DNA of 64,000 nt from positions 1,922,001 to 1,986,000 of the forward strand of contig ML978121.1 in NCBI GenBank assembly GCA_010015805.1, written 5' to 3'. Each line of letters starts with the position of its first letter. The stretch's first letter is position 1. Below are positions 1 through 64,000 of this stretch, in pieces. This DNA comes from Rhizodiscina lignyota (Eukaryota). Made by a program: the position numbers and the translations under genes. The notes beneath the pieces are model-generated. The model was not told the DNA's origin and did no database searches. It saw only the letters and a list, made by a program, of their open reading frames with translations.

Positions 1-1365
1 CATTTGCACGACATCTTATCTCTTCAAACGATCTTCAAAAAGGCTCTTCCGAGCATGGCCACATGAACTTTCAAAAGTGCAAACCGAAATACCTAGTGAA
101 CGCCTGCAGTACTGTGTGATGACCGAGGCTTATTGTGCATGATGTTGAGCTGACCTCTGGAAATTGCGCGGGATTAATCTTACCATTTACGACGGTGGCG
201 GTCCCGAGAGGACCGAAAGAGCCAGCAGTTGCGATATGCTTAATCGCTGCGAATGATATGTCATTGGTGCACTTTTTACTTCAATTGACGTTTCTTCATG
301 TCTCTCCCCAAGAGGCCCGAGACGCCTCTCGCACGAGCACGCAGGAACAGGAGTTTCGGCGGGCGGAACCGGCCCGGAAGCGGCACCGTTCGAGTTCCGA
401 CGTCTAACGCCGACTAACGGTTTCCAGATCGTCCACGACGCTTCTGTACAGAGTTTAGGGGCGTCTGATATAATACGGCCGCTAACACCGTAATATATCG
501 ATGCTACGTGGCTGTGCTTCGCATTCGTGGTCCAGCGACTGGAAGGATCGCCAAAATTTCGCGACTGCTGTGGAAGCGGTGAAGTTAATTTCCTACGCCT
601 CAGGAACTCGTGTTGGAAAGGGCATACAGACTCTATCATCTCATTACAATAGGCACGCCAATAGCACAGCCCAAGTAGCTGAGGTTGAGGTGCACAGCGT
701 CGTAAAGTACTAACTGTGCAGACCTGCGGCCGCTCGCATTACTGCGTTGCGTAAAGCAAAGCTGCCAAGAAGGGCGGCCGAAAAAAGTGTGATTGGCCGG
801 CTCGCATTAAAGAAGTGCGCGACGGACTTCTTAGAGGGCCCGTAAGGATCGCTAACGGACGATCTTTCTAAATATTACCGCCGCTGCGGAGCAGGTCCCG
901 TCGCAGGCTGCCTCAAGTGGCCGGAGGGCTGAGGCTATGCTGAAACTGCCAGCGACGCATAACCAAGTAATATCTCTCCTCTCGTCTCCTACACTTCTAC
1001 AACTCTCTTCAATCTCTCATCTCTCCAACTGCAAACCATCCTGTCCTCTGCAAGGCTTTATCTATCCACCACGCACTCAGACACGCATCACCAGGCCAAC
1101 GCGGGGAAAGCGAGAGGTGTTCTCTTCGTATTGCAACGCGGCCTCTCTACTAGCCGGCACTCTGCAGGGGTCTGATCCAGCGAGCGCTGCTGACGCGGCC
1201 TTCTCAGCCCAGCACTGGTGAGAGCCATCCCTTGGCCGACTCCCCCAAAACCTCTTCGTCGCCTGATCGAGGCATTATTCCATTTTCCCAAACATTCCCG
1301 TCGCTCTGAACTCTCCAAAACACCTCTCTGTCGACAATACCAGTGCTCGACGCACTCCGACAGCA

Positions 1366-3237
1366 ATGACCGCCACCTTCTCCGCCATGGGTTTCAATAC
1401 TCAATTCCAGGGCAACCAGTGTATTGACCCGGCCGATATGGACAACTTTGTTGACTTTGGCACCATGCCTTCTCCCACTCCGTCCGGCTCGAACTCTAAA
1501 GCCCCGATGTCCCGCTCAGCGTCGACCATGACGAGCCCGACAAATACTATCGTTCCCCTCGACTTCAACGAAGAACAGGCACCCATCAAACCTAGCCACG
1601 AGTACAGTCGCTTCAAGCAACAGACTGGCCTCCCCACCGGCTCTTATCAGAGCTTGACTGGCCTTCCTCAGGAATTTGACGGCTTCAGCAACTCTGGCCT
1701 GGACCTTGGAATCGGCAGCTCGTCAATGTTTAATGGAATGGGCTCAAACAGTGGCCTGGGGATCGACGACTCGATGAACTTCGAAATGACCTCCTCGAAT
1801 GGCCTTCCTGCCTTCTTCTATCCGAACCGACCTTCCGATACCGATGACTTTATCGACCCCAGTGCTATTTCGCAAGAAGAGCAGCCACAACCTAACGTCC
1901 GCTTCTATCCTGGCATGCATCAGCAGCAGGCTGCATTGGCCAAGGCACAGCAGCAAGCACAACAGCAAAGGCAACAAATAATCCAGCAGCAACAGAAGCA
2001 ACACGGCTCGGAACAGCCAACCCGCAACCAAAGCACACGGAAATCCGTCACCCCCATCGACGCACGAACAGAAGAGACGATCGCTCGTGTTGTCAACCAG
2101 ATACGCCAGAACAGCTCCTTTGCCTCTGAGTCTGGTTCTCCTCCATCTAGTGCTCATCACATGTCGAGGTCCAGGAAGGATGAGGAGGATATGGATGAGG
2201 ATGAGCGTCTGCTCGCCAGTGAGGAAGGCAAGAAGCTGAGCAGCAAGGAGCGCCGCCAATTACGCAACAAGGTGTCAGCTCGCGCATTCCGTTCAAGGAG
2301 AAAAGGTTAGTGTTGAGCACCCTAAATATTCCGTCTGATATACTGACATTTTATAGAATACATCACCCAGCTCGAGGGTGAAGTCGCGATAAAAGTCAAT
2401 GAGGCCAATGAGCTTAAGAACGAGAACCGTGCATTGATCGAGGAGAATGCTCGCTTCCGCGAATTGACTGTCAAGCTCCTGCGACATCCCGCATTTACTC
2501 CATTCTTGGAAGACATCTCAAGGGATCCTGCCCTCTCCGACTCGTTGTCAAAGGTCACGTCCTCCATGAGCGCTTCGACATCCGCCGAGCCTACACCCTC
2601 CAACAAACATGTCAACTCCTTCTCCGCTCCCTCCCAGCAAATGCTCGATGCTCCTCAAAACAGCGACCTCCACATCGGCATGGCGACAATTCCTGAGACC
2701 CAGCTCGACTTCTCTGCTCTGAACATCAACGGTAACAACAACTGGACCATGCCCGGCATGAACGGTTTCGGCTTCCAGCAACCGCAGGTCTTCGCTGTCC
2801 TCGAGGTTCCAGAGGGACCTGCAGAGCTGCTTGACGCTAAGGCATTGGCTGGCAAGGGTGAGGAGTCGCTTATCGAGCGCTTCACACCTGTCGAAGATGC
2901 AAAGGAAGACTACCCCGTCATTGAGACCCCAACGGAATCGGAGCCAAAGGCTGTTGAGACCATCGTCGATGAGAGTGTTGAGTTTGACGAGTCTGACCCT
3001 GCTTTCGCTCTCTACGCCGATATTCCCGTCCAAACCTCATCCACAGCTGCACCTAAGGAAGAATCCTTCGTACCCATCCTCGGTCACATCACTCCAGAGA
3101 AGGCATTCGCGCGCTTCGAGCTTGTCCTCTCCGACGGCAGTGATGCTGCCGCTCTTGAGGAGCGACTTGCCTTCCTGTGTGCCCGCGCTGAGCGTTCCTT
3201 CCAACACCTTCAGGCAATGTCTGCTCAGTTTGAGTAA
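1366..3237 (+). CDS. bZIP transcription factor (LziP-like), 2 exons
   Basis: Basic region KKLSSKERRQLRNKVSARAFRSRRK joins EYITQLEGEV across a GTTAGT..TAG intron at 2306-2356 (branch ACTGAC). Gln-rich tract upstream. Confidence 0.9.
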
Positions 3238-3517
3238 ACATGCTTGTACTACTGGGATTTTATCGGATGATAGACTTACTTAATGCGGACACGAGTTTTC
3301 TTGCCTATGTACATTGGTGGCCATTGTACAAATAAGATGGGGGCAATGGCGATAGAGGTACGGAGTACTTTGAAACCTAGTTGCGGGAGGACAATGTACT
3401 GGCGTTATGGCAGGGTTTGATCATTTGATTACTCTATGCGGAAGCCACTGTAGAGCTTCTAGCTGTGGTATCGTACGTGGCTCCGAAAGACCACTCTGAA
3501 ATCTAAATATTGAGAAA

Positions 3518-3538
3518 AAGAATCAAGAATCAAGAATC
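3518..3538. repeat. (AAGAATC)x3 short tandem repeat downstream of the bZIP gene
   Basis: Three perfect 7-bp units visible directly. Confidence 0.8.
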
Positions 3539-4248
3539 AAAATTTCAAAATCGCGCTTTTTTTCAATTGTTCCGTGACATTGCTCTCCAGCTACCTTACC
3601 TGTCCTGTGTCATGTGCCCGCCCATTTTGACTGCGGAGGAGGTAAGTTAGTTCTTGGCAACCTTGAAATTTACGCGGAATTGAAGTTTTCCCACACCCAC
3701 CATTGGAGAGCTGCTCACTTCGTGTTTACTTTCTTCGCTCTTTTACCCTTTGCCAATACTTGAGATAAAGTAGAACACAAAATCCTGAGGAATCCGCGCT
3801 GGCTGCTTTTAATCGAGCAGTTTCACGCGTATCTACCAACACGATCCTCAGGACCCGCCTACGCCGCTCAATTACCTTCTCGCTCTGCTGGCAGAATAAT
3901 AAGTTTCAACAGGCGTGCTTCTGGAATTCGTCCCAGCGTACGGTTTCCAAGATCACGAACCAGCGCCCCGCTCATACGCCCGATCCTCGACGCGCATCGA
4001 ACACTGAGTCACAGAGCCAGTTCATTTCGCTCAACCCAGAGTCCCCACTCTCCTCGAATCCTAATGATCACTTGAAAAAACTCTCTCTCAGTCCAACCCT
4101 CAGAGCCTCCAGGTTCTCCAAGTCCTCATCCCGTCAGCGAAGCTTCATCCTCTTCCCAAAGCCATGGGATGCATCTTTCTCACGAAGTCTCAGGAATTTC
4201 ACAAGGATAGGCGGAAGGCTTAGGGCACCGATTGCCTGGAATCGAGCA

Positions 4249-7200
4249 ATGCTCTCGCACATACAGTTTATCAGCACGCCGACGGCTGACACGCCCGGTA
4301 CGACGCTTCTCCTTTGGTTCGATAACAAGCGGTACTTGGTTGGCAATGTCGCCGAGGGCGCGCAGCGTGCTCTCACCCAGATGGGTGCGAAGATGGTGAA
4401 GACTTCAGAGATATTCATCACGGGAAGAACGGAATGGTCGAATGTGGGCGGTCTGTTGGGCATGATCTTGACCTTGGCAGATTCAATCGTTTCTGCTGCG
4501 GAATGGGTCAACGAGACGACGAGAGCGAAGAAGGCAAGAAAGGGCCAGGTGCTCACGAAAGAGGAAGAGGTGAAGCCTGTGATGAAGATTTTTGGACCAC
4601 CTAATATCACACATATGCTGGCAACGGCGAGGCGATTCATCTTCCGGAAAGGACTACCGATGTTGCCCTTTGAAATCCGAGATGAGGAACCCAAGCGCGA
4701 TGCACAAGGAGTGTGGAAGCCTACATGGGAAGACGAGAATATCAAAGTCTGGGCATTAGCAATCAAACCGGAAGCGTCAGCCCAGGACGTAACAGGTACC
4801 GGATCCAGTTCGCCGTCTGGTAGAAAGCGTAGCATCCATGAAGTCTACGGCGATGATGGTGGTACGAGCACTCCTGAGACTGAAGCCGAACGAGAAGAGA
4901 GATACAGTCAGCTACGCCATGGGGTGGTTCACTCAATGTTTAATTCAGACTGGCAACTCGATCAGCTCATCGAGCAACCGCTATCGGAGGTCAAGCTGCC
5001 AGCTACATTGTTCGTCCGCAATCACGAGACGAGACAGTTTGAAGAGTATACTGGACCACTTCCTGGCGGTGATGAAACTGTGCCGGAGGATATCAAAGTC
5101 TGGGCACGGAAGCCATGGCCCGGCGCCTTGATCCGCTCATTACCACCAACCAAACCAGCGCCGGAAGCGATATCGTATGTCTTTTGCAATCACTACCAGA
5201 GAGGTAAATTCAAACCGAAAGTGGCCACGGAACTTGGAGTGAAACAGGGGCAGATTAGAGCCTTAATCGGCGGCCAAGCGGTACAGAATTCCAAAGGCGA
5301 AACTATCACTCCCGATATGGTCCTCGAACCTGGGAAAGTAGGAGGCGGTGTGGCCGTTGTTGACCTGCCCTCGGAGGAGTACATTGCACCGTTGATCCAA
5401 CGCTCCGAATGGAAGTCGCCCGATGTCATGACCGGTGTAGGCGGATTCATTTGGATCCTTGCGCCGGGGCTGGCATCAAATCCTACTCTTCAAAATTTCA
5501 TGCGAGAGATGGGTCATCTAAATCACATCATATCCTCAAAGGACTGTTGTCCCAACGAACTAGCAATGACCTCCGCCGCAGCAGCTCAAATGAGGCTAAA
5601 CCAAGTTGATCCTTCTCGGTATCCCCTTCCTCTGTACGACAACAAAGAGCCACAACTGGCTGATGAGAGAGTGGAAGCTACAACGATAGAGCTGCCTGCA
5701 TGTGCCCAAATTGCGCACCGTGGGCAGAGCATCCGTCTGAACCCCGATTTCAGGATTTCCAAAGAAGTCACTCAACCCGTTGAGCTCGCTCCTGTGGACA
5801 AGATGCAGGTCTCTGACGCGACCCTTCAGCTAGCAAAAGAGGCATATGAGAACATTGAGGTTGACCAGGAGAGCCTTTCGGCATGGAGGTCAAAATTACC
5901 GAGTCCTGATGCCGAAGTCATTACGTTGGGGACGGGCTCAGCATTACCTTCAAAATACCGTAATGTTTCTGCGACCCTCGTTCGAGTTCCTGGATACGGT
6001 TCCTACCTCTTGGATGCTGGCGAGAATACACTCGGCCAGCTCAAACGACTCTACTCTCCGAGCGAACTTCATGAGGTCCTCAAAGACCTCCGAATGATAT
6101 GGATAAGCCATCTCCACGCCGACCATCATTTAGGCACTACAACCGTCATCAAGGCTTGGTACAATGCTAATTACCCAGACTTGCAACGAAAACCAGGCAA
6201 AGTAGACATGACGCCTGGCTTGGATTTCAATCCGGATCAGCTCACATCTGTGCGCCGACTAGCTGTTGTTTCCGACACAGGCATGCTCGACTGGCTTGCT
6301 GAGTACAGTCAAGTAGAAGATTTCGGATACAGCCATATCGCGCCGCTGTACATCTCTTCCGTCGTCATGGGCAGGGAGAATTCTAAGTTGCATTGGGCGC
6401 CATCTCTTGCCACACTGGGGTCTCTCTCAAAAATCCCTTCCTCCATTTATCCCGCATTACTGGGCCTGAAAGACATCCAAGCAGTCAGCGTCAACCATTG
6501 TCATGGTGCCAAAGCTGTTGCGTTGACGTTTGCGAATGATTTCAAAGTTAGCTATTCAGGTGACTGCCGACCGAGCAATTCGTTCGCAGCGATTGGTAGA
6601 GGTACAACAGTGTTGATCCATGAAGCTACTTTCGATGATCTGTTAGCGGGCGAGGCTCGAGCAAAACAGCACTCTACTACGAGTGAAGCGCTGGGTATCG
6701 CAGCGGCGATGAGGGCGAAGGCTTGCGTTCTGACTCATTTCAGTCAGAGATATCAGAAGATTCCTGTCATGGAAACAATAGACCCCGGTAGTGAGGCAGA
6801 CGAGGACATTGACCTGGAGCATGTGGTTCCAAGTGCGGGAGAAGGTGGACCTGAAACGGGAGAGAAGGCCATCAATGCTGATGAGGATGCGGAGATTGAG
6901 GAAATGATGATGGATGTCGAAGGAGACTTTTCGGAGTCGAGATATGCTCGCCGAAAGAAGCGTAGTTCGAAACCTCGTCCCGACGAAGAATCGCTAAAGG
7001 CTCTTAACGCCAACGCGCCGGAAAACTCAGACGCTGCAGTGCCAAGCGATGAAGGAATGGCTGGAGAAAGGAAGATCAAAGTCATGGCGAGGGACTTGAA
7101 GGTTTGCGTCGCCTTCGACCACATGAGAGTTAAAGTCGGCGACATTGCTGCACTGGAGAAGTTTACTCCCGCGTTGGTGAAGCTCTTTGAGGAGGCGGAC

Positions 7201-7431
7201 AAGGAAGAGAAACCGGAGGGCACTGAGGACGGCAAGGGGGAAGACGGGCAGGCAGAGAAGGAGCCAAAGCAGAAGAAAGGAAAAGAGAAGAAGAAGGAAA
7301 AGAAAGTGGACGCTCCCGCGCAGAACAGCCCTGCAAAGTCGAAAGGCGACAAGATGGAAGTGGAAGGTCCTCAGCCACCGCCGCAGTCTGAGCCGGCCAA
7401 CGAGCAGCAACAGGAAGAAGCAAAGGAATGA
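4249..7431 (+). CDS. TRZ1: tRNase Z long form (ELAC2/Trz1), intronless; possible upstream non-AUG extension from 3799
   Basis: N-terminal TPTADTPGT, LGTGSALPSKYRNVS, metallo-beta-lactamase SHLHADHHLG, YSGDCRP, HEATF and LTHFSQRY. First in-frame ATG at 4249. Confidence 0.95.
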   Translation: MLSHIQFISTPTADTPGTTLLLWFDNKRYLVGNVAEGAQRALTQMGAKMVKTSEIFITGRTEWSNVGGLLGMILTLADSIVSAAEWVNETTRAKKARKGQVLTKEEEVKPVMKIFGPPNITHMLATARRFIFRKGLPMLPFEIRDEEPKRDAQGVWKPTWEDENIKVWALAIKPEASAQDVTGTGSSSPSGRKRSIHEVYGDDGGTSTPETEAEREERYSQLRHGVVHSMFNSDWQLDQLIEQPLSEVKLPATLFVRNHETRQFEEYTGPLPGGDETVPEDIKVWARKPWPGALIRSLPPTKPAPEAISYVFCNHYQRGKFKPKVATELGVKQGQIRALIGGQAVQNSKGETITPDMVLEPGKVGGGVAVVDLPSEEYIAPLIQRSEWKSPDVMTGVGGFIWILAPGLASNPTLQNFMREMGHLNHIISSKDCCPNELAMTSAAAAQMRLNQVDPSRYPLPLYDNKEPQLADERVEATTIELPACAQIAHRGQSIRLNPDFRISKEVTQPVELAPVDKMQVSDATLQLAKEAYENIEVDQESLSAWRSKLPSPDAEVITLGTGSALPSKYRNVSATLVRVPGYGSYLLDAGENTLGQLKRLYSPSELHEVLKDLRMIWISHLHADHHLGTTTVIKAWYNANYPDLQRKPGKVDMTPGLDFNPDQLTSVRRLAVVSDTGMLDWLAEYSQVEDFGYSHIAPLYISSVVMGRENSKLHWAPSLATLGSLSKIPSSIYPALLGLKDIQAVSVNHCHGAKAVALTFANDFKVSYSGDCRPSNSFAAIGRGTTVLIHEATFDDLLAGEARAKQHSTTSEALGIAAAMRAKACVLTHFSQRYQKIPVMETIDPGSEADEDIDLEHVVPSAGEGGPETGEKAINADEDAEIEEMMMDVEGDFSESRYARRKKRSSKPRPDEESLKALNANAPENSDAAVPSDEGMAGERKIKVMARDLKVCVAFDHMRVKVGDIAALEKFTPALVKLFEEADKEEKPEGTEDGKGEDGQAEKEPKQKKGKEKKKEKKVDAPAQNSPAKSKGDKMEVEGPQPPPQSEPANEQQQEEAKE

Positions 7432-7813
7432 AGGTAGATTGGTGAGGCCGCATTAGGATCAGCTCCAGACAACTCCGTCTGTGGATATCCGCGCCTACTA
7501 GAGAGTGTGAGGCATGATATAGACAGGGTAGACAAGGTGCTTCAGTTGAACCTGGATTTGCCGTCAAATACATCAATGTCGAATGCGACTTCGGTGCCTG
7601 CATATGCAGGAGAATATCGATGTGAATTAGACCTTACATTCCACCTCATCTAGTCACGTGATTCACGCTTGTAGCACGTGGTGTCAACTGTTGTCTTCAA
7701 TTGCATCAACCAATTCATCGAATTGCAGAAGCACCTTCGCATCGGTTCAATTTTGCAGAAGAGATTTGTCGCAGGGAATATCGCGACTTCCCCATTGATG
7801 ACGCAGCCACTAT

Positions 7814-7838
7814 ACGCGTTACACGCTGGTCGACGCGT
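7814..7838. promoter_or_regulatory. Paired MCB elements (ACGCGT) upstream of the RNR-inhibitor gene
   Basis: ACGCGT at 7814-7819 and 7833-7838; related GCGCGT near 7852 and ACGCGAA at 8087. MCB is the established fungal G1/S motif. Confidence 0.55.
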
Positions 7839-8370
7839 TCCATTTTGGTTGGCGCGTCCGCTTACCAGCCTTCCGGGTTCTTTCTCCAACCCCTCGCCTT
7901 TCTTCTTTCTTCTTTCACCACATCTGCCTGCGTCATCGGTGGGTCGACCACCAAAAGAGTCCCGAGTCTTTGACGCTGATAAGTCATTCTTCGTCAATTT
8001 CAGAATATCTCACACAACAATTCGGACACCGGTACCTCCTCCAAGCAGGAGTAATCAACACGCGCTGCCGCGGGACCGGCCTATTGACGCGAAGATTCGA
8101 ACAAGATAAAGCGAGATTCGTGGCTAGCTTCATTGTCGTCTTGATTGGAGTAGCCTGGAGCAGGTCCGGAGAGTACAGCTGTAGAAGCTATTCACACGCT
8201 GTACACCAATAACACCTCGGAAGAGGACCGAAGTCACGGAATCCTTCACGCATCGCAACACCTTCTAGTTTGCGAAGAATTGTCAAGTCCCACGGGACTT
8301 TTGTCACTCGATCAACTTTCTTTGAAGCGTTCAAGCGATACCTGCGACCACGAACTCTCCTTGAACCGCA

Positions 8371-9234
8371 ATGCCATCCGCCACCATGGCTCAGCATCGT
8401 AACAAGCGCCTCTTCCAACCTTCTATCACATCTTTCTTCGCTCATGCGGAACGAAATGGCGGAGATTTGATAGATTCATCGCAGTCCGAACAAAAGATGC
8501 CCGTCCTCCCGCCAAATGTGCAAGCAAACCTTTTGAACGTGGGCATGCGCATTCGGAAGTCAGTACCAGCAGGATATAAGAACAAGGCAGCTGACGACAT
8601 AGAGGAGGAGCGAAGGACGTTATACAACGCGCCCGTCGCTACAAGCTACAGACCAGCCGAGCTTCAACCTTTCTGTGGCATACATAAGATCGGCGGATTA
8701 GCGGCGCAGTCGGAAACGTATCAGGACATGAATATGAGCACTGATCCGGCTCTTCCAGTGGATGCACAGGCCCTGCTACCTCCGTCATCTTTCAACTCTG
8801 CTTTTAGTTCACTCTCGCAAGAGTCCTCCGTATCTACGTTATCAACCGATTCCATGCCCGCAGTGACCCCTCAATCAGCTCCCCTTTCAACGATCAATGC
8901 AAACACCAGATCACAAAAGCGACGATTTGAAGAGGACAACGACGAAAGGGAGCAGGACTGGGATGAGCGGATGGCATCGTTCGCGCCTCTTGAGCCTCCA
9001 ATCTCGCCAAGGACGCAATATCCCGTCAAGCACACATCAATGCCGAATTTCGCTGTCCTCACATCTCCTACGCTGGCAGCACGGACATACGCGCATCCGA
9101 CATCACGAGCCCGACGAAAGGACGCCAATAATCACTCTTACGTGGAGCTGGGTATGGCGGACGGTAATTTTGACTTCGAAGAAGCCGACTTCTTAAAGCC
9201 CCTGGAGGCTGATGAGATGGACATTGAGACTTAA
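8371..9234 (+). CDS. Ribonucleotide reductase inhibitor family protein (Spd1/Dif1-like) with N-terminal PIP box
   Basis: HUG-type motif QANLLNVGMRIRKSVPAGYK; QPSITSFF PIP-box pattern; acidic C-terminal DFEEADFL. Confidence 0.85.
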   Translation: MPSATMAQHRNKRLFQPSITSFFAHAERNGGDLIDSSQSEQKMPVLPPNVQANLLNVGMRIRKSVPAGYKNKAADDIEEERRTLYNAPVATSYRPAELQPFCGIHKIGGLAAQSETYQDMNMSTDPALPVDAQALLPPSSFNSAFSSLSQESSVSTLSTDSMPAVTPQSAPLSTINANTRSQKRRFEEDNDEREQDWDERMASFAPLEPPISPRTQYPVKHTSMPNFAVLTSPTLAARTYAHPTSRARRKDANNHSYVELGMADGNFDFEEADFLKPLEADEMDIET

Positions 9235-9668
9235 GCATGGCGGAGCTTTCGGGATATGGGGACTTCACCTTTGTACCTCTGCTTGACACCCTTTGCTACA
9301 CTATTACTCGAGGATACCACAGAAGGCGTTAGTTTGTACATTTGTAAAATTCAGAACTTCCGTTTCGTGAACCAAAAATAGAAGCATTGCAAATCTTCTT
9401 CTGCCTTTAAAGCGGCATTTCTTTAGAGACTTTTGTAATCTGTAAAGGAACAAAGAATGAAAATAATATTACTGAAAGCGTATCTCTAAATTCCCCAACC
9501 TTTACTTCCCTTTATATGCATGCATAGCCGTACGGGTCAATTAAATATATGTGCCAAGCCCGACACCGGCTCACCGCCTATGGAGCTTGATCCTCGTCAT
9601 TGAATGAACTCGAAACATCAGCTTTTTCTCTCACTCCTCTACCACCACCACTTCAAAGCCAGCTCCTC

Positions 9669-10930
9669 ATGTCGGCGTCCTTACCGGGCAGCCGTGAGCT
9701 GCCCACCTCCCAGTATAACCTCTCCACATACTGGGGACGAGTGCGTCACTCCACAGACATATCAGATCCCAGGTGAGAAAGCAAAATAACATGAATTGAA
9801 TAACCTTTGGCCTCCCAGCGTGGTGAGTTACCGCGGTTACGGAGTTTGTCTTTTGCAATTGGTCATTTCCCGTATCTTTAAAGCTTGGGCTAATTGGAAT
9901 CTCAAACAGGACTCTGTTAACATCTTCGGCCGGCCTCGAACATGCGAAGCAATTGGTAACATCATATAAACGGGGTGAAACTCGAGACATGAGTCCAGAG
10001 CTATGGCAGGCGAAGAAGATAGTAGACTCCACGTTACATCCTGGTACGTTATACCCGAGCTATTCTTCGAATAGTCCTTTCTCACAGTTTGGTACAGATA
10101 CTGGAGAACCGGTGTTGCTGCCATTTCGCATGTCATGCTTCGTTATATCGAACCTGGTAGTCACAGCTGGCATGTTGACGCCTGGTCTTGGGGTAAGGAA
10201 CTCTGAGTCGTTATTTCTCCTTCTCGGTGTTCACTGACACATTCACCAGACCTGGGGAACTCTGGGATGGCAAATAACGAACCAATCCCTCAACGTTGCC
10301 ATAAACAGCGCGAATGCGAACAAATCTACTCCCCTATCAAACGCTACGCTTGTAAAATCCTACCTCCTCGCCGTCAGTGCCTCCTGCTCCGTCGCCCTTG
10401 GCCTCAACGCTGTCGTGCCCCGACTCAAACGCCTTTCGCCTACCGCACGAACTACACTCTCTCGCTTAGTTCCGTTTGCAGCTGTTGCAAGCGCGGGTGC
10501 TCTGAACGTCTTTCTCATGCGTGGGGAGGAGATACGGCGGGGCATAGACGTCTTTCCCGTGCTGTCAGAAGAAGAGAAGCAGCAGAAAGAGAAAGACGGC
10601 AGTGAGGTGCAGAGCCTGGGCAAGAGTAAAGTGGCCGCTAAGCTGGCGGTCGGCGAGACTGCGCTCAGTCGTGTGATCAACGCGACTCCTATCATGGTGA
10701 TACCGCCATTGATCCTGGTGAGACTGCAGAGGACGGAGTGGTTGAAGCAAAGGCCAAGAATGGTACTACCAATTAATTTGGGGCTCATTCTTACCACGTC
10801 AATATTTGCGTTGCCGTTGGCGCTTGCAGTCTTTCCTCAGCGACAGGCGGTGAAGGCGAGCAGTTTGGAGGCACAGTTTCATCATAAAGGTGGTGAAAAC
10901 GGGATGGTTGAGTTCAACAGAGGAATATGA
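9669..10930 (+). CDS. Sideroflexin (mitochondrial carrier, Fsf1 family), 4 exons
   Basis: YNLSTYWGRVRH..DPRTLL, AKKIVDSTLHPDTGEPVLLPFRMS, NQSLNVAINSANANKS, LAVFPQ and C-terminal FNRGI. Introns at about 9773-9909, 10044-10097 and 10193-10249. Confidence 0.93.
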
Positions 10931-11436
10931 GGTCACGATACATGAGAAATGATACCATCAAGAGGGCTAATATGGCAGAAGCACATAGACGGAGGGTTGC
11001 GCAATATGATGATTCGCAAATACCTGTACAGCTCACATTATCGCCGCATACATAGTACATTTGATAAATCACAGAGCGACTGTGCTTTCCAAGCGATGAA
11101 ACCCGTTGTCGTACAGACTAATCTGCGCCTTGACCAAAATGTAACAGATGGCCCTAGGAAAATGTGATGGCACATGCATAAGGTTGGTCCCGCGGGTTTG
11201 GATGCCCAGTGCAGGCAGCTCGCACGTGATGGCCTTCCGGGCGGCGATTCAAACCTGGAAGCTCCGAGCCCCGCGTCTGGCAGCGTAAGCTCCTTTCCAC
11301 CACGTACTCAAGGCGGAAGTGCAGCGCAAGCAACGTAACTGCAAGAAGGCGCTTCGACGACTCTGCTTGTCAAGCCTTTCGCCTCCCCTTCCAAAATCAT
11401 CCAACTGAGCTGCTTGAACTCGAACAGGTGGCCAAA

Positions 11437-14400
11437 ATGGCAGGAGTTGAGTTCATCCCCAGCCAAATCTTCCTTACAGCCTCGTCGAGCCTGGATAAAT
11501 ATCCTGGTAAGCAAGTTGAACATCGAGAAGCTTCCTCTTGTGGATCTGACTACTCGAAGCCAAGCAGCATGCTCAAAATGTGGCCCGGAAACTTGGAGCA
11601 AACAATGGGTTGCTTTATCTTCCCGGCCAGGGGAAGGTGTTCCGCGAAGACAGTGATATGGAGGTGCCGTTCAGGCAGAGGCGATACTTTTACTACCTGA
11701 GCGGGTTGGTGATGCTCCATTTCTCTGATAAGAAATTTTTCTAATAAGATTTAACAGTGTCGATGAGCCCGACTGCCATCTCACTTACGACATTAGGCGT
11801 GATGTGTTGACGTTGTTCATTCCGCCGATCAATCCGGAACGCGTCATTTGGAGTGGCCGTGGATCCACGGTCGATGAAGCTTACGATAAGTACGATGTCG
11901 ACAGAGTGCAATTGTCAGACGCCGTTTCAGAGACAGTCGCAAAATGGACAAAGAAAAACATTGGAACCGTCTACATCCTCCATCCCACTCAAGAGGCCTT
12001 TCCCGGACAGAACAAACTGCCACGAGTGGACTTTACTAGACTGCAAATGGCCATAGACCACTGCCGAGTCATCAAGGACCCGCATGAGATAAAGCTCATC
12101 CGTAAGGCGAATGAGATCTCAGCGGATGCTCACCGCACGATATTAACAAACGTGCGTGGGCTCACAAACGAGGCTCAAGTTGAGGGCATCTTCAAAGACA
12201 TGTGCATAAGCAAAGGCGCCAAACACCAAGCCTACGCGCCGATTTGTGGGTCCGGTGAAAACGCAGCGACTCTTCACTATGTCAAAAATGACGAGCCTTT
12301 GGAGGGACGCCAGTTGATGGTGCTTGACGCAGGTGCTGAATGGGAACTCTATGCTTCGGACGTCACACGCACGTTTCCACTACACGGCGAGTGGTCCGAA
12401 GAGGCTCAAGCAACTTACAGCCTTGTGCAATCCATGCAGGAAGCTTGCATTAAGAAAATAAAGCCAGGCGTACGTTTCTTGGATATCCACGCCTTAGCTC
12501 ACCAGATCGCCGTAACCGGTCTCCTTGAGCTCGGAATACTGCACGGTGGCAATGCCAAGGAGATTCTTGAAGCCGGCACTTCGCTCGCTTTCTTTCCGCA
12601 TGGACTTGGGCATCACCTAGGCCTCGAAACGCACGATGTCTCCGATACGCCCATCAATAGTGTGTGGACATACCAAGACCCAACCTGTGAGAAGGTCAGA
12701 TCTGGCCTCGTTACTGAGCTTTGCAAGGCTCCTGTTGATGCAAGGAGCGGCGGCCTCGAAGAAGGAATGGTTGTCACTGTTGAGCCTGGAATGTAGGCTT
12801 TATCTTTCCGCTCCGCCTGTTATAGACACCAGAAACTGACTTGTCATAGCTATTTCTCGCGCTTTGCAATACAGCAATTTTTGCAGTCACCAGAGCATTC
12901 GAAGTATATCAACAAGGAAGAAGTCGAAAAGTATTATTCCGTTGGAGGCGTCCGTATTGAGGATAACATTCTGGTATGTAATTGATCCAAATTGTTTTTC
13001 AAGCTGTATCTCACTCAGATACAGGTGACTGCCGGTGGATATGAGAATTTGACGACCGCTCCAAAAGGCGAGGAGATGATGAGGATGATCCGTGCCAGCT
13101 CCTCGACGCCTGAACAGAAGAAAGCTGATGGCGGACTCATCTGGGCACAAATGCAACGCGCCAGCGATTGTAAACTGGATGAGAGGAAAGAAATTTCTCG
13201 CCACGAGGCGCCGCTCGCTGAAGTAGGCCCGTCATCCTCGGATCTTTCCAAGTCACAGGATCCACATAAAGCATGCTCGTTCTGCAGGACGAGAAAACTC
13301 AAATGCTTCCGATACTCCACAAGGAGCGACAAATGCTCCAATTGCACGAGGTACGTGCTGGAATGTAGTCTGGCGACGTCTCAACCCGTTACGGAAACTC
13401 GTACAATTTCGGATCGGCCACGCAAATCCTGCCAGTCTTGCCGCAAGAGAATGGTCAAATGTAGAGGCTTCTTAGACGACAGAGGAAAGTGTGACCACTG
13501 CGCTCGACTCGATCAAAAGTGTAGCCTGGCCGAACAACGAAACATTGCCGCGGAAATTGCAATGGTGGAACTGACGAAGACGTTGTCAGTGTTAGATGCT
13601 TTTGCGTCTATGAAGCCTCTTTCCCAAGCAGATCACGGCATTGCAAAGGATATCAAAAGCGCCCCGCCTGTACCCCCCAAGAGCTCTAGAGAGGAGAGTC
13701 TGATTACGCCCGTCGCAGAGCTGAGCATTGGGAGCTCGAGAGCTCGGACTATTTCAGTCCCAGAGGCGACCAAAACATCGCCCAAATTGTACAAACATGG
13801 TCTTCCATTGACCTTACCCCAGGGAGGCCCTCCGGAATGGGGCCTTGTTGAAACAAAGTCCGCCAACTCCAAAAGCCTGGCACAGCTGCGACAGCAATAT
13901 TACATTCTGGCCTCGAAAGAGACAGCATTTAATCATACCCGTGATGATAGTGTGGATCGAGATGTGATCGCTCCTCAAGTACCGAAGAAAATTCCTGAGC
14001 TACCACAAAAGCCTCTTGCGTATCGTCACAGCCTGCCAGCATTGTCGGAGGCAGCAGCTTCGCACCGAATTTCGTACACTGGTTCTGTTGTGGATCCAAT
14101 TACCGAAGCGGATACCTGGTTCAAAGCGGACCACAGTACAAGCCGTGACTCTCCATGGGACTTTAGGGAGCTTTTGCACTTCGACAACATTCCGAAGCCA
14201 ACCCACTCAAACGGCCTTCGCCGTGCTCAGACAACGCGGACGCCTACTAGGTCGAAGCCTTTGGAATCTTTTGGATCACGAAGTCCAAAGGAGTCTGAGT
14301 CCTTTGAAATTACGATCCGCATCGCTGCAGTTGCCGCGACCTATGTGAATTCCATTCCTCAGAATAGAGGAAAGGACATCAATGGGGATGAGATTCGCCG

Positions 14401-14782
14401 TATCCTCGAAGCCAATCCAACGCTGAGCGACCTCTGCCGCATGCTGCGGGTGATGGGAGTAGTGGTACATGAAGACACCTTTGCCGAAACTCTTGTCAAG
14501 TCAATCCCTGACCTCAACCTACTCGGACTTGCCAAACCAGCCTCGGAGGTGAATCGTCTAAAGAGGACAATGAACCCAACAAGGTACAGGCCACGACGAC
14601 CTCATACCTATGTTCAACCGCGCATTACTGAAACCCCTTCACTGTCATCGCTAAACCTAGGCGATGGGGACGGTTTGCGCGATGCCGGATCACAGTTGAG
14701 TTACCCTGGTCTGACTGGCACGCACGAATGGGTTGAAAAGAGATTGTCGAGGCTAATGAGTGATGAATTTCTTTACAAATGA
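11437..14782 (+). CDS. Xaa-Pro aminopeptidase/prolidase (M24B) fused to two Zn(II)2Cys6 clusters and a long C-terminal tail
   Basis: [57 protein letters not shown] and [12 protein letters not shown]. After intron 12974-13024 the frame stays open to 14782 and contains two C-x2-C-x6-C-x9-C-x2-C-x6-C motifs. Confidence 0.85.
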
Positions 14783-16633
14783 TGCTAGGTATAAGCTGGG
14801 TCGTCGGAGAAATCCTGTGTCAATCTCCTTAGAGCATTCGGTAGGATTTATTCGCGGTAACATCACGGCTCTGACATGCAACGTCTAAACTTTGCTGCCG
14901 GCCCCGCACGGTCGACGACATCTTGTCCTCTGGCGGTGACCTGCATAGCTATGGTGTTTACTACTGCATACTTTCGAAATAAAACCCCGGTATTAGGTAC
15001 CTCGACTGTCTCGACTTTTTATCTCTTCACTTTTGTGCATGTGTTTTATATGGTCATTCCATCCAGCCCCAGTGACTGACTAGCTTTCTATGATGAATGA
15101 TCAAGACAGATACGGATGTCTGCCCGATCCTCTGATCACTTCGGCCCGTAGAAGACGTTCAGGAACACAAGCTGTCCTTGGCCATTGATGACAATTCCTC
15201 GAGGAGGCTTTTGGCTCTCCGAAATTGAAAATGGCACATGTCCACCTTCCGCATCCGGACAGAAGACCCTGTGTAACCTCGCGTGAGGTCTCACTGCGCA
15301 GTAAGTGTCTGCTACACTCCAACCGCCAGCCGCCTGCTCATTGCATCGTGTTCATGTTTCTTACTGCGCGCAGTATGCTCTATGTTTTATTCTCTCTATT
15401 TTTGGAGAAGTCCTCGAGATGTCGGGCCCACTTTCTGTCCAGTTTGTACTCGTGCGTCGCCGACGCAAAACTCAAAGTCGGGGGGCCCGCTCCATACCGT
15501 CTGGCTTCCTATCTTACATTCTCGAAAAATCTTCTCTCTGCTGCTGTGGATAGAATCAATAAGCAGTAGGAGAAGAGGGGGAAAACCTTTTCAGCGCTTT
15601 TAAATCGAATTGATTGGACGCTTTTACGTTATCTTCGATCAATCTACTCCGGAAAGAGTATACCTGCCCCACAGCCCCGCTACGCTACACCCCATTAAGC
15701 TAGTTGGAGCAATTTTCGCTTTTCGATCGTATTTTTGCTCTATGTTTAGGTAAGTGCTTAGCATTCCAGTGGTATCCTATGGCTTGTGTATTGAAACTAT
15801 TGATTCTTCCCGCAGCCGCAGGGGGTATGGATCTCCGGGCTATTCCGTTTGCGGAAGCTATTTACAGGCCCCGTATGCCCTCCGAATTCATGACGTACGA
15901 GGATGGCTAGAGCGTACTGAGCGCAGAGTAAGGTTCTAACTGGACGAGCAAATCGGGATAATATTTTTTATGCTATCCTCGCGTAGGCATTCCTTTCCGC
16001 ATGCAGGCCCCAGCAATGTTACTGCGATGTTTTTCTAAGTGACTGGGATGTCGCTGTCTTCACAAGGAGCATCCCATCTATTCATGCGCGGTGCCTGCTT
16101 TAGCTATGCGCTAGCCATGCTCTTCTGCAGGACCGCTGAAAGCGTGGTTCGCTAAACTCAGTCGCTAGCGCAGCTTAGCGCACCATCAACCAACATCATT
16201 CCTATCGTGACTATCGACGCCGGTTGCATCGTCGCATATTCACGCGATTAGAATCAACTCGTCGCTTCAAGGCTTGGTCTATTGCCAAGCCAAGGCTTAG
16301 ATGCATTCTCTGTCGTCCGCAGAGCGTGGTGATCCCAATTTCTGCCGAGACCGAACATCAACCATAGGAGCGGCTGAGAGGCCTGTTCACGTTTGCGGGA
16401 ATACATCATGACTGTGGAGTGGAATGCGCCGGACGGTAGCATGTATATTTAGCCTTCTTTGTCCACTGTCTCTCGTCTACTTTTTCGCTTTGCAGATGAA
16501 AGCTTGAAGTTGCACAGCTGTCCGACCTCTGTCTTTCTCATCCAACCTCGTCAACCACCGAGTAGATCGATCACTTTCTACTTCCTGCCCTTCGCTCTGC
16601 ACCAATCTAAACTCTCGTTTTACTACTGTCGCA

Positions 16634-17431
16634 ATGGTGTATCGTCCTTTCGCCCTTGTGGCTTTGGCCGCCTTTGTCGCCGCGCAGAGTCCGCAATTTG
16701 GGGGACCTGCAGGAGGGCCGCCCGACCAGGCTCCGTCGTCCAGGAGCTATGGCTATCCTCCACCACCTCCACCATCCAGTATGCCTGTGTCGACTCTTCC
16801 ACCTCCTCCGCCATACTCCGAGTCGTCTGCCCCGCCGCCATACACAACTCCACCTACTTCAAGCAGCTATTGGCCACCACCGAGCTCTTACACAACTTAT
16901 AAGACGACGTACGAGACGACAACCACTATTCCTTGCACGACGAATAGCAGCTGGGTTCCACCCACAGTCAAAAAGACAACCGTAGAGACTACGGTGACTA
17001 TTCCTTGCACAACGAGTAGCACTTGGATTCCGCCGCCGCCGCCGCCTTATCCATCCAAGAATGTAACAAACACGACAATCACGACGCCATGCCCAACCAC
17101 CACAACTCCAGCGCCTCCTCCGCCTGCTTCAACCACGGCTTCGCCTGTCGTCCCACCTCACTCTTCCGAATTGACGACGACAATTGAGACCACCATCCCT
17201 AAAACGCGTACTGCAACCATCGAAACTTCGGAAGTGGTTCCCGTACCGCCAGAGAGCACAGTAACGCCTTCTACTACCATCCTACCTACTGTCACTACCT
17301 CAGCGGCAGCTGCAACCGAGACTACTCCGGAGACTCCTCTGTTTACCGGCGCGGCTGCAGCGATCCCAAGGATTGGTGGTGAGGCTGTGGCGCTACTCGC
17401 AGCTGTTGCAGGCGTAGTTGCGCTTGCTTGA
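16634..17431 (+). CDS. Secreted Pro/Thr-rich GPI-anchored cell-wall protein
   Basis: Signal peptide MVYRPFALVALAAFVAA|Q; P/S/T-rich body with TTIPCTT repeats; C-terminal FTGAAA plus hydrophobic tail. Confidence 0.85.
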   Translation: MVYRPFALVALAAFVAAQSPQFGGPAGGPPDQAPSSRSYGYPPPPPPSSMPVSTLPPPPPYSESSAPPPYTTPPTSSSYWPPPSSYTTYKTTYETTTTIPCTTNSSWVPPTVKKTTVETTVTIPCTTSSTWIPPPPPPYPSKNVTNTTITTPCPTTTTPAPPPPASTTASPVVPPHSSELTTTIETTIPKTRTATIETSEVVPVPPESTVTPSTTILPTVTTSAAAATETTPETPLFTGAAAAIPRIGGEAVALLAAVAGVVALA

Positions 17432-18607
17432 ATGCATTGATGACATATCATATGCATTCGTGGAGCTGGTACTGTCACAATCCTTACATCTCTAATTGAC
17501 AAACATATTATGTGCTTCTGTGGTTTATCTCACCACTATCGGATAGTTAGTTTCTAATGACCGCAGGGCTGGGCATGGCATCTGTGTGCAACGACGATCC
17601 TTACGAATGGCATGTTCATGTGACAGTATCAAGCATTGGGTCTTGGAGATGCAGGGGAATACCTGGAAAGGAGTATAGTGGAAAGCGGGAACATGTCTCT
17701 TGCAGAAGATATCATTTGGAATGTCAATGAAAGATCAATGCATTACCGTTCCTACGCCTTCATTATTGACCTGTGATGCTCGAGTGGACGCTTGCGGCGA
17801 TCTTGCTGACCCGCAAGCGTAAAACTTGGAGATAAGGTGCTCGCGTCTCCAAATGCATTGAAACGCACGAGCTTCTGCTGAAGTCGTTGACAGTGAGTAC
17901 AGAGAAGCTGGACAGGGACAGGCTCGAGGTTCTTTGACGGTTGCGGTTAAAATTCTTCACGGCACTGCGGCAAAACTCCGGGCCGACTCCTTGACACGCC
18001 AAGATCATTTCCGCTCCTCAGACGCCAGGAACGCCAGGGACGCTCACATCGCGTCTCATCTTCGAGGGGTTGGAAAATCGATGAACAAGACGTCTGAAAC
18101 TTCAACTGCCGCTCAAGCTTATCGAATAAGGCACGGAACTTCATCCAATTTGTCTCGTCTGCCCAAAAGGACGGGTGGCTTGTGCGAACCTGCTGTAAGT
18201 GGAGCACGGAAGCCTTGCTCTCTAAACACTAGTGAGACTGCTTCCTAAGTAGACGCGCTGTGGGCTCCGTCACTCTCAATTTCATGCTTCGCAGATTCAT
18301 AATAATTTGTTTCCTCGGAATCTGCTTCCCGCTGAGTTGTTTGTTTCTCATGTTTTCTTTCATTCGTCGTATTGCCCATCGACCTGTTTTACAGACCAAC
18401 AAAATTACATCGGCTGCGTGTTCTCCCCACACACAGTCGCAAATTTTCTAGATGTTCTTCGCAGCGGTTTACATCTTAGTTTCTCAATGAGGACACATTG
18501 CAACCAAGCCCTATTGACCTGCAAGAAGGCATGAAGCCTTTCCAGAGAAGCTTGATGAAGGACGACATCACGACGACGCGTCAGTGAGGAAAGGTATCTT
18601 TCCCGTC

Positions 18608-19820
18608 ATGCGTCATAGAGCGATGTCGATTACTGGTGTACGAAGACACCGACTCCTGATACTTTTATTGCCGGTGCTACTTCTCGTTGCTTTCCTTCTT
18701 CAGAGCGACTCGATCAACATACTCAAAATTTGGTCACCACGCTGTGCCACCACCACAGGATCAAATGGCGACGCCGTATCAAGAAACTCTAGTCCGCATC
18801 GCATATCAAAAGTCTCGATGCTGTTCGGCAAAAACGACCTCTACGAGCGTGCGCTGGAGACGCATCGGGAGCACAATGAGATGCATGGGTACGGGATGAA
18901 AGTCCTCCGCGAACAGCTTACCGATGGTTACTGGAACAAGCTGTTGTACATTCTCTCACTGCTGGTTGAAGAGCTTGCGAAGCCACCTACAAGACGGATA
19001 GAATGGTTCATGTAAGACCTTGTCTTTTCTGCCACTACAAAGAGCGATTGTAACTGAGTCTCAGTATTACAGGTGGGTCGATGCGCATGTCGTCCTTCTG
19101 AACCCTCAAATACCACTCGATATCTTCTTACCCGTACAAGACAACAACTTTCGCGAAACGCATTTCATTGGAACACGAAACGATGGCGATTTCGTACCCA
19201 GCGTCTTTTTCATCCACGTGCACCCATGGTCAATCAAGTTGCTCGTCAAGGCGATGGCCGTGCCGATGATCGATGAACTCGCGGAGCTTGGAAGTGCCAT
19301 GGATCGGAGGGCACTTTCATATATCCTAGACGAGACTGAGTTCCGAGACTCTGTCATTTATCAGCCGTGGCATTGGTTCCACGAGTCATTTTCCTCAAAT
19401 GCGAAAGAGGGTTCAGACAGAAGGGGTACCCTTTTGGCACAGTTTCCTTCAAATCTGAAGGCAGCACGGTGGAAGCAGCTGGCCGACTGCCTAGACCGTC
19501 TACATCGAATAGAGGAGAACACGGCTATTCCATTCGAAGACACGTTCTATTTGGAAGAGACGGAAAGATTTTGGGAGCTTGCGCGAGACGTCAATTTCAT
19601 GTTACTGGTTACAAAACAGCTGCAAAAAGGCTTGACAGAATGGAACGAGGATATTGCTGCGGCTTCATCACGGCTTGAAGACGTTTTGAGCTACGACCTC
19701 GATCAGAAACAACAAGCTATGGAAGCGATTGAAGACGTGAAAAAACTCGTATCCACAATACAGGTACCGCAGAGACCTGTAAAAGAAGTGGATAAGGGGG
19801 AGTGGATTGAACCTCCATGA
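18608..19820 (+). CDS. Glycosyltransferase family 34 (Mnn10/Gma12-like) type II membrane protein, catalytic motifs degenerate
   Basis: N-terminal TM; YERALETH..HGY..WNK..EELAKP..IEWFM|WVDAH..LNPQIPLDIFLP; intron 19012-19072. Confidence 0.8.
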
Positions 19821-20169
19821 TGGTAGGGGTTGCACATGTCAGAAGGTCTTTGTGGACTCCATGAGATCGATCAAACGAAAGATTCCCTCCGAAATCGGTT
19901 CGCCGAGACGCGATTCTTCACTCGATCAATTTTCAAACCAGCTACGACGCGGAATTAATTCCACGTTCTCTTAATTGTGACCATTCACAGCGGCGGCATG
20001 CTAAGATGAATAGCGTTGTGGAGTCGCCCGCCCCCGTAATTTAGAGACCAAGGAGCTAAATGGCCGATTGTCGGATTACCATCAATGGCACCCGAGCATA
20101 TGAATTTTTGTCACCTTAATCTAAAAGTTTTCAGATATTGACGGGAAATAATCAATTATTTCCACAGAC

Positions 20170-21101
20170 ATGGGCAGACTCGATGGCAAAGTGGCACTTA
20201 TTACAGGTCGGTTATCGTATTATACAATTGATTCTGGTGGCCGTTCACACTAATACTTTCCCAGGTGGTGCGAGCGGGTTCGGAGCTGCCACGAGCGAGC
20301 GCTTCTCGCAAGAAGGCTGCAAGGTACTTATCGGCGACTTAAACGAGTCCGCAGCAAAAGCGACGGCAGACAAGATCGGAGGCTCCAATATTAAAGTAAT
20401 GAAGATGGATGTTACTCAAGAGGCAGACTGGAAGGCCGCAGTTGAATCCTGCATAAAGGAGTTCGGTCGAATTGATATATTGGTAAATAATGCAGGCTGG
20501 TCGTATAAGAACAAGGTTCGTCAACGCCGACTGCTCGGAGTGATACCCTGGTAGCTGATTTCTGTTTATCTTAGCCAACGCTCGAGGTGACGATGGAAGA
20601 ATATACACGAGTGTTTAACATCAATGTCAAAAGCATCTTCCTCTCAATCGCCGAAGTCGTACCGCACATGCAGAAGCAAGGCAATGGTGGAGCCATTATC
20701 AACATATCCAGTATTGGTAGTGTCAGGCCACGGCCAGGCTTGGTGTGGTATAACTCGACCAAAAGCGCCGTTTCAAATGTGAGAGTGAACTTTGTTTTGC
20801 GCTTTGGGTAAAACCAATCACTGACCGCTCGCAGGCAACGAAAGGTCTGGCTGCCGAGTATGGCCCTGATCAAATCCGAGTTAATGCAGTGTGCCCACTC
20901 CTATCCGGGACAAGACTATTCGAGCAATTCGCCGGGGTACCGTACACTAAGGAGAATATGAAGAAGTTCCTCAGCAATGTACCCTTAGGACGACTAACGG
21001 ATCCCATGGACATTGCGAATACGGTTCTATTTTTGGCCAGCGACGAGGGTAAATTTATCACTGGCGCAAACTTGGAAGTGGATGGCGGACGGGGAATCTA
21101 A
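20170..21101 (+). CDS. Classical short-chain dehydrogenase/reductase, 4 exons
   Basis: MGRLDGKVALIT|GGASGFG, LVNNAG, YNSTK catalytic YxxxK, and FITGANLEVDGG. Confidence 0.92.
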
Positions 21102-22006
21102 CAAAGCAATGCCCGCTATATTAGCAATGTTGATCTCCGGACATGTTGTCATAGACATGAAGGGGTACAAGGTGGATTGTTCAACCCTTGCGGAGAGTAC
21201 TGTACTCTTCACACTGGCTAAATACTCTTCCCGGCGTGAGCCACTATCCTACGTCGGTTGTCAAGTTCACAATTAAGCCACTCGCATCATCGAATTCGTG
21301 CAGGGCTGGGGGCGATAGTCTGCTCAAGCATGTTAAGAGACAACACTTCCGAGCACGGTACGGGAGCAATTGCTGATGTGCATATTCTGATATTTCCTCA
21401 TTTCTTCAACTCGCAGAATCGCTTTGAGTGGATTAGACGAGTAATTGCACCCACGCTCGACGCGCAAATGCCGTCTGTCATGCCTTCAGCGGTCTAGTAA
21501 GCAGTGACATCGAGTGAGGTCGTGGTGTCGACATTGTCACACTCTTTATTACATTTACTGTACCACGCAACGCTAACCACTAAGGTACCTAGCTTAGACT
21601 AGATAGTACTAGTCCTCCGCATTCCTAGACCAAACGCTTCCTAGCCTTTATAGGCTAGGTTAGGGTCAACCCATAATGCACTGGCCCACAGGAGGATTCT
21701 TTAGAACTACAACGTTGAAGGGGGCGTGTCGTTATGCTTGAAATATGCTGTACACGCCGTCTCCCCCTCCGGACATGGTGCGAAAGCTTAGAGCGGCCAG
21801 TGTCACTGACCGCATTTCGCCAGAACAGGCACGCCACTTTTACTCTTTGTCTCCTCAATATTCGCGGCGACCGTGTCATGGTGACGGACGTGGAATGAGG
21901 ACAGCTACTCAATGCACGGCAAGCAAACGTCATGACATTAGAAGAGATGCATAAAAGACCCATGACCAGTTGTGCTTGAGGCTCGCCAAACGCACCTTTG
22001 GCAATC

Positions 22007-23221
22007 ATGACTCGAAAAGTGTGCATCACCGCTGTCGAGGGCAACACTGGCTTTCTCATTGCCGAGCTGCTCCTGAGCAATAGCGACTTTAAAGGCAAAG
22101 TCGACGCAGTCTATGGCCTGTCTCTTCATCCATCCTCCGCCAAAGCGAAAGAAATAGCCAAGCTCGGCGCCAAAGTCGTTCCACACAAACATGGTCGCGA
22201 AAGGGACGTGGTTGACACGTTGAAGCAAAGCGGGTGCGACACTCTGTGCCTTATTCCGCCTACACACCAGGAGAAGTTCGACATCACCGTCGAGCTGATT
22301 AATGCTGCGCGCAAGGCCAACGTTCAGAACGTCCTCTTCATCAGTTCGGCCGGCAGCGATCTCGCCGAGCGTGACATGCAGCCACGTCTGAGGGAGTTTG
22401 TGGACCTTGAGACACTGGTGTTGAGTGCCAAAGGTGACCCCAAAACCCAGCTGGGCCACTCCCCGGCTGTTATCCGGTAAGACGCAAAACGTAACCGTCG
22501 TTCACAACAGCTGACCTTTTCTGCGTGTCAAGAGCTGGCTTCTATGCTGAGAATCTTCTCCTGTACGCCCCGCAGGCACAGCACGATGGTATGCTGCCGA
22601 TCCCAATCGGCAAAGACCATAAGTTTGCTCCAGTCGCACTCGGTGTAAGCATCTTTTTGACTGTTTCGAGTCTCGAGCTCACCGTTGATGATATCAGGAC
22701 GTTGCTTTACTTGCCGCTCATGTGCTTAGCGGCAAAGGCAAGCATGGCTTTGACGACAGGCATCGTGGCCAGCTGATGGTCTGCACCGGTTAGCCTCGCC
22801 CCCACGAGCTATCGCTTCTACAATCGCTAATAACAGGATGCACAGGCCCCATGCTCACCACAGGGGACGAGCTCGCTACGGCCGCCAGCCAAGCCCTCGG
22901 TGTCCAGATGCAGTTTGAAGACATTTCAGAGTGAGTTCTGTAGGGCACCCAGTCACGCAGCTCGTTGCTAACAGCTCTCCCAGGGCCGAGGCTAAGAAGG
23001 TCCTCCACCACCAGTCGCAATCGGATGCGTCAGAGAAGCAATACTTGCTTGAATACTACTCTCTGGTTCGGGAGGGTAAGACCAACTACATCTCCACCAC
23101 TGCCTTTGTCAACGTCACAGGACAGAGTCCGCAGCATCCAGAAGACTTTTTCAAAGTTTATGCCGCAGAGTTCAAGCCCGATCATCCCAATAAGAGACAG
23201 AAAATCGCAAATGGCTCATGA
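22007..23221 (+). CDS. NmrA-like NAD(P)-binding protein, multi-exon
   Basis: VCITAVEGNTG Rossmann start; IR|AGFYAENLL and APVALG|DVA; four GT-AG introns. Confidence 0.8.
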
Positions 23222-23798
23222 GGATGGAGACACACGATCTGAGGCGTTGCTTCTGAGACCATCCTATGTACACAATGATCTATTTAACGCCATTCCTCCG
23301 TCGTATTTTGCGCTGTGTGACCATGTGACCGTAAAAGCTCGGAATGTTGCAATTTTGAAGTCTGCCATAGCTGCTTGAACAGGCCAAACAGCTTGTTGAC
23401 CAAGGAAAGCCGCAGAAGGTATGTATTTCAGCTAGTGATGATGCAGCTTTTACGTCGGCTCCATCCAATATGGCGAAAAGCTACAGCCATTATTATCACG
23501 GCAGTGAGTTGTTCTGATTGTAAGAGCGTTAAGAAGTGTAAGAGACAATATATCACTTTTATATAGAACATAGGCGTAGAAGAATATACCAACCCGTAAA
23601 TAGAAGACTCTCTAAAGCTAAAAACGGTATTTCTTGATCAACTGTACGGGACCCAAGATATCTAGATCCACGCACGAATCATAAGGTCCGCAACACACGA
23701 GTCATGCGCTCAAAATTTCCAGAGCGCCAAGATTTCGAGTGTCAAGGCGCATTCGTTCCCCACAATCAACGACGAAAGTTCGTCACGTACGCTCTAAC

Positions 23799-26284
23799 AT
23801 GGGGAAACGAAAGCTTGGAGCGCTTGAAAAGGTCGAGGCCGACCTGTACGACTCCATTATCCACCTATATCGTATGCAAGAGCTTCGCTAATGAAACATC
23901 AGAGCCAACCTCCAGCACAAAATTCGGCGAGATCCTCCGTATGGCTTCCTTGCATTGCGATTGAGGTTATATGGAACTGACATTGTTTCTAGTTCCTATA
24001 AGGACGATTTCGATAGACAGTATGAGCAATATGCCGCCTTCTACGCCATCCTCGCGCAGGAGCCATCGTCCGTCGACGACTCTGGGATCGTCTCAGTTCG
24101 CGAACTGATCGACTTCATCGCACACGTTGCCGACTGCTATCCCACGCAGACCAAGGACTTCCCGAATGACCTTATATCATTGCTTGAGGCTCACCATGAG
24201 GACCTTGAGCCTGAGCTGCGGGAAAAGGTTGTGGTTAGCCTGGTGCTGATGAGGAACAAAGACATAATCGATTCCCCAACGTATGCTGTTCACCTGTGGA
24301 AGCATTGGCGGTGACAATTACTGACTCTGGACAGGCTTCTAAATACGCTTTTCCCCATCCTAGTTTCCACTTCCAGCAAGTCTCTACGTACACTCCTGTA
24401 TCAGAAAGTCCTCTCTGACCTCCGCTCGTCGAATGCTAAATCTACCAACCACCGTCTCAACCGCACCATGCAAACCGTCCTCTTCAACCTACTTACTTCT
24501 GACCGAACGTCTTCCAAAGGTCTCTGGGCTGTGAAGATAACTCGCGAGCTTTGGAAGCGTCAAATATGGACAGATGCGAAAGCTGTCGAGATAATGAAGG
24601 AGGCCGCTCTTGCCGAGAACGAGAAAATTATAAGCGGCGGAGTAAGATTCTTCTTGGGGGGCGACAAGGAGCGTGAGGAAGCAGCGGAAGGGAGCAGCGA
24701 TGAGGAAGATGAAATCGACATGGACAAGCTGCGGCACCAGGCAGGAATTAACAAGAAAAGCGGGAAGCGAGACAAGGAATTGAAGAAGGCGGCGGCAACA
24801 GCGAAGAAGAAGGATAAGAAGAAGAATGCGCCGCATCCCTTGAACTTTTCGGCTCTACATCTGCTTCATGACCCGCAAGGGTTTGCGGAATCGCTCTTTT
24901 CGCGGCACTTGCAGAATGCGAAATCGAAGCTCAATTTAGAGCAGAAACTGCTTGTCCTCCAGCTCGTTTCGAGGCTGGTCGGGCTTCATCAACTGACAAT
25001 CACCAGCTTGTACTCTTATTTCCTCAAGTAAGTGACAGTGTTCGTTTCGTGACAATTTGGATTGAGTTTAATATGTACAGATACCTCACACCACGCCAGC
25101 CTTCGGTAACAACATTCCTCGCATGCCTAGCGCAAGCCACACATACTTTTGTCCCGCCGGATACCCTTCAGCCACTCGTCCAAAAGATTGCGAATGAATT
25201 TGTCTCCGAAGCTGCTGCAGCCGAGGTCGCTTCTGCAGGACTGAACGCAATTCGAGAGATTTGCGCCAGACAACCGCTTGCTATGGACGAGACACTCCTG
25301 CAGGATTTAGTTATGTACCGAAAGAGTAAGGACAAAGGCGTTGTCATGGCGGCAAGAGGTCTCTTGAGTCTCTATCGAAATGTTGGAGCGGAAATGCTGC
25401 ACCGAAGAGATAGAGGCAAGGAAGCTGCACTAGGACTGAGGGATGGGACAGCGGGCTCGGCAAGATTCGGCGAAATCCAGGTCGGTCAGATCGAGGGCAT
25501 CGAGCTGCTCGAGGCGTGGAAGGAGGAGGAAAGGAGAAGGAAGCGAGAAGAGAAAGGCTTAGGGAGCGATGAAGACGATGTTGAGGGAGAAGAAGAGGAT
25601 GAGGAGACAGGTTGGAAGAACTGGGACGTTGAAGAGGATGACAGTGATGATTCAGGTGGCTGGATCGATGTTGAAAGTGATGGTGAAGACATAGAGATTT
25701 CGGATGATGAAGATGACAAGCCACCAGCGAAAAAGGCGAAGCTTGATCAGGCAGACGGAAAAGACGACAACTCCGAAAACAAAGATCCTGCGGCAGCGGC
25801 AGAGGAGATGGAGGCGAAGATATCCAAGCTCGCAACGACAAAAATCCTCACCCCAGCAGACTTTGCCAAACTTCAAGAGCTCCGGACGAATGCCAACATC
25901 ACATCTTCGCTTTCTTCTGGGCGAAAGACGCAACGGCAGAAGTCGCAAGTAATAGCAGAAGGACGCCACCATGAAGATCCGCTTACCGCTGCTGAAATTG
26001 AAGGCCTTGCTTCTCTCTCTCATAAAGCGACCAAGGCTGAAAAGATCGCTGCGGCAAAGGGAGACAGGGATGAGAAGCATCAAAGCACAACAGCAAGGCG
26101 GAAGGAGAAGAAGCGGTCTGAAGGGAAGAGCAGCACGAATAAGGAGAAAGAACGCCAGAAGAACTTCCTTATGACGCTGGGAAAGGCGAAGCGGAAGGGG
26201 AAGAGGAGTCTGGGAGATGTCCGGAAGGCTTTGAGAGGGCATGTCGAGAGAGGGAAGAGGGGTGGAAAGAGAGGGAACCGATGA
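23799..26284 (+). CDS. SDA1: SDA1 ribosome biogenesis protein
   Basis: NLQHKIRRDP..SY, FSALHLLHDPQGFAE, KIANEFV, KILTPADF and SSTNKEKERQKNFLM. Confidence 0.95.
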
Positions 26285-26667
26285 GTGGTGTTCAATAGCA
26301 TTAGAAGATACTTGATGCACGATTATCTACGAAAGACACGTCCAGTCGTCCGCGCTCAGTGAAACATTTGATGTTGTATTTTTGCATGTGGAATTGGGGC
26401 GGTGGTGGCTCATGGGAATAGGAGAAGGAGATAAGGCACCCTACCAGCACGCGCTAGCGGCCCACGTGAAATGGGTCCGTTTTGCCGCGAGGCTCAAGAG
26501 CGCGCCTTAGCGTCGGTTACGCCCTCCGGTATATTCCTTTGCTCCGTCAACATTTCTTCCCAGCTCCCGGCAAACGTCTCCATTAACCTCCAATTCCTCT
26601 TCCAACTTCTCCTCTCCGCCTCCAAAACCCCCTCTCCACTCCATCCACCACCCACCGCACATTCCAG

Positions 26668-27830
26668 ATGGCTGCGACAGCTCCTCCCAGCTCCACCGGC
26701 TCGGTGAAGCTCGACGCCCTGAAACAGACCGTCCAGGCCAGCGACCCGGCAAAGCTGAGCGGTGTCGCTCTCTACTCGCGCTTCGCCTTTGCCGGCGCTG
26801 TCTGCTGTGCTGTCACGCACGGCGCTCTCACACCCGTCGATGTGTAAGTCTGCTCCCCTTCGGAATGGCTCTTTAGAGCTCCTCCAAAACTTTTTTTTCT
26901 CCCAGACCCTGGATACCCGCGAGGACAAAGGGACAAGAAGCTGACACGATGCAAACCGCAGCGTCAAGACGAGAATACAGCTCGACCCCGTCACCTACAA
27001 CAGCGGCATGATCGGCAGCTTCCGCAAGGTCATCGCGAACGAGGGCGCCGGCGCGCTGCTGACGGGTATCGGCCCTACCTTCGCGGGCTACTTCCTCCAG
27101 GGCGCGTTCAAGTTCGGTGGCTACGAGTTCTTCAAGCAGCAGAGCATCAACCTGCTCGGCTATGAGACCGCGTCGAACAACCGCACCGCCGTCTACCTCG
27201 CCTCGTCCGCGTGCGCGGAGTTCTTCGCCGACATTGCCCTCTGCCCGCTCGAGGCCACTCGTATCCGTCTCGTGTCCGAGCCTACTTTCGCAAACGGTCT
27301 GATCGGTGGTTTCTCGAAGATCGCGAAGACTGAGGGCCTTGGCGCTTTCTACTCTGGCTTCGGGCCCATCCTGTTCAAGCAGTAAGCAGGCCCCGGAACA
27401 CTCTCCAAATAAGCATCTCGACGACCGGCTAACGTCGCAAAACAGGGTCCCATACACCATGGCCAAGTTCGTCGTGTACGAGAAGGTCTCCGAGCAGATC
27501 TACCGCATGACGCCCAAGTCGGAGATGTCGGACGGCATGGTCACCGTCACCAACCTGGGCTCCGGTCTGATCGCCGGTTTCGCCGCCGCCATCGTCTCGC
27601 AGCCGGCCGACACGATGCTCTCGAAGATCAACAAGACCAAGGGCCTGCCCGGAGAGAGCACCACCAGCCGCCTGATCAAGATCGCCGGCGAGCTCGGCTT
27701 CCGCGGCTCGTACGCCGGCATTGGCGCGCGTCTGTTCATGGTGGGCACGCTTACCGCTGGCCAGTTCGCCATCTACGGCGACATCAAGAGGGTGCTTGGT
27801 GCCACCGGCGGTGTTGAGATTGGCAAGTAA
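26668..27830 (+). CDS. MIR1: Mitochondrial phosphate carrier, 3 exons
   Basis: [52 protein letters not shown] and [10 protein letters not shown]; strong GC3 bias. Confidence 0.92.
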
Positions 27831-28730
27831 ACGGATATCCTAGACGAGCGGGGTGGGGTATAGTCGAGGATAGACGCATGCCAGAGGGCATTAGACGATT
27901 AGACTAAAAGTTGGGCCTTTCTGTCGATTTTTTGCGTAGAGTGTCGATAGATCAGATCTCTCTGCTCCGGTTTGCGACACTTTTCTTCACGTTTCTCGCT
28001 AGCGAGTAGACGATAATCAGGATCGTTACGTCTGCTCTGGGGAGGGCTTCATGGGCATTTCTGGTGTATAATTACTTTTACTCCCTTTTTTTCCGGGTTA
28101 GCTTGAAACATAGAGGTCTGACTCTGCTATCTTGAAGTCTTGAGAATAACTACTTGACATTACAGCGTGTCCCGAAATCGGTGTCCGGTTTGCGCACACT
28201 TTTCACTTAATGTCTCTTGTACACCCTGACTATAAGGGTACGCGGTCTTTTAAGCCTTGACCTTGCAAAGCTCATTGACCGCAATGACCTTAATCTCTCC
28301 GTTAAACTCCTTCACGCTTAATGTCGCCGATGCGACAAGTGATCTCTTCAGCCTGTTTCGTGGTGTCAGTCAAGGACAGGTGCTATTGCCACCTTCGGTA
28401 GACCCTCCAGCGATCTTCTTTCGGCTCGTCTTGAAAGCTCCAGTCAAGATACTGGAGGATTCTTTCTTCAGCTGCAGTACTATGACCTAGTTCTGGAGAC
28501 GGTATCCCATAAATCTATTTAACTATTTCTGAGCACCCTACTCACTGGTCGTCGTCCGGGCGGGGTGCATGCGTTCAGCTGCCACGTACACTTAGCTGCG
28601 GCCGCTGCAACGATGCGTCCGTATCACTGTACAGTAGTTCCCGAAGGCCGTCGTTCACTTGTGTCGTGCTATATAGCAAGTCGATAGCAAGCCTTTTCAT
28701 CGCAGAAATAGCGTAGTCGGGCTCTCCGCC

Positions 28731-31700
28731 ATGCGTAAACGCGATCGTCTGCTTTCGAAGTTCCTCCGGCCTCAGACAGTTCAAGCCTCACAGTCGAATG
28801 TAGCACAATCTACAACAGCACAATCTACAACAGCACAATCTACAACAGCACAATCTACAACAGCACAATTGCCGACACCAACCCAAGCAGTAGCCACGTC
28901 GACAGCTGCGCTTGTGTGCTCCCCAAGTTCAGCCCCGTCGGCTGCATACATCAACCAGGCTTTTCAACTAGCAGTGCAGCGACATCTAGACAAGCTCCCC
29001 GAGGCTGAGAGGGACGACTTTCGAGCAGCGTCAAAGAACCTCAACGAAAATGATCTCCTTTCACGAGCTCGAAAAAACGATGTTACTCATGCACAAAGCT
29101 CGTCGTTCCGACCCCAAGCTGAGCGTCTCTCCAAAGTCCTTCGACTACTCGATCGGTTCATGGGCAGCGTCGCCATTGGCATTCAGGCCAACCCGGAGAT
29201 ATCATCCATCGTCGTCGGCGGTATTCGCATCGTAATCGACTTGGCGATCGACTTTGTAAGCTTCTTTGGCAAGTTGACTGACATGCTCTGCCTGTTCGAC
29301 GACTACACTGCAACCTTAGCAGAACTCGCCAGGGTTTGCCAGGACTCGACACTAGTTCAAGAAACGCTCGCCAATGTCTACGCGGATATACTCGACTTCT
29401 GCAGGAAGGCGCGCGGAGTCTTCGTCGGAGCCAATGGTACGAGACGGACTTGGACGTCGTGGAGACTGTTCCTAAGGCAGCAATGGGAACCATTCGAGGT
29501 TGGGTTTGGCTCGATCAGGACAAACATGAAGCATCATGTGGATGTCTTACGATTGGCCGGTCAAGCACAGCAGCTGATCGTGGGTCGGGAGGCTAAGTTA
29601 GCGCAAGAGAGGAGAGATAGGGAAGACTTTCTGAATTGGATATCTAATTTCGACTTCGAGAAGGTTCACGACGACATTTACGCGAAGAAGCACGAAGGCA
29701 CAGGTGACTGGCTAATTCAAAGTGAGGAGTTCCAGACCTGGATGCACAGCTCGAAGTCGTCGCTGCTTTGGTGTCACGGAGCGCGTGAGTAGAGCTGCCC
29801 AGTATATAGAGATTTAACTAACGAACAGCAGCTGGCGCCGGAAAGTCGGTACTTGCGTAAGCTGACTAGTTCTATCTGCAAATAGGCAGTCTAGCTAATA
29901 GCATGCTAGATCTAATGTGCTGGAACACCTTACAGCCAGAAGTGCTCTAGATGAGAAGACGGCAATCTGTTTTGCCTATTGCAATTATCGAACTCCGGAG
30001 TTGCAGGACCCTTTGAATATCGCAGCAGCCCTGATCAAGCAGCTCTGCTGGAAGTGCGAGACCATACCTCTGTGGCTGCTCAGGCCCAAGCACGACTCGC
30101 GCAGTCCTTCGACAGTTAGCTCCCCGGAAGCGTTTATTAAGCTTGCCTTAGAGATGAATCTTAGGGAAGTCTACATAGTTATCGACGCTTTGGACGAGTG
30201 CCCTGAGCAGGAGAGACCACGCTTCATTGCATTAATAACCAAGATCATTAGTGACTACCCGTGCGCTAAGGTCTTCGTCACAAGTAGAAGGGAGGGCGAC
30301 ATCAACACCGCCTTTATGGAGAGCAAGACGCCTACGATTCAGGTACAAGCTCAGAGCATTGCGGCAGATATTGAAAGCTTCGTTAGAAGCGAAGTAAAGA
30401 TGTTGCGGAAAGGCTATCATGGGAAGAAGCTCTTCTTGTACAGCGACGCTCTTGAGGGCAAGATCATTCAGACGCTGACACAGAAAGCAGAGGGCATGTA
30501 AGTTTTGTTATTCTAGTAGGAGAAGACTAGCCCCGCTAAATGTGCTATAGGTTTCTGTGGGTGCATCTACAACTGGATAGCCTTTGTCAGATGAGTAATA
30601 TACAGAGAGATGAAGCCGTCGAAGCCGCACTACACACCCTCCCCCGGGGCCTTGACGAGACATACATGAGGATCGTGCAACAGATTGTGGCCCAACAAGA
30701 ACCCATGCGAGAGCTCGCTTTGAGGTGCCTCATGTGGATCTTCTATGCGATGAGACCTTTAGACGCGGAGGAGTTGCAACACGCACTGGCCACAGACGAA
30801 GCATTCGAAAAACAAGAAGACATCAAGGAGCATCGTATCGAGGTTATCCTTCGAGCATGTGGGAACTTGCTGTTAGATGAGGGCCGCGATATTCGACCGG
30901 TGCACTATTCTGTGCAAGAATTTTTCACGAGGCCGCCAGATGGAGTTGCTCAAACCCCTTTCCAGCAGAGCTTAGCGCATACCGAACGAGTGCACACCAT
31001 TCTCGCCGGTGTTTGTATCAAATACATGCGCCTTAGAAAACTGGACGAGCCTTGCACAGATGTTGACGCGCTCCATAATCGCCTCTCGAGAGCTCCATTC
31101 CTCCATTATTCAACTCAATATTTCGATTATCACCTTCGGCGTTGCACGGACATCGATAAAAACAACTTGAACCTAGTAGAAGGACTTTTGAATCAGGGCC
31201 GCGCTGTTCTGGCCGCGCTACTCCAAACGAGGAGAGTCCGAGCGCCCGACCTTCGTTCCGTGATCGAGGGTTTCGATCCACTGTCTTTCGAGGTTTCCGC
31301 GAGCACAGTTGTGTATGCAACGTACCTTTTCGAGGTAGAGCAGGTGCAAAAGCGGTGGGTAGGGCCAAGCCCTCCGAGATACGCACTCCATCAGGCTTCA
31401 TCTGCCGGCGTAGTCGATGGCATAAAACGGTTATTAGGTCAGAACGCTAACATCGATGAGAAGGACTGGAGGGGCGGTAGCCCTCTGTATTATGCTTCGT
31501 TGAATAATCGAAGAGCTGCTGTGGAAGTGCTACTCGATAAGGGCGCCGATGTCAACGCCCAAGGCGGACTCTTCGGCAACGCACTCCAGGCGGCTTCGTA
31601 CCGTAGCAACGAGGTAGTAATAAAGCTACTCCTCGACAGGGGTGCCGACGTTAACGCTCAAGGCGGATTCTACGGCAACGCACTCCTGGCGGCTTCAAGA

Positions 31701-31958
31701 GGTGGCTACGAGCTGGTGGTAAAGCTACTCCTCGACAAGGGTGCCGACGTTAACGCTCAAGGCGGAGACTACGGCAACGCACTCCAGGCGGCTTCAGTCC
31801 GTGGCAGCGAAACAATAGTAAAGCTACTACTCGACGAGGGCGCCGACATTAACGCACAAGGCGGACTCCACCACAACGCACTCCAGGCGGCTTCAGAACA
31901 AGGCCACGAGCAGGTGGTAAAGCTACTACAAAGTTCATTACTGGGTAGTGAATCCTAA
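28731..31958 (+). CDS. Fungal NLR-like NACHT-ankyrin protein, 4 exons
   Basis: Helical N-terminal domain, HEGTGDWL, Walker A GA|PGAGKS, Walker B IVIDALDE, GM|FLW, LPRGLDETY, HYSVQEF and C-terminal ankyrin repeats. Confidence 0.92.
28803..28869 (+). repeat. 15-bp coding minisatellite (AQSTT)x4.5 in the NLR N-terminus
   Basis: GCACAATCTACAACA four perfect copies plus GCACAAT. Confidence 0.95.
31530..31930 (+). repeat. Four near-identical 99-bp ankyrin repeat units
   Basis: Recurring ...GCCGACGTTAACGCTCAAGGCGGA..GGCAACGCACTCCAGGCGGCTTC..AAAGCTACT at 99-bp period. Confidence 0.92.
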
Positions 31959-32181
31959 GTTTCGTGACCTGCTACCTCCTCACTGTGCAGCTATTTTATG
32001 CGTTGATAAAACTTCCCCATGCCCCTAATATAGTACACAATCCAAAACATAACTATCCCTCATATTTCATAACATATCGCGTCCCATAACCATACGCCGC
32101 TGGACCCCGGACACCATGCTGCACAAATGTCATCGTGAAACCGAACATGCCATCTACATTATCCCGTGAAACCCTAGATCC

Positions 32182-33744
32182 TCATCCGTATCGCATCGCC
32201 CTATTCGAAGCAGCCTTGCCTGTAGGGACGGGCGAGGCGACTAGGTTGCCCATCTCGATCTCCTTCCTCCTCTCTTCTCTACTCCTCGCCCGCTCAATAC
32301 CGAGCCCAGCGCCCCTCGGCGCCTCGACCCGGCCCCTTTCAACGTCCCCATCTCTCGCGCTGTCCCCGCCCCGGAACGGACTCGACTTCACCACGCGGCT
32401 GGCCTCTCCTCCACTCGGAGCTCTCATGCTCTTGCTGGACCCGGCACCGCGAATCCCCTGCGTGACGGCCGAGGCAGCGATCTTGGTCGGCGGGATCAGC
32501 CTCGACCCACTGCCGGTTCGCGTGCGCATCTGGATACCGCGCTGTGCAGGGTCTTCTTCGTCGTCGTCGTCGGTCCGCCAATCGATGCGGAAGGTCGACT
32601 GCGATTCGTTGCCGGGCGTAGACTCGCCCGTCTTGAGCAAGAGGCGCGCCATTTGCTGGTTCACGAGGTCCTCTTCCGTCAGGGGGAAAGGTGATGGGGG
32701 CACGGATGCCGTGGAGACGCCGTTGTAGATGCTTCCGCCGACGGTCGTGGTGGTGCTGGTGGGGTCGTAGTAGCCTTGCGGCTGGCGTTCGGGAGAGGGA
32801 GAGCGTTGCAAGGACTGGAATGAGGCGCGTGTGTGGATGGACGGGTTCCGAACTGCCGTGGGATGCATGTTCTGGAGCCAGTTCTTGTAGTAGGCGGAGT
32901 CTTGCACGCTCCGCTGGGTAATTGGAGCCGGCGGTTCCTCCCACGTAACTTGCGTGCTCGAAGTCGGTTCGTGCCAGAGTGATTGCGTCAACCCCGTGGT
33001 GCTCGCCTGGCTTTCACGCCCGTCACGCGAGATTCCGCGTGGGATCTCGACGTGTCCGACTCGATATAACGAGGCTGAACTTCGGACGCGGGCTATCTTC
33101 CGTTGCACCCATACCAACAGGATCGCGTATATGGCAGTACTAGAGCTGGACAGTGCGACTGTAATTCCAGCAGCTGAGCTAAACGTGTATCGCGGAGAGG
33201 AGGCAAAGGCGTAGAGAGTACCGAGAAGACCGAGAGCAGAGGAGCAGAGCGCGGGGTAGAAGATGGATTCGGATTGGAAGAGCCAGGAAGGCACGAGGAA
33301 CCAGAGGAGTACGGTGAGAGAGTAGCCGCATGTGAGGAGAATGGCAATGAGGACCGCAAGGACGCCTTTTGAGAATCGGAGCTCAGGGTCGGAGTCGAAG
33401 GTGGAGGGGAGGATGAGATAGCCGCCTAGTATCATCCATGATGCCGCGAGGGCCGCGAGGCGCCAGTACCACTATGATTAAAATGTTAGTTCTCTGCTTA
33501 TAAGTGGCGAATCTAGCAATCCCATACCGATATTCCGTCCTGTTCGACATAGAGTTCGTCCAGGGAGTTGTAGCCTTTCCTCCGTGGGTAACGCATTTGT
33601 GAGCTGCAGCGGAACTGCTGGGCCACAATTACGTCTGATATTTGTCCTTCAGAGTCCTGAAGTCTCTCGCACGTACAGCGCGCGGCGAGGGTCGGTTGTG
33701 AACTGCCTAGCAGGCGTCCCGCTTATGGCCGAAGGAGGCGTCAT
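32182..33744 (-). CDS. Uncharacterised 4-TM fungal membrane protein with long disordered C-tail; start uncertain (33744 or 33596)
   Basis: 417-aa ORF with four hydrophobic segments, extended upstream through a GTATGG..TAG intron to ..LYVEQDGIS|WYWRLAALAASWMILGG. Confidence 0.7.
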
Positions 33745-35315
33745 GCAAGTAGAGTCGGACGGCGCATCTGGTGAGAGGATGTTCGTCTGTTTCGCAGTGT
33801 CGACGCTGTTGATGTGAACGCAGTGGGTTTTTGGCAATTGGGGCGCGTTAATTAAATTGGGGGGTAGATAGGTTGCAGTCGAGTTCTCGACTACACGGGT
33901 CAAAGGTATTCTCCGTTGCAAGGTTGATACGAGCTGTCAGGCTGGGATTAGTCCTCACTAGCCACGCTGACAAGACGCGACCAAAGCGAAAGTCATGCAG
34001 CGATTTTGAGGATTAGCTGATAGAAGCAAGCAGCTGTCTGAAAAAGAGCTGGAGCGAAGGCGCTGAAAGTCAAAGATATTCGAACGTTGCAGCAGGGCGA
34101 AGCTGGGCGACAATCTCCGGGGCTGAGCTGCGAGAAGGGCGAAGTGCAAAGGCAACGAGGCAGCTACGGCGGCTTCTGTGCCTCCCAATAGTCTCCGTAC
34201 GCGTCGATTGGACCCTCCGTCCGCAATGCGTTTCAATTCAACGTTGCCTCGCTAGTCTTGATCGCCGAAGGGCGCTTTAAGGGAGGGGCAGGCGCAAGAG
34301 CAGGAAACACTCCGAGTTGCTGTCATCAATAAAAGTGCATTGCTCGCGGCCAGCCATATATCGTAGAGCACTAGCCACATTAGCAAGCATGAGCGTGTTA
34401 AAGGCAAGGTGGATACGGGACGACCGTGGCATGGGGAAGATGGCGGGTACCGCTATTCTTAGCAGACGCATCGCCATACGCTGTGAACGTCACACGTGCC
34501 GTTGCAGCGTTGACCAGTTTTGCAAGGCCGATTTCCTAGCGTAGGCATGTTTCTCGTGAGGCTCCGTGCGATCTGATTCTGGTGTCCATGAGTTCGTGTC
34601 CTGATGCGGCTCATTTGAGTGATGGAAACATTTCAAATATGCAGTGATGCCGCGAACAACCTTGGAAATGCAGCAACGGCCTAGACTTCCGATTTTGCAT
34701 CAGCACCCAGACTCGATGCCATCGTTGAATAAATACTGCACGCTTGGCACTCAGTCTGATTGCAGTTTCCTCTCTTGAAATGAGGTGAAATGGTTTGCAT
34801 GCAGCTGCAGAGGCGGACTTAACAAAGCCAGGCCGGCGATAGGAGTAACGTCATGAGGATCTCAGATTCATGATACGCCATCTGCAACAGGTGTTTCGGA
34901 GGAGCAAGGTCACTTAAGGTAGTCGAAACATGGTCGGACACATAGGTAGTCGGAGGGAGGCGTAAGTACCTAACGTCAAAGGGCGCTTTCCCCCAGAATA
35001 CGATCTGCGCGTGGATCAGACCATTCTTCATATCATTCATTGTTGCGCACCTGCCGAGGCGGCCCGCTCCATTCGTGGGTGTAGCAACCAAACATTGCCA
35101 TTGCCACATAAAGCGTGTTTCCTCCTCCAACTCCGCTTCTAAGTATCATTGGCTGTTCTTGTACGTGTATAAAAGTGTGGAGAATGCCCCATCGACTAAT
35201 TGGCGTCAGAAAATTCAATCTCACAGCTCCTCACGTCGTTCCTGGCTGGCAGGTTTTAGCTACTCGCAAGCTCTCTCTGCCCTTAACAGCACGTCGGTAC
35301 TTGAATTCGGTCAAT

Positions 35316-36260
35316 ATGGCGACGGAGCAGCCCAAGGTCACGCTCTATTGGTTAGTAGCCATCTTCCCCTGTACTGCGAGTCATCCTCTTCGAGGAAGGA
35401 AATAATGCAAGTCGCGCCGGGTCTTGTCGCTAAGCTCACCCTCGCTTCCAACGGCTATCGCTAAACATGGTGTTCGCATAGGCTCGAAAAGTCGCGCTCC
35501 CAGCGTATCTTGATGATGCTGGAGGAGCTCAAGGTGCCATATGAGCTCAAGGTCTTCAAAAGGGATGCAAACAATCTCGCGGACCCCGCGCTGAAGGACA
35601 TCCACCCACTTGGAAAATCGCCAGTCCTCGGCGTCAAGGCGCCTGGGGCAGAGAAAGAGATCGTCATTGCGGAGTCTGCAAACATTGTCGAATATCTCGC
35701 AGAGCACTTTGGAAAGGGAATGATTCCTAAACGTTGGGCGGATGGTAAAGAAGGTCAGGTCGGTGGCGAAACTGACGGGTGGTTGCGCTACCGATACCTG
35801 ATGCATTATTGTGAGGGCAGCTTGATGTCTTTATTGGTGGTCGGACTCGTGGTTTCTCGTACGTTGCCCGGTTCATCATTTCGGCATCACCGCTGATCGT
35901 CATGCAGAAATCGCGAACGCGCCAGCGCCATTCTTCATCAGACCAATCCTTCGAGGAATAGGGTCAAAAGTCCGAGGCGCATTTCTGGATCGCAACTACG
36001 AGCAGAACTGGAAGTTCATCGAGGAGCAGTTGGCAACGACTCCTGAGGGGGGCGACTTTTTCTGCGGTAAGGAGTTGACTGGCGCAGACATCATGATGCT
36101 CTTCCCACTCGAGGGTGCCACGATGATGCTTGACGTCAAAAGGGAACAGTATCCGAAGATGTATGCATGGATCGAAAGGATGCACGAGCGGGAGTCATAC
36201 AAGGCGGCCATAAAGAAGGTGGAAGATGCGACGGGCGAGAAGTACGAGGTTATTCCTTAG
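35316..36260 (+). CDS. Glutathione S-transferase (Gtt1-like), 3 exons
   Basis: VTLYW|LEKSRSQRIL, IHPLGKSP, AESANIVEYL and LTGADIMM. Confidence 0.92.
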
Positions 36261-37083
36261 CCGGCTGTCCACATATATTCACCCGATAAAATTTCACGTT
36301 ACGAGTAGATTGCGTGGTAAACTTGGCGGTGTATGATGGCCCTGGACAGGAGAATGGAGTGGCGAAGTGAGCTTTTACCATATGTTTGGTTAGAAGTGCT
36401 GCTGCCGTAAAAGTCTTGATGCATCCTGCTACACTGCACTTGAATTGGCCGTCCAATTTGGTATGCACGAGCTGAAAGTGCGAACCGACGTCATTTTGGC
36501 GGGTAAACTTGGAGGTGCATGATAACTCTAGACAGGAGTACTGCTTCTCGCCATGAACGCGGCCTAAATGTTGGTTGAGGAAACTTTGTCCGGCGAATGT
36601 GTGTGGACAGCCCGCATAAATGCATTTTAAATCCCCGTCTTAATAGAGATGCGCAAGCTGTTGGTGCTAGAGTAGCGTCCCTTGCGTATCACGTACGACA
36701 TTGCATGTAGGCTCAGGACATGGAAATGGGCCGCACGGCCTTGACGGACGTGCCTTCCGCGCTCCGTGAGTCTTAGCCAAATGCTGGTCGAGGAATTCCT
36801 GTGCGGTGAACGTGTATGGGCAATCAGGATGGGTGCGCTTCAGAGATCCGTCCAAGAAGGGATTCAAAATCTGCAGATGAGATGTTAGGTGCTGCTGCTG
36901 ACTGAACATCTCATCGCACCCGGGGTTTCGGGCAGGAAATTCGATGCATGGCGGGATCCATGGGCACATTTTAGATGACGTACTGCAAACCATTCCGCAG
37001 ATATGAATATGACGGCTGAGGCTTCTTGCATTTCCATACAGCAATTTGGGGAAATCGGTAAAGAAATCGCGGATATCTTCCAT
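36250..37083 (-). pseudogene. Disrupted multi-C2H2 zinc-finger gene
   Basis: About 7-8 C-x4-C..F..L..H-x4-H units. In-frame TAG (36667-9) and TAA (36640-2), frameshifts near the 5' end, and Cys-to-Arg and Cys-to-Tyr ligand losses. Confidence 0.75.
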
Positions 37084-38630
37084 CGTCGCCGGGAGTGAAA
37101 GGGTAGAGACCGTCAGAATGAGAAGCAGGGTATGAAAGAAGTAGACGTACTCTTGACTTAGTGGTATCTTCCGGTAATTGCGCGAAGTCAAGGCAGGAGC
37201 TGAGGTTGGGAAAAGCAGTGGCAGAGAGGTTGAGATGAGGTCGATAGCCACAGGTAAGACTGAGAAGAAGAGCTGCCGCTAGGAGGAAGAGAGATGACCA
37301 TGAGGGAGAAGACTATGAGAGAGGGACGTGGTCACGACGAAGGAACGCTGGAACGGAAGGAACGCTCGACATGGCGTATGGACAAGCGAGCGCCGCAACG
37401 ACGTCTCGCACCGTTGCAATGGCGCGCCTTTATCTCGACCTCTCTCTGTACGTTGTTTGATGATGCCGCTGGCTCTACCGCCACCGTCAAGGGCGGTGAG
37501 CGCAGGTTCAAATTACAAGAGTGAGTGAGTGGTGATACTCGCCATCTCGCGCATTGGCGAGGTGCATTCGGCCCACTTTTCGTGGCGAGCATCGTGCATG
37601 CACATCAAATTGTACGTTAGAAAGCAGCCCAGCGGCAAGGCGCAATCTACGCTTCTAATGGAGGATGCGCCGCGAGCGAGCGAATGAAGGCGCACCCCAC
37701 GCCAGATTCGCGAAGCGGCAGTCGTTCCGCGTAAAGTCCGTCCGCGGAGCCTTCTCGGCCTCAGTCTGCAGCGTGACGTCTCCGTTTACTGTTCCTGAAC
37801 ACCTGCTTTGGTAATGTCCGCCTAAGCCTCGTGCCGGCCCATCTCTGTGCGGAAGTTGCAGGCCTTTCACGTCGTCGATTACCGCCGCGTCGTGCTTGAA
37901 CGTCGCTCGATGAAGTAATCCATTTTGAAGCATCACGAATGCCACGAAACGCCCTTCGAGAAGCCCAACAGCCAAGCCGCCGGAGCGTTCAAGCCACGCG
38001 GTGCATCAATCACGTAAGCTCAGCGATGGACAGTAATTCTGCCTCCCTACACATGGAACTGCATAGAGCTCCTACCAATTCGCTTGCTCACTATCGTGGG
38101 TGTCGCAAGCGTCCGTGGAAGCATCTTAGTCCACATGTTTGAGTAAGATGCCCAGCGTACAAATATGGCGAGAGAGTCTCTTCGTGACAGACGTAACCTG
38201 GCCCCAGCTTGCAAGCAGAGCGCACGCAGACAGCAAATCGCCGTGCGTCGCATCGCACTCTGCTCACTCGATAGGCACGCCACACGCCATACCCCGGATC
38301 TGCAATTAGAGTTTCGATCAACAATACGACTGACCGAACAGCTTAACAAGCATTACACTTCCTCGAGCAACACCACGGCCAGTTCCACAGGCTTCGCGAA
38401 GTTTAAGGTTTGCGAGTATTAAGGCTGAGGTGGGGAGCTTACCCCAACCCCATAGCCGCGTCCACGGCCACCCACGACGCCGCATCATCAGCTGCACAGC
38501 GATAACGCGAGACAACTGCCGGCCCCAAACTCGTGTTCGTCACGGCGAGGATCTCCAGGCGCGCGCAGGGTGGCAGCGGTTGAAGGGCCGTTTGATGGTT
38601 GTTTAAGGTTCATTTAGCCTGGGCGTGGTG

Positions 38631-41353
38631 ATGCAGGACGACGATGGAGCTCCCGGCTTTTCTCGCCACTTTGCTGCCTTTCCCAATGCGGCCAGGGACA
38701 CCGACCCACCTCGCAGCGGCGGCACGTCTGCAGGCCAGAGCACAACCTCTACCACCACCGGCCATAAGCCAGCCCATGCCTCCTCAAGCAGGAGTAATGA
38801 ACTCGACAACTCGCACCATGCCTCCGAGAACACGCCGCAGACCCTCTCCACCACCTCCGTAGCCGCGCACACTCCCATCGAGGGCCTCGCTACCGACGCG
38901 CAGACCCTGCAGCGAGGACACATGAGCGTCGCCGGCCAGCCTCCACCTCCCGCCAGCCAGCAGAGCGTTCTTGAGGCCATCGACTACACCAACTACGGCT
39001 ACGCCCCTGGCGGCGCGCTCGTGTGGGATTGGGACAGCAGCCTCGACTTCCCCGACTTTGCACGCTTCTATGAGCCACAGGGCGAGCTGGTGCAGGAGCT
39101 CCAGGAACAGCAGCAGCCGACAAACGACTTTGCCCTCCCGCAACCCGTCGCCAGGCGCGAGAGCGACACGCCAGCATCATTGAGCGAGCAGCCCGTTGTG
39201 CTTCAGCAGACACAGACACACACGCCCGAAGCTGCCGTGCAGAGCCCCGCCCAGATGCCTCAGGGCATTTCCGCCCAGCGACCCCCCGATCCGCCGCCTC
39301 CACCGTCGAGGATGTCGAGCATAGCGAGCATACAGACAACTTTGAAGCGGAAGCCAGAGTCAGGCCCATCGTCCGCCATTTCACCTGGTGGCGGCGAGAC
39401 GCAACAACCTCCTGCCAAGAGGGTTGCTACGAAAGGGCGTTCATCGTCAACCACCACCACTCCAGTCGCTACACAACCCGACCGTAGACCAATGGCTACC
39501 CGCAGTCAATCCGCAATCAATTCCACGGTAACGGCAAGACCGGCTCTCACGGCCGACACATCTGTCGACAGCCCTGTTCCGCAAGAAGGTGAGCCATCGT
39601 CCGCTCGGCCGATAACCACGGAGCAAGAGACGACAACGTCACCCACTGCCGAACGCTCCTCCGGCTCAGGCAGAACGCGGAAAGTGGCCGAGCTATCATC
39701 TAAATTCAACAACATCCTCCCCGCTGGCAAAGTATTCCCAATTCAAATAGGATCAGAGCTCTTTCGGCTATCTGGTGCATCGATATCTTCAGATGGTACG
39801 TATTTCCCCTGATCAGCTCAAAATGACACAGAACAACATTGATTGACACCTCTAGAGCACCCTCATATTTCTCGCATTTCTTTAGCGAGCAGCTACTCAA
39901 CAATTCTGGCAAGTCTGGCAGCATAAGGACCTTATACATAGATCGAGATCCGCAGACATTCCGTGATATATCTCTGCATTTGCAAGGTGAGCTCATCGAA
40001 CATCCAATCAAATGATATATATTTTAACGATTTTTAGGATACCATGTCAAACCTCGAGATGGCGAACATTACGTCCGCCTCTTCGCCGACGCTCAATTCT
40101 ACAGCTTACCACGACTTACCCAACAGCTCTTCAAAACCGACATCTACATCCAAATCGGCGACCGCAACTTCCAGATACCGCGCGACATCTTCTCGTCTCC
40201 CGGTAACTCACCGAATTTCTTCTCCTTAGGGTTCGCTCACTTCTTCAGCACGCCATCAGAGGTCTTCCCTGGCCTTGATCGAACTAGCCTGCTTCGGCCT
40301 CCAAGCATACAGCCACCCTCGGTTCCAAATCGTTCCGCCGATGTCTTTGAAGACCTGCTCCGACTCCTGCAAGGCTATCCCGTCAACGTACGAGACGAGA
40401 ACCACCGGCAGGACTTGCTCCGCGACGCGCGCTACTTTCACCTCAAGGGCTTAGAGCAGAAGCTCATCCCGTGCGAAGTAAGCTTCAACCTCGCGCGGCA
40501 GCAATCAGAGATCGTCATTCGCCTCGAGGACATCCGCCAATCCGGCATCTCCTTCAGCGCAGACCCAGAGTCCGGCGCGACCGCAACTTCGGCAGACATC
40601 GCTTCCGCGGCAGGGGGCGGCGCCCAGCCCACCTCCGCACAGTCCGGTCACGGCAGCAAGCCCGCCACGCCCTCGTCCGCACTCACCCCTGCCGCTGCGG
40701 GCGCGAGCCTATTCACTCCCAAGGCCCCGACTGGCTACATCTGCTACGCGCGCCCCTTCACCGACGAGTCGTCGCACTCGCTGATCGTCGAGACGAGCAC
40801 CGTCGAGGCCACCAGGATCGACCTGAGCGCCATGCGCGCCACCTTCACCGGCCAGACAAAGGCCAGGATCGCGAGCCTGTTCCAGGTCATCGCGAACAAG
40901 ATGAATCTCCCCGCGACGCAGCCGCTCGGCCTGATGATGGTGGAGCGGGGCGGCGGCCTCGCGGCCATGCCCGTCAGCCCGAGCAACTCGGGCGTCAGTG
41001 GGGATCGTGTCAGAGTCGACATTGGCAGGGACGCGTGGTGCGAGGTCGACGGGGGAGTGGTCGAGTGGGTGGACGTCAGGGATCTGGAGCATCCGCATGG
41101 CATGGGCATGGAGGAGGATGAGCGGCCCTCGCTGCCGCCGGTGAGGAGTTGGATTCCTGCGGGCGTGACGGACGGCGAGGAGAGGAGGCTGGATCTCATG
41201 GGCGAGTGGATAGTGTGCAAGGCGCACTGGCGGCTGAGGGTGCAGCCGGCGGAGGACGATGCGAGGATTGTGGAGGTCGTGATGCAGGCCGTGAGGTTGC
41301 AAGCGAACACCGGGGAGCGGGCGAGGAACGCCAAGAGGGGCTTCTTGAAGTGA
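38631..41353 (+). CDS. BTB/POZ (K-channel tetramerisation-type) domain protein, 3 exons
   Basis: KVFPIQIGSELFRLSGASISSD|APSYFSHFF, TLYIDRDPQTF..LHLQ|GY, LFADAQFYSLP and LLRDARYFHLKGLEQ. Confidence 0.85.
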
Positions 41354-41608
41354 AGTGTCTTGTATATAACGGTGTTCTTTCTGGGGCTATGGTCTGGTGT
41401 GGCTCATTTGACATCTGAATTTGGCTTGTGGTTGGCCTCCATTGCGGCATGGTTTGAGCGCGCAATTGCATTTGCATGTTGCATTTCAGAAGCGTATTCT
41501 TCGTGTACGCATAGAAGGGGTTCGAGCATTCTCGGATGGCTGTTGGAGCGGTTTCATTTCCTGCAATTCTATGGCATGCAATGTCAATATTGATCTGGTC
41601 TCTGCCTT

Positions 41609-43388
41609 TTACTGATTCTTGTCACCGCCTCGCACGAAAAAGGGGCTCTTGGTCACCTTGTCCCAGTCGTGCAGCATTTCTGTGTTCTCCATCCCCACCC
41701 TGACTTCCTCTCCCGCCCGCTTGACCATCTCCTCCTGGTACGCGGAAATACCTTCGAGGCGCGTCTTCCGGCCTTGGCTGTAGTCCAGCAGCTCCCTCGT
41801 CAAGGCCACCGCGTCGGCGATGCCGTGATTGAGGCCTTGGCCGCGCTGAAACGGCATGGGGTGCGCTGCGTCGCCCACCACGCACGCCCGGCCGTCGCGC
41901 GTGTCCATCGCGACAGGCATCCACACGGATATCTTGTTCTCGTGGAGCGGCGTCGAGTCGGGCACCCACACGTTGGCCGAGCGGAAGGGCTCCGCGAACG
42001 TCTGCGCGCGCGCCTTGTGCGCGGCCATCGACGTGACGGCCGCGGTCGACGAGGCATCTGTCCGCCAGGTCGTCTGCAGCTGGAACGTCCAGGACGCTGG
42101 GTCGTCGGGGTGGGGGACGTCTTGCACTGTGAAATCCAATATCAGTGTCAATCCGTTAAGGACCCTCCAAGTAGCCATCTGGCGCCTGTCGCGGATGGCT
42201 TCATCCTCTATCTGGGGGAGGTTGACGGAGGATTGTAAGCCGTCGTTTATGCAGATGTTTCAGTTCGAGGTTGTAGTCTAAGTGCAATTGATTGCGGCTC
42301 CGCAGGTTTCAGACGGAGAAGCAGGCTTTCTTTGGCTTTGCCGGCCGATTATTGACGTCGGTTTACGACGATGAGGCGGCTTAATATCCCTGACGATTAT
42401 AAAGAACTTACCTGATATCCACAACCAGTAGCCATCAGGATGCACCCCAATAGCTTGTATTGGTGTCAGGTATTTCCGTACGAAGAGGGCCTTTTGCGCG
42501 TCTCCGTACGACACGTGGAAATTGAGGCCTCCGAATGGTATGATATCTGCTTCTCCGGCAGCGCCAAGCAAACTGCTTCGAACACGGGACCTTGCACCGT
42601 CTGCACCGACGAGAACGGTCCCTGTAGCTGTGAATCCATCGGAAAAGTGTGCGGTCACGTTAGTGCCATCGGCCGAGAAAGAGGCGGAGTCGAAGACTTT
42701 GTCATACTGAGATTATATCAGTATCAGAGAGGCTCTTGGCGCGCCCTGCACAGCCACTGTTGTCACAGCTTCATGTCAATTTTTGTACCTGAATATCAAT
42801 GCCCTCTGCACACAGGGCTCTAAACTTGCGTCTCGAGACTCTCAGCATCTTTACCAGGGGGATATTCTATTCTGAATAAGCCGAGGTTGCAACATGCGCG
42901 AGGCGCAGATCTGACTTTAAGTAATTCCCCGGTGCCTCCATGGTAGAAGGGCATGTGGTTGCCCGTCTCCGGATACACGTAGTATGGGTCGACGGCCGTG
43001 CTTTGCAGCCTTGCCATCAGATCGCTCGGGAGCAATGAGTCGAGCATGGGCAATGCCCATTGCACAGACATGCCCCATTCCCGACGTCGGTGGTGAGCCG
43101 ATGAGGCCTCTGACTCGAAGACAGTGCATCGGATGCGACTCTGCGATTATTCCCGTGAACACCGATGCACAGGCGGAGATTGAGTGAAACATGGAGACAG
43201 CGGTGCTTGAACATTCGGTAAAAGCAAGGAAAGCAGCACCTTTTGGAGACTCTGCGCCAGGAGCAGGCCAGCCAGTCCTGCGGGCGTTTTAATCTCGAGC
43301 TGTCGGGAAAGCGGGTCAGATTGAAGGCTCACAGACCTGCTCCCACGATCAGGACATGGATCTCGCGACTGGATTCGTGGTCAGCCAT
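41609..43388 (-). CDS. FAD-dependent monooxygenase (group A aromatic hydroxylase type), 6 exons
   Basis: HVLIVGA|GLAGL, REWGMS, LVGADGARSRVR and VGDAAHPMPFQRGQGLNHGIADA. Confidence 0.9.
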
Positions 43389-44370
43389 GCTGAATTGGAT
43401 CGGAGCGGATCAGATATCAGATATCAGACAGCAGAGGATCGTGTCATTCCCGGAGTGAGTAGCAAAAAGGCAGAATGATGCAGGGGAGATTGCAAATACG
43501 GACGGGAAAAAACGTGGCCCCGAGAGAGCAAAGCTTCTATGTAGAAGAGCACGGTGGTGGAATCGTGAGACGAGACGTGTACGGTGGATAGATAGCCAAA
43601 CAGCCGGAATAGCTAGTGTAGGTAGGCGTCACCGCTTTCAGCCTTACGAGAGTAATGTCAGGGGGCCATCGCTATAGCAGGAGTACTGTCAGCTCGCGTA
43701 TCCTCTACTACTCCAAGTTGGGACGTGCGTGTCTGGGTCGCAACATATCCTCTCCCGGGCAGGAATGTCCAGCAATGCAATCAGCCCTGCGAATTTGGAA
43801 TTCCCTGGGCCTTGAGCTACGCCATATAGGGGAAATGTCTAGATTGAAAGAATTGCGATGGATTGGCGGTGGGTTGCGAAGGCACGAGAGCCTCAGGGGT
43901 ACAGACGCATTCGGATATCATTAACCAGGGTTGGAGTGCAGCGCCCTACTCGGCTGCCAAGTTGAACTTCGCCCGCAACAAGGCGGAAGCGAGCGCAATT
44001 GTAGGTAACTCCACAGTCGACCGCATATTACGCCAAAGCAGCCCTACGTGACTCGTGGCAGCGTCAAGGTGCTCCTGATCGGAGATACTTCCGTAGTAGG
44101 GATGTGCCCGCGCGCGGTCTGGCGAGGCGAGCACAGTCGGCGGGGATCGTTTTTCTGCCTCTGAGGTTGAGATCGAAGTGTCACCCTTGACTTTGAGGCC
44201 TCAATGTTCTGGCGTATTCATGACGTAAAGATGTCCACACATCACAAAGCTGAATATAAAAATTCCTGTGGCTGAAAGAAGTAGTAAGTAGACTGTTCAA
44301 TTTACTCTCGGACGCTTTCCATTCAATTCTTGCACGCGAGTCGTGGAACACTTGCAAAACAACCCCAAAA

Positions 44371-45068
44371 ATGAGCGCAACACGTAACGAAGACGCAGTC
44401 GCAGCGGTCACAAATCAGGGCGGTCAATTCCACTCGAAGATTGAGAGGGACGAACCCTTGACCACGCACGGTGTACGCATTACCGTTCTTCTCCATTAGG
44501 CTCATGATTCATCCAAGTCTAACCAGCCTTGCAGCACAAACCAGGCGTCAAAGCCTCGCCGGCAGACAATGCACCAGAGTTCCATGCGCAGACTCTACCG
44601 CCTGGCACCGCACCGGCGGACAGGACTTTCCGCCCCAATGCCAACAACGAAGTCCCTCCTGTAGTCGACTACTCCTCGAACGTTGATCCTGAACACGAAC
44701 GCTCCACTGCCACCGACACTCTCGGTGGCGCAAGCTCTGCGGATGTTCACACTGGCCTAGGACATCCTGGTCAAGGACAGACGAGCACTGAGATCCGTCA
44801 CGACGGACAACACAGTCGCGCGAAACAGGGAACCGGCCTAGTTGGTACGGGTGCTAGTGGCATGGAGACTGGCGGCGTGGTCAACGCAAGCAAAGCCGTA
44901 AACCCTCATGACCCTGCCTTTGCGAACCAGAGGGGTCTAGAGAAAGAAGAAGCAGGTGTCGCTGGAGAGAGAGGAAATATTGGAGGTCCGTCGGCTGAGG
45001 AGAGGATTCCCGAGTCTAGTGAGACTGTTGCTGCAGAGGCACCTAAAGACAGGTCAAAGATTCATTGA
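44371..45068 (+). CDS. Small hydrophilic Gly-rich hypothetical protein (stress/hydrophilin-like), 2 exons
   Basis: AAAATG start; GQFHSKIERDEPLTTHG|HKPG..APEFHAQTLPPGTAP..ADVHTGLGHPGQGQTS; TATA-like sequence near 44255. Confidence 0.75.
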
Positions 45069-45701
45069 AATTTGATAACTACAATGAGGATAAAGAAGGC
45101 AACTTGGTGAAGACAAAAAACCATGAGAGCTGGTGGAGAGTTGTAGAATAGTACGGTGCAATCAATGCATACACCCACGCATTTGTGCGATTTATAATGC
45201 CCCGAGCTGTGATGAATGTGCAGTAAGATACTGCAAGGGGGAAAAGAGCCAATGAATGAAAAGTTCCAAATAAACTAGACGCCCTCGCTATGGTGTGATT
45301 TTCTCCGCCTGTGTCTTTTATCTTATAAATAAGATAAGGTAAGGCGGGAGCTAATAAGACAGATTTTCAGAAGTCAGACGAATTGCAATCCTCAATGCCT
45401 TTAGGGTATCCAATATCAACAACCTTCCCATTTTTCGCCAAGCCGCGGTGCGAAGAAAATTCTTCCCCTCTTTTTCGCGAAAACATCGAGATAGCTGACT
45501 TGTCCAATCGCGAGGATTCGCTCTCGGTCTTTGTGGTTTCGGCCACTGGCTTCGCTCCTTGAGGATGCATCTTCCCCATGCAGAGTTGATGCAGGAGTTA
45601 ACGTGTCGTCACGGCTAGCCTCGGAACGACTTGGCCATCGATCTATGCAATGAGCCGATAGTTCCCTTCTGCCAAGGTGAGAATGGCGGTCGAACGCTCT
45701 G

Positions 45702-46032
45702 CTATGCTGGAGCCGAGCCTGCTTTGCTGGATACATTTGACGTGATACTTTTCCGACGCGGAGCCGTCTCTCCAAATGCCTTTCGGGCTGATTGTGTTCG
45801 ACGCATATCGCTATTCGAGATTGCTCGCCCTGCGTGTGATGGACATTTGTAACCAACGTAAACCGTCTGCCTAAGCCAGCCGTACCAAATCAGCAAGTCT
45901 TTGGCTCATTGCGAGTGAAAATAAAACTAACTCTGTGACTGGGTGACGGCCATAAAGTGCGCAGGCGTCGATTCCGTGCACCGTATATATGCAACCGCAC
46001 GCTGCATATCTCTCCACGACTTGTATGCACAT
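45702..46032 (-). CDS. Small Cys/His-rich protein (~89 aa), 2 exons
   Basis: Intron 45931-45871 (GTTAGT..GCTGAT..TAG) joins MCIQVVERYAACGCIYTVHGIDACALYGRHPVTE to QTVYVGYKCPSH in frame. Confidence 0.65.
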
Positions 46033-47518
46033 ACGTCCCAGCGAATGCTTCTTGATCTGAGACTCCACAGACGAATAGATCTTGCCGTGTGGAGAAAGTG
46101 TCGGGAATGAGAAACACGAATCGCGTGCGACAGGGTAAAAGGGAAGGCAGGAGCAAGGGGACGGTGATATGAAATAAGAAAGGCTGCGACTGTCCGAGTA
46201 CTCGGTAGCTGTGAAACAGCGGGAGCTAAAGCAATGCGGATGAGAAGAGACTCAAATAGCGAACTGCTCCACCATGGCATAGTTTAAGGGACTCTAAGGA
46301 ACGGGCCGCAAGACACAATGTTGAGCAGTGGCCACAATTCAGCCACCCTATCATGGAGGCACAGCACGTGCTTATTCCATAAACCAAGGAACATGACCTA
46401 GAGCAGCGGGAATAGCGGGCCATCACCCCCCATTGAGATGTCTCGCCTTCGTTACCTTTCTTCGAATGCCGTAGGGACTCCATAGCGGCGGGGACGAAGA
46501 CTTGTAGTAAGTAGAGTATTTGTGAAACGCACGAAAGCGATGCAGAGTCCGCAGCACGGCTTAGGTTACTGCTCGACTGCATGCTACGCGAAAGCGCGCC
46601 GATGTCATGGGCGATTTTCTGAGCTGAATAGTTACGACTGGTCGCCAATCGCGGGAAGGATCGATTGTGTGGTATGCGTAAGCGAATGATGTGGAGCTTC
46701 CATGCAAAGGTCGGCCGTGGAGCATGCCCCCACGGTCAGCCCTATGGCCCTGTAGGGTTCCTATTGAACTTCTGCTTGGCAGCAAGTATTGGCCACCATC
46801 AGTTCGCAGATTGGGATACGAGAACTTACAATAATAAATCAAAGATAGATTTTATTATATCCGCCCAATGCCTCTTAGAAATCAAGCGGGCCGTCGCAAT
46901 GTAAAACGCTCTAACGAACGGAAGCATCACTGCGAGAGAAGGTTACCCAGCGACAAGGAAAGCGTGGCAAACGGTATCTGAGTCGGCACACGCACGCGCG
47001 AACTGTTATTTACTAAGCCCTCTGTTATCCTGGGTCGAAGAATGACTGATGCGGATCGTCGGAGTCCCTCGAGGTTACGTTGAAATAGCGGTCGCAATTG
47101 CGTGTTCTGAATCACAATGGGTAAATCACGTGGTGATGCGCCGGGGGTGAGTACAGATATCCTGGATGCCGGATAAAGTTATTCTGCAGGAACTGATATT
47201 CCCAGGCGCCGAACTTCCTCTTCCAACTATTTCTCGGGACAAGCCGCAATGCACTGCGCAGTGCGTGACCTCCAGGCTCCCGTGATATACGTAGTCCGAT
47301 TCCACGTCGTTCAGCGGATCGTCGAACCTTGTTGAGCGTCAGCTGCGGGATGGTTCGACGCAGATCAACAATTCAGCTAGCCAGGAAATCGCAGAACTGT
47401 CTTGCTGCTTCGGACAATGCTCCGAAACCTTCAAGAGAAAAGTGTAGACGCCGACCAGAGGTCAGAAAGGCTCGGGAATTGGTGAATCTCCATCTACATT
47501 AGTCATGACGCGGTAAGA

Positions 47519-50349
47519 TCAATCGTTCATAACTGTGTCCATGTCCTCGTCCACGCCACCAATTGTCGTCTCGCCAGAATCACCTTCCGCAGTGTCAAGA
47601 TCGAAGACCTTGTAATGTTTCAGATCATCCCCAAGGACACAGACAACGCGCCTATCTCTGCGTCCGTTGACGTTAAGATGCACAGGCCTGAAACGGCTGT
47701 CAGCGGAAAACGCGTGTATGACATGCTTCCGCGGGGGCCCTGAATTCGTCGTATCCCAAGCCACAGAGGCTTCTTCGCTAGCCTGCGGCTTTTTAATCTT
47801 GACCATTGTCGCATCGGTGTTTCTACTGGGAATCGAGGAATAAACGACGCTCTCGAAGTGCATGGCCGGGTCTGACTCGCCCGACACCCTTCCGTAGGGT
47901 AAAGAGACGAGCAGCGATTCACCTATTTCTCTCAGCTATGCAAGGATCCGCTCGACCTATAATTACTCACGTTGGGTCGCCACAAGAGCGATGAGCATCT
48001 GGTCATCCACAAATTTAATATCCCGAACATCCGAGACTCCCATCCTCATGATCGCGGCTTCTATTCGCTCAATGCATTTGGCATCCCCATCGAACACCTC
48101 CGAGTGAACAATGCGATAGAGGTGAACTGCAACGTTAGGCATGGCATGGACCAAAAACTGACTAGATGGGTACCTACCTTCGTTCGGCGATAGCGAGGGC
48201 ACCGTTGCCACGTAAGTTGTAACATGAGCAGGAAGGCCAGGAAGCTACTGCCTGTTAGTATTAGCTCACACCGGGGGTAGTCATACTCACGTTCTCAAAG
48301 ACAATGCGCGAATCTAGTATATCACTCGCATGTTCCTCAAATAGCAGCGCAATATCAAAGGCACTGCGTGACAGTTGCCACTTGACAATGCCGTCGAATA
48401 GCGCCTTACACATGCGGCCAAGAAAGCCAAAATTTGCACGCAATGAAAGCGACTTGGCTGCAAAGGGTCGACCGAGACTGAATAATGCTAGTTGCTTGGA
48501 AATATCCTCTGGCGAGACCCCGTCGTCAAATTCCGACTCAGCCGCCTCGGGGGCCGCATCAACGAACGGCTTTGCCTGGCTGCTCGAGAGCGGACCACGG
48601 ATATATGACAGGATTTGCCCATAGTCAAATCCTAATTCCTGCTCGGTTGTTTCGTCTGTAGGTGCTGCGGTTGATTCAGATGTTTGTCTGTCGATTTCGT
48701 GGCGAAGCCATTTCGAGAACGCCCCAAATTGTCTTCTTTCTCTAGTGGCACAGATGAGGAAATGATGTGACAGAATTCGTAAGCAGTGAAACGCATTCAG
48801 TGCGGCGGTGAACCTTTGGGGGGGCACATCAAAGAGGCCGGTATCTTGATGGTATGCTGCTAGGCCCCTCAAATTGCTGATCAGGATAATGCAACGGTCA
48901 ATGGCGGGAAGCAAGTTTTCATGCGTGACCTCCACCATCTTGGAATATCCCAGACTAACTGCATGATCCCAGCGTTTATGTCCACGTTCCGTGAGTTGAT
49001 CAACCAGCCACTCTTTGATGGCCGGAAGACAGTGGCCCGTAGAGGCTAGGTGGTAGAGGCTTTCAGCCAACGGCATTTCCTCTTGCTCAGCCAATGTCTC
49101 GCTGACATTGCGCATGAACTTGGTCGGCAGGTCCTGGGAATGCCTCCAGTGATAGTGCAGAGAGTCCAGTGCTGCTGAAATGTAATGCATGAGATTTTGC
49201 AATCGGGCTGTCTTGACTGATATCATATGTAGATAGATTCCTGATAAGCGCACAAAAGGTAGCTTCAATGGCAGCAATGCGAGATCTCCTTGACCGTCCT
49301 GCTTCTGTCCAGATTGATGAGCCATCTTTGCAAAGACGAGATGGCTGCACGAGAATGGACTGGATGTATGCAGGAGTGGCTCCATATTAGACACATTCCC
49401 TGGAGGATGTAGGGGCCTTAGAGGAAGCGAGCCATATAGAATCGGCAACGTGACTCCATTAGCTCGGATATCGAGGAGGATGTCGACAGTGTTTGCTTCT
49501 TTCGTAGGGTGAGGGTGCAGCATGGCATCCAGAGAAATCTGAGAAGCGAAAGCCTCCGCAATCAGATTTTCAGTTCCTTTCATACCCGTACTTGAAGGAA
49601 GCAATGGGAGTATCGGAAGTCTCGGAAGTTGGCTTTCGACGTCGAGGAGGGCTAATTGTTCTGGGAGGTTAGGGTCCACATCCAGGAGGTTTGAATCTGG
49701 CAGTCGCTTCAAGAAGTCGTCAAGAGAGAGGTCGGGTTTTTCTTTTCCTGGGCGCCCTGGAAAGATATCGCTGAAAGGCTCGCTCTCCAGGGTAGGACGT
49801 GTTCGATCCTTCGTTTCCCACCTAGCATTTGAGCGTGCATTAGGGCCATCCTTCGAAGTTGCGATCCTCGACTTCACAACTGAGAGGTCGATAAAGTTGA
49901 GACCCCAGCCCAGGCACGACACAATACTTGTTGCACCACTCGATGGCTTTGCAGACTCAGGATACGTGCCATGGAAATGCTGAGTCACTTTTCCTGTTTC
50001 AGCAGACACGACGTCAAGGCTTCCGTTCTCCCAGCCCACGGCAATGCTCTGGCCTGTTCGTCTTTCAGCATCTCTCGTAGAACGCGTTAGTATCGTATGG
50101 GGCCTCACCGTTGTATTTCCAGCATATTGAAGTGATTTTACTGCTTGTACTTGCATTTTGGAAGCCGAATGCGCGCTGACCATTGAAGCGATACACGTCG
50201 AGTTGCGCGTCCTGACACACAATAGCGACGAGATCCATAGTTGGACAACACGCGAAGAGACGTGGCTTGATCGGCGTCAGCAACGTCTTCTCCGCATGAA
50301 GAGCCAATGACGGCAAGGCGTCAGAAGTCTCCATGGTATTGGTGGACAT
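47519..50349 (-). CDS. APC4: Anaphase-promoting complex subunit 4 (Apc4/Cut20)
   Basis: CCPTMDLVA..VYRFNGQRAF, WKYN|GQSIAVGW, EWLVDQLTERGHKRWDHAV, FSKWLRHEID and VNGRRDRRVVCV. Confidence 0.9.
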
Positions 50350-50829
50350 GTAAGGAATTCAGCGGCGTTGTTTAGGGGGGTACGGCCGTGACGAGACTGC
50401 GTCCAAGGTCCACAAAACGCGTCTGCACAAGAGAAGGAAGTCGTTGCACATGACAATGAAGGGAGGAAGCGTCCGTGCGGGGGCAAATGTTTGTTGGCGA
50501 GGTGGCGAATAATTCAAATTGCAGATGGTTTACGGAGTACGGAGCATCTGGTTTTCAACAGTTTAATTGACGCACAGCGGCACGGCCCGTTCCACGCTAA
50601 TAAGATCAATTGTGCGACGAGACCCAGGGGGTCAGCAATTCGGTTATCAGCGTTGACGATATATTTAGGTAGGATATCCTTCGACCAGGTCTACACAGGC
50701 ACCACCCAGCTACGCAGACGCCACCTCATCATTTCAATCATGCTTTTAGCTAGGTACTGCCAGTAACGCCCAACTACCCTTCGAAAACAAACTTCCAATT
50801 CTCCTTAGCCACAACTCTTCCAGAGTCTC

Positions 50830-52588
50830 TTACACGATGACATAATTCTCGGCAACAGACTTCACGTCCTTGGAGAAAGATATGTCTTGGTTGAGGTTCA
50901 GCAGGGCAATGGAAGAGACCTATACATTGTCAGTTTTAAGGACTGGAAGAGAAAGGATTTTACTCACATCAACGTCGACGAAGGGTGTCGTCTTGGAAAA
51001 GCGCACAGACATGGGAAAGAATTCGCCGTCGTTCTCCGCCTGCGCTTCAAACTCGAAGGAACCAGTGGCATTCTCTTCGTCCACGGCACCAATGGTCCAA
51101 TCGATGCTATCTCCGGAGACCTCATAGACGGCGTCAAAGCTCGAGACTGCAGGTTCCATTGTCTGGTACGGTATGGTCACGGTAACATCCTTCAATGGGT
51201 CGCCGCCCGTCCACTCGTATTCTACAGTAATGTTCCAGGTATTACCGCCTGCGTCATTCACCCATACCGTGAATGTTATTGGAGGATCATCAATCTCCCC
51301 TGACTTGGCCGAAAGCTTCCACCGCATGACACCGATTGAGTTGTTGACAGGAAATCCAGCTTTTGAGGTGTCGGAGAGTTGAATGACCTTTGAGTTCTTG
51401 AACAAGTTCTTGTCAACTTTTGGATGCGATGTAAGCTGAGCACCACGACTGTTACCAACAGCTAGATTGAGCTTGACTTGCGTAAGAGACGGGTCAGATA
51501 TCCGCAACTGCAGATCTCCCTTCACCTCGAACATCTCGAGGGATCCTTCCTTGCTGAACTTAGCAGATATTGTCTCGGCGATGGTAACATGGACAGCTTC
51601 TCGCTCAAGGGTGGTAGAAGCACGCGTTGCTATCGGGCTAGCAACTGCAGGTGTGGAAACGGCGGAAGTGGGCACCAACGGCGTTGAGACTTCGGCTTCT
51701 GGGCCAAGCTCGCCGCGAACCTGCTCATACATATTTGTAGTCTTCGACTTCTTTCCCAGCTGCATGCCCTTGCCACGGACTGCCAGAGGCCTATATACCT
51801 TATCAGTAATATTCGTCAAAACGGGTAGGTCGCGGCGTACTTGGAGGATTTGTTTTTCTCAGCAGTGTAGCTGTCGTATGTGTCGGGAATGGTAGTAGTA
51901 GGAACCGGAGGGGTGTAGGTCGGATATGAGGGAGTACGAGGTACTGCGGTGCGACCACTGCGAGCCATCTCCTTCCTCTGCATCTCCAATTGTTTGGCCT
52001 TGCGTTTCCGCTCTTCGCTTGCTTCCAGCTCCTTGTTCTGTACTATTTGTCAGAGCATGCAACGTCTACACACCGAGCGGTATGGATACATACCCTTGCG
52101 ATTATCTCTTGTATCCTTTCCTCATGACTCTCCATGTCCAAGAAGGTCTTGATTTGGCTGAGGGTAAGATTCTCCCGGTATCCCAGCGTCACAAGCTCGT
52201 CGAAGGCGCCCATAAGCTCAAACGCATTGCGTAAGATCTCACGCTCGTCCAGACTCTTGCAAATACTCGAAACTACTTGCGCAAAGAGATGAAGGGAGTC
52301 GATGTCTTGTAGGATATTGGATTGTCGATTCGTGATGAGGACCATATATAGCTCGTCAAGGGGTTGATAGACATAGCGGACATTGTCCTGTTCAACAGTG
52401 GTATGTTGAGTCCCTGATGCCGCAAGCTTAGGGAAGGAAGCCAACAGCGCTTCGATTCGAGACCTCTGCATTTCTCTGAATTGCCTCGACAGGACGGCTT
52501 TCCCTCCCCGCGTGCATATTGATGCTGCCAACACCACCTATGCAATATTAGCCAGGGCCGTATGCGTTGGAAGAGGAGATCGCACCAT
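50830..52588 (-). CDS. RET2: Coatomer subunit delta
   Basis: M|VVLAASICTRGGKAVLSRQF, SNILQDI, MESHEERIQEII and C-terminal mu-homology domain; first coding exon is ATG only. Confidence 0.95.
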
Positions 52589-53131
52589 CTTTTCGGTCGC
52601 CGGTGGAAGATGTTGTTTCGGTGACTGCACGTATGCGGAAGTAAAGCTGGTGCAAAATAATTCGACTTCAATGTCCAGCAAGCTGGCCTGTACAAAGATG
52701 CGCTTGGCGGCGGATCGGTGTGTGGCCCCGGTTGATGCTCGGCATATTCGGGTGATCGTCGCTTGCACTAATGCGGCAAACTCCAAGACATGTGCTGCCT
52801 CGAACTCCTGTCTTCCCACCTCACTTCTCCTCACAACAACGCGTAACACGCTGCAAACGTGCAGATCTTCACGCCAAACTCACCACCTTTTCCTGCAGAA
52901 GATATGCTCAGCGACCTTTCGCCCTCTCCGAATACCATACCAACTGCTCAGAAGCCCAACCCTTGAACGGCCACTTACGTTCACCTTCAAATCTCTCGCG
53001 AGCACCGTACCTGTGGGTGACCACGTCACCTTATTTCAGCTTTCAAGCAACACCACATCCAATCGATCCACCAAGATCACAGCTTACGCGCCCAAAGCGC
53101 GTTTATTGCAGTGATCGTTGGGCCTTCAACG

Positions 53132-55800
53132 ATGACAACGGTGTCGCTGCCGCTTCCAAGTCTGGAAGTTACTGCAGCGGCCGATGACATGGAAATATCT
53201 TCGGAGCCGGGCCGCTTCGATGATGACATTGACATCGATTTCGATCTCACTGTGGACCGCTCTGATAATGCCGACGGCGACTATATGCTAGAAGACACGA
53301 GGTCAGAGACTGGGAAAGCTCCATCCATTCACGACCAAGAAATGAACCAAGAAAATATCATGTACGACGAACAAGAAAACTTCATAGGCAATAGCACAAT
53401 GGAAGATGATACTACCGCTCTACTTGACGAACACCTCACCGACGCGAGCTTCGAAGCTCCGGTTGACACTACCATCCAAGATGCCAAAGATGAGGATTTG
53501 ATAGATTACGACGACGACGACGACGACGACGACTTTGGCAATCCTGCCAAAGAGGAGGAGGTACACGCGAAGGAGCCAGATACTGGAACACAAGAGTTTC
53601 AAAACAAATCGACGGAGGACGCTACGCAGTCACAGTATTCCCTGTCGAATGAACAGGTAGAGACTGTTGAAGGAGTCTACGTGCGCGACTTTTCTGCTGC
53701 AGAGGAAGCTGTTCAAGACAGTGGTTATGTGGATGGCTCGGAAGCCGTGCATCATGGCGAAGGACCCGTGGACAACAATATTTCAGCAGCCGATGGGTTG
53801 AGTCATCCCACGACGCAATCTGCCGAGGAAGATCCTACTGATGATGCACAATCTAGGGTCGATCATGGCAATGCGCAAGATCTTCTGGGTGCGCACCATT
53901 CTGTGAACGATACCGATGATCCAAGTGACTCTCACAATCAAACAGACTTGCCAGTGCACGACAATCAGGACCAAGATGAACAGCAGCCCGAAGATTACCC
54001 TGATGATGAGAACGCTTATCACTCCGTTATTGTGCTTTACGAAGGTGCTGAGATCTCGCTTTTCCCTCCTCGTGAGCACGATGAATCCGAAACGTATTTT
54101 CTGGGAGATGCCTCGTTAGCGTCGCGCAGCATCGGTGATCTGTTGAATGCTTGCCGAGAAGTGCTTGGCGACACGATTTCTGAAGAACAGGAACTACAAC
54201 TCGAGATTCGCGATTTGGATCTGACCATTGGTGAAGTAAGTCTGATGTGACGTTATCCCTAATTGCTACATTGCTAATACCAGTATAGGAATCTGCTCAT
54301 GCCTTGTCCACAAGCTTCTCCGAACTTCTTGAAGTCTACTTGTCTCTCCATTCTCTTGATGGAACAGATCAGCCCCACCCGCTCTACGTGGATCTGGTGA
54401 CCAAAACGAAATTCTCAGCTCGACTGAGCTCGCTGCGTGGAGCCATTGCAGAGGGACGTGGCATGTCTCAAATCTGGAAGAACGATGAAGGCGATGGACC
54501 ATATACCGATGACCAGGCAAATCCGACTGGCGACGATGAATATCAAGAGGCAGCAGCGCAGGTAACTGACAGTCACACTGACCCACCGTCACATGTCGAT
54601 GAGAATGCAAATGGCACCGATGCCAACAGGCAGTCCCTTGAACATGCTGTAGGGAGCTCAGTAAAGCCCGAAGTCTCTCAGGCTGCCATAGTAGAGGATG
54701 ATAAAGATGGAGACCGTGTGGAGCTCCCCGTGGAAGAGCCACAACATGCATACGATGAAATAGCCGAACACAGATCACCCAATAATGGAACCGAGGGCGG
54801 ACAGACTGAGCCATTGCGGGATGGTAATGAGGCAGCATCAAACTATGATCAAAGTGTGCAGAATGCGTCCACTGGCCCTACGCATACCGGAGACCAGGAT
54901 ATCCATGGACATGCCAATGATCACCAGCTCGACGAAGACCTTTTCGACTTTGAGGATATAGATGAGAGAGAAGATAACTCAACAGGTTCCTCGACTGTTG
55001 TTGGTGATGGCTCTGCTGGACAAGAGGACGGGAAGGTTCAAGGCACTTCAACTGAGGAGAATATCGAGTCTACACATGGAGCTGAGAATTCTCTGGTGGA
55101 TGAGGGTAACCTGAACTACGACAATGGTGCGGACTTGGAATATGAAGAGGACTTCCCAGAGCACGACTCCGAGGCCCTTGTCGAACAGAATACCATTTCT
55201 GCTGAACTTGATGGGGATACTCAGGACATTGGTGCTACGGAGGGCGGAGATAATCTCTATTTGCATGGAACAGATAATGTGGCGACGGGCGATCAGATCA
55301 ACGATGCCGCTGGTATTGATCCTGATGTGATCGATTGGGAGGATGACGTCGCTGACGACAATCCACTAGACCATCAGCCCAACACAGGTGCAGCTGTTGC
55401 TCCTGAGGGTGAAGTTGATGAACAAGACGAGCTTTGGGATGATCTTCTTGAATCCGACCAGCAAGAGGTGGATCATCTAGCTAACGATGAGGCAAATGAG
55501 CCCACAATAAGTGTGCAGCCGGACTTTGCTGCATCTACAGAAACATTAGTCGCCGGTATCGACAACCATGAGCAACCGGAAACCGCTCGTGCCACTGAAC
55601 TCGACGATTTCGATGAGATCACATACGACGAAGAAGAAGAAGAGACCAGCGCCCCAGGACAAGACACGCACGACGATGAGACTCATACAGCGCCGGGCCA
55701 ACCCAACGATTCACCATCGGGCAAACGATCGTACACCGAATACCTGGAGGGAGATCTCGAGGATGGAGAACTGGATCCAAAGCATCACCGGTCTACCTAA
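53132..55800 (+). CDS. Highly acidic protein with central conserved domain (DUF2420/Rmr1-like), 2 exons
   Basis: VIVLYEGAEISLFPP..TYFL..SIGDLLNACREVL..LDLTIGE|E.. embedded in D/E-rich disorder. Confidence 0.7.
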
Positions 55801-57124
55801 GATCGCATCCCAGCGGTCACAGTTCTCCTCGTCCTCGCATTTCCGCCATTCCGTCGACGAAAATGTGCCACACCAGCTGCTATAACCCCTTCAACAAATT
55901 CACCATCTCGATTTTGCGACCCCGGATGCCCACTGCCTTTCTAACATTCCCCTTTCCCCTTTCCTCTCCTTTGCGAATGACTCCGGCCACCTCGATCAAC
56001 ACTTTTCGTACTGGTTGTTTACTAACAAGGATCTTCTCACCCTGATCAAGCGAAAACGAGCGAAGCAACTGCAGACTCGACACGGTATGTACTAACTTAT
56101 ATCCCTTCCACATTGATACCCCTTTTAGCAGCCATTTTATCGAATAGTCTTACTACACCTGGTTAGAACCGGCAAAATGTAGTCTGCATTAGCTTAGTGC
56201 TCGGAGGGGTGCATTCTGTGAGTATCATCACATTGCGCGGAGATTTAGGCGTTCTCGGAGTACGCAAGGTGGTCCTTCACACTTTCTTTGATTTTGTCTA
56301 CATCTTGCGGGATCGCTCCATGGCACTGAAGCGGAGGCTTGCTTCAAGCAAAATGCGGTGCAGACATGGACGGCCAAAGATTTCGCCAGCAGCTGTCAGG
56401 GAGTGAATTGGCTGGCGGAATGCAGGTTTAGTTCCCGCAGATAGCGTTGACTGCGGAAATCATACGTGGAGGCTGGGAGGCGATTTTCAGTGTAGTGCCG
56501 TAGAAGCAATTCAAGGGGCATCCAAGTCTCAGGAACTCCGATACGTTTCCCATCCCTTCGCTGGCAGCAAGGGCGACGCGTGCCGTTTCAAGGGGACCCG
56601 CCCCGCCCCCAGTCACTTACGTTGCCTCGCCCCCTAAAAATGGGTACTTCGTACATCGGCCTAGTCGAGCCAGCGCGGCTGATCTTCGCTAGCGCCTCTT
56701 CCGCGTAAGGTGCGTGCCGCACACCGCAACGCCTACCTCGATCCACGATCCATCTCTTCCTCCTGACAACTGCAATCGCGAAGCTCAAATCCATACTCAC
56801 GCTCAAGAATCTGCTCCCTGCGACTCGCCGAGAGAGCACAGCCTCCAACTCCGACCCATTCTACTCCCAACAATCCGGACCCACCTCTCGTGCGAAATCT
56901 TTCAGACGACGTTGCGGACTCGGCGCCACTAGAGAATTCGCGACTGAGCACGTGTACTCGTCGCGACTGGGCGATATGTTAGCTCGTTTCCCTTGCTAAC
57001 CTCCTCGATCGTCGATATCAACTTCATTGGCGATTTTGTCCGGCCTGGCGCAAAGTGGACCCCACGATACCAGGCGGCAGCAAAAGCTCGTTGAGCTCGT
57101 GGGATAGACAGCATATAAGGCAGG

Positions 57125-58908
<1,784 letters not shown>

Positions 58909-60307
58909 GTGTATTGATATGTGGCATGTATTGCATTATGTTCTTCTCGGTGGCCAACGGTGGCAGGCCACTTGTACATTTCCCCAAAGGCCATGTTACG
59001 TTGCACTGCTGTATCATTTATACCTTAGAGAAGACATTGGGATTGGGGGTGGGGAAACTGGAGTAAGGGATGGAAAACGATGCAACTGAATGGATGTCTT
59101 TTGATCATGGCCTTAAAAGCATTGGTGGCGCGTGAAGATCGTCGCGAGTCTGTATGATACTCATCACTCATCGTGCTCTAATGCTTCTCCGCCTCCTGAG
59201 ACGACCATCTCTAGTTTCTCGAAAAGTTCCCCCATGCTCTTGCGTCAGTATTCTTGCAGCAAGGCCTAGTGCGAGTGTTGAAATGGCCTGGACAAAGTCT
59301 CAAATACCACACACCACCACGGTTCTTGCCCAGACTCACGGCGTCAAACTTGCCTTCTGCTGGCAGTCCATGACGGGTCGCGGCCAAGGATTTACTCACG
59401 TCGAGCTCAAATATAACAAAACAGTTGAGATATGGTTACAATATACTGAACTAGCAGTGAGATATCCTCTACTTTCGGTATAGACTTATGCCCAAGTAAG
59501 CTGCGCATTATGTACCAATAAATACTATCCAGGATATATCGAACCACGTTTTCAGAGGCGCTCTTCTTGGCGTTGAAGAGCAAGTTCGACTTTGTTGAGG
59601 TCAATTGATGTGTCACCATCGAAGTATATATTAGCAATAGGCTCCGTATAGGAGAGGATATGTAATATTATCCATAGATTTGGGCAATGTTCAGTTCTGG
59701 AATTTTAGGCATGAACCCTTGATATGTATCCTATCGTAACTTGATTGGATGTTTCGGACAATCTTCCGCAATCATATATATATATATACATATACGATAC
59801 TGGACGATTTGCCCTAACTTCTCTGTCCGACGTATCTGCCGAATTCCATGCATCTGCCGACCTCCCCGGGCCCGTGTCTGAAATCGAGTCCCACTGGTCT
59901 CGCGTGGGCTCTGGGGTAAAAGGTGGGGCTCCCTAGTTTGGTGGGCCTCGTGAGAAAACTCCTAGTGGAGGAACAAGGTCGAGAGCTGCAAACTCCAGAG
60001 CGAGAGCGGAATTAAGTATGCAACACGAGATGAGATGGCAATTACATCGGCTAGGTTGTCTTCCCAATCCCGGGGCTTTGGGAGATTGCCACACGTTCTT
60101 CAATTTTATACTTCTCCGGCCAATTGCTTCTCGAACTACTCGCCCAAGGAGTCCATCCCCCGCCACTCGTCCGACAGTCTCCTGATACAGCCAGGACAGG
60201 CGAAATCTCAATTGATCTGAAAGCATCCGAACTGAAATCCTTCCTGATTGCAAACCTTGCAGGAGCACTAAACGCCTACATCTCCTCGAAAGGCCGGTAA
60301 GACGAGT

Positions 60308-62411
60308 ATGAGCTCCGGCGTGCAAGCTGCGGGTGCTGTGAAGGCGGATGTTGCCAATGGAGAGATCGCACTTGAGCACACCAATGGAATTAAAGATGAA
60401 GCGCCACATATCCGTAAAGATAGTGCTTATACCGTCGAATCGAGGCATATGACGATAGAAGAGCACCCAGTCGAGAACTTTAGGCGATTGAGAATAGTGG
60501 TTATCGGCGCTGGCTTCTCTGGGATATACTGCGGCATCAAGCTTCCGGAGCTGTTGCGGAACATCGATCTGACTATCTACGACAAGAACGAAGGATTAGG
60601 AGGCACGTGGTGGGAGAACAGGTGAGTGTATATGTCTTCTTCTCTCCTAGATTTGTTCTCACTTTCAATCAATTCGTTCAGAACGCCTCTGAGTCTTCGT
60701 TGCTGAGTGCTCAACAAGGTATCCAGGCTGTGCATGCGATATCCCAGCCCATTCCTATGTCTACTCGTTCGAACCGAATCCGTATTGGTCCAACTTTTAT
60801 GCTTCGGCACCGGAAATCCAGCAATATCTCGAGGGAGTTGCGAAGAAGTATTCAGTGGGGAGATTTGTAAAATGCAGCCATAAGGTAGTTGGTAGTTCTT
60901 GGGATCAGGACCGGAAGAAATGGTGAGTGTCGTTTGGAGCCATCTTTGAAATATGGTGATCTAATGCGTAGAAGGTCGGTAAAGGTTGAGAATCTAAAGA
61001 CAGGTGAAACATTTGACGACGAAGCGGACGTGGTGATCCAAGCTCGCGGTCTGCTAAACGATTATCGTTGGCCCGACATCGAAGGCCTGCAGTCATTTGA
61101 AGGGAAATTGGTGCATTCTGCTAACTGGGACACAAGGTCAGTACGCGCCACCCTGGGAGCGATAGAAGTGCTGAACTGATACAGCTACGATTATTCGAAC
61201 AAACGTGTCGGCGTCATCGGAGCTGGAAGCTCTGCCATTCAGATTGTCCCAAGCCTCCAGAGGCTTGAGGGAATGAAATTAAATTGCTTCATTCGCTCAA
61301 AGACTTGGATCGCACGACCGTTTGGCGAAGCCGCAATGGAAAAACTTCATTTCCACCACGAGAACTGTAAGTCTTGTATGAATTCCGATGACGCTCAAAC
61401 TGACGACATCAAGTCACACCTGAAGAGAAGGAGGCTTTTCTTGCGGATCCCAAAGGATACCACCACTTTCGAAAGACGATTGAGACAGAAGGAAACGCAG
61501 TTCACATTGCAACCATCAAGGATTCGGATTTCTCCAAGATGGCGAGAGAACTTTTCACAGAAGACATGAGATCCAAGCTGAAAAAGAAGCCAGAAATTGC
61601 GGAGAAAGTTTTGCCAGACTTTTCCGTTGGCTGCAAGCGTCTCACTCCAGGACCCGGATTCCTTGAAGCTCTTGCAGAAGACAACGTAGATTTCATTTCT
61701 ACGCCAATTCGCCGAATAGTTCCTCAAGGAATAGAGCTAGAGGATGGCACGATTGTTGAACTAGATGCGCTTGTCTGCGCAACGGGATTCAAGGCCGGTC
61801 GGGCGCCTCCATTCCAAGTGACAGGGGTCAACGGAGTCACACTCCAGCAGAGGTTCGATCCATATCCCGAGGCCTACATGAGCGTCGCGGTTGACGGATT
61901 TCCCAACTGGTGGTTAATGATGGGTCCCAATTCTGGCGTCGGTTCCGGGAGCCTAACAAAGATCATCGAGTCTGTTGGGGACTATATCGTGAAATGCATT
62001 CGAAAGCTTCAGAAGGAGAATATCCGGTCCATGCACATCAAAGAGAGCAGGGTGAGAGACTTTAATGCGTATGCTGAGTCATATTTCCGACGTACTGTCT
62101 ATTTGGACAATTGTAAAAGCTGGTATCGGATCGGAGATCGTATCTTCGCATTATGGCCGGGCAGCACACTCCATGCTATCGAGACGTTTCGCAGTCCTCG
62201 CTGGGAAGATTACGAGTACGAATACGATGCGCAGGACGAGAATCCTATCACGGCGAATCGACTTAGCTGGTTGGGTAATGGATGGTCGTCAATTCAACTT
62301 GAGGAAGACGGAGACATGAGCTACTACATCGAGCCCGAGTTTGTTGACTTCCCAAGCGCGCCGTTGCCAGAGGACACCCCGAGGTGGAAGAAGGTTGCGT
62401 TTACTTATTGA
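60308..62411 (+). CDS. Baeyer-Villiger-type flavin monooxygenase, multi-exon
   Basis: VIGAGFSG, GGTWWENR|YPGCACD, fingerprint FEGKLVHSANWD, second GAGSS, GCKRLTPG and CATGF. Confidence 0.92.
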
Positions 62412-62684
62412 ACTTTCTGCGTTCCCGCATCTAGTCATTTCGTTGTTCATACGATAGCGGTGATTGTGTATGTGGCGGTCGAGAAGAAATAATGACATTA
62501 TACAACTCCGAAGAAGTAACAGACAAAGTACTCTAGGTAATCGAGACGACGCCGTGACTTGTTCGCCCTATAACTTAAGAATGGATATAGTTATATGTGT
62601 TGCACCAGAGACCTGCAAGGACGGCCCATACACATATCCGATGCATTTTCAAGTGAAGTCAGAGCTGCAGAAAGACAGTTGTAA

Positions 62685-62762
62685 AGTGAATGTGAAGTGA
62701 AGTGAGTGTAGAGTGAAGTGAATATAGAGTGAAGTGAATATGAAGTGAAGTGAATAGAGTGA
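62685..62762. repeat. Degenerate (GAAGT/GAGT) pentamer tract
   Basis: Repeated AGTGAAGTGAAT units. Confidence 0.8.
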
Positions 62763-62950
62763 CATGGGCATGGCACGTCGACGCGTCCGAAGTCGCGATT
62801 CCCGAAGAAAGCCCGCACTACTCTTGCACACTGTTGAGCTTTAACATCATACACAATACACGTTTCTCCCCACAAACAAACAACAGAATTCCTCCGTTCT
62901 GCCCAGCAAGATCATCATGGCGTGAGGTGCTCGCAATTGCTCGTCCCAAA

Positions 62951-64000
62951 ATGTTTGGAGGCAATTTCGTGCCCAATGGCACGCAAAATGATGGCAATGG
63001 TAACTTTGGCTTCACTCAAGAATGGCTTCCCACACAAGTGCTTCCTTACGGATTTCCAGGCTGGGCTCCCTACAACCCGCAAATGAGCAATGACAGTGAA
63101 CAATCTGAGCAGTTTGGCCTCGTTGAGCAAGTACAGGACCACGAGGACGACGGCGAGGCAATCAATGTAGTTTGCTCGGCTCATGTTTCGAAGCGCTTTG
63201 CTAACGAGCTCGATATATTCAGGGCGGATCAAATGGCAATAGTAAAGCCCCTACGATAATACCAGGGCTTTCCACCAGCAGTCCTTCACTTACTTCTACC
63301 TACTCTCAAGCTGTTCCCTCGGTTCCATCCAATACTCTACCAACTTCAAGCACCCCACAACCAGACAACACTGAGAGGGCTGCACGTTTACGTGCGAAGT
63401 TGATGGCTATGAGGCCGAACAGTGCGGAGCCGGGTCCTCGGCGTGGAGAAGAACTTCCTAAGACCACTATGGCAGATGTGGAGAGTCTCATTGCCGAGGA
63501 ACGAGCAGTTGCGGACAAGGTACAACAATCTTCGCCTCCGTCCTCCGCAAATGCGATTACCACAGTACAACATCAGTTGGCACAAGCAGCGACGTCTATG
63601 TCTACAAATGGCACGCACGCCGCCGTGGAGACACCCCGAGAGCAAATCCAATCTACGGAATCCCAACAAAATGCGACGTTGACTTTAACTCCCGAGCAAA
63701 ATCCTTCTCCTTCTGCCAATATAGGCGTGCGACCACACTCCCCGGGCGACAAGGCTTCTGAGGACAAAGCTAGAAATGACCAAGATAACACTGCCCAGCC
63801 AAAATGGTATGACCATGCAAACAATACAGAAGTACACCATACCGAACGCTCAACTACTCCACTGGGAACACAAAATGCACTAGCTATCGTCCGTGGACGT
63901 AAGAATGAGAATGAAGCAGCACCTGACACAATCAATGACCAGTACTCTACTGTTAACAGAGACATACACTTGGAAGAGTCGGAGCTCCCACTCCGCAGCA
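62951..64000 (+). CDS. Partial gene, low-complexity N-terminus, runs off the window end; product unknown
   Basis: AAAATG at 62951, intron 63167-63222 (GCTAAC branch), then an open frame to 64000 with helical motifs RAARLRAKLMAMR and DVESLIAEERAVA. Confidence 0.65.

Follow-up and report, generated by a model that had tools for sequence, protein, structure and literature searches.

The window analysed here is a stretch of 64,000 nucleotides of Rhizodiscina lignyota contig ML978121.1 (assembly GCA_010015805.1, positions 1,922,001 to 1,986,000), in which positions 11437-14782 of the forward strand are occupied by a single gene of five exons, encoding 1043 aa in the spliced model. The coding sequence of 3132 nt contains one stop codon only, the terminal TGA, and all four introns are short (53, 53, 57, and 51 nt) with GT..AG boundaries. 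Exon 1 (11437..11506, +) starts with the ATG at 11437 and encodes MAGVEFIPS...DKYP; its splicing restores the sequence ..KYPAKQHAQ.., which is the same in the homologues P0078, P0082, and P0094. The AMP_N region begins in exon 2 (11560..11704, +), flanked on each side by a 53-nt GT..AG intron, and continues into exon 3 (11758..12792, +), which also carries most of the Peptidase_M24 domain with the LDAG, SDVT, HGLGH, and VEPG motifs, while exon 4 (12850..12973, +) completes the M24 fold and contributes RIED. Exon 5 (13025..14782, +) encodes the final 23 aa of the prolidase, followed by a tail of 562 aa and the TGA (14780-14782). The product is composed of a prolidase of the M24B type (residues 1-481) and an in-frame tail (residues 482-1043).

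When exon 3 was scanned alone, Peptidase_M24 scored 162.5 bits (Pfam cutoff 23) and AMP_N 48.5 bits (cutoff 24.6, profile positions 48-117). All five metal-ligand motifs listed in the preliminary description of this locus were located in the spliced protein, at residues 261 (LDAG), 272 (SDVT), 353 (HGLGH), 413 (VEPG), and 452 (RIED), followed by a YENLT motif at residue 464; we take the Asp, Asp, His, Glu, and Glu of these motifs to be the metal ligands. The two Asp motifs and the His motif are identical in an alignment to human prolidase (5mc5_A, E 2.2e-50), and the two Glu motifs match their counterparts in P0082 and P0094. The enzyme is probably a catalytically active Xaa-Pro dipeptidase.

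The usual C-terminus of the prolidase, 23 residues encoded at 13025..13093 (+), is not followed by a stop, and beyond ..EEMMRMIR a further 562 codons remain open, in agreement with the continuation of about 560 aa described previously. Each of the five remaining frames is interrupted by 15-30 stops over this stretch, and shuffling of the tail stretch produced no open version in 2000 attempts (mean 25 stops). Synonymous codon choice in the tail correlates with that of the prolidase exon (r = 0.75). A Logan contig built independently from one public run (word depth 157) showed 0 differences over 11400-14900, and neither a candidate extra intron satisfying the short-intron criteria in 13060-13300 nor a stop in the prolidase frame before 14780 was detected. 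As that run is possibly the window's own source sample, the match is a check on the assembler and not on the biology. A look-up of public runs carrying this stretch yielded one run and no identified RNA sample.

Similar tails are found behind prolidases of many other fungi. We sampled homologues of 610-2000 aa only, which gave 168 matches, and examined 120 of them, with the RIED motif present in 116. At least 130 aa follow this motif in 100 of the 116, 80-129 aa in three, and 28-53 aa in the remaining 13, which we regard as ordinary prolidases; these annotated relatives are computational gene models, liable to extend through any open frame. Tail lengths across the long-tailed relatives vary from 130 to 1300 aa, and the long relatives annotated as 'Xaa-Pro aminopeptidase' are 50-63% identical to the window protein over exon 3. 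Among the 120 matches examined, the long-tailed homologues with species names belong mostly to Dothideomycetes. Homology of the tail itself was detected by BLASTP in full-length annotated proteins of Coniosporium uncinatum (P0082, 3e-21) and Aulographum hederae (P0078, 1e-17).

In a FastTree phylogeny of the 120 homologues and the window protein, 96 of the 102 long-tailed rows fall into one group of 98 rows (support 85), the window protein is placed together with the Aulographum and Coniosporium uncinatum proteins (support 83), and the presence of the tail requires 8 changes, compared to 17.9 in shuffles. These comparisons indicate that the fusion is inherited and ancient, and that the long tail is a trait of a prolidase lineage residing mainly in Dothideomycetes. 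A weak, word-based search with tail residues 300-585 revealed no fused tail forms among proteins of 1025-2925 aa, and DNA of relatives was not found in two metagenome scans, one queried with an alignment and the other with P0008.

Two Zn2Cys6 clusters are located in the window tail, at 13274..13366 (+, residues 542-572) and 13430..13522 (+, residues 594-624), exactly where the preliminary description had placed them. Both show the C-x2-C-x6-C-x9-C-x2-C-x6-C spacing with a basic segment each, and both exceed the Zn_clus cutoff of 21 bits when scanned alone (28.2 bits for cluster 1 and 26.6 bits for cluster 2). Cluster 1 aligns to the DNA-binding domains of Lac9 (E 0.0035) and Gal4 (E 0.021), and its six Cys are invariant in four divergent tails (the window protein, P0003, P0082, and P0094). 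Cluster 2 is identical to cluster 1 at 11 of 31 aa and 47 of 93 nt, and an intact counterpart of it was not seen in P0003, P0082, or P0094. A 28-residue helix is predicted directly after cluster 2 (13526..13609, +; AF2 model) with a pLDDT of only 61-71 from an alignment of four sequences, and could possibly act as a dimerisation element.

Across the lineage, the six-Cys pattern is confined to a minority: it is present in 8 of the 100 long tails and missing from 92. Only the window clusters pass the Pfam cutoff, with P0082 (19.3 bits) and P0094 (16.4 bits) both falling below 21, and no Zn_clus match was obtained in six other tails scanned. Of the five closest relatives, three (P0005, P0006, and P0007) retain only a C-x2-C at the aligned place, in ORFs that may be cut at the 5' end. 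Two clusters occur only in the window protein and, at a different position, in P0178 among the relatives sampled. Judging from these alignments, what is conserved at the heart of the tail is not the clusters, and the window protein appears to have kept an ancestral cluster 1 and to carry a second cluster in addition.

The remainder of the tail is predicted by the models to be mostly disordered, with several conserved elements. Within the linker (13094..13273, +), a stretch of 12 residues is conserved between P0003 and the window protein. The P0003 ORF opens with the Met of MRTIR, which corresponds to MRMIR, and runs through a Zn cluster and a Myb domain to a C-terminal region shared with the window protein (44% identity over 77% of the query). 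Further downstream, a 23-residue linear motif (13982..14050, +) shows invariant P, K, P, Q, K, P, L, and Y columns in six sequences, and is also found in P0078, P0079, P0081, P0082, P0085, and P0008, the last of which joins the prolidase C-terminus to a tail containing a 10-residue stretch of this kind. It is this motif (a core of 15 residues), together with a four-helix module and a C-terminal helix, that is best conserved among close relatives. The C-terminal helix (14720..14779, +) contains invariant columns, and the model of the C-terminal region places helices at 251-262 and 265-269 with a pLDDT of 73-78.

The four-helix module (14285..14503, +), including a stretch of 53 residues, is modelled with high confidence (pLDDT 92-97) and was matched in ~66 other fungal proteins. 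A single C2H2 pattern lies near the C-terminus in 36 of these 66; one module protein is named 'C2H2-type domain-containing protein'. The module emerges as an unannotated element common to a widespread family of single-C2H2-finger proteins. In two MFS transporters (P0032 and P0033) it follows the transporter part, which means that a nuclear role for it is not a given. No Pfam family matched the module, and a Foldseek search retrieved no convincing PDB fold, the best hit being the Nab2 N-terminal domain at E 0.7. Resemblance to the cap domain of HAD hydrolases (VIA-align Z 6.7, rmsd 2.5 over 65 residues) was rejected, since the best Z was within the noise for helical bundles, and no fold family was assigned. 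No usable match for the last 270 aa of the tail was obtained in the ESM Atlas.

Tails of other members differ widely in content. The P0082 tail contains an SCA7 domain (60 bits), which, like the Myb domain of P0003, is a nuclear-type domain. Pleosporales tails (35 rows) have conserved blocks of their own and no clusters; one of these blocks, PL.RA.T.P, can be read as resembling PLAYRHSLP of the window protein.

We read the long-tailed prolidase as genuine, ancient, and undescribed. The explanation that best accommodates these observations, and which we hold to be somewhat more probable than not, is that of a 1043-aa prolidase with an inherited tail, whose clusters would serve for DNA tethering in those lineages where they are kept. 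From the N-terminal side, the tail comprises two Gal4-type clusters, a predicted helix, a conserved proline-rich motif, the four-helix module, and a C-terminal amphipathic helix. An enzyme dimer would carry two such tails, which would tether the prolidase to DNA, chromatin, or nuclear partners: the zinc clusters would provide sequence-specific DNA contact in lineages keeping them, and the motif, the module, and the C-terminal helix would provide conserved protein contacts. We infer a single transcript and a nuclear location for the 1043-aa product, and DNA binding by the tail is plausible from its sequence. The proposal of an enzyme joined to a transcription factor, made in the preliminary description, survives in part. 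It is favoured by the Pfam-grade clusters, the alignment to Lac9 and Gal4, and the occurrence of cluster 1 in four tails; against it stand the rarity of the pattern among the long tails and the lack of any Pfam match to the Fungal_trans (middle-homology) domain when the last exon (585 aa) was scanned down to an E threshold of 0.1.

The strongest competing explanation, which we consider doubtful, is that the fusion is real and the tail is a disordered regulatory or scaffolding arm whose conserved role is something other than DNA binding, with the clusters being a lineage-specific accessory or a relic. Such an arm could act in localisation, partner binding, and perhaps phospho-regulation via the ..R..S/T.P motif. 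This would fit well with the invariance of the motif, module, and C-terminal helix among the closest relatives, with the scarcity of clusters, with the module behind MFS transporters, and with the separate, cluster-free blocks of Pleosporales. However, it leaves unexplained why the window clusters should have perfect spacing, basic segments, and scores above the Pfam cutoff, why the Cys of cluster 1 should be invariant in four divergent tails, and why Myb, SCA7, or C2H2 elements should recur in other tails and module proteins.

A bolder form of the DNA-tethering explanation, which strikes us as unlikely, would see here an ancestral one-component regulator of Dothideomycetes, with the prolidase dimer both holding the Zn2Cys6 clusters together as a pair and sensing Xaa-Pro dipeptides or proline supply on their behalf, and with the ..R..S/T.P motif and the module gating nuclear access or the choice of partners. 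As part of the same unlikely proposal, lineages that lost the clusters would have kept the enzyme-scaffold half of the regulator.

Less probable still is the production of two proteins from one locus, an ordinary prolidase and a zinc-cluster protein started internally, making the 1043-aa product an artefact or minor isoform by way of a splice or polyadenylation event that went unrecognised. Three ATG codons are indeed present at ..EEMMRMIR, and gene callers began P0003 at this place. Nevertheless, the prolidase frame reaches 14780 with no stop and no candidate short intron in 13060-13300, 100 of the 116 relatives sampled likewise read on in frame from prolidase into tail, and P0003 itself shows in-frame conservation of the linker beside the prolidase end. 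Finally, a recent loss of a stop codon capturing a neighbouring gene, as entertained in the preliminary description, or a sequencing or assembly error joining neighbours in the window genome only, has nothing but the unusual architecture to recommend it and can be rejected as extremely improbable, because the fusion is inherited across relatives, with homologous tails on prolidases of many genera, and the independently built contig is identical.

Searches of the literature retrieved no published account of the long-tailed prolidase architecture and no mention of SNOG_02267. 'Prolidase' was absent from the listed matches on zinc clusters and C-terminal extensions, and matches concerning Trichoderma XYR1/CRE1 and fungal PARPs were judged irrelevant from their listing. 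This agrees with the earlier statement that no characterised example is known, yet more than 100 uncharacterised long-tailed homologues are present in public annotation. The lineage, for which no published name was found, is defined in the present analysis. Its long-tailed version is apparently class-wide, including major plant pathogens such as Alternaria, Pyrenophora, Parastagonospora, and Bipolaris, and in some members, that of the window included, intact clusters of the DNA-binding type follow an enzyme whose catalytic residues are all in place. Should the tail prove to guide the prolidase to DNA or chromatin, the protein would constitute a eukaryotic enzyme-regulator fusion tied to proline and peptide metabolism.

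With prolidases of the M24B type, such as human PEPD and fungal PepP-type enzymes, the window protein shares AMP_N, Peptidase_M24, VEPG, and RIED. Prolidases are regarded as stand-alone dimers, and the 13 ordinary ones sampled stop 28-53 aa past RIED, whereas the window protein adds 562 aa with domains of the DNA-binding type. Coniosporium uncinatum LTS18_006201, Aulographum hederae K402DRAFT_360242, the Alternaria tenuissima protein, and SNOG_02267 belong to the lineage of the window protein and likewise have long tails in frame; the KPLAYRHS motif and the helical module of the window protein recur in P0082 and P0078, and its cluster 1 in P0082 and P0094, while tail content varies greatly among the Dothideomycete proteins and most are without a zinc cluster. 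The window clusters have the six-Cys binuclear pattern and basic segment of Gal4, Lac9, and Put3 regulators, but differ in having a central loop of nine residues, compared to six in Gal4, and in being tandem, internal rather than N-terminal, placed behind an enzyme, and unaccompanied by a Fungal_trans middle-homology region. Bacterial PutA is a precedent for DNA binding by an enzyme of the proline pathway, in this case via a ribbon-helix-helix domain; the window protein is eukaryotic and has Zn2Cys6 clusters instead. The pita-bread (M24) fold is likewise at work in the nucleus in Ebp1/PA2G4 and in the N-terminal domain of Spt16, both of which have lost the metal ligands, whereas the window prolidase keeps all five.

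We conclude that a tail with two bona fide Zn2Cys6 clusters continues an intact prolidase in one uninterrupted reading frame. The gene, in fungal DNA of ~51% G+C with short introns, lies on the forward strand in five exons (11437–11506, 11560–11704, 11758–12792, 12850–12973 and 13025–14782), opening with the ATG at 11437 and closing with the TGA at 14780–14782. Its four introns of 53, 53, 57 and 51 nt are GT..AG in every case, and the spliced CDS of 3132 nt encodes 1043 aa, the sole stop being the terminal one. Exon 3 matches Peptidase_M24 (162.5 bits) and AMP_N (48.5 bits) in Pfam, as well as human prolidase chains (E 2.2e-50), to which ..LDaG.., ..SDvT.. and HGLGH are identical; VEPG lies at residue 413 and RIED at residue 452. 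All five prolidase motifs named in the preliminary description are present, and we infer that this part is an active enzyme. The run-on of ~560 aa reported there also holds: no stop follows the 18-letter prolidase ending, and the frame stays open for a further 562 codons, compared with 15–30 stops in each of the other five frames and none of 2000 shuffles left open. Upstream on the same strand lie a tRNase Z (Lactamase_B_4; 3769–7431), an RNR_inhib-domain protein (8365–9234) and a sideroflexin (10238–10930). The ORFs at 16508–17431 and 18518–19820 are without a Pfam match, and G+C reaches 0.58–0.60 at 26001–28000, 32001–34000 and 38001–42000 against the window average of ~0.51.

Judged by conservation, sequence constraint is clear in parts of the tail, and the tail is homologous within a sub-group of long-tailed prolidases. 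Five close relatives were retrieved with the last exon (E values from 1e-103 to 6e-38, 34–53% identity in the alignment), together with P0008, in which a 29-letter segment is joined to a long tail with a 10-letter motif. Invariant columns among the close relatives fall in a 15-letter block, a 34-letter block and ..SY..L.GTHEWVE.R...LM.D.FL. The closest relative of the tail, the ORF P0003, has the order conserved linker, single Zn cluster, Myb domain and a C-terminal region homologous to the window; its Myb-like DNA-binding domain occupies residues 157–206. Long tails across the wider family are otherwise highly variable, with P.KPLAY in 5 of 100 among the matches listed and an SH3 entry in the precomputed domain list for the tail of P0168. 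Between its Zn cluster and its KPLAYRHG motif, P0082 of Coniosporium uncinatum carries an SCA7 zinc-binding domain (residues 676–731, 60 bits), which we take to be a chromatin-associated domain (Sgf73/ataxin-7). Pleosporales tails (35 rows) have other conserved blocks, including ..C..C.iLvqtldRLR.nL and ..PL.RA.T.P..; the latter may resemble PLAYRHSLP, and may also be similar to a basophilic-kinase or 14-3-3 type site.

The sole confidently modelled part of the last 270 aa (AF2, 32-row alignment) is a bundle of four helices at residues ~106–180 (pLDDT 92–97), a module of ~70 aa at 14285–14503. A C-terminal helix follows at moderate confidence (pLDDT 73–78), and the remainder is apparently disordered. 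The tail profile matched 73 proteins at E ≤0.001 among 1.84 billion representatives, most of them over the module only, with the consensus LA.AAA.WLN..P.N.GK.I....I..LLD.NPSY.ELCE.LE..GF.L.R..FAR.LL.AVPDVN defining a widespread fungal protein family (P0012–P0077) that lacks a Pfam match. Among 30 module proteins scanned against Pfam, 23 had no family, four a sub-threshold Zap1_zf1 and two MFS_1; exactly one C2H2 pattern, ~100 aa from the C-terminus, occurs in 36 of 66, and one protein is named "C2H2-type domain-containing protein". Solved structures gave no convincing match to the fold, and an Atlas search with the last 270 aa gave no match. The module is an unannotated fungal domain, found mostly in proteins with a nucleic-acid-binding finger. 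In P0032 and P0033, ORFs from unnamed or metagenome records, it lies behind an MFS_1 transporter domain, either as another fusion or through merged gene calls.

We suggest that the protein is bifunctional, each prolidase dimer bearing two tails by which it would be anchored to DNA, to chromatin or to partners in the nucleus, with the clusters supplying the DNA contact in lineages retaining them. Taken whole, we hold this to be moderately probable; a nuclear or DNA-associated role is likewise inferred, and specific DNA binding by the tail is put forward only tentatively. The main rival, with scaffolding or regulation as the conserved role of the tail and the clusters as accessories, seems to us rather unlikely. 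The cluster region is not invariant among close relatives, the six-Cys pattern occurs in 8 of 100 long tails among the matches listed, and an intact cluster 2 was seen in the window only, in the sample examined. P0005, P0006 and P0007 have just C-x2-C there, in ORFs whose 5' ends may be missing; P0082 and P0094 (Delitschia) score below the Pfam Zn_clus cutoff, and six other relatives have no match. Cluster 1 is probably ancestral, because its six cysteines are invariant and similarly distant from the prolidase end in the window, P0003, P0082 and P0094. At the place of cluster 2, P0003 has similar residues (RK.MV, F..D) and no cysteines. In P0178 a different pair lies in tandem near the C-terminus.

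Returning to the bifunctional reading, a single mRNA and a single protein would be expected from this gene. The ORF of P0003 begins with MRTIR, matching MRMIR in the window. Separate products from one locus are improbable; no short-intron candidate was found in 13060–13300 under the search criteria applied. Synonymous codon choice correlates between tail and prolidase exon (r = 0.75). Motif and module stand behind a complete prolidase in two annotated, full-length proteins, P0082 of C. uncinatum (BLASTP 3e-21) and P0078 of Aulographum hederae (1e-17). Recent stop loss or error is scarcely credible: capture of a neighbouring gene, earlier proposed as one of two options, is effectively excluded by long tails in 100 of 116 RIED-bearing homologues among the matches listed, and a Logan contig from one public run (word depth 157), possibly the source sample, is identical to the window over 11400–14900, which speaks against assembler error only.

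Those homologues come from proteins of 610–2000 aa searched with the prolidase exon (168 matches, 120 listed) and are mostly "Xaa-Pro aminopeptidase" or hypothetical proteins in NCBI/UniRef, of 800–1300 aa, from Aulographum, Aplosporella, Glonium, Coniosporium, Lasiodiplodia, Alternaria, Pyrenophora, Bipolaris, Parastagonospora and many more genera. RIED is present in 116 of the 120 and is followed by at least 130 aa in 100, 80–129 aa in three and 28–53 aa in 13, the last being ordinary relatives. In a FastTree of prolidase domains, built from the window and all 120 homologues with every row kept, one 98-row group (support 85, not starred) holds 96 of 102 long-tailed rows, and the window groups with Aulographum and C. 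uncinatum (support 83). The tail label requires 8 changes, whereas shuffling the labels gives 17.9 and in none of 500 shuffles so low a number, on a tree from a single method with long-branch warnings and rows of at least 610 aa, in which ordinary-length clade members would be missed. Aulographum, C. uncinatum and Alternaria are Dothideomycetes, and Candelaria belongs to Candelariomycetes. Judged from these homologues and this tree, the fusion is old and the arrangement was inherited across a large fungal lineage; that it is real and inherited we consider very probable. The architecture already stands, unremarked, in public annotation, and full-text literature searches, judged by their listings, returned no published account of it. 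The novelty lies in a combination, conserved and undescribed, of an enzyme and a DNA-binding domain that are each known, together with an unannotated module.

The two clusters lie exactly where the preliminary description had placed them, at 13274–13366 and 13430–13522 (+), both with the spacing C-x2-C-x6-C-x9-C-x2-C-x6-C; scored by themselves they reach 28.2 and 26.6 bits, above the Pfam cutoff of 21 bits, and they are mutually identical at 11 of 31 residues. Modelling by AF2 on an alignment of 4 rows yields two short helices in each cluster (pLDDT ~70–74) and, directly after cluster 2, a 28-residue helix (pLDDT 61–71) that is at most suggestive of a Gal4-like dimerisation element; a Pfam scan of the last exon found no middle-homology domain. 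All six cysteines of cluster 1 align with those of Lac9 (E 0.0035) and of Gal4 (E 0.021), and its central loop is longer than in either.
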